Below, piece by piece: positions 1 through 64,000 of a stretch of 64,000 nucleotides of DNA. Every line of letters starts with the position of its first letter. Position 1 is the stretch's first letter. Location: assembly GCA_037305845.1 (NCBI GenBank), contig CP147778.1, positions 3,328,001-3,392,000 on the forward strand, read 5' to 3'. The DNA comes from Candidatus Freyarchaeum deiterrae (lineage in GTDB: Archaea; Asgardarchaeota; Jordiarchaeia; Jordiarchaeales; Jordiarchaeaceae). The notes beneath the pieces were generated by a model that saw only the letters and a program-made list of their open reading frames with translations, did not search any database and was not told the origin of the DNA. Both the position numbers and the translations under genes were made by a program.

Positions 1-263
1 CGAATATGAATAGTCCATATATCACTTTTCTCACCTCATAAACTTTTAACGAGTGATCATCAAAACTTTATCTAATGCATTGTCGTCGATTTTTCACAAT
101 CATTCCATATCAGGAATGTTTAGGATTATACTTATCATAATTATTAAGTTGGAATTGAATTTCTACAACTATTTTGCCAGTGACTATTTTAATCAGGATC
201 TACATACAGCTTAACATTTTTCCTTTAGAGATTAGGTTTCTACTTGTTGAGCTGATGGTTTGT

Positions 264-1172
264 TCACTGAACATCCATGATGGATATAGCGTCCTCTTCT
301 TTTCTGATTATTTTCATGATTTCAAGTTCTTTTAGAAGGGTATTTAATTTCTTTAAGGGTATGCATAGGTCTTCGCTAAGTTTAGAAACATCGGATTTCC
401 TTACTCGCTTCAAGAAGAACATTATCCTGTATTTCGGATCTCTTTCCAGAATTGGTGTAATTCTCCTCATGAATTCCCTAAAGCTTTGCATTTGGTCTAG
501 AATCTGACTCTCTTCTTCGTAATCAGGAGTGGGGGTATATACGAAAGGAGAGTCTCTTTGTTTCTCTGAGAGGCTTAATGAATTTTGCAGCTTTTCTATG
601 TCTTTCTTTTGATCCAGAATTTTTCTATCCCTAGCCTTTACAGCCAGCATTAATTCGTCTATTCTTTTTTGATATTCTTTAACAACTTTTGCATTGATGT
701 TCTCATCTTTCTCTGTTTCAATTTTGGTATCGGGAGCAGCCCCTGGGATTTTTAAATCGTTCCCAGGGGGCTCAACTTTTCTACTTCCTTTAGTCTTCGT
801 CTGAGAGGGAATCATGTCATTAAAATCAAAATTTTGGGCATGACCAGTGACCGAGGAATGCGCTTTCCTTGACCTACTATGCATCGGTGATGACTGTTCA
901 AGCTCAGAACCAAAAATACTCAATATGTTGTCTATACTTTCCTGTAAAGCATTATCGAATGCTTGTCTAACAACCATATCCAGACCCTTAATAGGAAATC
1001 TTAGCGTTATCCCTCGCACCAATTCGTCCCTAATTTTAACCATGCACCCAATTAACTCTGTCTCAATTGTATCTGAGGATTCTACTTGGGAAACCGCCTC
1101 ACTGCTGCTAGTGACATATGTATACCTTTTTTTCGCACTTTGACTAACTTCAATTTGGGACTCCGTTATCAT
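264..1172 (-). CDS. Hypothetical protein with central coiled coil and C-terminal winged-helix domain
   Basis: 302 aa ORF; heptad region (EYQKRIDELMLAVKARDRKILDQKKDIEKLQNSL); C-terminal DPKYRIMFFLKR...VSKLSEDLCIPLKKLNTLLKELEIMKII resembles a wHTH. Confidence 0.6.
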   Translation of the reverse strand: MITESQIEVSQSAKKRYTYVTSSSEAVSQVESSDTIETELIGCMVKIRDELVRGITLRFPIKGLDMVVRQAFDNALQESIDNILSIFGSELEQSSPMHSRSRKAHSSVTGHAQNFDFNDMIPSQTKTKGSRKVEPPGNDLKIPGAAPDTKIETEKDENINAKVVKEYQKRIDELMLAVKARDRKILDQKKDIEKLQNSLSLSEKQRDSPFVYTPTPDYEEESQILDQMQSFREFMRRITPILERDPKYRIMFFLKRVRKSDVSKLSEDLCIPLKKLNTLLKELEIMKIIRKEEDAISIMDVQ

Positions 1173-1316
1173 TAGCGATCCTCTCTTCTAATTACACTTA
1201 ATAGAATCCATTAGTGGGTCTTACAACCAATTCTTTTGTTCAATTCTTATTTACTAATATATACATGGCACTTCTGAAAAGCTTAGTAAACTTTTTAAAA
1301 ATTGGACCTACGGAGA

Positions 1317-1392
1317 AAAGCGCACGCCTTTTTAACAAAAACCAGAAAGTTTATCCACGCAACTAGTAATAATTTGACACCTTAACTACGCG
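1317..1392 (-). promoter_or_regulatory. Tandem GCGTRG-box operator upstream of 264..1172
   Basis: Minus-strand GCGTAGTTAA (starts 1391), GCGTGGATAA (1360) and weaker GCGTGCG (1327); spacing 31 and 33 bp. Confidence 0.55.
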
Positions 1393-1512
1393 TTTAGCCA
1401 ACTTAACATTAAATGAATAAAATCAGCGAGGTAATGGATGGGCTTATAAATTTTTTTAAAAAAGGTACCAGTTATGAAACTTGAAGTCGGTCTGTTCATA
1501 AAAAGATATGAA

Positions 1513-2631
1513 CTAAGTACTACTAGGTTGCGAAGATGCGTTTAATTGTGTCATGGATGGTTGGAGGATTTCTTTGATTTTATTTGTAGTTTTGTTAATC
1601 ACGTCTATGGCGTATCCCAGTTGAACTTCAGTTTCTATAGGTAGAACGATTAGTAATGAGTGGTCTTCTGTGATATTCACCAGCATTTCGTTCTTTTCTT
1701 CGCCTCTTATGATAACTAGGTTTAACACTTTTTCTCCCAGGTCTTTGAGAACCTTGCTTGAGTTTAGGATTATGAAACCCATCATGGACTGCGTTATGTC
1801 GTCTTTTTCCAGTGTTGAAGCAACTGGTAGTCCGCTGGATTTGTCTATAAGCATGCTTCCCGGAGCTCCAACTTCTTTGTTAAGGTTCGTAAGGATTTTT
1901 CTGATAAGTTGATCGCTGGAACTTTTCTGGGTGTCTGGTTTACGAGTTGTTTTTGAATGTTTCTGTATGAATTTTGAATAGAGTTGCAAGGTCTCCTGAA
2001 ATGCCTCATCAGCTTTCATCCAGTGGTTACCACTCTCCCCTTCCCTCGATTGGGTCTCTTCTATAGAAGTTCCTAAGCAGACTGTTCTTTTTGCAATTTT
2101 TTCAATCTTTTTAAACGAGCTGGGATCAGAGTCAGTTTTTTTGGAGCTAATTTCTGGGGGTGGTAATAGTAGGAGCTCCGCCACTTCTTCGAATGGGAGG
2201 GCTTCGGGTAAATCCTGTTTGTGAGCAAAAATAACTGAGAAAGCATTTGGGGAGTATTTGGCTAATTTGGTTATTGCTCGCCAGAATTCTTTGCGGGCAA
2301 AAGCAAACAATTGTTCCTTATCAGAATCTACAACAAATACGAAGATGCTAACTTTACTAAAGATGTTCTTTTCATTCTCCGGTTGGTGGTAATCTTCAAA
2401 AAACCTTTCCTGCCCACCAAAGTCGTAGAATTGACAAATGTATTTGCTTTTCCTTTTATCCGGATGCACATCTACAAACTCTGTGGGCTGCAGATTTCTT
2501 AGCTGGTCTGCACCAAATCCGTAAATCGTCTGCCTGAGAATCGCGGTTTTTCCAGCGTCCTGAGGTCCCATCAATAAAACCTTTATTCTCTCATTGTGGC
2601 CTTCTAATTCTGTAAAATTTTGTTTCGTCAT
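1513..2631 (-). CDS. Rag/Gtr1-type small GTPase with C-terminal roadblock (LC7) domain
   Basis: KVLLMGPQDAGKT P-loop, DFGGQERF G3, NIFSKV, Rag-type HKQD G4; C-terminal GSMLIDKSSGLPVAST...QLGYAI roadblock pattern. Confidence 0.85.
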   Translation of the reverse strand: MTKQNFTELEGHNERIKVLLMGPQDAGKTAILRQTIYGFGADQLRNLQPTEFVDVHPDKRKSKYICQFYDFGGQERFFEDYHQPENEKNIFSKVSIFVFVVDSDKEQLFAFARKEFWRAITKLAKYSPNAFSVIFAHKQDLPEALPFEEVAELLLLPPPEISSKKTDSDPSSFKKIEKIAKRTVCLGTSIEETQSREGESGNHWMKADEAFQETLQLYSKFIQKHSKTTRKPDTQKSSSDQLIRKILTNLNKEVGAPGSMLIDKSSGLPVASTLEKDDITQSMMGFIILNSSKVLKDLGEKVLNLVIIRGEEKNEMLVNITEDHSLLIVLPIETEVQLGYAIDVINKTTNKIKEILQPSMTQLNASSQPSST

Positions 2632-2865
2632 ATCTCAGAGCCTCCTAATCCTAAATCAGTAAATGAAAGGTTATGCGAAACGGTAACTAAAAGCGGCTCA
2701 TTTCACATTTAATGTATATTATTTCTCACTAATCACTCAATTTAGAAACTATTGAATGGAAATTACTGTAATATAACTTGTTTCGAATCTATAAAAAACT
2801 TATGCGTTCAAGTTCAATTATTAATTGGGATTTGCTGTTGTTATGAAGTTTTGCGAAGGATGAGT

Positions 2866-3969
2866 TTATAGTGATAATTTTAGGTCTTTTTTCTCGAAGT
2901 TTGTGACATTTAGGATTTGTATTATTTTTGTTGCAGGTAATGTGCTGATTTTTTGGTCTGTAAATTCTTTTAATTTTGCTCTGTTTTCCGAGAAGACCAT
3001 AATTAGTGCGTTTTCTTTGCCTGCGGTTTCGCAGACGAATTTTACGTCAGACATTTCTTTAAGCGTGGATAAAACCCTGGTTAGTTCTGAGGGTCCAACT
3101 TCTAGAATAATGAAGGATATTTCTTCTTTTCCTACTTTATGCGGGTTCACAATTGCTGTGATTTCCTCTATTATTCCGCTTTTAAGCAGTTTGTCAACCC
3201 GATCCCTGATGGTTGCGTCGCTAACTTTCATTTTTCTGCTAATCTCGCGGAAAGAGGTGCGTCCATCATTCTGGAGAATATTTATCAAGTGAATGTTTAA
3301 GGGGTCTAATTCCACTTCTCTCTTTCGGGAGGGCTTAATCTCAGTAAGCATGGGTCTATAGGCCAGTAGATTTACTATACTGGGACGCATTCCTTTATTG
3401 AACCTGAAGGAGTATAATTCCTGCCTCAAGGCTTCATCTACTTTAAATTCATAATCACAGTTAAAACAATGCATCCGCCTCACGGGCTGGGCAAAAAATG
3501 CTCCGCACGCTTCACACATATTGGTTTCGGTAACCTTATAGTCCTCCGCCTCAGACCGCAGCTTCTTATTACATTTCGGGCAAATAAGCATGGTAGCTTT
3601 TCCAAATTTTTCCTTAAGATCAATACGCCCACACTCAAAATGTTCTATTACCGTCTTTTGACTAATGTTCCCACTTTCACACTTCGGGCAGGTCAACCTC
3701 AAATGAATATCGAAGCTCTTGCACTCCGGGCAGACAAGCATTACGTCAACAGCATTTTTCTGGAGAACATTCAATTCGCTGAGTCTGTTCAGTATTTCAA
3801 AGGTTTCCAAACTGTTCATCTCCATAATTTTTTCCGCTTCAGGGTATCGAAATCCCAGATTAGCTGAACGCGAAAACTGGGGAGAAAACTCCAAATCCGG
3901 CTCACTCAAAAATCTTTCAATAAGTAACCAGACCCGCTGATCAGACAAAAACGAGACTAATTCTTCCAC
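2866..3969 (-). CDS. TackOD1-like multi-zinc-finger domain fused to Lrp/AsnC regulator
   Basis: Repeated CxxC motifs (CPEC, CPKC, HFECG, CPKC, CEAC, CFNC) followed by LDPLNIHLINILQNDGRTSFREISRKMKVSDATIRDRVDKL AsnC HTH and an effector domain. Confidence 0.8.
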   Translation of the reverse strand: MEELVSFLSDQRVWLLIERFLSEPDLEFSPQFSRSANLGFRYPEAEKIMEMNSLETFEILNRLSELNVLQKNAVDVMLVCPECKSFDIHLRLTCPKCESGNISQKTVIEHFECGRIDLKEKFGKATMLICPKCNKKLRSEAEDYKVTETNMCEACGAFFAQPVRRMHCFNCDYEFKVDEALRQELYSFRFNKGMRPSIVNLLAYRPMLTEIKPSRKREVELDPLNIHLINILQNDGRTSFREISRKMKVSDATIRDRVDKLLKSGIIEEITAIVNPHKVGKEEISFIILEVGPSELTRVLSTLKEMSDVKFVCETAGKENALIMVFSENRAKLKEFTDQKISTLPATKIIQILNVTNFEKKDLKLSL

Positions 3970-4260
3970 GGCTTTAACCCTCTGACCTTTGCATCTGAAA
4001 GACTCTTTAACTATAAAGACATTCTAAACAAATATGTTTTTTGTCAGAAAGAAGCTCCCAAAAGAAGTAGAGCTAAAAGGAAGCGATCCACATTCAGCTC
4101 TACTAAATCCTCCTTGAAGAACCCTAGTCCAAGCAGAGGGTGAAAACCACACGGGAGAAAGAGAAAACAATTATCCAACTTAACATTGGGTTTTAAAAAA
4201 ATTTATAAATTCTCCAACACTCATCTCATTTCTTTCTCTTCAGGTGATTTATTACCCAAT

Positions 4261-4301
4261 GCGTGGTTAAGGTGTTAAACAATTATTAATTAAGCAGATA
4301 A
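4261..4301 (+). promoter_or_regulatory. Tandem GCGTRG-box operator upstream of 4399 ATPase
   Basis: GCGTGGTTAAGGTGTTAAA closely matches the minus-strand element at 1391 (GCGTAGTTAAGGTGTCAAA); degenerate second copy AAGCAGATAA 31 bp downstream. Confidence 0.5.
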
Positions 4302-4398
4302 GCCTTACATTTTTCACGAAAAAAGAGCATGCTTCGATTCTAAGAACTGTTTTCGGAGGCTCTACCTCATTTTTAGAACACCTGAATATTATTATGAA

Positions 4399-5853
4399 GT
4401 GGAACATTTACCGAAATATTTGGTGGGTAGAGCTTTGTTAAGTATTGAAAAAGGGGTTCCTATTGAGATATCAAATCTTTTGGAAAAGGGAGGATACTCT
4501 CTCCATATCAAGGGCTCTGCGGGAACCGGTAAGACTACCCTCGCATTAGAAATAGCTAAGAATTTGTCTCCTAAGGCGAGTGCTATTTATCTTTCCACTC
4601 GGGTTTCACCAGAGAGGATCCTAACTCAATTTCCATGGGTAAGGAGCTGTCTAGAGGAGCAGGACATTATAGACGCCAAGCGAGCTTACATATCTTCAGA
4701 CGTTCAAAGAAATGTGGCGGAGTACACAGATCAACCTGAATTCCTGAGATCCTTAAAAGAAAGGATTCAAAAATCGGAACGCCGCCCAGTAACTGTTATT
4801 ATTGACAGTCTAGACGCCCTGAAATCGAATCTTAACCTTGAAGATATGGATATCACCATGGAAACCATTCTTTTAGAAATTGGTGAAAAAACAGACACAA
4901 ACATGTTGTTCGTTACGGAAAAAAGCGGTGAAAACAGATTAGACTATTTAACAGATGGAGTGGTAAGACTAGAACGAGAAATCCTAAACGGAAGACTCGT
5001 AAGAAGAATATACTTGGAAAAGATACGAGGAGAAAAAATTCGGCAACCATATTATCTTTTCACGCTTAATGAAGGCAGATTCACCTCCTTTAGTCCAAAA
5101 ATTCTCCCAAGTCTCATATACGATATGGATAAATTGGTAGCAAAACAGGAAAACCTTATCCCCACAGGTATAAAAATGCTGGATACTCGTGGTGGAATAC
5201 CTAAAGGATCATTTAACCTCCTTGAAAATATGAATGGTATGGGAATGGAATATGCCTATATCTTGTTTCCCATAATTTTAAGTTTTATTCAAAGAGGTTG
5301 CCCCGTATTTGTAACTCATCCGTATAGCAGTTCCATTCAATCATCTTACATGTCCATTATCTCTCAAATGGGAATCAAAGATGAAAATATTGTTTCCATA
5401 TCCCGAGAATATCTTTACTATTTCGAATTCACACAATTGAAGGAAACCCCCATACTAACTCCAATTCGTGTTTCAAAAGACAGTAGTATAGATGATTTTA
5501 ACGAATTACTCAAGGAATCGGTAACTAAAACTCTCGAGAAACTTGGTGCTGACACCTTTTTATGGCTCGTTGGAGTGGACACTATGGAGCGAATTTATGG
5601 AGGAACAAACTTTAGAAAGGCTATAGGAACCCTAGCTTATGAAACAAATAATCTTAATGGAATTATTATTGCGTTTGCTAAACAGGGTGTCAAATCTATG
5701 GATTCTCTAATTCACCTCTCGACATCCCACTTCGTACTAGATAATGTGGGGGCGCCGGTAATATATGGTGTGACTCCTAAAACTGGAATGTTCGCCATAG
5801 CCACCGAAACAATGAATGGGCATGATAGAATAGCCCTTGTACCAATCGAATAA
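4399..5853 (+). CDS. Two-domain KaiC/RAD55-superfamily ATPase (GvpD P-loop-like), second domain degenerate
   Basis: Walker A GSAGTGKT, Walker B VIIDSLD, LDYLTDGVVRL, EKIRG; second RecA fold (IPTGIKMLD..GGIPKGS) lacks GKT. Confidence 0.75.
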   Translation: MEHLPKYLVGRALLSIEKGVPIEISNLLEKGGYSLHIKGSAGTGKTTLALEIAKNLSPKASAIYLSTRVSPERILTQFPWVRSCLEEQDIIDAKRAYISSDVQRNVAEYTDQPEFLRSLKERIQKSERRPVTVIIDSLDALKSNLNLEDMDITMETILLEIGEKTDTNMLFVTEKSGENRLDYLTDGVVRLEREILNGRLVRRIYLEKIRGEKIRQPYYLFTLNEGRFTSFSPKILPSLIYDMDKLVAKQENLIPTGIKMLDTRGGIPKGSFNLLENMNGMGMEYAYILFPIILSFIQRGCPVFVTHPYSSSIQSSYMSIISQMGIKDENIVSISREYLYYFEFTQLKETPILTPIRVSKDSSIDDFNELLKESVTKTLEKLGADTFLWLVGVDTMERIYGGTNFRKAIGTLAYETNNLNGIIIAFAKQGVKSMDSLIHLSTSHFVLDNVGAPVIYGVTPKTGMFAIATETMNGHDRIALVPIE

Positions 5854-6002
5854 AAGAAAAAAACAATTTAAAAATAGAATTATAACTTTGAAAAGTTAAG
5901 ATAAGGAAGAGATATATACCAAAGTTAATCATTTTTATTACAGAAACTTGAAAAATTCTAAAAAAAGGATAAAAAATATTATAAATAGTGAGGGATGCGA
6001 AA

Positions 6003-6794
6003 ATGAGTTTAGTTGAAACTATACCATCCGGTATTCCCGGCCTAGATGAACTGCTGAACGGCGGGTTACCAAAAGGTAGAGCAATCTTAGTCTCAGGCGG
6101 ACCAGGAACTGGAAAAAGTATTCTATCTGCACAATTCATATACAACGGTGCCAAAGAATACGGTATCCCCGGAATCATAGTGAGCTTGGAAGAACCCGCA
6201 ACAACAATAAAAGAAAACCTAAGCGCCTTCGGATGGGACTTGGACAAACTCGTAGATGAGAATCTGCTGGTGATAATAGATGCAGCACCTATTCAGAGAA
6301 GCACGGATGCCGGAGATCGCGTTTATGAGATTTCCGGTGAGAGCCATCCGATTCTGGGTGAAAGGTCTTTCAATATTGAGAACCTCGTGTCAGTTATACA
6401 TGAGAAGAGAAGAGAGCTAAACGCAACAAGAATAATAGTGGACTCCATAACGAACCTTACACTTCAGCACAAGGACCTCTTCCAGCTCAGACAAGATGTC
6501 CTCACTCTTGTGCGTTCACTTAAAGCAACTGGAGTAACCTCACTCCTTACGGCTGAAAGCCTAAACGTGCACGAGATGGGGCGCTACGGTCTGGAACCCT
6601 TCATAGCGGAAGGAGTAATCCTGCTCTACATGCTGAGGCAGGGAAATACAAAAATAAGAGCACTGGAAATCATGAAAATGCGAGGAATAAATCACAGCAT
6701 GGACGCAGCCTTCTTCAGAATAACAAATAAAGGCGTAGTTCTGTACCCCGAGGAACGTGTTTTCAAAGAAGATTCGCGAGGAATCATCTGGTAA
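6003..6794 (+). CDS. Single-domain KaiC/RAD55 family ATPase
   Basis: IPSGIPGLDELLNGGLPKG, GGPGTGKS, SLEE, IIVDSIT, KMRG; start refined to ATG 6003. Confidence 0.9.
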   Translation: MSLVETIPSGIPGLDELLNGGLPKGRAILVSGGPGTGKSILSAQFIYNGAKEYGIPGIIVSLEEPATTIKENLSAFGWDLDKLVDENLLVIIDAAPIQRSTDAGDRVYEISGESHPILGERSFNIENLVSVIHEKRRELNATRIIVDSITNLTLQHKDLFQLRQDVLTLVRSLKATGVTSLLTAESLNVHEMGRYGLEPFIAEGVILLYMLRQGNTKIRALEIMKMRGINHSMDAAFFRITNKGVVLYPEERVFKEDSRGIIW

Positions 6795-6949
6795 CTAAAC
6801 AATCGAAAAAAATAAAATAGGTCTACCCACTCAATAAAGTGAACAGAAAAATTATCCAATTATGCAAAAGATATCTGAGACAAAAAAAGTTTTTAAGACT
6901 ATACAAAAACTCATCTTTTCGGAATGAAATTTCAGCAGCATGATTAACC

Positions 6950-6990
6950 GCGTAGTTAATACATTTTAATTCTGCTATTTGCGTAGAAAT
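6950..6990 (+). promoter_or_regulatory. Tandem GCGTAG-box operator upstream of Rab-like GTPase
   Basis: GCGTAGTTAA at 6950 and GCGTAGAAAT at 6981 (31 bp spacing). Confidence 0.55.
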
Positions 6991-7118
6991 TAACAATTGC
7001 ATCAAGACAAAAATTATGCGCCCTATACTCTCCAATATTATTTATTATTTAACTAAAATTTTTACTGGTCAACGATTATTACATAGACTTTGGTGGAAAA
7101 AGAAAGGTGTGACGTACT

Positions 7119-7646
7119 ATGTCTAAAATGAAAGATTTCGACTATTCGGTAAAGGTTCTAATTGTAGGGGACGGTGGAGTCGGTAAAACGAGCCTGACAC
7201 GCAGATTCGCAACCGGGCAGTTCACACAAGAATATATTCAAACCATAGGTGTGAACCTTTTCACCAAAATCATCGAAGTGAAGGGTCAGAAAATGAAGAT
7301 GCACCTCTGGGATACAGGCGGTCAAGAGAAGTTTAGAAATTTATTACCAAAATATTATGAAGGGGGTAGCTGCGGACTTGTGGTTTACGATGTGACAAAA
7401 CCCCTAACTCTCAAAAAGTGTGGTTGGTGGGTAAGCGAGATAACCAAGAATCGTGGTAAAATTCCCCTGATACTAATAGGTAACAAAACCGATCTTGATA
7501 GACAGATCTCTACAGAGGAAGGCCAAGCTATTGCAGACAAACTAGGCATACCTCTTATCGAAACCTCTGCTAAAGACCAAATCAACGTTGAAAATGCCTT
7601 CTCCCTCCTGGGAGAAATGATTTTAGAAAACGCAGAGAAGCAATAG
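7119..7646 (+). CDS. Rab-like small GTPase
   Basis: GDGGVGKT, TIGV, WDTGGQE, NKTD, ETSAK motifs; no C-terminal prenylation cysteines. Confidence 0.92.
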   Translation: MSKMKDFDYSVKVLIVGDGGVGKTSLTRRFATGQFTQEYIQTIGVNLFTKIIEVKGQKMKMHLWDTGGQEKFRNLLPKYYEGGSCGLVVYDVTKPLTLKKCGWWVSEITKNRGKIPLILIGNKTDLDRQISTEEGQAIADKLGIPLIETSAKDQINVENAFSLLGEMILENAEKQ

Positions 7647-7828
7647 CCCCTCTAGGAATTTTAAGCAGTATAAAATGAATCGAAGGAAAAAAAACTAATT
7701 ACCATTCTATAAGTCGTATTCTTTTTCTCTTTCTTCTACTCTTCTATGTTATCTGCCACACTTTTTGGAAGCTTCAGTGTTTCAGTCTATATAACTCAAC
7801 AAGTTTGGAGTATTGAAAACGATTGATT

Positions 7829-8632
7829 TTAAACCTTCTCTTTTGCTCTTTTGCTCCCTTTCGGAGTTAATTGGCAACTCGAATCTTGAACGCTTTTTAC
7901 CATGCTGTTAAGGAAAGGAGTTGAGAAAACTATTTCTGGTCTTGCACCGTTACGTTTTGCTATAGAGTATTGCTTTTCTTCAGCGTAAGGTATTCCCGAA
8001 GCATGCTTCACTATCTGTATGTAGTTTTGTCTTCTATGTTCCCTAAACTCGGTTCTTGTTTTGATCACGGTGTTTGCCAGTGCCTGTATTCTTTTCTCTA
8101 CGCTGTTTTCGGTAACTCCTTGAGATAACATGTAGTATTCTATTGTTTTACACCTCATTGCTTCCTTAATGTTTTTATTAAAGAACTGAATCACCTCATT
8201 TGTTTCAAAGTTTATGAAGAGGGAGCTAAGAGAGTAGAGACAAACTAAAGGGCCCGGAGCATTCTCGTCCGATTTTTGGAACTGTTTGTCTCTCGCCGTC
8301 TTCATGGTAAGAAATATATCAAAGACCTTTGAGCAATTTTCGAGGTAGTATTCGGTTTCATAAACGTTTTTTGGCGAAATACTGTCTATAACCGTAAAAT
8401 TCTCAGAGTGAATAATATCCTCGATCATTTTTGCAAATTGAAGGGAGTCAGGCGATGTTATTACAAGAATGACACTCCCTCCTTGATTGTAGTGGTTTCG
8501 AATTATTTCTGAGAGAATAAAATCATTGCCCGACCCAATATCATCTATAAAAAGAACAACGTCACCTCTACCTATCCCACTATCAAGCATTTGGTCTAAA
8601 TCTTTTAATCCAGTAAACTCATTCGCACCCAT
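7829..8632 (-). CDS. Catalytically degenerate KaiC/RAD55-fold protein
   Basis: FTGLKDLDQMLDSGIGRGDVVL N-terminus; Walker A degenerate (DDIGSGND); Walker B lacks Asp (VCLYSLS). Confidence 0.7.
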   Translation of the reverse strand: MGANEFTGLKDLDQMLDSGIGRGDVVLFIDDIGSGNDFILSEIIRNHYNQGGSVILVITSPDSLQFAKMIEDIIHSENFTVIDSISPKNVYETEYYLENCSKVFDIFLTMKTARDKQFQKSDENAPGPLVCLYSLSSLFINFETNEVIQFFNKNIKEAMRCKTIEYYMLSQGVTENSVEKRIQALANTVIKTRTEFREHRRQNYIQIVKHASGIPYAEEKQYSIAKRNGARPEIVFSTPFLNSMVKSVQDSSCQLTPKGSKRAKEKV

Positions 8633-9282
8633 TTAATATAACCTTCATTGTAGGTTATTTCCCACTTGCATTGATTAGCATTAATGAGGATAGGTATATT
8701 TTGAAGGGGTTTGGTCTCTAAATCCCCAAAAATAATAAGCTTATTATTTTGAAATTCGAATACTCTCAAGTTATTTGAGTAGAATTATCACATTTATAGA
8801 TGTATATTAAATATTATATATACATTTTGGGTCTTTTGCAACTTTAGTTCCCATTAATGGTGATTATCTGAACTTAACTTGAACATTATGTAAAAAGAAG
8901 GTCTTCTTTTTAAGAAGATTATGTGAATTTAAGCATTAGTCTGCGATTTTATGCGAAGAGTATTCAAAAATGCTATTTGGTAACTAACAAAATTTTTTGG
9001 GATTGCAGAGATGCTTGGAAAAATGTATGTTTTACCGATTTTTCAAGAACATTTGTTCACTATCTTATTTTATATTTTATTTATTGTTCAATTTATGTGC
9101 ATGCTTGTATGAAACAAAACAGCTTTTAAAATTTTGAACTAGTCTAAATATTTGGCTCTAAATTCTCAAACAAACCAAAACAGAATTATTTTCCTCGTAT
9201 TATCTGGTTTTTTTGGAAAATCTTTATAAATGATATTCCAAAATTTTCAAATTTTTGAAGTGCTTTTGGGGTCTATGTTTTT

Positions 9283-9324
9283 GCGTAGTTTATGGCTCTG
9301 TGTAGGGTATATTTGCGTGGTATT
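9283..9324 (+). promoter_or_regulatory. Tandem GCGTRG-box operator upstream of longin-TackOD1 gene
   Basis: GCGTAGTTTA at 9283 and GCGTGGTATT at 9315 (32 bp spacing). Confidence 0.55.
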
Positions 9325-9430
9325 TTGTTCTTATTTTTCTTGGAAAAGGGTTTTGTAAGATTAGTATAGGTAGTTTTTCTTCGCATTTTTTGGCTTTTTC
9401 GTAGTGTCGGTTACATTATATGGTGATAGT

Positions 9431-10840
9431 ATGCCCAAGGGAATCGTTGTTATTAAGTGGGACGATAGAGTTGGTCCTGTGATTCTGGCCAAGCATCCTG
9501 AGAAAATTGGATTTGACATGGATCTAGCTATGAAGGTGTACACTACTCACTTTGCTGGTTCCACTCCACCCTTCTCGGTTTTAGATATTGGAGACTGGCA
9601 CATTGCGAGTTATTATCTTCCAAAAGACAAGTATCTCTTCGCTCTGGTTCTTGATCCCGAAGAACGCGGAGACAAGTATGAGGATAAGCTTTTCGCAGTT
9701 GCAGGTAAGTCCAAGAAACTTATGAAGAAAAAGAGAGGCATTATCGACGATTTACCCAAGCTATACGCCGAGTTGAAGACTGCAGGAGTCACCTTTAAGA
9801 GAAGTGAACTGTACGAAAAACCAGAGATTAAGAAGCTCTTGGAAAAGTTTATGGATAACACTTTGTCTGAGCTTGAACCTACTTTTAACTGGGATGAAGG
9901 ATTTAGATACACTAATGTAGAGAAAATTACAGGTCTCGACCCCATTGACACCAAAGTTTTGCTTGAAACTCTTAGCAGATATAAACTCCTTAACCGGAAA
10001 GCTTTCGATTCCGCTTTAGCCTGCCCTAATTGTGGTTCCTTTAGGATTCGGGTTCGTTACCGTTGCCCTTACTGCTCCTCGTTTAGTATTCAAAAGAGCA
10101 ACTTTATTGAGTGTTTCCTCTGCGGCACAGTCGACACTGAGGAGTTTTTTTCAGGAGTCTACTACGGCGAGCCTGACAAGTACTTCTGTCCAAAATGTGA
10201 GAAAGAGCTTAAGGGCCTGAGTTTGGATTACCGAAAAATACAGGCACAGAACAGGTGCGAAAACTGCAAAAAAATATTCACAGAAGTTAATGTCGCGGTT
10301 CAGTGCACCGAATGCAACCACACCGTTAAACTTGCTTTCACTAAAATAGTTGAAGCACCATTTTACACTCTAAACACGGAATACACTAAAGAAATCAAGA
10401 GACAAATATCAAGCATACAATTAAGACAGATGATCTCCAGCCTCTACAAGAAGAAGGGTTGGAAAGTGGAAGCACCAGGAACAATTGTGGGCAGCGACAA
10501 TGTTACCTACGATTTTCAAGTCGTAGCCGAAATGCCTGACACTCTGGGCAAGGAATTAATTAAAAACATTCTCCCAGGAGGAAAAATCGCGATTGACATT
10601 GTTGAGGACACAGAGGAAGTCAAAAAGGAAAAGATCATGGAATTCGTAGGAAAAAATACGAGCATAGTCCCAGTCCAGTACCTAATAGTAGCTATACCCA
10701 AACTATCAGAAGAGGCGAAACAACTCCTGAAAAAACAGGAAATAATGTTCTGCGAAAAGGAAAGGGCACAAAACGAGGTACCAGCACTAGTTGAAAACAT
10801 AGCATGTATAGATGTTTCAGAACTCGTGCCAGAGAAATAA
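9431..10840 (+). CDS. Longin(uDENN/NPR2-like)-TackOD1-restriction-fold fusion protein
   Basis: N-terminal MPKGIVVIKWDDRVGPVIL longin start; six CxxC pairs; C-terminal GWKVEAPGTIVG...YDFQVVAE Mrr-like fold; ATG 9431 follows a GGTGA SD. Confidence 0.65.
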   Translation: MPKGIVVIKWDDRVGPVILAKHPEKIGFDMDLAMKVYTTHFAGSTPPFSVLDIGDWHIASYYLPKDKYLFALVLDPEERGDKYEDKLFAVAGKSKKLMKKKRGIIDDLPKLYAELKTAGVTFKRSELYEKPEIKKLLEKFMDNTLSELEPTFNWDEGFRYTNVEKITGLDPIDTKVLLETLSRYKLLNRKAFDSALACPNCGSFRIRVRYRCPYCSSFSIQKSNFIECFLCGTVDTEEFFSGVYYGEPDKYFCPKCEKELKGLSLDYRKIQAQNRCENCKKIFTEVNVAVQCTECNHTVKLAFTKIVEAPFYTLNTEYTKEIKRQISSIQLRQMISSLYKKKGWKVEAPGTIVGSDNVTYDFQVVAEMPDTLGKELIKNILPGGKIAIDIVEDTEEVKKEKIMEFVGKNTSIVPVQYLIVAIPKLSEEAKQLLKKQEIMFCEKERAQNEVPALVENIACIDVSELVPEK

Positions 10841-11243
10841 AATAAATAAAATGATTATCCAGGAAAACTCCAGCACCAAAAATTCGTGAAAAAAACACCC
10901 CGGCGGTGCAGATTCACCAATCCTTGGTTGAAAAGAGGCCTATTATGACCTCTTTTGAGGAAGACCACCCAATCTGCGTTCCCGTCGGGGTGCAAATGTT
11001 TACTTTTAAATCTCATTTGGAGAGGCCTACTATCGGGGTGGTTAGTAAAAGCATAGGGGGTATAAGAAGAATGGATGGTTGGAAGTGTGTGTGGTGGAAT
11101 AGTGTATCGGTTGTTTTTGTTCACTTGATACTATTTAAGACCAAACCTTCTTCCTCTTTTTCGGTGTGGGTTGCACTGGAGGCTTTTACGTTCAAATTTT
11201 ATGAAGCTAAAATAAAACAAAGTATTAGGGGGAGAAATCGACA

Positions 11244-12224
11244 ATGAAAAAAAGAGGATTCTTAGAGGTCTTGACAATACTACTGCTAACCCCCACATTA
11301 CTTGCGATGACACAACAAGATAAGGGCTTTACGCTTTATCTTTTGCTGGGAGTGGCGATTTGTTCCGTGGTTGTGGCTATAATAGCCGCTAATAGGTTGC
11401 GTATAAAACATGTGATTCCAACTAAAGTTTTGGCTAGTCTTGAAAACATCATTATAGACCATACTCTCAGCGGCGTCACTCTATGGGCGTTTGACTTTCT
11501 AAGAATGAATCAGGACGTAGGACTTCTTTCCGGATTCATGTCCGCCGTGAGATCATTTCTGGACGAGATGAAAGAGGGTGGCCTAAGAAAACTGGAAACT
11601 GAGTCTAGAATGCTTATCAGAGAGAATGGTGATTTTCTGACAGCAACCTGTATCGCCCGTATCAAGACTCCTCAGGAAGAGGAATGGATTAGACAAAGGC
11701 TGCGTAAATTTTTGTTAAACGCTGAACAACAACACCGAAAAAGGCTGGAAAATTGGATGGGCTGTGTCAGGCCTTTCAAAGCCTCATTTATGAGGATCCT
11801 GGCTTCAGTGATTAATCTCGATAAGGCTGAGAAGCTTCAAACGGAGAGGCTTTCCAAGATCCGGAGAGACAAAGAGAGACTCCAAGAGGAGCTTAGAACC
11901 CTGAATTTCCAGCTGGAGAAGCTAAACCAGCAGTTAGGCGTTGAAGAAATAAATGAAAAGGAGTTTGAAGCTAGGAAAAACGAAATAGAACTGAACTATG
12001 AAGACATTCAGAATAATTACGATGAAACTAGTCTCCTCCTATCAAGGGTGCCCTCCACACCAAGGAAAAAACTAATTACAACAGTAGTCACGAGGGAGAC
12101 TAGAAATTATGCAAATCAGACTCCTCTAAACCAAAATGAAAAAAGAAAAATTACAAGTGAAAGAGCGTGGAGGCACCACAAAAACCGGAAACAAAAAAAT
12201 ATTAAAAGTATTTATAACATATAG
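11244..12224 (+). CDS. Membrane-anchored longin-domain protein (short paralog of 12274 lacking the ectodomain)
   Basis: Two N-terminal hydrophobic segments, then Asgard longin motif LLSGFMSAVRSFLDE and a coiled coil; highly similar to the C-terminal third of 12274. Confidence 0.75.
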   Translation: MKKRGFLEVLTILLLTPTLLAMTQQDKGFTLYLLLGVAICSVVVAIIAANRLRIKHVIPTKVLASLENIIIDHTLSGVTLWAFDFLRMNQDVGLLSGFMSAVRSFLDEMKEGGLRKLETESRMLIRENGDFLTATCIARIKTPQEEEWIRQRLRKFLLNAEQQHRKRLENWMGCVRPFKASFMRILASVINLDKAEKLQTERLSKIRRDKERLQEELRTLNFQLEKLNQQLGVEEINEKEFEARKNEIELNYEDIQNNYDETSLLLSRVPSTPRKKLITTVVTRETRNYANQTPLNQNEKRKITSERAWRHHKNRKQKNIKSIYNI

Positions 12225-12273
12225 TTATACAGGAAAGCATTAAAAATTATCGTGAAATGCGAGACGACCAACA

Positions 12274-15156
12274 ATGAAGAAAAGGGGAATCCTAACAATA
12301 GCAGTGGTCTTTTTTCTAATAATCCTAGCAGTCGGGATGCTTTCAACGTCAAATCCTCCAGCAATATTTCAAAACTATCCCCAAAATAATCCGAAAGCAA
12401 CCATAAAATCATACATCGGAAGCGGCGACCAGTTAAACGCTCTGCTCTACATAGTGAACAACTACAACAGCACTGCGAATGCTACAAGCACAACCTCTAA
12501 CATATACCTTCCCTGCCCTGCCGGTTGGAAAATCGTCTGGACGAACCTGACCCTATCAAACATTTTTGCTCCCAACAGTACCATTGTACCCAACAATGAT
12601 GTTGATAACGCTAGTTTTACACTCGCCACAGGTTCCCCTTACGCGATGTCATTTCAATTAACAAATAACGCATGGCTGGATAACATTAGTGTTCTGCTGA
12701 ACACCGCAAGTTCAAGTGCTAAAGCAAACTTTTACGTTTACAATGCGACAAACAATAGTGGAATACCTCAACCATATTATCGAATTGCTAGCATATTAGG
12801 AGTTTCACTCACAGTTGGAACTATCTGGAAAAATGTTACTTTTCCGCATATATTTTTGGATACTTCAAAAACGTTTGGTAACACCTTCTTTATCGGTGTT
12901 GAACGAAGCAACTCTTATGCTCAGTACTGGAGAGCTGTTAACTATACGACATCACCTTTTCTGGGCTACGGATACGTGTATCAAAACATCTACGGAGTTT
13001 GGGCGTATTTATCGCATTATGATTGCAAACTCAAAGTTAATGTGAGTGCAAGCACAACACCAAACCCTGAGAGTGCCCTGCCCTCAGAAATAGGCTTAAC
13101 CATTAATGGTTCACTAGTTTCAGACATAAGTAAGGGCAGTGGAGTATGGATTAATAGTACAGCAGCTTATGGAATAAATGACTACGTCTTCCAAGATGCG
13201 AATTCAACTTGGATGTCCACCGTACGTTTCTCTTACGTTTGGAACGTCACCTACAACAGAGAAACCAATGCTAGTACTAATTTTGTCGTTAATACTGGTA
13301 GTAACGCTTTTTGGAATATTACAGTTAATGCAACTGGCAATGACGCTTTCCCGTTGACTGCCCATGGCATTAATCACATAAATATCACAGGGATTCCCAT
13401 CTTTTGGGGAGATGAGAGTTCTATGGCGTATAATATGACAGGCGGCAGTTGGATTCCGCTGGATTCTTATCCCCCTGATACTATTAGTTTTCCCGCCGGT
13501 AACGGAACCTGGATCGTGAACTGCACATCTCCTAACCATCAACCTGATATAGACTTCAATGTTGGTGGGGCGCAGGTTGAAAACGCAACCCTTGATGATG
13601 TTCTTAACATTACCGTAAACTTTTACACTCCTGTTGGGGGTACTGCTAATCTTAGTGTATATGACCCTTCTCAAATTCTGAATTATTCAGCTGAAAACAT
13701 TTTAAACTTGGGTACAAGTACTTGGTTTACTTGGAATGTTAGCAATAGTGCTGCATCCACTGGAACGTATAACGTAACCATCCGGTTCAAGTACGGATTA
13801 ATTGTCGGGTATAATGAAACAACTCTCAATATTGTGCCTTTTATAAACGCTACCATCGGTATCAACAGTTTTTCACCAGATATTGAGTATCCTAATAACG
13901 CTTCTGTAATTCTCTACTATAATGACGGAACAGGACAGGGAATAATAGGAGCATTAATTACCGCTCATGATGACACCAAACAATTAAACATTAGTTGGGA
14001 TGATAACAGTGATGGCACCTACAACGTTACAATATACTTCGGTACAGACTTCGGTACCCACCAAGTTTATCTCACCACCAGTAAACGACTTTATGAATCA
14101 AGCACTTCTGACCCAATCTCAATCAATTACGTACCTTCAAACCCAGAACCAATAAACCCTCTATACGCTGCTCTAATTGGATTAATGTCCAATACCATGA
14201 CGGAACAGAATCAAAGCATTACTCTTTATCTCTTAATCGGAACCATTGCGGGATCTGTGATTACGGCGGCAGTGGGAACTGATAGGCTGCGTAGGAAACG
14301 CGAGGTACCAATAAAGGCTTTAGCAAGCCTCGAAAGTATTATTATAGACCACACAATCAGCGGCGTCACAATGTGGGTGTTTGACTTTATAAAAATGGAT
14401 CAGGACGTAGGTCTTCTCTCAGGATTTATGTCCGCGGTCAAATCATTCTTGGATGAAATGAAAGAGGGCGGACTAAGAAAGCTGGAAACGGAATTTAGAA
14501 CCTTCATCAGAGAGAACGGCGAGTTTCTAACAATTACCTGCATCGCTAGCATTGACACTCTACAAGAAGAGGAATGGATTAGACAAAGACTACGCAAATT
14601 TTTACAAGACGCAGAGCAACAGCACCGGGATACGCTCGAAAACTGGATGGGCAATCTCAAACCTTTCAAAACCTCATTCATGGAGATACTGGCTTCAGTA
14701 ATCGATCTCGATAAGGCGGAGAAACTCAAGATGGAAAGAATCACCAAGATACAGAGAGATAGAGAGAGCCTCCAAGCGGAGCTAAACAATTTGAATTCTC
14801 AGATGAAGAATCTAAACAAGCAGTCAAAAGCAGGAGAAATCAGCAAAGAAGAATTTGAAGTCAAAAAAACCGAAATAGAGCTGGAGCACCAAAGTGTTCA
14901 GAGACAATACGAAGAGGTCGACCTCCTTCTATCAAGATTGCCGACCACCCCCGAACAGAAAAAGGCTACAATAGCACCCAATAAGAAGATCGCAAAACAA
15001 ACAGGACAGGCTCCTCTAAATAATAATGGAAACATGGGAATTACAAAAGAAAGAGCTGGAAAACTCGATAAACAACAGAAACAAAAAACGCGTAGAAAAA
15101 TTTCGAAAATAACTAATGATTCTTCTCGGAAAAAACCGAAGAAACTACAAAAATAA
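12274..15156 (+). CDS. Receptor-like membrane protein: large Asn/Thr-rich ectodomain, TM, cytoplasmic longin domain and coiled coil
   Basis: N-terminal signal/TM; about 600 aa beta-rich region with many N-x-S/T sequons; TM followed by RLRRKR; LLSGFMSAVKSFLDE; GEISKEEFE SHOCT-like motif. Confidence 0.75.
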   Translation: MKKRGILTIAVVFFLIILAVGMLSTSNPPAIFQNYPQNNPKATIKSYIGSGDQLNALLYIVNNYNSTANATSTTSNIYLPCPAGWKIVWTNLTLSNIFAPNSTIVPNNDVDNASFTLATGSPYAMSFQLTNNAWLDNISVLLNTASSSAKANFYVYNATNNSGIPQPYYRIASILGVSLTVGTIWKNVTFPHIFLDTSKTFGNTFFIGVERSNSYAQYWRAVNYTTSPFLGYGYVYQNIYGVWAYLSHYDCKLKVNVSASTTPNPESALPSEIGLTINGSLVSDISKGSGVWINSTAAYGINDYVFQDANSTWMSTVRFSYVWNVTYNRETNASTNFVVNTGSNAFWNITVNATGNDAFPLTAHGINHINITGIPIFWGDESSMAYNMTGGSWIPLDSYPPDTISFPAGNGTWIVNCTSPNHQPDIDFNVGGAQVENATLDDVLNITVNFYTPVGGTANLSVYDPSQILNYSAENILNLGTSTWFTWNVSNSAASTGTYNVTIRFKYGLIVGYNETTLNIVPFINATIGINSFSPDIEYPNNASVILYYNDGTGQGIIGALITAHDDTKQLNISWDDNSDGTYNVTIYFGTDFGTHQVYLTTSKRLYESSTSDPISINYVPSNPEPINPLYAALIGLMSNTMTEQNQSITLYLLIGTIAGSVITAAVGTDRLRRKREVPIKALASLESIIIDHTISGVTMWVFDFIKMDQDVGLLSGFMSAVKSFLDEMKEGGLRKLETEFRTFIRENGEFLTITCIASIDTLQEEEWIRQRLRKFLQDAEQQHRDTLENWMGNLKPFKTSFMEILASVIDLDKAEKLKMERITKIQRDRESLQAELNNLNSQMKNLNKQSKAGEISKEEFEVKKTEIELEHQSVQRQYEEVDLLLSRLPTTPEQKKATIAPNKKIAKQTGQAPLNNNGNMGITKERAGKLDKQQKQKTRRKISKITNDSSRKKPKKLQK

Positions 15157-15269
15157 TAAGCCATCCAAGAATTCAAAAATCCCTTATTTTTAAAATTTTA
15201 CTCACCACTAAAAAGGGGCACAAGCTGGGAAGAGAGAAACAATCATGTAACAAGTAATTTATAATGTAA

Positions 15270-15761
15270 TCATAATTTTACGAATATAAAAGTTACATCA
15301 AATGGCAAGTGGTTAAAATGAACCGTTTCTTTCACGGAAAATCCTAGTTTCTCGTACCATTCTTTAAGTTCTGTATGCTTGGCGATGATGCCAATCTCAA
15401 CACGGTGAGCTTTTTTCTTTAAAGCCTCTTCTAAGACATGCCTTACCAAAGCCTCTCCAAAACCTTTCCTTCGGTATTCTGGCAAAACGGCGAGTCGCTC
15501 AAGATAACTAACTTCAGGCTGAGCTTGTTCCAATGCTACACAGCCACAAGGCTTACCATTGCTTTCCAGTATGTAATATGTGACTCCTTTATCCTGCTCC
15601 TTGCTAATCCATTCTTCTGTACAGTTTGAAGGATGGGTGGGGGAATTTTCGGGTGTGAGGTTGAACCTTTCAGCAACATCTCGAAACGAATTGCGAATAA
15701 TAGTCGTTAAAAGAGAAACATCATCTCTCGTAGCTCCTCTTATTAGCATATTGAAGATCAC
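15270..15761 (-). CDS. GNAT family N-acetyltransferase
   Basis: LERLAVLPEYRRKGFGEALV motif A; WYEKLGF. Confidence 0.9.
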   Translation of the reverse strand: MIFNMLIRGATRDDVSLLTTIIRNSFRDVAERFNLTPENSPTHPSNCTEEWISKEQDKGVTYYILESNGKPCGCVALEQAQPEVSYLERLAVLPEYRRKGFGEALVRHVLEEALKKKAHRVEIGIIAKHTELKEWYEKLGFSVKETVHFNHLPFDVTFIFVKL

Positions 15762-16013
15762 TTTTAGTCGAGTCTTTTCACTAAATTATATCTATAGATG
15801 GGGCAAAAATATGATATGTTTTCCGCAACATATTATCATTTAGCCTTTTTTCTTAATCTCGAATCCTTGAATCAGCACCTAGTCCTAATATTAATGTAAT
15901 AAAGAAAGGTATTAAGGCTCGACTGAACTCTTAATTATTGATGCCTATAAACTATTCTTGTTTCGATACCGTGAGTTAGAGATTCTCTGATTATTTTAAG
16001 GAGGCGAATAAGT

Positions 16014-16454
16014 ATGGCTGAAGAGAAAACGCGTTTGGTTAAAGCGACTGCGAGTTGGAAAGGTGGAGGTCTTCAGGGCAAGATAGACTATCTTAACGGC
16101 GTAAAACTGGATTTTGTTGCCCCAGCCCCATTAGGGCCCCGAACGGATATGATAACACCGGAGGGAAGCCTCGTGGCTGCTCTCTGCATGTGTTATGAAC
16201 TTACTCTAGTATTCTTCCTCCAGAGCATGAAAATCGAAGTATCCGAATTGGAGGTCAGAGGCGTGGGAGATGCACCGGGAGATGTAGGCCCGGGAAAGGG
16301 ATTCAAGAAAATCGAGCTAAAACCAGTATTTAAGGTTAAGAAAGCGGATAAAGATAAGGCACTCAAGGCAGTGAATCAGGCAAAAGACTATTGCCTAGTA
16401 GCTAACTCCTTAAAAGCACCCATCACGCTCGCACCAGAAATTAATACCATATAG
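16014..16454 (+). CDS. OsmC/Ohr family protein
   Basis: TPEGSLVAALCMCY and KDYCLVANSL cysteine motifs. Confidence 0.85.
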   Translation: MAEEKTRLVKATASWKGGGLQGKIDYLNGVKLDFVAPAPLGPRTDMITPEGSLVAALCMCYELTLVFFLQSMKIEVSELEVRGVGDAPGDVGPGKGFKKIELKPVFKVKKADKDKALKAVNQAKDYCLVANSLKAPITLAPEINTI

Positions 16455-16595
16455 CCAGGTGAACAAAAAATTCCCGAGTAACTTCTTCTCTCATACTTTC
16501 TTTTTCAAAGAAAAAAAATAATTTAAACAGCTAAATGTCTTATTCTTCTTCTTTTTAAGAGCATTCCCAAAATATAAAAAAGAAAGGAAGATTTT

Positions 16596-19112
16596 TTAGA
16601 GGCTTCCGAATTCTGCACGGGCTATTATGTCGTCCTGTATGGGTTTTCCAAGGTCTGTGAAGTAGGCGCAGTAGCCGGACACTCTTACCACTAGGTCTCG
16701 GTATTTCTCGGGGTTTTTCTGGGCGTCTCTCAGGGTTTGGCTGTCCACTATGTTGAACTGGACTTGGCTTCCTCCCAGCTTGAAGTAGGCTCTGATAAGA
16801 CTGGCTAGCTTCTGTCTTCGTTCCTCGTCTCTGAGGAGTGCGGGGAGCATTTTGATGTTCAGTGAGCAGCCGTTGGCGATTTTTGTGTGGTCGATTTTTG
16901 AGCATGATTTCAGGACGGCAGTAGGTCCGTTATTCTCCATCCCGTTGCTCGGGGATAAGCTGTTTGACGTGGGTTCTCCGGCTTTTCTACCGTTGGGCGT
17001 TGCTCCCAGTAAGTTTCCGTCTAGAACGTGTAGTCCATAAGAGAAGAATGAGGCTCTGTAGGGTCCTCCTCTCCAAGCCTTTTTGCTCATGACCATGTTG
17101 CAGAAGGTTTCGGCTATTTCTCTGGCTATCAAATCGGCGTAGTCGTCGTCGTTACCATATTTTGGAGCCTTGTTTATCAGTATCTGGCGTAGTCGTTCTC
17201 CCTTCTTTCCTCTAAAATTGGTTTCGAGGGCGTCTATCACTTCGCCCATCGTTGCGGTTTTGTCTTCGAAAACCACCTTTTTTAATGCTGCCAGGGAGTC
17301 AACTGTTGTGCCTATTCCCCGTCCACTTATGGAGTTGAAATTGTACCTCGCTCCTCCACTGGTCATATCCATAGCGTTTTCCACACAGCCCTCCAGAGTA
17401 GCTGAGATGTAAGGATTTTGGAACCACTTGTCATAAACCTCGTCCTTAATTTCCACCAGCTGAGATATCACATCGACGCTCTGTTGAAGCTGTTTCTTGA
17501 AGGCATCCATCAACTGTTCAAACGTCGTGAATTTCCTCGGATCCCCGGTGTCCAGTCCGGTTCTGCGTCCGAGCATCCTGATCATTCCGTTTGTGAGCAC
17601 CATTTCCAGAATACCCACCAGCGATATGTCGTTCCCACTGGTGCACCCGAAGGTGTTTCCGGCACTCGTGGGCTCTACACACCCGATTACAGCGTAGTCT
17701 CGAGCATCTCCAAACCCTGTCCCATTATTAATCAGGGCTGGGATGGTAACATCATCATTGTATAACGCGGGTCCCGAGGTTACACTGTAAACTTCAGCAA
17801 TTTTTTGAAGCCACTCCTCGCTGGACTTACTTGAAACACGCACGGAGAAGGTGTTGGTGAGATTCTTCATGTTTTTACAGGCATCCATCCAGATATAGGA
17901 GAGTTCATTCGTGGCATCCTCTCCATCTCCACCAACTCCCCCAATGGTCAGAGCGTCCTCGTCTGCTCCGAGTTCTGAGGCGGTGTGCTTTCCGAAGCTG
18001 GGAAGCAGAAGCAGATTGTAGCTGAACTTGATTAGAAGCTCTTCCACCAGCTCCAAAGCCTGCTCACGGGTGATTTTACCCTCTTCGATATCTTTCTTAT
18101 ATTGGGGGTAAAGATATTGGTCAACCCTACCCACGGCTCCAATCAAACCTACACCATAGCTTATTGACGCCATGACCTGGGTGAACCATAAGAATTGACA
18201 GGCTTCATAAAAACTTCGAGGCGGATTCCAGGGCACCCATCTACAGCTTTCAGCCATCCGGAAAAGTTCAGCTTTCCTTGTGGAGTCATTTTCTCTTTGA
18301 GCCATTTCTTCTGCTAGTGTTGCAAAGCGTTGAGCAAACATTTTTGCGGCGTCGCAGCAGACCATAACGGCGTCTAGGAAACTCTTTTTTTCAGAGTCCC
18401 TAACGGCTTTCTTTACTTCCCGTGCCTTTTCTTTTACTCCCTTGAACCCAGTTTTGATTACAGTGTTGATACCGATGACCAAGTGACCCTGAACATCAAA
18501 AACGTTCATCACCAGGTTAGGATTGTTGAGCGATACCTCGTTTAAACTGCTTGAAATGTAGCGCAGTCTTCCCCCAGCGTATATCTTCATGATTTTCAGA
18601 ATATTTTTTAAGCCGAAGTTCCTAAGCCTCCTCCAGTTGGCTCCTGGACCGAGGCTGATTTTGAAGTGCAGTCCTCTCTCCTTCATAATTTTGGTTCGGT
18701 GGTCCCTTACGGTTTTGCCCTTCCAGTACTTGAACATCTTCCCCAGTTCTTCCTCTTCCTCTCCTGATATGTGATAGGGGTGATCCTTCCTATTTTTGAG
18801 GTTTTTCAGGTCTATTTTTAGGACGTAGTTTAATTCGCCGCGTTCAATTGGGATAATGGTCGCCACGAGTTTGCTGGAGCGGTTTCCCACTATTTGTTCT
18901 TCGGGAATTATGTAGAGCGTCATTTTTTGCAGAGTGTTTTCCAGAGCCTTCGCGGCACGGATGGCTGGGTGCATACCCTCGGTTTCCTCGTAGGATTCGG
19001 TGTAGTACCGGGCACGCTCGATGCATATTTCGTAGGGTGCTTCCAGAATCTTTCTTCTATAGATTTGCGTTCTGGAAGGACTTGATGTTTGGGCTTCCGT
19101 AATTTGAACCAT
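16596..19112 (-). CDS. Glycyl radical enzyme (PFL2/dehydratase-eliminase class), substrate unknown
   Basis: VIGCVEP active-site loop, C-terminal LVVRVSGY glycyl motif, GRVDQYLYP, APKYGND. Confidence 0.92.
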   Translation of the reverse strand: MVQITEAQTSSPSRTQIYRRKILEAPYEICIERARYYTESYEETEGMHPAIRAAKALENTLQKMTLYIIPEEQIVGNRSSKLVATIIPIERGELNYVLKIDLKNLKNRKDHPYHISGEEEEELGKMFKYWKGKTVRDHRTKIMKERGLHFKISLGPGANWRRLRNFGLKNILKIMKIYAGGRLRYISSSLNEVSLNNPNLVMNVFDVQGHLVIGINTVIKTGFKGVKEKAREVKKAVRDSEKKSFLDAVMVCCDAAKMFAQRFATLAEEMAQRENDSTRKAELFRMAESCRWVPWNPPRSFYEACQFLWFTQVMASISYGVGLIGAVGRVDQYLYPQYKKDIEEGKITREQALELVEELLIKFSYNLLLLPSFGKHTASELGADEDALTIGGVGGDGEDATNELSYIWMDACKNMKNLTNTFSVRVSSKSSEEWLQKIAEVYSVTSGPALYNDDVTIPALINNGTGFGDARDYAVIGCVEPTSAGNTFGCTSGNDISLVGILEMVLTNGMIRMLGRRTGLDTGDPRKFTTFEQLMDAFKKQLQQSVDVISQLVEIKDEVYDKWFQNPYISATLEGCVENAMDMTSGGARYNFNSISGRGIGTTVDSLAALKKVVFEDKTATMGEVIDALETNFRGKKGERLRQILINKAPKYGNDDDYADLIAREIAETFCNMVMSKKAWRGGPYRASFFSYGLHVLDGNLLGATPNGRKAGEPTSNSLSPSNGMENNGPTAVLKSCSKIDHTKIANGCSLNIKMLPALLRDEERRQKLASLIRAYFKLGGSQVQFNIVDSQTLRDAQKNPEKYRDLVVRVSGYCAYFTDLGKPIQDDIIARAEFGSL

Positions 19113-19170
19113 GTTTAATCTCCCCTTGAACCTTTATTAAGTTACTAACCTTTTTTTAAGAATATGAGCT

Positions 19171-19186
19171 TTTTGCATATGCAAAA
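19171..19186. promoter_or_regulatory. Perfect 16-bp palindrome, candidate operator upstream of the GRE gene
   Basis: TTTTGCATATGCAAAA about 60 bp upstream of the GRE start. Confidence 0.45.
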
Positions 19187-19394
19187 GTACTGTAAACTGT
19201 CACTATCTCAGGAAGTGTTAAACTATGCCTTCAGTTGGAGAGAATCTTCCAAACTGAAGATAGAACTAAAGCAAATTTAGAGAATATTTATAATTTTCAC
19301 TCCGAATGAATAAAAAACAAACCAGACGGAAGCCAACTACCCAAAAAAACTTTCAGAAAAAATTTCGAAGACTTTATTAACTTTCAGGATAAGA

Positions 19395-19422
19395 TTTAAA
19401 TACAATAACAAGATTATAATCT
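19395..19422 (+). promoter_or_regulatory. TATA box plus 12-bp palindrome upstream of the response regulator
   Basis: TTTAAATA 19395-19402 followed by perfect palindrome AGATTATAATCT 19411-19422. Confidence 0.45.
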
Positions 19423-19579
19423 AAAGATTTCCCAGCCGTTTTCCATAGTCCAAAGTTTTGGACCGCAGTCATTAAACGGTTGGTGTAAGCGTAAAGCGAG
19501 TGGAGTAACCTCATTAGAAATTGGGTGGGAAGTCCTCTAAACTCAGGCAAAACAAATTCATAGAGGAAGCCGATTAGAT

Positions 19580-19960
19580 TTGGAAAGAGGAAAGAAGAAA
19601 ATCCTAGTAATAGACGACGACAAATCCATACTCGAAATCTTCAAACTCATCCTACAGAAAGAAGGATACAACACCGACACGGCAGAAACAGGAAAAGAAG
19701 CTTTAAACAAAATAGCTAAGGAACCATACGCCTTGGCATTAATAGATGTAAAGCTCCCAGATATGGACGGTACAGATTTATTACATACGATGAATGAAAC
19801 CAGGCCCAAAATGATAAAGATCATGGTAACAGGTTTTCCATCAGAAGAGAGCCAAATCAAAGCCTTAAACGGGGGAGCAGACGCCTACCTAGTGAAACCT
19901 GTAAACCCAAGGGATTTAATCAAAACCGTGAAAGAGAAACTGAAGGAACAGAAAGCTTAA
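19580..19960 (+). CDS. Stand-alone response regulator receiver (CheY-like)
   Basis: ILVIDDD, IDVKLPDMDG phospho-acceptor Asp, VTG, YLVKP. Confidence 0.92.
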   Translation: MERGKKKILVIDDDKSILEIFKLILQKEGYNTDTAETGKEALNKIAKEPYALALIDVKLPDMDGTDLLHTMNETRPKMIKIMVTGFPSEESQIKALNGGADAYLVKPVNPRDLIKTVKEKLKEQKA

Positions 19961-20066
19961 TCATCTCCAACAGATTTTAGCTTAGTTTCAACAATCGAAC
20001 TAGATGAAAACCTCAAACAATATCCGTTTTTTGAGTCTTAATCAGTGGTTAAGACGACCATAAGAG

Positions 20067-21059
20067 TTACGTAGTCAATCTGAATTGGAGAACAATATGG
20101 CCCCCATTTCTTTTGTGTTTGATTATGAATGTATTTAGTTCCGGAAGTTCGTTTAGCAGCATATCTTTAATTTTTTCTGTTTGCGGATTCGATTTTAGAA
20201 TAAGATTGAAGCTTTTCTCCGATATTTGAGGGTAATTGGAACTATGGGGATTTCCTTCGCTATGGACTTCAGCCATTATCCTTAATCTTGGTCTTATTGA
20301 TGCCCCTTCTACATCTCTTGAAGATGCTATTATTGTTTGGTCTGTGATTTCAGATAAGACTTTTTCAATCTGTTCTAAGGTTTTGCTGTCTATTTTCAAT
20401 TTTTTCTTTTTTATGTGGTTGTGGAAAATCTGATGAAATACTTGGTAAAGCAGATGATCTTTGGGGATAGTTTCAAAAAAGGAGCCATCAATAATTGAGA
20501 TCTTTGTTTTATTCTGGTTTTCGTTGTGGGTTCTTACCAAGTAGAAGCATCGCCTTTCGAACCTGTAGTATTTCCCTTCGGGGGATTTTCGATCTATGAT
20601 GCTGCTGATTCTTGAGACAAGGTTGCGTCCGTTAATTACATCTATCTCTTCAAGAGTCTTTGATTGAGTTGGTATGGTTGAATTGAATGACGCGATGCTT
20701 CCCCCTTTGGAATCCTTTAACTCGAGAATACAACCGCAAGTGAACTCGCTACCTGCCTCTTTGACTTTAAATATAAAATCTGGGAATTGCTGAGATTCTG
20801 AATATTTAAGATTCAAATCTACTTTTCTTTTTTTAAGAAGTTGATCGAGTTCCTCTTCCCCCAGTTCATCTCTTAATTCTTTCCAGAGATCAAAGCCATA
20901 CTTATTCAGGGCGTCCTTTCGATTATCAACATAAGCTAGGTTGCTTCCCTCAGACTTTAGAACTATTTCTTCAAGAGGGGAGCTGAGGTTAAATTCACCA
21001 TTTTTGAGGTTGCTTACTACCTGCATAAAGAAATCGGTTACGTCAGTAAATTCAATCAT
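20067..21059 (-). CDS. Putative type II restriction endonuclease (PD-(D/E)xK)
   Basis: FPDFIF...LELKDSK motif; overlaps the stop of the upstream MTase; start refined to ATG 21059. Confidence 0.65.
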   Translation of the reverse strand: MIEFTDVTDFFMQVVSNLKNGEFNLSSPLEEIVLKSEGSNLAYVDNRKDALNKYGFDLWKELRDELGEEELDQLLKKRKVDLNLKYSESQQFPDFIFKVKEAGSEFTCGCILELKDSKGGSIASFNSTIPTQSKTLEEIDVINGRNLVSRISSIIDRKSPEGKYYRFERRCFYLVRTHNENQNKTKISIIDGSFFETIPKDHLLYQVFHQIFHNHIKKKKLKIDSKTLEQIEKVLSEITDQTIIASSRDVEGASIRPRLRIMAEVHSEGNPHSSNYPQISEKSFNLILKSNPQTEKIKDMLLNELPELNTFIIKHKRNGGHIVLQFRLTT

Positions 21060-21909
21060 CGATGTATCTCTCCAAACCCTCAGTAAGCCATACTTCATCT
21101 AGGTTTGGTGTAAACCTATAATAGTTTCTATATTTCAGAATGTCGTCAGCGGAACTTTTTGTTTTTAACCTTTTCTTTACGACTTCAACATAGCTCGGGT
21201 CTATTTCAATACCTATTGACTTTCTCTTCAACTGGTGAGCAACAACTAGGGTAGTTCCACTTCCGGCAAACGGGTCAAAAACGGTGTCTCCTACACTTGT
21301 AGATGACAGGGTTATCCTTAACAACAACTCTATAGGGGACTGTTGTTCATGTACGCGTTTACCCTCTTCATCTCTTAAGGCTTCGTCCCCTGCAAAATAT
21401 CCTGACGTGAGCTCTCTAACATCATCCCAAACGTCAGTAAGGTAGATTCCATTAGGTCTCTTATGTTTGTGGTTTGGGCGGAGCGGGTAATCTATACGTA
21501 ACCTATTGAAAACTCTGGGTCTTTCTCCCTTAGTAGCAAAAATTATCACCTGGTAATGTTTTCCAAACCTGAAATTACCAGGTATAGCTGAGGTGAACTT
21601 CTTCCATATGATTAGGTTTTGATAATTCCATCCCGTTTCTTTTAAAACCTTCATCATCCAATCTACGTTCTTCTCCCTCTGCATAAAATAAATGGCTCCC
21701 CCATCCACTGTCGTTTCGTATATATGCTGTATAATCTCCTTCAACCAGCCCCAATAAACTTCTGGGTTTTGTTCATCATCAAAATACTTGTACTCTTTGC
21801 CTTGATTGAAGGGGGGGTCTAAGAATGTTAGACTAACATTTGGCACATTTCCCTGTTTAAGGTATGAAAGACAGTCTCCACAAATCACATCGTAATCTAG
21901 TGAATTCAT
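21052..21909 (-). CDS. Site-specific DNA methyltransferase, N4/N6 beta class
   Basis: GDCL, DPPF motif IV, DPFAGSGTT motif I. Confidence 0.92.
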   Translation of the reverse strand: MNSLDYDVICGDCLSYLKQGNVPNVSLTFLDPPFNQGKEYKYFDDEQNPEVYWGWLKEIIQHIYETTVDGGAIYFMQREKNVDWMMKVLKETGWNYQNLIIWKKFTSAIPGNFRFGKHYQVIIFATKGERPRVFNRLRIDYPLRPNHKHKRPNGIYLTDVWDDVRELTSGYFAGDEALRDEEGKRVHEQQSPIELLLRITLSSTSVGDTVFDPFAGSGTTLVVAHQLKRKSIGIEIDPSYVEVVKKRLKTKSSADDILKYRNYYRFTPNLDEVWLTEGLERYIDD

Positions 21910-22348
21910 TTTAAACCCCTTAAACCTTTAATGCGTCCCAACTTTTCATATGTTTATACTTCTTGAATATCTTTTAAATCATCCCTTATTTATTTTGCTT
22001 CCTTAAGCACGCACTCAGGTATCTCACGTAAGGAAGTTGTGGATTTCATCCTCTTTGATTCTTAAGATTCGATTCCAAGAACTTGTTTCACCACCATTCT
22101 TTCAAAAAAGTATTAAAACCCTATTTTTTCAACCTTTTTGCTTCAATATGCAGAGTTGAATTAGTAAGAAGCCGGTAAATAATAAGAGAACTGTTAATAT
22201 TCGAGTAAAATAGTGGGCTCATTTAGTATATGTTTAAATTCATTGGTAGGAAAGTTTAGGTTTGATGAGAAACTTTTGATAGAGAGAGGAGATTAATGGG
22301 TAAAAAATTTCTTGGAAGAATAAACTTGTTTTCGGTGATTGTCAAAAC

Positions 22349-23179
22349 ATGAAGGAATTAGAGGCGAATAGTATTCATTTGGTGGTAACTTCTCCTCCCT
22401 ATTTTAATGCTCCTTTCGATTATCCGGGTCTTTTTGAAAGTTATCAGAAATTTTTAGAATTGATTCGTAATTTGGCAAAGGAATTGAAACGGGTTCTTGA
22501 CGATGCGCGTGTAGCTGCTTTTGTAGTTGATGACACACTGATAGATAGAGTAAAATATCCTGTTGTTGCGGACATCACAAAAATACTCGCAGGAGAAGGA
22601 TTCAAGTACCTGTATCAAATTATCTGGGTTAAGCCGGAAGGATACATTCGCATAAGCAAGAGGAGCGGCGTTTTGCTACAACATCCTTATCCGATGTACT
22701 ACTACCCGGACAACCTTCAAGAGTCCATCCTCATTTTTCAGAACGGCGAATTCGACTACAAATCCATTCCAAGAGGCGTGAAAACAAAATCCAGAATAGA
22801 TACAGAAGAATTTAAAAAAAATAAATGGTATTTGAGCGTGTGGAAAATAACGAATGTCCTACCGATAAGGAACAGATTGGAGAAGGGTATAGCAGCTTTT
22901 CCCCAAGAAATCCCGTATCGCTTAATAAAACTATTCTCCTATAGAGATGAAGTTGTTTTGGATTCGTTTATAGGTTCGGGAACAACATTAAAAGTTGCCT
23001 ATGAACTTGGAAGAAGATGCATGTGCTACGAGATTGATTTAGAACTATCAGAGGTAATTAAGGAAAAGTTGGGTTTTAATCAGCCCAATCTTTTCGGTCA
23101 AAAGCTCTCCGATTTTTTCGAGATAATAGTAAGAGAAGACACCAAACATTTAAGAACTAAGCCTTCAGGCCTCAGTTAA
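22349..23179 (+). CDS. Site-specific DNA methyltransferase (N4-cytosine, beta class); N-terminus possibly frameshifted
   Basis: TSPPY motif IV, DSFIGSGTT motif I; in-frame upstream NKLVFGDC is cut off from ATG 22296 by an A6 tract. Confidence 0.85.
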   Translation: MKELEANSIHLVVTSPPYFNAPFDYPGLFESYQKFLELIRNLAKELKRVLDDARVAAFVVDDTLIDRVKYPVVADITKILAGEGFKYLYQIIWVKPEGYIRISKRSGVLLQHPYPMYYYPDNLQESILIFQNGEFDYKSIPRGVKTKSRIDTEEFKKNKWYLSVWKITNVLPIRNRLEKGIAAFPQEIPYRLIKLFSYRDEVVLDSFIGSGTTLKVAYELGRRCMCYEIDLELSEVIKEKLGFNQPNLFGQKLSDFFEIIVREDTKHLRTKPSGLS

Positions 23180-23204
23180 AAAAAGCCTACGAGATGAATG
23201 AAAG

Positions 23205-24272
23205 TTGCTGGACATTTATGCTAACACTACAGGGTTATCATATACGCCATTTCTTTGCAGAGAATTAGATTCCTTCAATTTTGATCAGTTAGGTATAGCA
23301 TTATCGGGAACCGCAACATTTAAACTTTTAAAAGAATGCCACAAAATCGTGGTTAGCTGGTGGGATTCTACAAAAAGAACTGGTTCCTATCCTTACGCAA
23401 GAGTTTACGATTCGCTAAATTTTGCGGGGAAACGAGTAACAATTATACCCATACTTAAGGATGAGGGCAAAAATGGGAATAGGTACCATCTGAAATGGGA
23501 CACGATTTCCTTGATGGGTTTACTGGGAGTTTATGTAATTATATCCTACTACAAAAGTGCCTCTAAAAATCCAAGGTTTAGAGATAAAATAATTAGACAA
23601 AGTTTTGATATTGAGCACATTAAATCAGAAATAGGTAAACTTCTTTTCTATCAATCTGATGCACTGCGTTGGAATCTATCACAAGTAGATAAGGTTGGAG
23701 AGCTTAGTAAAAGAGCTTTAAACTCTTATAATGAGATTTCGAGAAAGCTCGGTGTTGAAATACACTCATCTGCTTCTGCTTTAAAGAGGATCGAATTGCT
23801 CAGTGAAGGCAAAGAAGCTTTCATGAACCTTTCAAGGAATCTAGCCAAGGAAGCCCAGATGAGTGAAAGTTCCACCATTCAACCCAAAGAAAAATTGGAG
23901 GAAGCCAAAGCTAAACTCACAATCAAAAATTACATCGGAGGCTACTACTATCTCACCTGTGATGAAGTTGAAATACACGGAAAAACAGTCTATCTTATAG
24001 AGGGAAAACATACTAGAGTTGCTAGACTTCCCTCTCTCGGTGCCATAAAGGATGGGCTTTTGAGAATGATGCTTTACACAAATTTAAAGAACGTAACAAT
24101 TAACGAAAAAAAGTACAACCATATACCAATTTTAAAACTCACGACGGAAGAGGGCTTCAATATCGAGTCGCTAAGCGAGAGGCAAAGAGAAACATTAGAA
24201 ATACTAGTGAAAGAGGCAAATGCTAACGGATTTCGCGTTTTAATAAATAATCACGATTTTGTTACATTTTGA
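23205..24272 (+). CDS. Putative restriction endonuclease (PD-(D/E)xK-like)
   Basis: Directly downstream of an MTase; CDEV...LIEGK motif. Confidence 0.55.
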   Translation: MLDIYANTTGLSYTPFLCRELDSFNFDQLGIALSGTATFKLLKECHKIVVSWWDSTKRTGSYPYARVYDSLNFAGKRVTIIPILKDEGKNGNRYHLKWDTISLMGLLGVYVIISYYKSASKNPRFRDKIIRQSFDIEHIKSEIGKLLFYQSDALRWNLSQVDKVGELSKRALNSYNEISRKLGVEIHSSASALKRIELLSEGKEAFMNLSRNLAKEAQMSESSTIQPKEKLEEAKAKLTIKNYIGGYYYLTCDEVEIHGKTVYLIEGKHTRVARLPSLGAIKDGLLRMMLYTNLKNVTINEKKYNHIPILKLTTEEGFNIESLSERQRETLEILVKEANANGFRVLINNHDFVTF

Positions 24273-24385
24273 TATATATCATAATATCACAATTTCTCTA
24301 ATTAGGAACATATTCCCTTTATAACGGAGAAAGTATACCATCACATAACTCGGGTTTAAAGAAATCAATTAATGAAGAGGGTTTT

Positions 24386-24568
24386 TTAGCTTCTTACCAT
24401 CTTAGCTTCGCACTTGGGGCATTTAACCTCGCCGGGTGACTCACCCTCTTCGAGTGGCACCGTTTCCCCACAGCACATACACACAGCTAACCCTCCCGGA
24501 CCTACAACGCGGGTGGGTCCCCTAGGGCAACTTACTTTGGTTTCCTTACTCTTTCCTTTTCGGCTCAT
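24386..24568 (-). CDS. Small zinc-ribbon protein
   Basis: GPGG..VCMCCGE...KCPKCEAKMVR; GAGGAG SD upstream. Confidence 0.7.
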   Translation of the reverse strand: MSRKGKSKETKVSCPRGPTRVVGPGGLAVCMCCGETVPLEEGESPGEVKCPKCEAKMVRS

Positions 24569-24827
24569 GAACTTTATCTCCTCAAGATTCTTTATCTTCC
24601 CTTTACCTCTTTATTCATTATTCATATTATTGGTTTGAACTTAAACCGAACTCAACATGTTTAATAACATTGCTGTTAATATCAGAGATTGGTATAAAAT
24701 AAATATTCCCCTTATATCTCTTTGATGGAATTGGTGGTCTATTGACGCTTTTAGTGCTTGGAGATGGGTGATGGATAGGGCGTGTTCTTTTAAAAGAATT
24801 CAAAAAAATTTGTGGGAGAGAGTATAG

Positions 24828-25409
24828 ATGGCTGTTTTTGAAGTAGTGATCAGGGACTTCGCTGATAGGATTAAACTTTTTTTAAAGTATTTCGACTACA
24901 TAATAAACCATTCAGATCTAGAAGTTATTAAGATAGGGATGTCAGAATGGGTTCTGAATGGAGACGTGGGCTATTCGAGAGGTAGAGTATCTGTTACTCC
25001 AATGGGGAATAACGTTGTTTGTAGGGTGACAACATGGGAAAATTACGCTTTTCCGACTGTAGAAAAGGCTGTAAGAAATGCTATAGATAATGCGAAAAGA
25101 GTAATCATAGCCGAAACTCCCGAACCCATTACGCCGAGCACAAGTATGACGAAACTCATGGACTGCCCGGCATGCGGCAGAGCCTTATACCGGGAGGTGA
25201 CTTTCTGTCCTTTCTGCGGTTCAAAAATGGAGAAGTGTACAGTCTGCAAACTTATCATCGAAAAAGACCAGGAAATCGTCAGATGTCCTTATTGCAACGG
25301 ATTAGCGCACAAAGACCACATTCTAGAATATGTTAAAGTAAAGGGACGATGTCCCAGCTGTAGAAACGCTTTAAGAAAAGAAATATTGCTATTCGCTAAG
25401 AGAACCTGA
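24828..25409 (+). CDS. Zinc-ribbon plus RING-finger-like protein
   Basis: CPAC/CPFC ribbon, then CTVC-x12-CPYC-x4-HKDH-x10-CPSC RING-type pattern. Confidence 0.7.
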   Translation: MAVFEVVIRDFADRIKLFLKYFDYIINHSDLEVIKIGMSEWVLNGDVGYSRGRVSVTPMGNNVVCRVTTWENYAFPTVEKAVRNAIDNAKRVIIAETPEPITPSTSMTKLMDCPACGRALYREVTFCPFCGSKMEKCTVCKLIIEKDQEIVRCPYCNGLAHKDHILEYVKVKGRCPSCRNALRKEILLFAKRT

Positions 25410-25623
25410 GATTCATCCTTTTTATTAGTTCTACGCATTTTATATCCGACGAAGACTTTATACTTTTTATAATTGAATAATGATAAGTCGAATCTCGATC
25501 TCTTATGGAACAAGGAGTAAGAATGTCTAAGCTGGGAAAAACAGTTAAAACCTTTAAAGCAGTACTATTTCAAAGAAACCTTTATGAGGAAAAAGAACTC
25601 TGTATGGCGGAAGGGGATCTTAA

Positions 25624-26046
25624 GTGCTTTCCGAATCGGAAACGTTTAGTATTGTAAAAGCTTTCAGAGAAGAGTTTAAGGACAGTTTGATTTCTCTTGT
25701 GCTCTTCGGCTCTTTTGCACAGGGTAGAGCAAGACCCACGAGTGACGTAGACGTCCTAGCAGTTATCCAAGAGGACTATTCCTATATGGAGAAGAGAGTT
25801 ATTGAGGTTGATACCGATTTAACGTGGCTTCTAAAGCGTTCGGTTCGTTGCTTGCCCTTCACACCCGACGACTTCACATTCATGATTGAGGAGAGATTCC
25901 CGCTGATTCTTGGAGTAGCCTCAGGCTACAAGGTTCTCTTTGATACTTCAGAATTTTTTGAGAAGCAAATTCAAGAAATATTTAAAGATGTAGAAACGGG
26001 GAAAATTAAGTACTATCAGAGAAGCGGCATATGGGTGGTGAAATGA
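25624..26046 (+). CDS. Minimal nucleotidyltransferase (MNT antitoxin)
   Basis: LFGSFAQG...SDVDVL motif; ATGA overlap with the HEPN gene. Confidence 0.88.
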   Translation: MLSESETFSIVKAFREEFKDSLISLVLFGSFAQGRARPTSDVDVLAVIQEDYSYMEKRVIEVDTDLTWLLKRSVRCLPFTPDDFTFMIEERFPLILGVASGYKVLFDTSEFFEKQIQEIFKDVETGKIKYYQRSGIWVVK

Positions 26047-26498
26047 CTTCTGACTTAACAATCAAATTAGCGAATGAGCTAATCGAAGAAGCTAAAATTG
26101 ACTTGCTAGCAGCTAGGGAACTACTTAAACAAGAGTTCTTCCACAAGGTGGTTTTCGAAGCACAACAGTGCGTTGAGAAGGCTATGAAGGCGGCACTCGC
26201 CTACGAGGGCCTAACTCAGGTATTTGAACATGATGTAGCAGCCCTTTTTGCCGCTGAAGTAATAACCCACGCTCCTCAAAGTTGGATGGAAGAACTCAGA
26301 AACGTTTTCCGTGAAACGTCTTGGCTTATGGAGCAGTACACAGCAACCCGATACCCCGCAATCAGGGCTAGAACAGTAGTTTCTCCCCGAAAATCGTACA
26401 AAGAGGACGAGGCGAAAGACGCTATTAAATACGCCGAGTCGACTCTAAACAGAATAGAAAACTACATACAACAAGTGACTAGCAAAAGAAACCAATGA
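26043..26498 (+). CDS. HEPN domain protein
   Basis: AQQCVEKAMKA, HDV, YTATRYP motifs. Confidence 0.88.
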   Translation: MTSDLTIKLANELIEEAKIDLLAARELLKQEFFHKVVFEAQQCVEKAMKAALAYEGLTQVFEHDVAALFAAEVITHAPQSWMEELRNVFRETSWLMEQYTATRYPAIRARTVVSPRKSYKEDEAKDAIKYAESTLNRIENYIQQVTSKRNQ

Positions 26499-26683
26499 CT
26501 ACCTCCAACAACTTTAACCGAAGTAAACTCATCCTACCATTAATCCTTTCTCTTGGCAGTTATTGAGACTTGCGAAATTCCTTACTAACCTTTAAGAAAC
26601 AATTATTGTTAGTTGAAAAGGTTTAATGAGTAATCTATACTCTATTAGTTTGGTATTGATTGTTTTTATGGCGGGGTTAGTTA

Positions 26684-27529
26684 ATGGAATCGGGTTTTGA
26701 GTTCCTTCCCTCTGGGGTCAGAACTTATCTGGAGAAGATTTTTTCTCTGCTTTTTTCCTACTTGGGAAAGAATAATGTTGCGGCTTTCTACGTTTTTGGA
26801 AGTGTTATTAGTGAGGAATACTGTGAGAGCAGCGATTGTGATTTGTTAATTGTGCTAGATGATGCGGTCACTTCGAAGCAGATTAGGTATGTCAAAGGTT
26901 TATTAAAGAGCCTCGAGGTTAAGTACGGACTTTGCTCGATGGATTCTTCAATTCTGGGAAGAATTCTGAAGGCAGTAGAGAGAAGTACGGGCATGTTTGA
27001 GTCTCATTTTGTTTGCAGGAAAAGCGATTTATTAAAAGCCAGTTTCACCCGGGTCTTTTCCACGAACCGTTTAATGTCGAAACTATTGGCACCCTCCTCC
27101 ATAGTGTTCGGAAGTGTTCTCAGTAGTGTGAGGAAAGTATACGGACAAGATGTCTTGAAAGAAGCTGTGGTACCGAAACCTACCCTGTTCACAGTGCTCA
27201 AAAGCCTAGCTATGAATTTATTCCTAAGCCTCTCCACTCTCATCCTTTACCCCTTTACTTCAAAAGCGAACAAATACGAAATGGAGGCTGCTAAGTGGAG
27301 TATACTAGCATCTAACTATTACCTGAAGAAAAGTAGCCCCGGACTAATTGAAGCCCTAAAATTTATAAAAAGCCTAGGCGTGTCGGAATCCTACTTCAAA
27401 CATTTCCTTCGGCTGAGAAATAATTACCAGAACGATATAAAATTCGGACTAGCCACACCAATATATGTTTTGAAAATACATGCCAAAGCACTTGGCTACA
27501 GTAAGAACATAATCAGAAAGTTTATCTAA
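26684..27529 (+). CDS. Nucleotidyltransferase-domain protein
   Basis: VFGSV...SDCDLLIVL pol-beta NTase motif. Confidence 0.7.
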   Translation: MESGFEFLPSGVRTYLEKIFSLLFSYLGKNNVAAFYVFGSVISEEYCESSDCDLLIVLDDAVTSKQIRYVKGLLKSLEVKYGLCSMDSSILGRILKAVERSTGMFESHFVCRKSDLLKASFTRVFSTNRLMSKLLAPSSIVFGSVLSSVRKVYGQDVLKEAVVPKPTLFTVLKSLAMNLFLSLSTLILYPFTSKANKYEMEAAKWSILASNYYLKKSSPGLIEALKFIKSLGVSESYFKHFLRLRNNYQNDIKFGLATPIYVLKIHAKALGYSKNIIRKFI

Positions 27530-27616
27530 CAGAAAATTTTATAGAAAAAGTCATTTGCTCCTCCTAAAAAGGAGGAATGCTTGATCAGTATACGCATCTC
27601 ATAGCGCAGGTAGAAT

Positions 27617-28348
27617 TTATAGTTCTAGAATTTCTCTCATATTTTGTCCGAGTATCTTTTTCTTCGTTTCTCGGGTTATTCCTGGTATAAAGTCAAATTT
27701 CTCAATTTCAAGTTTCTGAGGTGTGTAGGGAGAATCTGAGCCTGCGACCAATTTTTCTGCTCCCAGCTTCTGGAGTGCTTCTTCTAGTAAGTTAATTTTA
27801 AACATTCCAGCAGTACCGAGATGGACATTGTCAAATCTTTTCGCCACTTCTAGGTAATTATCGCCTCTCATATGACCTAAGATAATTTTTGCTTTTGGAA
27901 CTTGCTCTGCAAGTTTTCCAATTTTCTCAGGTGGTGAAAGTTCTTTTCCAGAATCAAAGATTACTGGTATCTCTAGTTCAGAAGCTCTTTTGATAATCCG
28001 TAAAACATAAGGATTATCCAAGGAAAAGTTTTGGCTAGTGGGATGCAGCTTTACTCCCCTCAGCCCTAATTTATTTACAGCCCGATCCAGCTCTTGGACT
28101 GCTCTATCTCCATAGTTGGGGTCAAGCCTAGCGAACCCAATGAGTCTTTCAGGGTATTTTTTCACCGCCGCTGCAATGTAATCGTTCGCTAGCGAAAAGG
28201 AGACTCCCGGATTGATTTCGTTGAAGGGAAAGATAACCGATTGGTCTATACCTACTTTGTGCATATTCGCTACGATTTCTTCGGGTGATTGCTTCATTTT
28301 ATCTCCCTTGTCTGGTCCTCCGACATGATTATGGGCATCAATAACCAT
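27617..28348 (-). CDS. Amidohydrolase family protein
   Basis: IDAHNH, GVKLHP, GHM, GSDSPY. Confidence 0.88.
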   Translation of the reverse strand: MVIDAHNHVGGPDKGDKMKQSPEEIVANMHKVGIDQSVIFPFNEINPGVSFSLANDYIAAAVKKYPERLIGFARLDPNYGDRAVQELDRAVNKLGLRGVKLHPTSQNFSLDNPYVLRIIKRASELEIPVIFDSGKELSPPEKIGKLAEQVPKAKIILGHMRGDNYLEVAKRFDNVHLGTAGMFKINLLEEALQKLGAEKLVAGSDSPYTPQKLEIEKFDFIPGITRETKKKILGQNMREILEL

Positions 28349-28443
28349 CCCTACTGCCCCCTTCTAGATTCTAATTAATTAAAAGTAGTTGGTATGTAAA
28401 TACCTTTCCTTCTAAACGCTGGATGCCCAATCAGCATTTAGGT

Positions 28444-29808
28444 TTAAACATTGGAATGGTCTAATTCTAATCCCATGTCTTGAAGGATCTTTACGAATTC
28501 TTCCTCTTTTAGGGAGGCTTTCCTGCCTTCTTCGTAGATTTCTTTAATCCTTTGCACCACTGCATCGACTTGTTCTTCGTTTAATGTTCTTCCCAGAATC
28601 ATCTTTATCTTGTGACCAATTATCGCTTTTCCGGATTGTTTGCCGATAGTGAGTCTTCTTGTACATCCTACCAGTTCCGGAGGGAACGGTTCATAGGTGA
28701 CTGGATTTTTTAGGACCCCGTGTGTGTGAATTCCGGATTCGTGAGCGAAAGCATAGTCACCCACAATCGCCTTATTCGGGGGAATCACCGCACCTGAGGC
28801 GTAACTGATGAAGTCTGCGATTTCCTTAAGCATCCCCAGCGACGCTTCGTATTTCTTAACGCCGTAATGCATATATAGATTCATTATGATTTTTTCAGTT
28901 TCGGCGTTCCCAGATCTTTCGCCAATTCCTAGGAAGGTTGTGCTAACGTAGAATCTTTCGAAAAGACCTGAGGCAGCCCTAAGGGCGGCTAAAGTGTTTT
29001 CCACAGCGTTTCCCAAGTCGTCATGGGCGTGGATTTCGACCTCATTAATCTTCGTCTCTTCTTTTATCTTCCTTATCTTAAGGGGAATTCCATTAGGTAG
29101 AGATGCTTCTGGGCTGGATAATCCGATGCCAACTGTGTCGCAGATTCTGTAGACCTCTGCTCCAGCATCAGCTACCGCGTTTATGAAACTTCTCTCAAAT
29201 TCCCAACTTGCCCGGGTGCTGTCCTCTCCGTGAACGAATACCTTAAGCCCGTGATCTTTGGATGCGTACTCCACGGTGTCCACAACTCTTGCTAGAATCT
29301 CTTCTTCGGCTAATTCTGGCCATTTGGTTTTTAAGTGGATGTGGGATACTGGGTGAGAGATCCCCACCTCGTTGAAGTCGCATTTCAACGCGTTGTCTAT
29401 ATCCTCTTTTACAGCTCTGCACCAGCCAGCAAGTCTGGCGTTTAAGCCCATGTCTTGAATTAACTTTACAGCCTTCTGATCCTGTTTTTGAAAGTGGTGT
29501 AGCTCTAGTCTTTCAACTCCAAAGTTGTCTAGTAGACGAGCGATGTGGGCGGTGTGTTCCGGAGACACTGCTATTCCAGGCATCTGAACTCCGTCTCTGA
29601 GGGTTGTATCGTCGATGATGGGCTCTACTTTCAAGGATAATTTAGGAAAACAAAATTCAGTTTCACCATTACTATAACTTCGGGATTTTATGCCCGTGTT
29701 CTCATTAACACCGAGAGATTCTTCCACGGATGTAACAGAATCTACTCGTTTGATGCCGGTGTTGTACCTGCTTTCAGGCTTTAAATCGGGCATTTCTTTG
29801 TCCACCAT
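28444..29808 (-). CDS. Homocitrate/isopropylmalate/Re-citrate synthase family (DRE-TIM) enzyme
   Basis: DTTLRDGVQ, HAHDDLG, GERSGNA, HESGIH; no C-terminal regulatory domain; start refined to ATG 29808 (AGGTGA SD). Confidence 0.85.
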   Translation of the reverse strand: MVDKEMPDLKPESRYNTGIKRVDSVTSVEESLGVNENTGIKSRSYSNGETEFCFPKLSLKVEPIIDDTTLRDGVQMPGIAVSPEHTAHIARLLDNFGVERLELHHFQKQDQKAVKLIQDMGLNARLAGWCRAVKEDIDNALKCDFNEVGISHPVSHIHLKTKWPELAEEEILARVVDTVEYASKDHGLKVFVHGEDSTRASWEFERSFINAVADAGAEVYRICDTVGIGLSSPEASLPNGIPLKIRKIKEETKINEVEIHAHDDLGNAVENTLAALRAASGLFERFYVSTTFLGIGERSGNAETEKIIMNLYMHYGVKKYEASLGMLKEIADFISYASGAVIPPNKAIVGDYAFAHESGIHTHGVLKNPVTYEPFPPELVGCTRRLTIGKQSGKAIIGHKIKMILGRTLNEEQVDAVVQRIKEIYEEGRKASLKEEEFVKILQDMGLELDHSNV

Positions 29809-30146
29809 ATCACCTATACCCAGTTTTGTTCCGTTATTTTCTTTTTTATCACGAGAATGATGCTTTTTCACACATCGATTTTATATAATTTGTTTAATTA
29901 ATCACATGAATATGGTACTTTTATTTATAAATCTTTTCATAAATTAGACAATCAATCAACCAAAAAGAAAAAATGTGAACAAATGTCTAACTAAAAAATC
30001 TTTAAATTAAGCCGCTCCACTGAAAAATCAGCTACCATTAAAAAGTTTTGCCCCTTTTTTAGAAAGGGTTTTGAATATTTTCTTCTTGGGTTCCCACATT
30101 AATTTTTATATTTCCATTTTTTAGTTTTGGAGGCTGCTGTGGTTTT

Positions 30147-30422
30147 TTAGACTAGGTTTATGTATATTTTTTGCACCGCGGTTTCGCAGACCTTTCTCAC
30201 ACCATGTTCTCCGGGTTCATAGTGGGATTTTAGTAATCCTACTTTTTCTAGGATTTTAATTTGGGCAGAAATGTTTGCTTCGGTTTGATTTAGTTTTGCC
30301 GCTATTCGGCTTACGTCCATTTTCTGCTCTGAGAGTATTTTTAGAAGTTGCAGTCTGGTCTCCGACGCCAAGGCTTTAGCTACCTTCGCCACTTCATCCC
30401 CTTTAACACTCAATTCCGCCAT
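30147..30422 (-). CDS. ArsR-family winged-helix regulator
   Basis: KALASETRLQLLKIL...ANISAQIKILEKVGL. Confidence 0.85.
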   Translation of the reverse strand: MAELSVKGDEVAKVAKALASETRLQLLKILSEQKMDVSRIAAKLNQTEANISAQIKILEKVGLLKSHYEPGEHGVRKVCETAVQKIYINLV

Positions 30423-30706
30423 CCTAAAACACTTCCCTTTCCTTTCTCTACTTTTAGTGAGCCTAAGGCATTCAATCGGTTTAAAATTTTAACTAATTAT
30501 AAATACGTAAGAAATATATTCAAATATTCCTTATCCCAACTTGTATAACTAAACCTTTTCCCATTTAAAAATATTTCTATAAGAACACTCCCGAATAGAA
30601 ACAATAGAAGAATAAAAATACCAACACTAAAAATCACCAATTAGTAAATCCTCAATTCAAGTCGAATAATAAGGAGGTCCTTCAAAAAATAATTCTAAAA
30701 GCCAAG

Positions 30707-32188
30707 TCAATGATTACGTTTATTTTCTATCTTTGAGACTCTATCTTCTAAACTGTCCAGTCTTTGCATGATCCTTTTTAACACCTCTTTTCCAGCCACC
30801 TCACTTTTTAGCGTGTAGCTTTTATCCGCTTGTGGTATAATGATTTCAGAGTCCTTCAGTATCTTATCCTTCTGAAATATTTGGCTCAGAGATTCCACAT
30901 CCGGCGGTTCACCATGTACCAGAAATATTTTCTCCGGCTTACAACTTCTGGCGAAAGTTCGAAGATCATCAGCCGCAGCATGAGCACTCAAACCCTCAAC
31001 CTTAGCCACCTTAATCTCCACTTCCAACTCCACCTCACTCCACTCATACTCATCATTCAGCAGAGTAATCTTAACCTTCTTCTCACCATCCAGTATTCTA
31101 CGGCCAGGAGTATCCTCAGCCTCGTAGCTTACAAAGAGCAACAGGTTCTCCGGACTGTTTAGTTTGGAGAGATAGAAGGGAGACCAACCACCATGTAGCA
31201 TCCCGCTGGGTGAAAGAATTATCGCCGGCTTTTTACTCCGAATCACCTCCAATCTCTGCTCCATAGAATCCAAGGGCGTAAAGTTCCCTAGAAACGGGTT
31301 CTGCCTAGTCTGGTAGAACTGGTTCTTAACCTCTTCATTCATGTAGGCAACATGCGCATCGTATACTTTCTGAGTCTCCTTAATCATACCATCGTAATAC
31401 AGAGGATAAGGAAGATTGCGGAGACTAAACAGACGCATAATTTCCTGACTCCGGGCGAAAGCAAACGCAGGTATCAAAATTTTGCCATGAGGATGCGCCT
31501 CAAAATAGTTTCTGACTATTTCAGTCAAACTACTGTACACCTGCTTAATGGAAGGATGCTGAAGCGTCGCACCATAAGTTGACTCCATTACCAGCCAGTC
31601 ACACCGCACACCGGTTTCAGCGGGATTGAGGTGATTGCTCCTATAAAATCCCCCAATATCCCCTGCGCAGATAAGAGTACCATAATCAGACTCGATTTTG
31701 AGAAAACCGCTGCCCAGCACATGACCCGACTCAAAAAAAGTAATAGTAAAATCACCAACATCGAAAGAGGAGTGATAATTAACAGTTTTACAACTACTCA
31801 GAGCTTCGACGAGATCCTGATACGTGTAAAGCGGCGTTACTCCAAGCTTCTCCCACTCAATCTGCTGCAGCTTCAAAGAGTCCCTCAGCATTATGTGACT
31901 GAGAGCAAGAGTGGGCGGAGTGCAAAAAACGCCCTTAAAATTCGGAGAAAGCTTTTTCAGAGCGAAAAGCAGTGGCAAGGCACCAGTGTGGTCTATATGA
32001 GCATGAGTCAAAATAACCGCATCCACAGCGTCAATCTTGTCCAGACTCGGATACTCCGTAGTCTCACCCAGCTTTAAGCCGCAATCCACTAGAATCTTCG
32101 TTTCATCCAATTCCAGCAAGATGCCACTACGTCCAATCTCGCGAACCCCGCCTAGAAAACGGATTTCCAAACAGTTCACCAACCGCAT
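30707..32188 (-). CDS. Metallo-beta-lactamase/beta-CASP ribonuclease (CPSF-like, no KH domains)
   Basis: GGVREIGRS, THAHIDH, GHVLGS, ESTYG, SAHA. Confidence 0.9.
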   Translation of the reverse strand: MRLVNCLEIRFLGGVREIGRSGILLELDETKILVDCGLKLGETTEYPSLDKIDAVDAVILTHAHIDHTGALPLLFALKKLSPNFKGVFCTPPTLALSHIMLRDSLKLQQIEWEKLGVTPLYTYQDLVEALSSCKTVNYHSSFDVGDFTITFFESGHVLGSGFLKIESDYGTLICAGDIGGFYRSNHLNPAETGVRCDWLVMESTYGATLQHPSIKQVYSSLTEIVRNYFEAHPHGKILIPAFAFARSQEIMRLFSLRNLPYPLYYDGMIKETQKVYDAHVAYMNEEVKNQFYQTRQNPFLGNFTPLDSMEQRLEVIRSKKPAIILSPSGMLHGGWSPFYLSKLNSPENLLLFVSYEAEDTPGRRILDGEKKVKITLLNDEYEWSEVELEVEIKVAKVEGLSAHAAADDLRTFARSCKPEKIFLVHGEPPDVESLSQIFQKDKILKDSEIIIPQADKSYTLKSEVAGKEVLKRIMQRLDSLEDRVSKIENKRNH

Positions 32189-32569
32189 TTACCAGATTAT
32201 TACATTAAAATTAACACCGATGAGATTTTACTTAAAAAAGATTCCCACCGAAGGCATAAAAAAATTTTTCCAGCAACATATTTAACAAATCACTCTACCA
32301 TTAGCCTACTTTTGTAATAAATTTTCACTTCAAATAATGATTCCATTTATTTATTCTTTACTAGTAAGTAAAAATTAAGGCAGAGAATGAAGCCGAAACA
32401 ACAACACGCTTGGGGGGGGAATAAATTAAGATTCATAGGTCTGGTTTTTCATCAATGAGTTGTGAACAGAATAGGGTTAACAAAGGTTTATCAGACAATA
32501 ATCCAACTTCATATCCTACAATAATAGACATTTTCTATAATTCCAGTCGCTCTATGAGGTATAAACTAA

Positions 32570-33505
32570 ATGGTGAGAATGATTTATGATGGGGATCCCG
32601 GAATAGACGATGCATTAGCTATCCTTCTTGCAATCAAATCCGAGGTTCTGGATTTAGAAGCAGTGACCACGGTTGCTGGTAATACCACTCTGGAGAAGAC
32701 GACAAAGAACGCATTGAGAATTCTGGGACTTGCTGGTCGGCTGGATATTCCCGTAGCAGCCGGTATACCTTCTCCAATGGTTAGAGAACTGCAGACCGCT
32801 GAGTACGTTCATGGTGAGGATGGACTGGGCGGAACCTATCTTCCCTTACCCGCTGAGCAGGACAAGTGCATGGGAGCCGTAGATCTTATAATAGCAAAGA
32901 TAATGAAGAAGAAAGAAGAAATCACACTGGTTGCCTGTGGTCCACTAACTAACTTGGCAGAAGTTTATGGGAAGGAACCCAAAATTAGCGAGTATGTAAG
33001 GGATATAATAATTATGGGGGGAGCGATTTACGTTCCTGGTAATATTACGCCGCACGCCGAGTTCAACATTCACACCGACCCCGAATCCGCCAAAATAATT
33101 TTTCAATCGGATTTGCCAATAACGCTGGTTCCACTGGATGTGACTCTGAAAGCCCTTCTCACAAGTGATAATGTTGAAGAAATTCGCGAAGCAGGTACAC
33201 CGGTGACGGAATTTGCTTATCGCGCACTGAGATACAGCCTCAATTTTTCTGGACACAAGAAACTGGGTGGTTGTCCCATGCACGACCCTTTAGCCGTAGG
33301 GGTGGCAATCGATAAAGGATTTGTGGAAACCAAGAAGCTTTACGTGAATGTGGTCACCGACAATATTGTGACCTTGGGTAAAACCTTGGCGAGTGAGAAT
33401 AAGACGGGGCAGTTTGAGGAATGTGAATCCAAACTTAACGTCTGCCTTGGTGTGGATGCCCGAAGATTCATAAGATTCTTCATAGATACGATAACACTCA
33501 AATAA
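32570..33505 (+). CDS. Nucleoside hydrolase (IU-NH family)
   Basis: DGDPGIDDA, HGEDGLG, AEFNI, MHDPLA. Confidence 0.93.
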   Translation: MVRMIYDGDPGIDDALAILLAIKSEVLDLEAVTTVAGNTTLEKTTKNALRILGLAGRLDIPVAAGIPSPMVRELQTAEYVHGEDGLGGTYLPLPAEQDKCMGAVDLIIAKIMKKKEEITLVACGPLTNLAEVYGKEPKISEYVRDIIIMGGAIYVPGNITPHAEFNIHTDPESAKIIFQSDLPITLVPLDVTLKALLTSDNVEEIREAGTPVTEFAYRALRYSLNFSGHKKLGGCPMHDPLAVGVAIDKGFVETKKLYVNVVTDNIVTLGKTLASENKTGQFEECESKLNVCLGVDARRFIRFFIDTITLK

Positions 33506-33609
33506 ACCATACGACTCCTTTACTTATCCCCTCGTACTTAATTTGTTGCTAAAAGCTTGAAGAGGAAGGGGTCAAAAACTTACTACGTATAAAATGGAGG
33601 AAACTAAAC

Positions 33610-34011
33610 ATGCTTAACAAAGAGGTTAGAAAATTTTTCCAAAAACCACGAATAGCAAGACTGGCTACGATTGGAGCAGATGGCTATCCACATATCGTCC
33701 CTATATACTTCATGCTGGATGGGGATGACCTCATTTTCGGAACTGAACTAAGCAACCGTAAGGTCAGGAATGCTCTTCAAAACCCGAAGGGGGCAGTTCT
33801 CATTGGTGGTGAAAGAACTATAGAGGATGCCGGATACATGATACAGGGTGATTTGAGTGTTGAAAAAGATGTAGATCCTGAGGTAACTCGCCGATTGATT
33901 TATCGTTATGAGCCAACAGAGGAGGAGGCTGAAAAAAGCCTCGCTGAACTGGAAAACAGTGACATTGTTCTAATCCGCCTTAAAGCAAAATCCGTAATAA
34001 GAGTTTTATAA
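33610..34011 (+). CDS. Pyridoxamine 5'-phosphate oxidase-like (FMN/F420 split-barrel) protein
   Basis: RLATIGADGYPHIVPI, RKVRNALQNP. Confidence 0.85.
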   Translation: MLNKEVRKFFQKPRIARLATIGADGYPHIVPIYFMLDGDDLIFGTELSNRKVRNALQNPKGAVLIGGERTIEDAGYMIQGDLSVEKDVDPEVTRRLIYRYEPTEEEAEKSLAELENSDIVLIRLKAKSVIRVL

Positions 34012-34294
34012 TTGAGTTGGAACACATGATTTTATTCCCATCTTGAATTTAACTCTCGTTTCATGTGCCCTAGTTTCTGATGATACTTGCTTATTTTAAA
34101 GAGTAAGGGTTCCGCATTCCAAGGACTGGCACTATACTTGATGGTTGTTTCCTATTCATGATGCTAAATTCCTCAAGGGAAACATTATTATAACTAAACA
34201 AAGTTTATAACTAATCAAAGTGTTCATACCTGATTTATAATGTTTGAAACACGCGATTTCGAATAAGTAATTAATCCTTGGAGGTTTTGGGAGA

Positions 34295-34768
34295 ATGTCT
34301 TCTGCTAAAGAAAAGACTTCCGAAAAGGGAAAGCCTTCTGCTAAAGAAAAGACTTCCGAAAAGGGAAAGCCTTCTGGTAAAGAAAAGCCTTCTAGTAAGG
34401 GAAGACTTTCTGGTAAACTTTTGTCTTGGGCTTGGATAATCGGTATAGCTTTGAGTTTCGTAGCGCTCACCATTCAGCAGCTCTTTTTCCCAGGTGCTAT
34501 ACTCAGCACTTCTTTAGGCCACATTCATCACTATATGTACTCTCTGCCCATAGTAGTAGTTCTCGTAATTCTAAAGTTGTGGAAGTATGATAACTTCTGG
34601 GTTAACCTCTTGCTAGGATTCTTCATAGGCTTAGTTGCAAGCGAATTCTACTGGATACTCGTATACGGTTTCCCATCAGGGTTCTTGCAAATCTTTTACT
34701 GGATTCTAATTACGGGCTCCGACTACACAGAATGGTTTTTGATACTACTAGCCGCGGGATTATTATAG
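34295..34768 (+). CDS. Membrane protein with Lys/Ser/Glu N-terminal repeats
   Basis: GGAGG SD; repeat SAKEKTSEKGKP; about 3-4 TM helices; HIHHY motif. Confidence 0.7.
   Translation: MSSAKEKTSEKGKPSAKEKTSEKGKPSGKEKPSSKGRLSGKLLSWAWIIGIALSFVALTIQQLFFPGAILSTSLGHIHHYMYSLPIVVVLVILKLWKYDNFWVNLLLGFFIGLVASEFYWILVYGFPSGFLQIFYWILITGSDYTEWFLILLAAGLL
34299..34416 (+). repeat. Intragenic 36-bp tandem repeat (2 exact copies plus degenerate copies)
   Basis: CTTCTGCTAAAGAAAAGACTTCCGAAAAGGGAAAGC twice, followed by related 18-bp subunits. Confidence 0.85.
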
Positions 34769-34830
34769 AACACAGCCCCATAAAAACAAAAACCAGAACC
34801 AGTGAAATTCTTTCAATCATCATTGTATAA

Positions 34831-36747
34831 TTAGTGAGAGTTCTTGGTATAGATCTCTTCCCACTTCTTTTTTATCTCACCACCGATACTGGATTCCTCA
34901 AAGGTTTGCAGATTTTCACGTATATAATCTGGTAATAATTGCTGAAACCGGTTTTCGGAGTAGCGTTCATCACCTAAAATAAATATTCCTCTATCTTCCT
35001 TGGATCTTAAAACTCTGCCTAGCGACTGGGATGCTCTTCTAAGTGCTGGAACCACGTATGCATAGTACGTGCCCTTTTCTTTTCCATATAAATTCTCATA
35101 ATATTTGAGGTAGAGTCGGGTTTTTATGCTCATCCTATCAAACGGTATGCCCACGAGGAATAATCCCTCAAGCTCTCTTCCAGGGAAATCCGCTCCCTCA
35201 GCAAATCTCCCTGTGCAGGGGGCGCACAAAACACCCGGGGTCTCTCCATGAGCCGCGTCCTTGAAACCGTCAAGAATCTCTCGCGAGCTGTCACCACTCA
35301 TGCCCTCCCTCTCCACAAAGAAAACCCTACCTTTACTCTCAACCTTTTCTCTCAGCCCAGCTGCGAGTAGATCATTCTGAATCCGGTAGCTGCTGGTGAA
35401 AACTGCAATATTTGTATTAACCGTCCCCACGAAGCTCTCTATGGCATTCACATAAGCCTTCTCCATGTTTTCACTGAGCTCCTCTCCCTTAGTACTCAGA
35501 CCTCTAGTGACGTAGGCGGCTATTTTACTTCTGTCGAATGGGGAGTGGAAACTCTTTCCCGAATACTGTTCCAGACCGATGGTTTCTGCGAACGCGTTGA
35601 TGGGGTTCAGTGTGCCTGAGCAGAAGATGCAGCCTTGGAAGCTCTTCCACTTGTTCCTGAGAATTTCTGCGGCTCGCATGTCCCACATCTCAATAATAAT
35701 GTTTTCCCTCTCTCTGTAGGCTATGAAGACTACTCCCTGAACATCTAGGTTTTCCAGAACCGCCAGCCAGAAATTCGAAAGGTGAAACAGCGAGGATCGG
35801 GGATTCTTACCCTCATCCAGCTGACTCCGCCTAACCCTAACACCATACGCGTTCATAAGGTTCAAAACCTCCCCCAGCAAACCCATATTAGCCCCTATTT
35901 TTCCCAGTAAACTGTTAAGAAATCCTTTAGGGTTGAACTCCATCTCCTCCCTCGTCACTTCCTTAAAGACTTGATAAAGTTCATCCCTTAGACGGTTAAT
36001 GAGGTTCTCAACCCGGCGTGCCTCCAGAGATTCAAATCTCTGAATTTCCCTCAACGCATAGGTTAGGGTTCCCAGAGTTATGCGGTCGGAGTTCAGGTTT
36101 CCACAAACACTCTGGAGATTATGAGCCTCATCCACCACCAGAAAACTGGAAGCGAAGGGAACCAGACGCTTAACACTCCAACTCATACCGTCATCGATAA
36201 TGTAGTTGTAACTGAGCGAAACTACATCCGCGTAGGGCAAAAACTCCCTCTGGGCAAAGTAGGGACACACACCTCTCTCCCTGCAAAGCTTCAAAATCTC
36301 AGAGTAGAGCTTGGGTGCCCCGATGAAATCCTCCACATCAAGAGATCTTAATCCAAGATAATAATCACAACTCTTCTTACGACTCTCACAGAGAAATGAA
36401 ACGTCCTGGTAGTCCATTTCCCCCTCCAATCGAACATCCCTAGCAAGAAGGCACATATCCTTCTTACCCCTATAGGACAGACCGAAGAAATCCTTACCCA
36501 ATGCGTAGTTAATTATTTTCAATTCCTCTATCGGCCTGTCGGTCTCGTTTCCAGTACGCACCGCCCAAATAATCTTATGCTTCTTAACCCGGGGAAGAAG
36601 AGTGGCGAGAATCGCTGGAGTTTTTCCAAAACCAGTGGAAGCATTAAGGCACACGGTACCATTATCAATGTTCTCGGAAATAAACTCCATGAACTCCTCC
36701 TGTCCCTCTCTCGGACTATAAGGGAAAAGGTGCTTTAATCTTCCCAT
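34831..36747 (-). CDS. xpd: XPD/Rad3-family Fe-S DNA helicase
   Basis: STGFGKT, four Fe-S cysteines including CPYF, DEAHN, SGTL, QSLGRVLR. Confidence 0.9.
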   Translation of the reverse strand: MGRLKHLFPYSPREGQEEFMEFISENIDNGTVCLNASTGFGKTPAILATLLPRVKKHKIIWAVRTGNETDRPIEELKIINYALGKDFFGLSYRGKKDMCLLARDVRLEGEMDYQDVSFLCESRKKSCDYYLGLRSLDVEDFIGAPKLYSEILKLCRERGVCPYFAQREFLPYADVVSLSYNYIIDDGMSWSVKRLVPFASSFLVVDEAHNLQSVCGNLNSDRITLGTLTYALREIQRFESLEARRVENLINRLRDELYQVFKEVTREEMEFNPKGFLNSLLGKIGANMGLLGEVLNLMNAYGVRVRRSQLDEGKNPRSSLFHLSNFWLAVLENLDVQGVVFIAYRERENIIIEMWDMRAAEILRNKWKSFQGCIFCSGTLNPINAFAETIGLEQYSGKSFHSPFDRSKIAAYVTRGLSTKGEELSENMEKAYVNAIESFVGTVNTNIAVFTSSYRIQNDLLAAGLREKVESKGRVFFVEREGMSGDSSREILDGFKDAAHGETPGVLCAPCTGRFAEGADFPGRELEGLFLVGIPFDRMSIKTRLYLKYYENLYGKEKGTYYAYVVPALRRASQSLGRVLRSKEDRGIFILGDERYSENRFQQLLPDYIRENLQTFEESSIGGEIKKKWEEIYTKNSH

Positions 36748-36982
36748 TCACTCACCCTATTAAGCTCCCTTGAACGCTCTTTTATTAATAAACTCGGACT
36801 TTTGAATCCATTTTTGATTTTCTCATACTTTTCGTTGAAAAACAGCGTAATTAAACATAGCGTCCCCAATATAAAACGAAACTGGTCAATCTAAGTGGAA
36901 TGTCTCTTAAATGAAACATTTATAATATCCTTAGAAAATAATTCATATACGAAACATTATATTTATCTGGAGGTTCAGCCAA

Positions 36983-37333
36983 ACGACCAAAACCGAGTTT
37001 GTTGCCAAAACCGTACTACTCCTCCTGAATAACGCATTTCCCGAATACCAGATAAACAGAGTAAAAGCCGAGATAAGCAACCCCACAAAGTACCGAGCCT
37101 TAAAAGAACTCGAAAAAATAGGATTCGCTCAGCAGAGCACTCCCAGAAGCAAAAAATGGATAGCCGGAAAAGAACTAATGACTTTTATGTCGAACAACTT
37201 TTCAGGCACACCGGCATTATCAGAACTAATAGTAAACATAGTGGAAACAACCGGAAAAACGGAATGGGAGAAAAGAAAGTTCATAAGATACCTCATAGAC
37301 GACCTAAAAAAATACTACCAAATCTCCGATTGA
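36983..37333 (+). CDS. Winged-helix protein missed by the ORF track (ACG start or start-loss pseudogene)
   Basis: 117-codon open frame after GGAGG SD beginning ACG; ISNPTKYRALKELEKIGFAQQ...KKWIAG wHTH pattern. Confidence 0.55.
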   Translation, partial: TTKTEFVAKTVLLLLNNAFPEYQINRVKAEISNPTKYRALKELEKIGFAQQSTPRSKKWIAGKELMTFMSNNFSGTPALSELIVNIVETTGKTEWEKRKFIRYLIDDLKKYYQISD

Positions 37334-37468
37334 TAAACCCTCCATTGTTGCGACTAGAAACATGCCAATGGAAATACAAAGCGGGTTACTTTTCTGGTTC
37401 TCCCTCTTACATATACTGCGGCTTGTGAATCTTTATTATACAAAAAGATATTAGTATGTCGGAAAGAT

Positions 37469-38158
37469 TTATACTTCAAAACATTTTTTTGATTTCGGGA
37501 GCGTGGCAGCAATTTTAACTACAAGTTCGGCGATTCGCTCAGGAGGTATGCCTCCCCTTTCTCCCGAAAATTCAAACTGCAGATCCGTATCCACTGCGCC
37601 CGGGCATATTGAGTAAACCCTAATTCCGCGGCCAGAAACTTCTTCATTAAGGGCTTCTGAAAACCCTCGAACTCCGAATTTTGTGGCGCAGTAAGTTACC
37701 ATTCCCTCAATGCCGTACTCTCCCGCCTCTGATGACATATTGATGATGACCCCTGATTTTCGGGAAAGCATAAGGTTTATAACCGCTCGCGTCATAAACA
37801 GTACTCCTTTTAAATTAGTATCAATAAGGTTGCTAATAGAAGAATAGCTCTGTTTTGAAAAATCTCCGCCCCAAATAATTCCAGCGTTGTTTATCAAAAC
37901 ATCTATTTTTCCGTAACGCGAAAACACTTCGTCTATAAATTTTTTTACTTCTTGATCATTGCTCACATCAGCAACTTCTGCAAATATTTCTCCAAATTTC
38001 TCCAACTCTTTTTCTGCCTTTTCAACATCCTTCTGGCCGATTGCGCACATGGCGACTTTTGCCCCGCGCTCCAAAAACAGTTTTGCATCCACGAATCCGA
38101 TACCCTTTGATCCACCAGTTATAACTACTATTTTATCTCTAAAGGCATTCTTATCCAC
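37469..38158 (-). CDS. Short-chain dehydrogenase/reductase
   Basis: TGGSKGIG, NNAG, YCATK. Confidence 0.92.
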   Translation of the reverse strand: MDKNAFRDKIVVITGGSKGIGFVDAKLFLERGAKVAMCAIGQKDVEKAEKELEKFGEIFAEVADVSNDQEVKKFIDEVFSRYGKIDVLINNAGIIWGGDFSKQSYSSISNLIDTNLKGVLFMTRAVINLMLSRKSGVIINMSSEAGEYGIEGMVTYCATKFGVRGFSEALNEEVSGRGIRVYSICPGAVDTDLQFEFSGERGGIPPERIAELVVKIAATLPKSKKCFEV

Positions 38159-38447
38159 ACCCTTTTCCTCCTATTATTTTAAATCTCTTTTTCGCATAAA
38201 TGAATTTAGAAGGAGTATTAAAGCTCAATACTCATCTTATTCTTTAGCTACCACTACGGATTGGAGGCATATTGATTATGCCCCGACCGTTATATATTCG
38301 CGAAGTGCTAGCAAACCGCGCGATTTAACCTTTATATATGATTATTGCAGTATCTCTTTTATTAGGTGGAGTATGTTGCCTAACAGCAGGCGGAGCCCGC
38401 CCCGACCTGAAACGTTTCGCCGATGAATTTATGCGGAAGATGCCATT

Positions 38448-39323
38448 ATGACAGAACAAAGGTTTGGACATACGGCGCTTGGCACAGCAGTGTGTCGTTT
38501 TATCGAACAATTCCAGCCCGAGGAAACCCGGCTTTTTAACGATTCGATAGTCAAAGACATGGTCGGCACATCCATCCGGGCGTTGATGCAATCCGCCAGA
38601 ATGCGCAATTTCATGATAAAACGAACAGATTCCATCATGCAAGGGATTTACGGAGCCCAGATTTGTCGTACGCGCTTTATAGATGATGCCGTTCAGACCG
38701 CCCTATCGCAGGGAATCGAACAATTGGTAATCTTGGGTGCTGGGTTTGATACGCGTCCCTATCGCTTAACTTGTATGGAGCGCGTGAAAGCGATTGAAGT
38801 TGACCTACCATCAGCGCAGGAAGACAAAAAGAAGAAGCTCCAAAAACACTTCGGCCGGTTGCCGGAAAATGTAACTTTTATCCCCATCAACTTCAATACA
38901 CAGAGCCTAGAAGCCGTCTTAACCGGAACAGACTTCGACCCTTCCAGGCCGGTGGTGTTTATTTGGGAAGGCGTTACGCAATATCTCTTGGAGGAAGCCG
39001 TCCGCCGGACACTAGACTTTGTTAGCAAATCGGCTCCTGGAAGCATCCTCGTGTTCACCTACATCTTGAAAAGCATTATCGAGCGGCGTTCAGATATTCC
39101 GGGTGCGGATAAAATGATGGATTTTTTGGCGAAAAATAATACTCCCTTCCTTTTCGGTCTGGAACCCTCTAGTGTTCCATCTTTTTTGAAGCCATTTCAT
39201 CTTAACCTGATAGCAGACGTTGGGAATGCAGATTATCAAGCAAGATGTCTCAAGCCTCTGGGACGGAACCTTGTTGTGTCCGAAGGTGAACGGGTTGTTC
39301 AAGCGACTGTTGTTCGTTCCTGA
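38448..39323 (+). CDS. SAM-dependent methyltransferase, leucine carboxyl methyltransferase-like family
   Basis: RTRFIDD, QLVILGAGFDTR, EVDLP, WEGVTQYL. Confidence 0.88.
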   Translation: MTEQRFGHTALGTAVCRFIEQFQPEETRLFNDSIVKDMVGTSIRALMQSARMRNFMIKRTDSIMQGIYGAQICRTRFIDDAVQTALSQGIEQLVILGAGFDTRPYRLTCMERVKAIEVDLPSAQEDKKKKLQKHFGRLPENVTFIPINFNTQSLEAVLTGTDFDPSRPVVFIWEGVTQYLLEEAVRRTLDFVSKSAPGSILVFTYILKSIIERRSDIPGADKMMDFLAKNNTPFLFGLEPSSVPSFLKPFHLNLIADVGNADYQARCLKPLGRNLVVSEGERVVQATVVRS

Positions 39324-39417
39324 TACATGATTGAACGCCAACACAAAGTCGTCTGTCGGCTTTTGATTTGATGCATCCTGTATCTTTCTAATAGAGTATA
39401 TACAATATTATTTTGAG

Positions 39418-39978
39418 TCATTTCTTTCGAAAGCGTATTGGAAGAAACATGGGTACCTTTTTTCGATACTCGATGTACTTTTGACCCCAAAAGCGGACTA
39501 GGTCATCCTCTTCTGTTTTCGCTAAATACCAAAATAGTAGAATAAGCAGCGTCGATGCCGCTATAGCGTAAATGCTCAGGAATATCAGGGAAAATGCATA
39601 ATTCAGCGTAATAACTATAGAATATAATGGATGTCTCACATGACTGTAGGGACCAGTAGTCATAAGCTCGGCAAAGTCGCTCGCCTTCTCATGCCTTTTA
39701 GGAAATCTTCGGTGTATGATTACCATTAGCGCTAAGCAAACTAGTGAGAGCGATACTCCAAAAATCATAATAGCTTTGCCCAACCAGGTCCCAGCTAGTA
39801 GCGAATTAAAAGCATAGCCATTGGAACCCAAAAAGATACCCGCTAGTAGCAAATTAAGATCATAGGTAAAAGAGCCCATTAAGGTTCCAGCTAATAGTGT
39901 TGTCGAATTGAAACTATAACCACAAGTCACAATCAATACGAAATAGTTGATGAAGAAAATCAATCTGCGAACGCGCAT
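39418..39978 (-). CDS. Isoprenylcysteine carboxyl methyltransferase/PEMT family membrane protein
   Basis: LMTTGPYSHVRHPLY, EEDDL, YRKKVP. Confidence 0.85.
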   Translation of the reverse strand: MRVRRLIFFINYFVLIVTCGYSFNSTTLLAGTLMGSFTYDLNLLLAGIFLGSNGYAFNSLLAGTWLGKAIMIFGVSLSLVCLALMVIIHRRFPKRHEKASDFAELMTTGPYSHVRHPLYSIVITLNYAFSLIFLSIYAIAASTLLILLFWYLAKTEEDDLVRFWGQKYIEYRKKVPMFLPIRFRKK

Positions 39979-40105
39979 AATTCCGCCTCATTATGAGCCA
40001 TCAGGCCATTAGTTTCAATTCCTTCCGCTACACAGCTAGTGATATATTTACCATGAGCATTTTTTAGTGTTACATCCTTTTTCAGTTAGTACCATAACGC
40101 TGCCT

Positions 40106-40564
40106 CTATCTGGTCCACACTTGCCGCGCAGCGAACCCTTTGGTTTTTAACGAAATGTCGATTAGCTCAATGGTTTGGGCTTCAATTTTTAGAAAACTGG
40201 TGTTTTCTGGGAGCTCTTTAATTCCCAGTTCTTTCACAGACTTTTCCCATTGATACACAGAAGATGCCTCTTTGAATTCTTCCAAATTTTCTTTACTGAT
40301 TATTTTTGCTTCTCCAGTTATTTGGACTCCTTTAACGCTTAGCCACCCCGTGTAAGGGGCGAAGATGCCAAGACTAACTTTTGGATTAGCTCGTATATTT
40401 TCTATCTTCCTGCCTAGTTCCCCTATCATGTACAGGGTAGTGCCCTTAGAATAGTACTCGATAGGGGTTGCTCTAGAAATATTATCTTTACAAGTCGCCA
40501 AAACACACATGTTCTGCGACTTCAAGAAGTTTGTGATATGCTTTTCTAGTTTGCTTCTAGGCAT
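40106..40564 (-). CDS. Pyridoxamine 5'-phosphate oxidase-like protein
   Basis: CVLAT...RATP, RKIENIRANPKVSL, GVQITG. Confidence 0.82.
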   Translation of the reverse strand: MPRSKLEKHITNFLKSQNMCVLATCKDNISRATPIEYYSKGTTLYMIGELGRKIENIRANPKVSLGIFAPYTGWLSVKGVQITGEAKIISKENLEEFKEASSVYQWEKSVKELGIKELPENTSFLKIEAQTIELIDISLKTKGFAARQVWTR

Positions 40565-51096: not shown

Positions 51097-51315
51097 ACCT
51101 CTCTCTCCAAGTTCGTTATAGTTTAATTCCCTGCTACTCAGATTTTAAGCCAATTTCAAATTAAGCTTATTTAAAGGTTTCCTTATAGGCAAAAAAGTCC
51201 ATTGGATTTCATGTAAGTTATAACAGTATTTTTATATAGTTAAAAAAGTATGAGATAACTAGGAATGAGTGAGAGGTGTTGAAAAGTAGAAGGCCCTGAA
51301 TTTCCCGGTTTTAAA

Positions 51316-51996
51316 ATGAGTGAGAAGGCTCCATACGAAGTACCACCCGCGAGACCTTTTACGGAGTTTCTTATTAAGGGGTTAAAAGAAGTAGAAATGA
51401 TGTACGGGCATGTGTTCACAATTAGATTCATAAAGCATGCTGTAGAGTTCATCTTTCGAAAAGTCGGTGATAAACCTTCTTGTAATATCGAAAATCTGGA
51501 ACAGTTAGCCGAATATGTGATTTCAAAAGCGGACAAGTACCCCACGCCCTACGCTATGGTTCCGTATGCTCAAGCCAAGACTGAAAATGAGCTTCAGGGT
51601 TACAGCGGAGCAGGAACAACTATGGAAATGGTGGCCCTTTCTGAAGATGTGGCGCAAGGCTCGAAGATTAGTGAAAAAAGCGTGGATATGGACGACGTAT
51701 TGCAGAAGTTGGGTCAATTTTTAACTGTGTTGCAATATAGTCCAAAAGTTTGGGGATACCGGATAAACAAGGATGGAAGCATAGACATTGGTATTCTAAA
51801 ATGCTTCCAGATGGACGGATGCCGAATGGCTTACAATGAGAACGTGTTAAAACGAAGAGACGGAAAGTTGAGATGCGGCATAATCCATTTTGTATGCGGC
51901 TACTTTAAACTAGCCACAGGCCATGTATGGGATTATGATCTACTAGAATACTGCGAATCACACTGCTTAGTAAGAAGCTCCATACGCTATCGCTAA
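51316..51996 (+). CDS. Cys-rich V4R-like ligand-binding protein (family A)
   Basis: KAPYE N-terminus; KCFQMDGC...RC...VC...WDYD...SHC; homology extends 10 codons upstream to GTA 51286. Confidence 0.55.
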   Translation: MSEKAPYEVPPARPFTEFLIKGLKEVEMMYGHVFTIRFIKHAVEFIFRKVGDKPSCNIENLEQLAEYVISKADKYPTPYAMVPYAQAKTENELQGYSGAGTTMEMVALSEDVAQGSKISEKSVDMDDVLQKLGQFLTVLQYSPKVWGYRINKDGSIDIGILKCFQMDGCRMAYNENVLKRRDGKLRCGIIHFVCGYFKLATGHVWDYDLLEYCESHCLVRSSIRYR

Positions 51997-52244
51997 CTTG
52001 AGTATAAAAAGAGCACCAGCCGAAGGAAGTCGGACATAACTCTCATTCAAGAACCCATTAAAAAGATTAAACCCTTTAATCCAACCTAGCATATTGGAGG
52101 CAGTCCTATATCTTAAAATAATAATAGCGAGCTTAAGATTTGAACTCTTTTTTTCCCTCCAGCTAATAATATTTTCAGAAAAATTTCTTTTGTGAAAAAC
52201 ATTTTTAAATAGTAAACCCTTGATTCTTCGTAGGGTGATTTAAT

Positions 52245-52496
52245 TTGCAAAAAAAGGAAAAAAGGCCAACATCTGAGGATGACGAAGCTGAAGAAACTCC
52301 TTGGAAATCCAAGGAAGACACAGAGAACATTTACGACGACGAACAACGGGATAAAATGGTAGAAGACGACGAAATCACATTGGCCGAGGCAGCCTTTATG
52401 GAAGGCAGAGATGAAAAACCATGGAAAAGAAAATACAAACCGCACTTCGACACCGAATCTGTGCAAACATCTGCAGACGATTACTTCGATGATTAA
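52245..52496 (+). CDS. Small acidic hypothetical protein
   Basis: GGTGA SD; IYDDEQRDKMVEDDEITLAEAAFMEG. Confidence 0.6.
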   Translation: MQKKEKRPTSEDDEAEETPWKSKEDTENIYDDEQRDKMVEDDEITLAEAAFMEGRDEKPWKRKYKPHFDTESVQTSADDYFDD

Positions 52497-52803
52497 TTCC
52501 AAAAACTACCGATATCTAAAACATGAAATGAAAATATTGCAAACAGAATTTCGAAACAAATAGCAAAGGTAGTTGACTACAAAAAAACAGTTCAAATATA
52601 ACCTCATTCCACAAAAATAACCTAATTTTTAGGGTTTATTCGATTTTTAGTAAATGTTATTCCATTTAAATAGCAGTTTAAGCTCTAAATTTTAAATGAA
52701 TTTCTTATTGGTTAGTAAATATTTATATGTTTTAAGTACAAACTTTCTTCATTAGAAGAAAAATTGGAGATAAGGCGCTCAAAGAGATGTCTAGGAGGTA
52801 AAT

Positions 52804-53757
52804 TTGTTGATAATACAAACCCCTTGGGCTACGTTCACAGATAATCCCTGGGACTGGCTATATTTCGTTTTAACCAACCGCGGCTTATGGATTTGGATAG
52901 CGCTTGTTGTGGTTCTAGTTTTTGCAGAGCGAATAATCACTTGGTCGGCAAGGCGGGCGGTCAAACAGGTGAACTTACCAAAGACGGCTGCAAACAGCCT
53001 GTTAGTGGTGGTCAGGCTAATTATAGTTCTTTCAATTGTCGTGACGGCTTTGCCTTTGTTAGGCGTTATAATTCCTGCCGAGGTAGCCACGGCGCTTGCT
53101 GCTTCAGTGTCTACGGCTATTGCTCTCTTCGCATCCTTTTCACTCTCCAACGTTATTGCAGGAATATACATTTTCTTCACCAGACCATTTGCGGTAGGAG
53201 ATTATGTGACCATAGGACTATACGAAGGAATAATTGAAGAGATATCGATTAACTATACCACACTGTTCTCACCCAGCAAAATGTTTGTAACCCTGCCAAA
53301 CCAAACAGTAATCAACAGTTCAATAATAAACTATAGACTGAAAGAACGCGTGCACGAAGGAGAATACTTAAAGTCGATCAAGCAAGAAGCTTTAGAAAAA
53401 GAAAAAGCAGCTCGAAAAAAAGAAAAAAGCACTATAAAGAAGGGATTTTTAAGAAGGCATGAAGTGGAAACAATTGCTACGATTTTCAAAGAGATGAAAA
53501 TCTACGGTTACAACTTGGACATTGGAGTAAGAACCGATGATTACATCAGTGGAAAAATTGAAGCGAATTTCAACAGAGTCATTAAGAAATGGAAACCAGA
53601 GTTCGGATACACACCAAGCTTTCTGGTCTGGAAAGTAGACGCCGGCTCAATAATTTTCCGCTTCATAATAACTGTAGACGACCCAACCAAAATAATAGAT
53701 AACCGTGACGAGTTAATAAAAGACCTTTTGGAAGCCGTTACTCCCAAAAAAAGCTAA
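52804..53757 (+). CDS. MscS-family mechanosensitive channel
   Basis: Three TMs; SNVIAGIYIFFTRPFAVGDYV; LPN. Confidence 0.85.
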   Translation: MLIIQTPWATFTDNPWDWLYFVLTNRGLWIWIALVVVLVFAERIITWSARRAVKQVNLPKTAANSLLVVVRLIIVLSIVVTALPLLGVIIPAEVATALAASVSTAIALFASFSLSNVIAGIYIFFTRPFAVGDYVTIGLYEGIIEEISINYTTLFSPSKMFVTLPNQTVINSSIINYRLKERVHEGEYLKSIKQEALEKEKAARKKEKSTIKKGFLRRHEVETIATIFKEMKIYGYNLDIGVRTDDYISGKIEANFNRVIKKWKPEFGYTPSFLVWKVDAGSIIFRFIITVDDPTKIIDNRDELIKDLLEAVTPKKS

Positions 53758-54007
53758 AGTAACTCTCTGAATCATCTCATCAAAAAACATGTGAACGTGT
53801 AAATAGAAAGTCCTATCACAAATCTGTTTCCAATCTACATTCCCTTTTTCTCTTATAATATTTTTTAAAAAAACTTGATTTTTGAAAGGTAATTTCAAAA
53901 AGACAAAGAAATCAATCTACAATCAATTTTTGGAAATGTAACCGTTTTATTTTGCAAATCTTTTTCTTATTTTATTGGCCAAGGTATTTTCTGCTCACCT
54001 ATTCTGT

Positions 54008-54919
54008 TCATGAATTTTTCACTTCTTCAAGTCTTTTTTCGACATAGTCCACTATCGGACTTAATTTTTGACTGAGGCTGTCTGTATCCTTTTTTTCTTC
54101 TGAAACCAGAGAAGGCACTTGAATAGTTTTGATATCCTTAGCGTATTCCAGTACGTTTTCAGCTCTTAAACCCAGAGGATCTCTCCCCGAGTCTTTCATA
54201 AATTTAATAATTTGGGCGAACCTCTCAGGATCATAGAAGATAACAAGACCGGGAGCAACACCAATAACCAAATCGTAAATGAGGTCGGGGTTAGGGCAAA
54301 CCGCATCATTGTATCCCTCGATTAGCACATTTCTATGTTCTTCGCAGACTTTTTTGTAACAGCTCGGTATAGCCTGGGATGAGAGTTCCTCGTATACTTG
54401 GTTCCATTTTTCCACAGAACCGATTTGAATCGCTTCAGAGGCTTTGCTTATAACATCCTTCACGAAAGTTTCCTCTTGAAACAGCACATCTTTGGCACTG
54501 GCTGAATTTATGCAGATAATATTATTGATAATACCCGAATTGTAAATGGTGTATCTTTCCAGTACCAGATGTGAGAAGGATTGATACTCATCAATATAAA
54601 ACTGGTTCCATTCCTTTCCAAGTAGGTAGCCTTCTACTCTAAGAGGACTCATAAGAGCATCAACCGGGTTCGTTAAAACGTAGGGCAGGGTATCCCCACC
54701 TCGAGCCTCCCTGAGCTCAATAATGTCCTGACAGAATAATTGCCCCTCCTCCCTGCAATTCCGAAACGCGTCATACTGATACCAGTAGTTGTGACCGGAA
54801 CGGGGCTTAAAAACACCTACATCCATGCCCCTGTTAATCAAGCCCCGCACAATAGCCCTACTAACGAGCGTTTTTCCCGGAGAATCGGGCAACAGACCAA
54901 ACACAAAAACAGAGGCCAA
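54008..54919 (-). CDS. Archaeal predicted P-loop NTPase (dethiobiotin synthetase-like fold)
   Basis: GLLPDSPGKT, FKPRSGHNYWYQY, NPVDAL, LIEGYND. Confidence 0.7.
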   Translation of the reverse strand: MASVFVFGLLPDSPGKTLVSRAIVRGLINRGMDVGVFKPRSGHNYWYQYDAFRNCREEGQLFCQDIIELREARGGDTLPYVLTNPVDALMSPLRVEGYLLGKEWNQFYIDEYQSFSHLVLERYTIYNSGIINNIICINSASAKDVLFQEETFVKDVISKASEAIQIGSVEKWNQVYEELSSQAIPSCYKKVCEEHRNVLIEGYNDAVCPNPDLIYDLVIGVAPGLVIFYDPERFAQIIKFMKDSGRDPLGLRAENVLEYAKDIKTIQVPSLVSEEKKDTDSLSQKLSPIVDYVEKRLEEVKNS

Positions 54920-55197
54920 GAAATCACCCTCAACCAGAAACTAATAGTGCAATCTCTTTTTAAAAAAAACCTAGCGAAATTATTAATTTTTTCCTCATTA
55001 AAATCTGAGTGATGTAGGGGACCCAAATAAAACCTCCCAATGCAGGTACGTTAAAAAATATTTCAAATTTAAAAAAAGGCTTGGGCAAGTATATTTTCCA
55101 ATGCGAGAACTACCATTTTACTGTTATGAGAAAATCCTAAAAAAATATGAAGCCAGAGAGAAATTATTCTAGAAGCTAGTCTTATTCTCTACTTTTG

Positions 55198-55473
55198 TTA
55201 CTTTTTACTGGCGGGCTTTATTTTTCCGAATTTTTTTTCGAATTTTTTCAAGCTTTCCTCGAAATTTTTAAAGAAAGCTTTTGCATCTGCAGGATTCATG
55301 ACCAAAGCTGCTACAACGCGTGCTGTTTCCTCATCTCCGGCTCGAAGGGCGAAATCGAAGTTTACAGTAAAGTTAGAAAACGCAATTGCGACAACATTCG
55401 AGAACAGACCCAATTTTTGATTATCACTTTCGTAAACAAACTTGGGTACACTTTTAGAATCCATCAGGATCAC
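55198..55473 (-). CDS. Small DUF3467-like protein
   Basis: FSNVVAIAFS..VNFDF...MNPADAKAF...FEKKFGKI pattern. Confidence 0.6.
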   Translation of the reverse strand: MILMDSKSVPKFVYESDNQKLGLFSNVVAIAFSNFTVNFDFALRAGDEETARVVAALVMNPADAKAFFKNFEESLKKFEKKFGKIKPASKK

Positions 55474-55716
55474 CTTCCATCAACAACGATGACCAATTTT
55501 CAATCTTTTTAAAATCGCAGAGTTTGATAATAAAATAATTTAATTTATTTTTTTAGAGGTGTTAACTGCTATGCTTTCCCTTAAGATACTCACCTTAAGA
55601 TATATTAATGCTGTTAAAAGATTATATATTTTTCCAAACGAAAAGACACTTCAGAATCCCCAAAATTTCTCGAAAAATGAAAAATAGAAAGTTTGTTAGT
55701 CTCGTTTAGGAGGGTA

Positions 55717-56181
55717 CTATTTTTCTTGGATTACCAATTTGAGGTAACAAACTTTGTCCTTGTTTTCTACTTTAATATCTAAAACATCTCCTAAATCGAT
55801 GCTAATGAGAGCCGTCGTAAAAATGCTGACGCCGCATAAAGCGCAGGCCCCGTATCCCTGGGATTTTCCGAAGTTAGCTAGGTCGAGCCACATACAGTCA
55901 GGCACCTTCATGCTGAGAACACCTTTCGAGTAATCGATTTCGAAATTTTCTATGTCTACAATATTGAGGTTTTTCATAGCCGCTTTGTAACCTATTATAA
56001 ACTTGTCCATGGTTTTTGCATGTTCGTCTCCTGCAAATTGTTTGGAAATGCCGTTAACCATTGGAGTCAATACTCTGGCTGTCTGGCGTCCAATCAGTGT
56101 GGGCTTTATTCCTATCTTATCCAAGGCACTCAGCACCGATCCGTAGAGTAGAACATTTGCTATGGGGTTCCATCTTGCCAT
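55717..56181 (-). CDS. V4R-like Cys protein family B, copy 1
   Basis: MARWNP start matches paralogs; VPDCMW...CALCG...VC. Confidence 0.6.
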   Translation of the reverse strand: MARWNPIANVLLYGSVLSALDKIGIKPTLIGRQTARVLTPMVNGISKQFAGDEHAKTMDKFIIGYKAAMKNLNIVDIENFEIDYSKGVLSMKVPDCMWLDLANFGKSQGYGACALCGVSIFTTALISIDLGDVLDIKVENKDKVCYLKLVIQEK

Positions 56182-56400
56182 GCATATTCGCCTCTTCATT
56201 TAATGGTTCCAGCCTAAAAGCTGGAACAAATACATTACATTACGTTAGTTATCTTCTTGATATTTATTTGATTATATTCTGTATTAATACAACACAATAG
56301 AGATTATAAACTTTTTTATAGAATTCTTTATTGTATCGTATATAATAATATTTAATCTGATATACTTTATAAAAAAAATAGCAATTTTTTGGGGTGTATA

Positions 56401-56871
56401 TTATTGTTCAGAAATCGCCAATTTAAGGTTACAAACCTTTTCCTTGTTTTCTACCTTGATGTCTGAAACTTCACCTAAATCCAGGGTGCTAATGAGAGCC
56501 GTTGTAAAAATACCGGCGCCACAAAACGCGCAAGTCTTGTACCCCTGAGATTTTCCGAAGTTAAGCATGTCGAGCCACATACAGTCAGTTACCTTCATGC
56601 TAAGAACACCTTTCGAGTAATTCATTTCAAAACTTTCTCTATCAAAAACATTGAGGTGCTTTAAAGCCGTTTTGAAATCTATTATAAACTGGTCCATGGT
56701 TTTTGCAGGTTGCTCTGCTTCTGCATATTTTTGGGCAATATCTTTAATCATCGGAGCCAATACTCTGGCTGTCTGGCGTCCGATCAGTGTGGGCTTTATT
56801 CCTATCTTATCCAAGGCACTCAGTAACGATCCACAAAGTAAGACATTGGCTATAGGATCCCATCTTGACAT
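56401..56871 (-). CDS. V4R-like Cys protein family B, copy 2
   Basis: MSRWDP...DCMW...CAFCG...VC. Confidence 0.6.
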   Translation of the reverse strand: MSRWDPIANVLLCGSLLSALDKIGIKPTLIGRQTARVLAPMIKDIAQKYAEAEQPAKTMDQFIIDFKTALKHLNVFDRESFEMNYSKGVLSMKVTDCMWLDMLNFGKSQGYKTCAFCGAGIFTTALISTLDLGEVSDIKVENKEKVCNLKLAISEQ

Positions 56872-57225
56872 GACTATTTCACCTCTTCATTTTATGGTTC
56901 TTTTGTCTAAAAATTAGAACAAATATACAGTCTTTCAACTCAGTTCGTGAGGCTTGAAAATTTCACGTTTTCGCTTTCCCTTTAGAACCTCACATTAAAT
57001 CAATTTATAAAGATGAATCACGAGATATAATTCTTTCTATCTTGGAAATGTTAAATTTGTTCCGTTGCTACTTGTTTCTCACTGATTTTTTCTTTTGCGT
57101 GGGGAAAAGCGGCCTTTTCCGCTACTTTTTAGTAACGCCAAAAACGGAAATCAGCTTAATTTAACATTGTCGAGTTAATTTTTAGAAAAAAATAGGAAGT
57201 TTATTAGTTTTCTTTCAGAAGGGCA

Positions 57226-57693
57226 CTATTTTTCTTGGATTACCAATTTGAGGAAGCAAACTCTTTCATTATTATCTACTTGAATGTCTAAAACATCGCC
57301 TAAATTCTCAGTGCTAATGAATGCTGTTAAGAAAACACTAACGCCGCATAGTGCGCAGGCACTGTATCCCTGGGATTTTCCGTGGTTAGCTAGGTCGAGC
57401 CACATACAGTCAGGTACCTTAACACTGAGAACGCCGTTCGAGTAATCAGTCTCAAAATTTTCTTGGTCCCAAATATTAAATTTTTTCATAGCCGTTTTTG
57501 AATCTTTTAAAAACTGTTCCATGGTTTTTACAGAGCCTGCTTTTGCATATTTTTGTGAAAAATTTTTGAACATGGGAGCTAATACTCTTGCTATCTGGCG
57601 TCCTATTAAAGCGGGCTTTACTCCCACCTCATCCAAGACATGCAGTAACGAACCGTAAACTAGAACATTAGCCATAGGGTCCCATCTTGACAT
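57226..57693 (-). CDS. V4R-like Cys protein family B, copy 3
   Basis: MSRWDP...DCMW...CALCG...VC. Confidence 0.6.
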   Translation of the reverse strand: MSRWDPMANVLVYGSLLHVLDEVGVKPALIGRQIARVLAPMFKNFSQKYAKAGSVKTMEQFLKDSKTAMKKFNIWDQENFETDYSNGVLSVKVPDCMWLDLANHGKSQGYSACALCGVSVFLTAFISTENLGDVLDIQVDNNERVCFLKLVIQEK

Positions 57694-58093
57694 GATTATT
57701 CACCTCTCAATTAAATGGTTACCGTCTAAATAAAAAAATAATAAAGCCTTTCGACTTGTTCATAATCCTTGGAAATTTCTCTCTCCCTTTCCCTTTTTCA
57801 ATAATCGCTATAATAAAATTGTTTATACTTTTTATATATATTTTTTCTGTTCTTGAAAAATCAAAAAAAACAAAAGCACTTTTCATATGAAAATAATTCG
57901 AGTGAAAAAACGAATAATTTGCAAACTTTAGTGCTAAGTAATAATGTGAATGCCAGTGTGATTTAATCTCCAATTTGTCGTTAAATTATGAAAGATTTGT
58001 TAGAATTTCAACTTACAGTTTTAAGAGAAATCCAAAGAATTAGGGAAAAATAATAAAAATAAGAAGTTTTAATTTATTTTTTTCAGATTTGCT

Positions 58094-58561
58094 TTACTTT
58101 TCTTGGATTGCAAATTTGAGGTAACAGATCTTTTCCTTGTTTTCTACTTTGATATCTAAAACCTCACCTATATCCATTGTGCTAATCATAGCCGCTGCAA
58201 AAATACTGTGACTACATAACGCGCAAGTCTTGTACCCCTGGGATTTTCCGAAGTTAAGTATGTCGAGCCACATACAGTCAGGTACCTTAACGCTGAGCAC
58301 ATCTTTCGAGTAATCAACTTCAAAACTTTCCCTGTCTAAAAGATTGAGGTTTTTCATAGCCGCTTTGTAATCAATTATAAACTGGTCCATTGTTTTTGCA
58401 GACTCGTTTCCTGAAAATTTTTGGTAAATGTCTTTAAGTGTCGGAGCCAATACTCTGGCTGTTTGGCGTCCGATCAATGTGGGCTTTATTCCTATCTTAT
58501 CCAAGGCATTCAGTAACGATCCATAAACTAGAAAATTGCCTACAGGATCCCATCTTGACAA
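58094..58561 (-). CDS. V4R-like Cys protein family B, copy 4
   Basis: TTG start; SRWDP...DCMW...CALCS...IC. Confidence 0.6.
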   Translation of the reverse strand: MSRWDPVGNFLVYGSLLNALDKIGIKPTLIGRQTARVLAPTLKDIYQKFSGNESAKTMDQFIIDYKAAMKNLNLLDRESFEVDYSKDVLSVKVPDCMWLDILNFGKSQGYKTCALCSHSIFAAAMISTMDIGEVLDIKVENKEKICYLKFAIQEK

Positions 58562-59015
58562 GCATATTCACCTCTTCATTTAATGGTTCCAGCCTAAAAG
58601 CTGAAACAAATAATACAGTAATTTCTACTTGGTTATGAGATTCGTAAATTTTACGCTTTCCCTTTCAGGTGCTTATAACAATATATAATAAAGTTATATA
58701 ACAGGTTTATATATTTTTCTGCTTTATTCTCAAAAAATAATGATTACTCCTTTGTTTAGAATACTAAACAAAAGTTGAAAGCAAAAATAATACAAAAATC
58801 ATATCTTCGAAAGCGTCAAAAGGCAGATGCCTGAACCGTGACCCTCTCAATTAGGAACACTTGAAAGACAGAAAAATAAGGCCCAGAGCTTGGAAATAAA
58901 AAACAACAAAAAATTCAGTAAACCAAATGAAGAGATAAACCTTCAAGGAAACCAATTCGTTAAACTTGAATGCTTTGAAATCAGAAAACTATCACCTTAT
59001 CCGCTACAATCGGCG

Positions 59016-59657
59016 CTAGACTTTAAAGGCAGAGGGACATAACTTGTTCACTACACATTCTCCGCATTTCGCTTTTTTAGCAGTGCATATCCTCCTACCG
59101 TGGGTAACTAAGAGGTTGGTCAATTCGAACCAATCGCCCTTTGGAAACAAGTTCATCAAATCTATCTCAATCTTGTCTCTGTTTTTTTCCTCCTTAGTAA
59201 ATCCCAGTCGCTGGGCCAGTCTCATAACGTGCGTATCGACAGCAATTCCCTCATTAACGCCGTAAGCGTTTGAAAGCACTAGATTAGCTGTTTTTCTAGC
59301 AACGCCGGGAAGCCTAACCATTTCCTCCATGGTCTTAGGAACCTGCGAGTTAAACTCCTCCACAAGCATCCTGGAAGCGCTTTTTATAGACTTCGACTTA
59401 TTCCTGTAAAATCCGGTGGATTTAACCTCCTGCTCCAGTTCCTCAAGATCCGCATTGGCGTAATCTCCCGCAGTTTTATATTTTTTAAAAAGATGTTCGG
59501 TTACCTGATTAACTTTTTCATCGGTGCACTGTGCAGCGAGTATGGTTGCCACGAGCAGGTCTAGCGGGGTCTTAAAATTGAGCGCGGTGCCCCCCACGTT
59601 TGTGTACTCCTTTCTCAGGAGTTCAAATACTTTTAACGCCCTTTCCTTATCACTCAT
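59016..59657 (-). CDS. nth: Endonuclease III
   Basis: [10 protein letters not shown] HhH, VDTHV, C-x6-C-x2-C-x5-C Fe-S motif; start refined to ATG 59657. Confidence 0.95.
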
Positions 59658-60102
59658 TTTTGTCGCACCTGAAGAATAGCCATCCGTTTTCAACTTTATT
59701 GAATCGTATTAGGCAGTAGCGTCCATTCAGGAGTTTGCCCTTCAATTGAACGATTATGTCCTTTTCAGACCACTTTTCCTCATCATACGTGCCCTGATCC
59801 CATATCTCCACTTTGCCCGCACCGTACTCTCCCTCCGCTATCTCTCCCTCAAAATTCGCATAGTCAATCGGGTGATCCTCAGTACTTATAACAAGCCTTC
59901 TGACCCCCTTCTTGGTTGGGGGCTCTTTGGGAACCGCCCAGCTCTTAAGAACACCCTCCCTTTCCAGTCTCAGATCCCAGTGGAGGTGACTCGCAAAATG
60001 CTTCTGTATAACGTAAATCTTACCGTTACCCTTTTTCACTTCTCCCGGGGGTTCCTTGGTTTTGCTGAAATCCCTCTTCTTCTTATACTCCTCCAGACTC
60101 AT
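59650..60102 (-). CDS. Stand-alone LigD 3'-phosphoesterase (PE) domain protein
   Basis: [39 protein letters not shown]. Confidence 0.92.
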
Positions 60103-60213
60103 AATTATGAAAATCCAGAAGTTCCCTTATAAAACTTGTTGAAAACTGAACCAAATTGCGGGAAAATTTAAGTCTTATGCGATACGACAATCTTACAGCT
60201 AAAATCATGAGTA

Positions 60214-60588
60214 ATGGGTTTGTGGAGAGTGATAATATTGCCAGAAAAAGAAAATAAAAAAAGTCAGACCAAAGACGTGGATAAAAGTGTGGAGCTTCTC
60301 AAAATTCAAGTCTGCTCAGACCGTATCCACGTAAGATTGTCTTATTTGACAACTATTAGTTGGGCCATTTGGATTGGTTTTGCGGTGCTTTTCTACACGT
60401 TATATTCTCAAAATGTGCTTCCACTAGTAGCGATAGGCCTCGGTGTGCTAACACTTACCCTGGGCACAATTTATCAGGTTTTTCATTATCGTAGGAGCTA
60501 CCAAAAAGAACTGGTAAGGATTTCGGAATTGATAGAAAAAGTTAAGCAGGGAAATGAATTGCCCAGACTGGAGGAGCTAATGAAATAG
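60214..60588 (+). CDS. Hypothetical two-TM membrane protein
   Basis: Two hydrophobic segments. Confidence 0.55.
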   Translation: MGLWRVIILPEKENKKSQTKDVDKSVELLKIQVCSDRIHVRLSYLTTISWAIWIGFAVLFYTLYSQNVLPLVAIGLGVLTLTLGTIYQVFHYRRSYQKELVRISELIEKVKQGNELPRLEELMK

Positions 60589-60735
60589 AGAAAAGAGGGT
60601 AGAAGAGAAAAACTAGCTGCTTAGAGTTAGTTTACGTCATTTAGCGAAAGCCACAACAGAGCCGCTAAAAATATTTATATCCAATTTGGGGGAAAAATAA
60701 GAAAAAAGTCCTATTATAATTAAGTTGGTGAAAAA

Positions 60736-61098
60736 ATGGCTAGAGCTGGCGTAGTAGTTAGTGGTGTAATTGCAATTTTTGGTGTAGCTTTTGGGGCCCT
60801 TTACGGATTGGATAAGATGTCTGGAGCCCTGACAGGATTAACTCTTAGTAATTTACTTAGTAATTTATTTAACCCGCAGACATTTGTGGGGTTAGTCATT
60901 TTGGCAGCTTCGGCGGTTGCACTTGTCTGCAGCATATTATTAATAGTAGACAGATTGGCCGTAGTGGCCGCGTTAATTGTACTCATCTGGGGTATCCTGC
61001 TGCTCTTTATCTTCGGTGGCTCCCCATTTGCAGTTATTGGAGGAATCCTTTTAGTTATCGGTGGATTCATCGGACTAATCACCTCGATTGCAAGCTAA
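60736..61098 (+). CDS. Hypothetical multi-TM membrane protein
   Basis: GGTGA SD; four hydrophobic segments. Confidence 0.65.
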   Translation: MARAGVVVSGVIAIFGVAFGALYGLDKMSGALTGLTLSNLLSNLFNPQTFVGLVILAASAVALVCSILLIVDRLAVVAALIVLIWGILLLFIFGGSPFAVIGGILLVIGGFIGLITSIAS

Positions 61099-61246
61099 AA
61101 AAAGTTATTTTTTCATTCATCTCTATTCTTTTTTAGATAGTTAAGAACTTTTAAGTCCAAGTAAGTAAAAGCATTCAAACAATTTTAAAGGATTGAGTTG
61201 AGTATTATTTTTAATACTGGTTGACTAATTATTTATTGGAAGTGGG

Positions 61247-61792
61247 ATGGAGTTGAGCTCGGATGAAGAGTTTCTTAAAAGGTTTGAAACAGTGTACAAG
61301 TTGAATGACGGGCGTGAAGTGTTATTCCGTCCTTTGAAGCCCAAAGAAGATGTGGATATGCTGTACCAGTTTTACAGTACCCTTTCGAAGGAGAAAAACT
61401 ATTTCCGGTTTTTGAGTTATCGCAGGGTCACTCGATGGATTGTGGAGGAGTGGTCCAACGTAAATTACGATATAAGTATGATTCTGGTGGCGGTGGTGAA
61501 TGAGGGGGGAGCGAGTAGGATTGTTGCTGATTCCCGGTACTATCTGGACAAGAGCACCGGGGCGGCTGAGATCGCCATTGTGGTTTACAACGATTGGCAG
61601 CACAAGGGCATAGGGACTAATTTACTCTTGCACATGATAAAAGTGGCAAAGGAAATGGGTGTAAAAAAACTGTACGCTTATGTATCCTCAGAGAATAGAA
61701 AAATAGCCAGCATAGGGATAAAAATCGGCTTCACCGTGAAATGGTACCCAGACGTGGGTGAATATGGAGGAGAACTGATTCTGAACGAGTGA
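61247..61792 (+). CDS. GNAT family acetyltransferase (Pat-like GNAT domain)
   Basis: YFRFL, AEIAIVVYNDWQHKGIGT. Confidence 0.88.
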   Translation: MELSSDEEFLKRFETVYKLNDGREVLFRPLKPKEDVDMLYQFYSTLSKEKNYFRFLSYRRVTRWIVEEWSNVNYDISMILVAVVNEGGASRIVADSRYYLDKSTGAAEIAIVVYNDWQHKGIGTNLLLHMIKVAKEMGVKKLYAYVSSENRKIASIGIKIGFTVKWYPDVGEYGGELILNE

Positions 61793-61866
61793 ATCATGAA
61801 GAGGTTTCGAATCGCAAAAAACTGGGGAATAATGAAAGTTTCATTTTAAATATTGTCATCTACTTT

Positions 61867-62184
61867 TTAAAATGCAACCCATTCAACTTTACATTTTTCC
61901 CTTAGGCTTCTATCAACAATACTTTTTATCTGTGAGTACATTTCGTTTGTTTCATTACGGATTCTGTAATAATCATCTTGAGTTATGAGATGTAGACTGA
62001 GGCAGTCGATGTTTAGACTCCTTATTTTACTGCTTAAATCATGGAAGCATTCTATGCTCTGCAATAAATTGTCCAATTCGCACTGATTAGTTAAACTTTC
62101 AATTTTTGAAACCAATGCTTTTCTATCATCAATGTACTTAAAGAGTTCAGATTTATCAATCACAGAGATCACTTCCATATTCAA
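61867..62184 (-). CDS. Hypothetical protein
   Basis: 105 aa ORF with helical composition; no motif recognised. Confidence 0.5.
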   Translation of the reverse strand: MNMEVISVIDKSELFKYIDDRKALVSKIESLTNQCELDNLLQSIECFHDLSSKIRSLNIDCLSLHLITQDDYYRIRNETNEMYSQIKSIVDRSLREKCKVEWVAF

Positions 62185-62289
62185 GCCTTTACCATAATTC
62201 TCTTAGGTTAAGGAGGGGGAATGGAAATTTTGAGCCTTTTAAACATCTATTTTATTTTTGGGTGAGAAACTATTCAAGTTACTTCTTGC

Positions 62290-63054
62290 TTATAAAGCTG
62301 ACGCATTGCCAATTTTTTCCTTTTTTGACACAAAAAACCATCTTTTAGAATCCTTCACTATTTCATTGAACTTGAAATCTGAAAATTTTACAAGTATTCC
62401 AAATTGCACTTTTTTCAATAACTTCTCAATTGCGGCTAACGTATACCCTCTTTCAACATGCTTCTCGTAAAACCTCTGATACAGTCCATCCTCCTTCCTT
62501 TCAAACAAAATCAGCTCACCAATCCAAGTGTTTCGATGGTGCGAATTTAACCATATCAGCTCAGTATCCCCAATCCTATGGTAATCGTTCTTGTATGTGG
62601 GAAGAACCTCATTTATTTTGTAGTCTGAATTCATATCAAAAATGAACAAACCATCCCGATTGAGATGCCTACTCACGGATTTGAAACATTTTTGTAAATC
62701 GGATTGTTTAAGAACGTAGTTCAGCGAATCGAAAACACAAATTACTAGGTCATACTTCTTTCCGAGTTCAAAACTAATCATATTCCCATGATGAACTTTC
62801 AAACCCCTGCCCCTAGCAATATTTAACATGCTCTGAGATGAATCTAAACCCTCAACCTCATAACCAGCATCAAGAAAAAGCTTAGTTAATCTCCCCGTTC
62901 CACAAGCAAGATCCAAAATACTTTTCGGTTTGAACCTTAATTTTTTAAGAACCTTAATAATGAATCTATAGTAATCCTTGTGAAACTCGCCAGGTACAAA
63001 TGAATCAAAAACTTCGGCAAATTTTTCGTAAGGATTCTTAGCTACCACAATCAT
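62290..63054 (-). CDS. Class I SAM-dependent methyltransferase
   Basis: LDLACGTG, DSLNY, GLFIFD. Confidence 0.9.
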   Translation of the reverse strand: MIVVAKNPYEKFAEVFDSFVPGEFHKDYYRFIIKVLKKLRFKPKSILDLACGTGRLTKLFLDAGYEVEGLDSSQSMLNIARGRGLKVHHGNMISFELGKKYDLVICVFDSLNYVLKQSDLQKCFKSVSRHLNRDGLFIFDMNSDYKINEVLPTYKNDYHRIGDTELIWLNSHHRNTWIGELILFERKEDGLYQRFYEKHVERGYTLAAIEKLLKKVQFGILVKFSDFKFNEIVKDSKRWFFVSKKEKIGNASAL

Positions 63055-63320
63055 AACCTAGTAAAACTATGTTTATTAAACCTCCTAAAATTAGACAAGC
63101 CCAGCAAATAAGAACTAAAATTAACCCTCCCCATCCCCTTTGCATCTCCTGCCCCCTCCCCCTCCCCTTGCATTTCCATTCCTACCCTCTACCCCTATGA
63201 TTTTTTTAGGAGGGGAGTATAATCTCGTAACCTGCATCAATAAAATGTTGCTTTTGCTCTCGGCTATTTTTACGACCTATGGTTCAATAAAATAAAAATT
63301 ACTGTATAATTAAATAATTG

Positions 63321-64000
63321 TTATAGTTTTAAGGCGTCAAAATTGGCAGGAGGTTCGATTCCTAAATACTCACGATATATTCTAATCTTGTATTTGACAC
63401 CAATTTCATTCACAGCGTTAATGAATGCGTTATAAGTTCCCGCTCCACCAATTTTATCCCAAAAATCATTTCCAATTAATACTACCTTGTCTTTTTGCAT
63501 GTTAAACCACCGTGCTGGAAAACTCCATGAATAATTCTCTCTTGTCCCATAGGGATTGTATGGTAATGCGTAATATGCGCCGTCAATCTGTGACGGTTCC
63601 ATACAATAGAGTTTCAAGATTTTCTCCTTGCTCACTTTTGTTTGGTCACTATTTGGTAAAGGAGCTTTTAATTCGAAAGCGTATTTCTTTCCGCTTATTC
63701 TATCCTCAGCGTAAACATCGCATATGACCGATGTTGGAATTAACTCCCCTTTTCCTTTTGAGATATATTTCAATTCAGCATTCCAATCAGGTTTAATTTT
63801 CTCTTGACCTTTTTCGGAATGTTCCAATCTATTCAGAATTTCTTGAATCCGATGAAGACGTTCTTCTCTAACCATCCCGTCGATGCGATGTTCCATGTCA
63901 CCGTATCCCAACCCATAGGTTGCAGCAACAACGGCTAATTTTTCCCATACTTTTCCAAAAGGAGTAACAAAACGTCTTTCAAAGTGTGACCCTTTAAAAA
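63321..64000 (-). CDS. TdeIII/MjaII-like type II restriction endonuclease (5' end outside window)
   Basis: Frame open to window edge (ERRFVTPFGKVWEKLA); CDVY...FELKAPLPNSDQ, ALPYNPY, IGNDFWD. Confidence 0.75.
   Translation of the reverse strand, partial: FKGSHFERRFVTPFGKVWEKLAVVAATYGLGYGDMEHRIDGMVREERLHRIQEILNRLEHSEKGQEKIKPDWNAELKYISKGKGELIPTSVICDVYAEDRISGKKYAFELKAPLPNSDQTKVSKEKILKLYCMEPSQIDGAYYALPYNPYGTRENYSWSFPARWFNMQKDKVVLIGNDFWDKIGGAGTYNAFINAVNEIGVKYKIRIYREYLGIEPPANFDALKL

Follow-up and report, generated by a model that had tools for sequence, protein, structure and literature searches.

Within 15 kb of its chromosome, Candidatus Freyarchaeum deiterrae encodes eukaryote-like small GTPases and longins side by side with archaeal KaiC, TackOD1 and Lrp modules, which raises the question of which of these genes belong together and what ties them to one another. 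We confirmed all ten ORFs (g1 to g10) across positions 264-15156 of the window, the 64,000-nucleotide stretch of contig CP147778.1 analyzed here. No metabolic gene lies between them, and the gaps hold no free-standing ORF above 80 aa, only overlapping shadow frames. An earlier sequence-only reading had described ten consecutive genes of this kind, and the domain matches show its gene names to be roughly right, those for the wHTH of g1 and the KaiC fold of g7 being weak. The island extends beyond the span given by that reading, as three tandem longin-Arf-like GTPase fusions (LG1-3; window positions -955..34, -1933..-995 and -2967..-2020) occupy the DNA directly upstream of the ten genes (window -2967..34). 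The 5′ end of the first, LG1 (1..34, minus strand), a core member downstream of g1, reaches into the window. Module-bearing genes number 12 in the island's 15 kb and at most 5 at any other place in the genome, a difference inflated by profiles seeded from the island itself, and both of the genome's TackOD1 genes (n = 2) lie inside it.

Comparison of gene neighbourhoods across relatives separates a core from local insertions. The core comprises the wHTH protein, TackOD1-Lrp, the GvpD-like protein, KaiC, dead KaiC, Rab, longin-TackOD1 and the longin-GTPases. It is found in four sister species (G007-G010), where it is split over broken contigs whose ends show no overlaps linking its two halves; a longin-GTPase gene comes next after g1 in all four. 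Other Asgard lineages also have KaiC, dead KaiC, Rab, longin-GTPase and TackOD1 genes recurring together. Many TackOD1 genes stand without a GTPase or KaiC gene next to them. Another sister species, G006 (99% complete), has no orthologues of g1, g3, g5, g7 or g8. The hybrid eukaryote-like and archaeal module proposed earlier thus stands for the core, which recurs and has a common promoter element (below), and fails for g2, g9 and g10, which are insertions whose positions are not kept and which all lack the element. The Rag-like GTPase-roadblock gene g2 (1513..2631, minus strand; Gtr1_RagA PF04670, 3e-20; roadblock weak in Pfam, 93 bits with a local profile; G1 variant GPQDAGKT, HKQD in G4) is missing between g3 and g1 in 4 of 4 relatives. 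Its sole orthologue (57%) sits elsewhere, in the core-less G006, where Rag-roadblock and membrane longins both occur despite the missing core. A Rag-Lrp nutrient-sensing link, considered for the position of g2 behind g3, was dropped, as this adjacency is unique to the present genome.

The sequence-only reading had placed g9 and g10 at the head of a pathway, as membrane longin receptors with GEF/GAP activity on the Rag (g2) and Rab (g6) GTPases and a relay to KaiC and TackOD1-Lrp. We judge this unlikely. Both proteins have TM helices: g9 (11244..12224, plus strand) is a short membrane protein with a cytoplasmic longin-like domain and a coiled coil, and g10 (12274..15156, plus strand) is a single-pass protein whose ectodomain is rich in sequons and whose cytoplasmic part is the same as in g9. 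The longin call comes from Atlas matches to Fuz_longin clusters and from a profile comparison in which the domain matches that of the longin-GTPases over the full length; the iterated profiles compared may share members. AlphaFold modelled the g9 longin poorly (pLDDT 51); fold and PDB searches with this model returned no match, and a shallow profile comparison gave no confirmation. Adjacency favours a receptor role: the genes are neighbours here, a third copy of the g9-g10 family lies just upstream of the ten genes, G010 carries a copy about 14 kb from its core on the same contig, and unrelated membrane proteins with longin-like tails adjoin Rab-TackOD1 genes in one Hermodarchaeum and one other genome. 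However, G008, G009 and G010 have OsmC directly after g8 with no membrane longin, the family has 8 copies scattered through the genome, and the WD/GP motif typical of GAP-type longins, present in the soluble g8, is absent from its members in the alignment.

The core protein g8 (9404..10840, ATG at 9431, plus strand) joins a longin with a C9orf72-type WDxxxGP motif to TackOD1 (5e-32) and a degenerate Mrr-like C-terminus (weak match). Its N-terminus is modelled as a longin (AlphaFold pLDDT about 85-90), with GATOR1, DENN and Ykt6 as the best Foldseek matches, and it has the GP motif plus the WD, as in C9orf72. The g8 longin has no conserved arginine; the short loop before the last strand, which we take to be the expected location of a GAP finger, reads PKDK, and PREK in relatives. 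Of the complex predictions that the sequence-only reading called for, the g5-g8 pair scored 0.34 (best control 0.00), with runs sharing at least 92% of contacts and partner pLDDT of at least 80; as scores of 0.60 or less occurred in 7 of 80 solved complexes and in both mismatches that passed, this gives weak support for a predicted g5-g8 contact.

The core also encodes three proteins of the KaiC type. The GvpD-like g4 (4399..5853, plus strand) is a double-domain KaiC/GvpD P-loop protein whose N-terminal domain has an intact Walker A, a Walker B and KIRG. Single-domain g5 (5988..6794, ATG at 6003, plus strand; KaiC match 5e-69) is a KaiC-like ATPase with intact Walker A and B, catalytic EE and KxRG, and is 90% identical in sister species. 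It is not a cyanobacterial clock KaiC (single domain, 194 bits against a cut-off of 408), and KaiB is absent among the ten genes. In a quick tree, g5 groups with KaiCs adjoining TackOD1 genes in four other families (SH-aLRT 98). The third, g7 (7829..8632, minus strand), has weak FlaH/KaiC matches (1e-5 to 1e-4) and a broken Walker A without the lysine, consistent with an inactivated KaiC fold, and is the best match of a dead KaiC adjoining TackOD1-Lrp in Helarchaeota. Between g5 and g7 lies g6 (7119..7646, plus strand; Ras match 4e-52), an Asgard Rab-like GTPase with intact G1-G5 that ends in ...ENAEKQ and has no C-terminal cysteine of the kind prenylated in eukaryotic Rabs.

A search of the core promoters revealed GCGYRG sites spaced 31-32 bp apart in four of them (one degenerate), with the first site 60 bp past the TATA start. 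The order BRE/TATA, site, second site is common to g1 (1355..1450, minus strand; TATA-like 1444-1450; sites starting at 1391 and 1360, 31 bp apart; conserved in G007-G010), g4-g5 (4202..4302, plus strand; TATA-like 4202-4208; site at 4261, second site degenerate), g6 (6890..6986, plus strand; TATA-like 6890-6896; sites at 6950 and 6981) and g8 (9223..9320, plus strand; TATA-like 9223-9229; sites at 9283 and 9315, 32 bp apart; conserved in G008-G010). In the present genome no site faces g3 and none lies at g7; the same layout is seen in sister species at the longin-GTPase gene that lies immediately upstream of TackOD1-Lrp. A weight matrix trained on sister-species sites only ranked the g8, g1 and g6 sites first, second and third in the genome. 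All strict motif matches in Freyarchaeum (12/12) lie upstream of core genes, and G006, which is without the core, has none. Additional matches of a TATA with a single site elsewhere were set aside as chance, being intragenic, antisense to coding sequence or without a second site. The core promoters could all descend by duplication from a single ancestor. A separate sigma-70 scan gave the same result as shuffled sequence; the sigma-70 model is inapt for archaea.

The element is also found upstream of TackOD1-Lrp in all 10 Hermodarchaeum loci having upstream DNA, at positions 0, +31 and, for the most part, +93-95; the later sites have an inverted half-site 9 bp ahead of them. Hermodarchaeum sites form a semi-palindrome with a 4-bp centre, in keeping with the 13-15 bp, AT-rich-centred box of Lrp/AsnC regulators, and those of Freyarchaeum are half-sites with no clear palindromic partner, only one half being conserved. 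Among 400 genomes the motif occurs in 15 of 22 with TackOD1-Lrp and 11 of 378 without (reversed control 26/400), a co-occurrence that comes from two lineages only and from a motif first defined on the present genome; matches in families without TackOD1-Lrp are mostly intragenic. Upstream of TackOD1-Lrp the element was found in 0 of 4 cases in a second Hermodarchaeia genus and 0 of 2 in Helarchaeota, both groups having a nearly identical HTH helix. Because the Hermodarchaeum KaiC-Rab-GvpD and Rab-longin-TackOD1 genes have no element, the regulon may be Freyarchaeum-specific.

The candidate reader of these sites is g3 (2866..3969, minus strand), which carries TackOD1 (8e-38) followed by an AsnC-type HTH and a RAM domain (PF13404, 2e-11; PF22482, 4e-9; Pyrococcus FFRPs in the PDB, 1e-20) and thus belongs to the Lrp/AsnC (FFRP) family. 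Lrp proteins typically show regularly spaced sites and DNA wrapping (PMC1802622), and both the Freyarchaeum and the Hermodarchaeum spacings are regular in this way. The half-site GCGTA is identical to that of the Ptr1 consensus TACGC-WWW-GCGTA, and the six DNA-contact positions read F-S-D-A-T-R in g3 and F-S-E-G-T-R in Ptr1 (PMC2715240), so that 4 of 6 are the same. No other Lrp in the genome has the g3 contact set; the published recognition code expects a different base at one position for Ala36. These matches suggest that the shared element is probably read by a g3-type Lrp factor encoded within the cluster. We therefore lean, with somewhat better than even confidence, towards the core being one regulon plus its regulator, in which the Lrp factor would co-express the GTPase, longin and KaiC parts.

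A quite unlikely alternative accepts the element and the co-regulation of the core and assigns the reading to g1, to g8 or to an RNA-binding protein acting on the leader. In Freyarchaeum the predicted 5′ leader contains the sites, with a conserved T-tract/A-tract after them; g1 (264..1172, minus strand; coiled coil plus probable C-terminal wHTH; a core gene within Freyarchaeum alone) co-occurs with the sites within the genus; and some TackOD1-Lrp genomes are without the element. Yet G110, the sole Hermodarchaeum genome tested for g1, has the element and no g1 homologue; in Hermodarchaeum the element stands upstream of TackOD1-Lrp itself and before the TATA-like box; and the RNA reading yielded zero consensus pairs and no Rfam match. 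That the island is a hotspot of paralogous signalling genes with duplicated promoters and no shared function is very unlikely: 29 Ras-like and 21 KaiC-like matches occur in the genome, gene order is shuffled and inserts vary among species, and a single clade of TackOD1-linked Rabs is neither recovered nor rejected (p-AU 0.072), but one KaiC clade adjoins TackOD1 genes in five families, the operators retain their spacing and sequence across species where the intervening DNA has diverged, core genes and operator are jointly missing in G006, and a KaiC-GTPase fusion elsewhere in the genome indicates that these domains cooperate.

If the core is indeed a regulon controlled by g3, this factor would bind the phased sites as an Lrp oligomer wrapping the DNA, and repression would be likelier than activation in Freyarchaeum because the sites lie at about +30 and +61 from the expected start. 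The co-expressed products may assemble into one cytoplasmic switch module, in which the C9orf72-type longin of g8 would be a non-catalytic platform for Rab or longin-Arf-like GTPases, with KaiC g5 as a further docking partner and g7 as a dead-ATPase scaffold or inhibitor. More speculatively, the TackOD1 zinc domain of g3 and g8 could be the docking surface that carries KaiC or GTPase state to transcription. As presumed later insertions, g2 and g9-g10 would be dispensable. A closed feedback circuit, in which the Lrp factor controls the Rab- and Arf-like GTPases, the C9orf72-type longin and the KaiCs while TackOD1 couples the switch back to the factor, is a doubtful extension.

Several known systems resemble parts of this arrangement. 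Ptr1 of Methanocaldococcus jannaschii and Ss-LrpB likewise have an AsnC HTH and RAM, regularly spaced sites and likely autoregulation (PMC2715240, PMC1802622); in contrast, g3 adds an N-terminal TackOD1 zinc domain, the Freyarchaeum half-sites are direct, the Hermodarchaeum palindrome centre has 4 bp and not 3, and g3 is predicted to control GTPase, longin and KaiC genes rather than metabolic ones. Archaeal KaiC-like hubs also cluster active and inactivated KaiCs with putative input and output domains (Makarova, Galperin, Koonin 2017, as described in PMC5847659). TackOD1 (PF18551) is described as an output domain of unknown function, PMC5847659 does not list TackOD1-Lrp or TackOD1-longin fusions, and the island core differs in having no receiver domain or kinase and in its Rab- and Arf-like GTPase partners. 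With C9orf72-SMCR8, FLCN-FNIP, GATOR1 and the Asgard GP-motif longins (PMC12290439), g8 shares a GATOR1/DENN-like fold, the C9orf72-type WD plus GP and a gene position near small GTPase genes; unlike the eukaryotic complexes, it is fused to TackOD1 and an Mrr-like fold, not to DENN, and has no evident arginine finger. The Asgard Roadblock-Rab-DENN operon and longin-two-component fusions of Liu et al. (bioRxiv 10.1101/2020.10.19.343400) similarly combine eukaryote-like GTPase regulators with prokaryotic signalling parts in conserved neighbourhoods. KaiC goes unmentioned there, and the island differs in having no DENN and in consisting of several divergent units with a common operator, not one operon. 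Our search of openly accessible literature found one paper naming TackOD1, nothing joining Asgard, KaiC and GTPase, and no paper on a shared GTPase-KaiC operator.

Tran et al. (2024, PMC10933270) report that in the Asgard archaeon MK-D1 small GTPase genes generally lie outside operons with roadblock or longin genes, suggest transcription-factor-specific regulation instead, and note that the pairing of GTPases with regulators is therefore hard to predict. The Freyarchaeum locus is a concrete case: it names a candidate regulator, defines an operator and narrows the putatively co-regulated genes to a few GTPases, a GAP-type longin and KaiCs. Asgard GTPases that would otherwise be orphans gain a candidate regulator and partners open to testing, and TackOD1 gains its first candidate partners. 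The feedback circuit, if true, would link nutrient-type sensing to GATOR/folliculin-like GTPase regulators by a prokaryotic route.

All ten open reading frames that the sequence-only reading had placed in the island (g1-g10, window 264-15156) were found at the locus, in a genome of one contig of 3,576,204 bp, the size of the published complete Freyarchaeum deiterrae genome (PMC11291895). Its domain calls mostly hold: g2 joins a Rag-like G domain to a roadblock, g3 is a TackOD1-Lrp fusion, g4 a double, GvpD-like KaiC, g5 an intact KaiC, g6 a Rab-like GTPase lacking prenylation cysteines, g7 a KaiC fold whose Walker A is broken, and g8 a longin-TackOD1 protein with a weak Mrr-like tail. The winged helix-turn-helix assigned to g1 is a weak match. 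Structure modeling confirms the predicted longin at the N-terminus of g8, which contains WDxxxGP, the C9orf72 signature (PMC12290439); profile and Atlas evidence, though not their own structure model, supports longin identity for g9 and g10. Directly upstream of the window are a radical SAM gene, a further membrane longin and three tandem longin-Arf-like GTPase fusions with an atypical G5 (G-x-VATD) (LG1-3; minus strand, window -2967..34, L001:11033-14034). Both TackOD1 copies of the genome sit in the island, and Ras-like (29), KaiC-like (21) and membrane-longin (8) genes are distributed genome-wide.

Four sister species (G007-G010) carry the order LG, g3, g1, LG, GvpD-like gene on one contig, the two longin-GTPase copies flanking g3-g1. 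A second G010 contig reads g5, longin/roadblock-like gene, g6, g7, g8, OsmC, PFL, and fragments of this order are seen in G007, G008 and G009; the two halves, on separate contigs, could not be joined. No g2 lies between g3 and g1 in G007-G010, its sole orthologue (57%) being in a different neighborhood of the sister species G006, and g9-g10 do not lie between g8 and OsmC in G008, G009 or G010. In G006 (540 contigs, 99% complete), g1, g3, g5, g7 and g8 have no orthologues. From these absences, we read g2 and g9-g10 as inserted into a core whose genes are present together or missing together. A G006 membrane longin adjoins DNA matching the GNAT gene. The OsmC and glycyl-radical (PFL-like) genes (window 16014-19112; 80-83% identical) directly flank g8 in three sister species. 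A three-gene run at window 41266-44784 is kept in sister species, unlike g2; its members are another Rag-roadblock gene (38% to g2), an unknown gene of 488 aa and one for a longin-wHTH protein.

The genome contains three pairs of GCGTRGWWWW sites with a spacing of 31-32 bp, all of them in island intergenic DNA (1391/1360 on the minus strand, 6950/6981 and 9283/9315); at 4261 there is a single site. The distance from the end of a TTTWTAA box to each first site is 52-53 bp. In sister species this layout recurs in front of g1, g8, the gene preceding g6 and the LG gene preceding g3, while the sequence that separates the sites has diverged. All strict matches in Freyarchaeum (12/12) precede core genes, and G006 contains no strict match. 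With a weight matrix built from sister-species sites, the three island pairs rank first to third genome-wide, a ranking only partly independent because the training sites were themselves found by motif. The g1 and g4 promoters (window 1400-1465 and 4190-4300) are near copies at their TATA boxes and first sites, which suggests promoter duplication, and a T-tract/A-tract follows the second site in most promoters. A full TATA-plus-tandem element also precedes an unknown 204-aa gene outside the cluster in G008 (L037:16454, G008:C4, minus strand), a possible extra regulon member. Consensus structure and Rfam searches supported no RNA structure for the element.

Among 400 Asgard genomes, the strict pattern occurs in 15 of the 22 encoding TackOD1-Lrp and in 11 of the 378 without it, a co-occurrence that amounts to two lineages since kin are not independent; the reversed-pattern control matches 26/400. 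The Hermodarchaeum element lies ~250 bp upstream of the conserved TackOD1-Lrp start in all ten loci with upstream DNA. Its first site (0) is followed by one at +31 and, in eight of the loci, by another at +93-95; half-sites in inverted orientation stand at about +22 and +85, and a TATA-like box lies at +112-114. The element is absent from a second Hermodarchaeia genus and from Helarchaeota. TackOD1-Lrp, with a nearly invariant recognition helix, is the only predicted DNA-binding protein common to the Freyarchaeum and Hermodarchaeum settings; no g1 homologue was found in Hermodarchaeum G110. Ptr1 recognizes TACGC-WWW-GCGTA through contact residues F, S, E, G, T, R (PMC2715240). The corresponding g3 residues are F, S, D, A, T, R; no other Lrp of the genome shares this combination. 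For the alanine of g3 the published code predicts a different base at one position (PMC2715240). We infer that g3 binds the operator. What comparison shows is that the gene core is conserved, that its promoters share a position-locked element, and that a candidate Lrp matches this element.

TackOD1, described as an output domain of unknown function (PMC5847659), was found in 107/400 Asgard genomes. Helarchaeota Hel_GB_A has a run of longin, Rab, two GTPase fusions, KaiC, dead KaiC and TackOD1-Lrp, and G122 one of dead KaiC, TackOD1-Lrp, longin, longin-GTPase, longin-TackOD1 and Rab. Longin-TackOD1 precedes Rab, with GTPase fusions alongside, in G125 and G128, and follows Rab in 2/3 Hermodarchaeia loci checked; KaiC adjoins longin-TackOD1 in G011 and G310, and a TackOD1 protein follows Rab in G011, G014 and G303. 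Several TackOD1 genes have no GTPase- or KaiC-type neighbors. KaiCs adjoining TackOD1 form one clade with g5 (SH-aLRT 98, quick tree) and Helarchaeota dead KaiCs match g7 only; trees did not establish orthology of g6 to other TackOD1-linked Rabs. Hermodarchaeia have a separate run of KaiC, Rab, GvpD-like gene and receiver. In Hermodarchaeia and a Thor-like genome (L101, L103-L107), a recurrent set comprises a KaiC (46-49% to g5), a GvpD-like ATPase and a gene of receiver size, mostly with a Rab inside or adjoining, and with two further KaiCs. Elsewhere in the F. deiterrae genome, KaiC and roadblock genes flank a KaiC-GTPase fusion, which speaks for a functional link of the KaiC and GTPase families; the row reads KaiC, KaiC-small GTPase fusion, roadblock, KaiC (G000:C1:2388301-2391592, L119). 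A Rab adjoins three inactive KaiCs at G000:C1:2722681-2726806 (L120), and inactive KaiC-like families are expanded at G000:C1:3137505-3237219 and 1251568-1256863 (five double-domain, four tandem copies). TackOD1 with a degenerate Mrr-like domain, without longin, directly follows Rab in three lineages (L039, L041, L052, L017), and TackOD1 may be a Rab effector. The longin-TackOD1 at L057:9311-10294 has the loop GDRKNALL, presumably resembling the NPRL2 arginine-finger loop, and is a possible catalytic form.

The proposal that membrane longin receptors act as GEF/GAP on Rag/Rab retains some support from unrelated longin-tailed membrane proteins near Rab-TackOD1 genes in two other lineages, but the island's own membrane longins are scattered paralogues without operator or WD/GP motif, and the receptor wiring is not supported. 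The hybrid nature of the island is. We favor a model in which oligomers of g3 would occupy the phased sites. If transcription starts at the distance from the TATA box that is usual in archaea, these sites fall near +30 and +61 of the expected start, which favors repression. Ss-LrpB has regularly spaced site arrays, DNA wrapping and autoregulation (PMC1802622). In sister species, the LG-g3 pair behind an operator promoter would close an autoregulatory loop; in F. deiterrae, g3 has lost the upstream LG gene. A putative adaptor is g8. No arginine finger is evident in its C9orf72-type longin, and any action on g6 or on the Arf-like domains would require a second longin, which LG1-3 might supply. 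Docking of g8 on KaiC g5 is possible: the predicted complex scored low against nil for the best control, with contact agreement of at least 92% and partner pLDDT in the confident range or better. The score counts as weak, one at which a prediction is likelier to be false than true unless there was prior reason to expect the contact. TackOD1 might, speculatively, be a shared docking surface returning the signal to g3.

Every part of the island belongs to a known family. Asgard GTPase-roadblock-DENN operons have been described before, as have longin-two-component fusions (Liu et al., bioRxiv 10.1101/2020.10.19.343400). The literature searched contained no paper that links Asgard archaea, KaiC and GTPases. 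Tran et al. proposed, giving no example, that transcription factors control GTPase/regulator pairs in Asgard archaea (PMC10933270). New here are the core told apart from its insertions, and an operator and its likely regulator tested across lineages.
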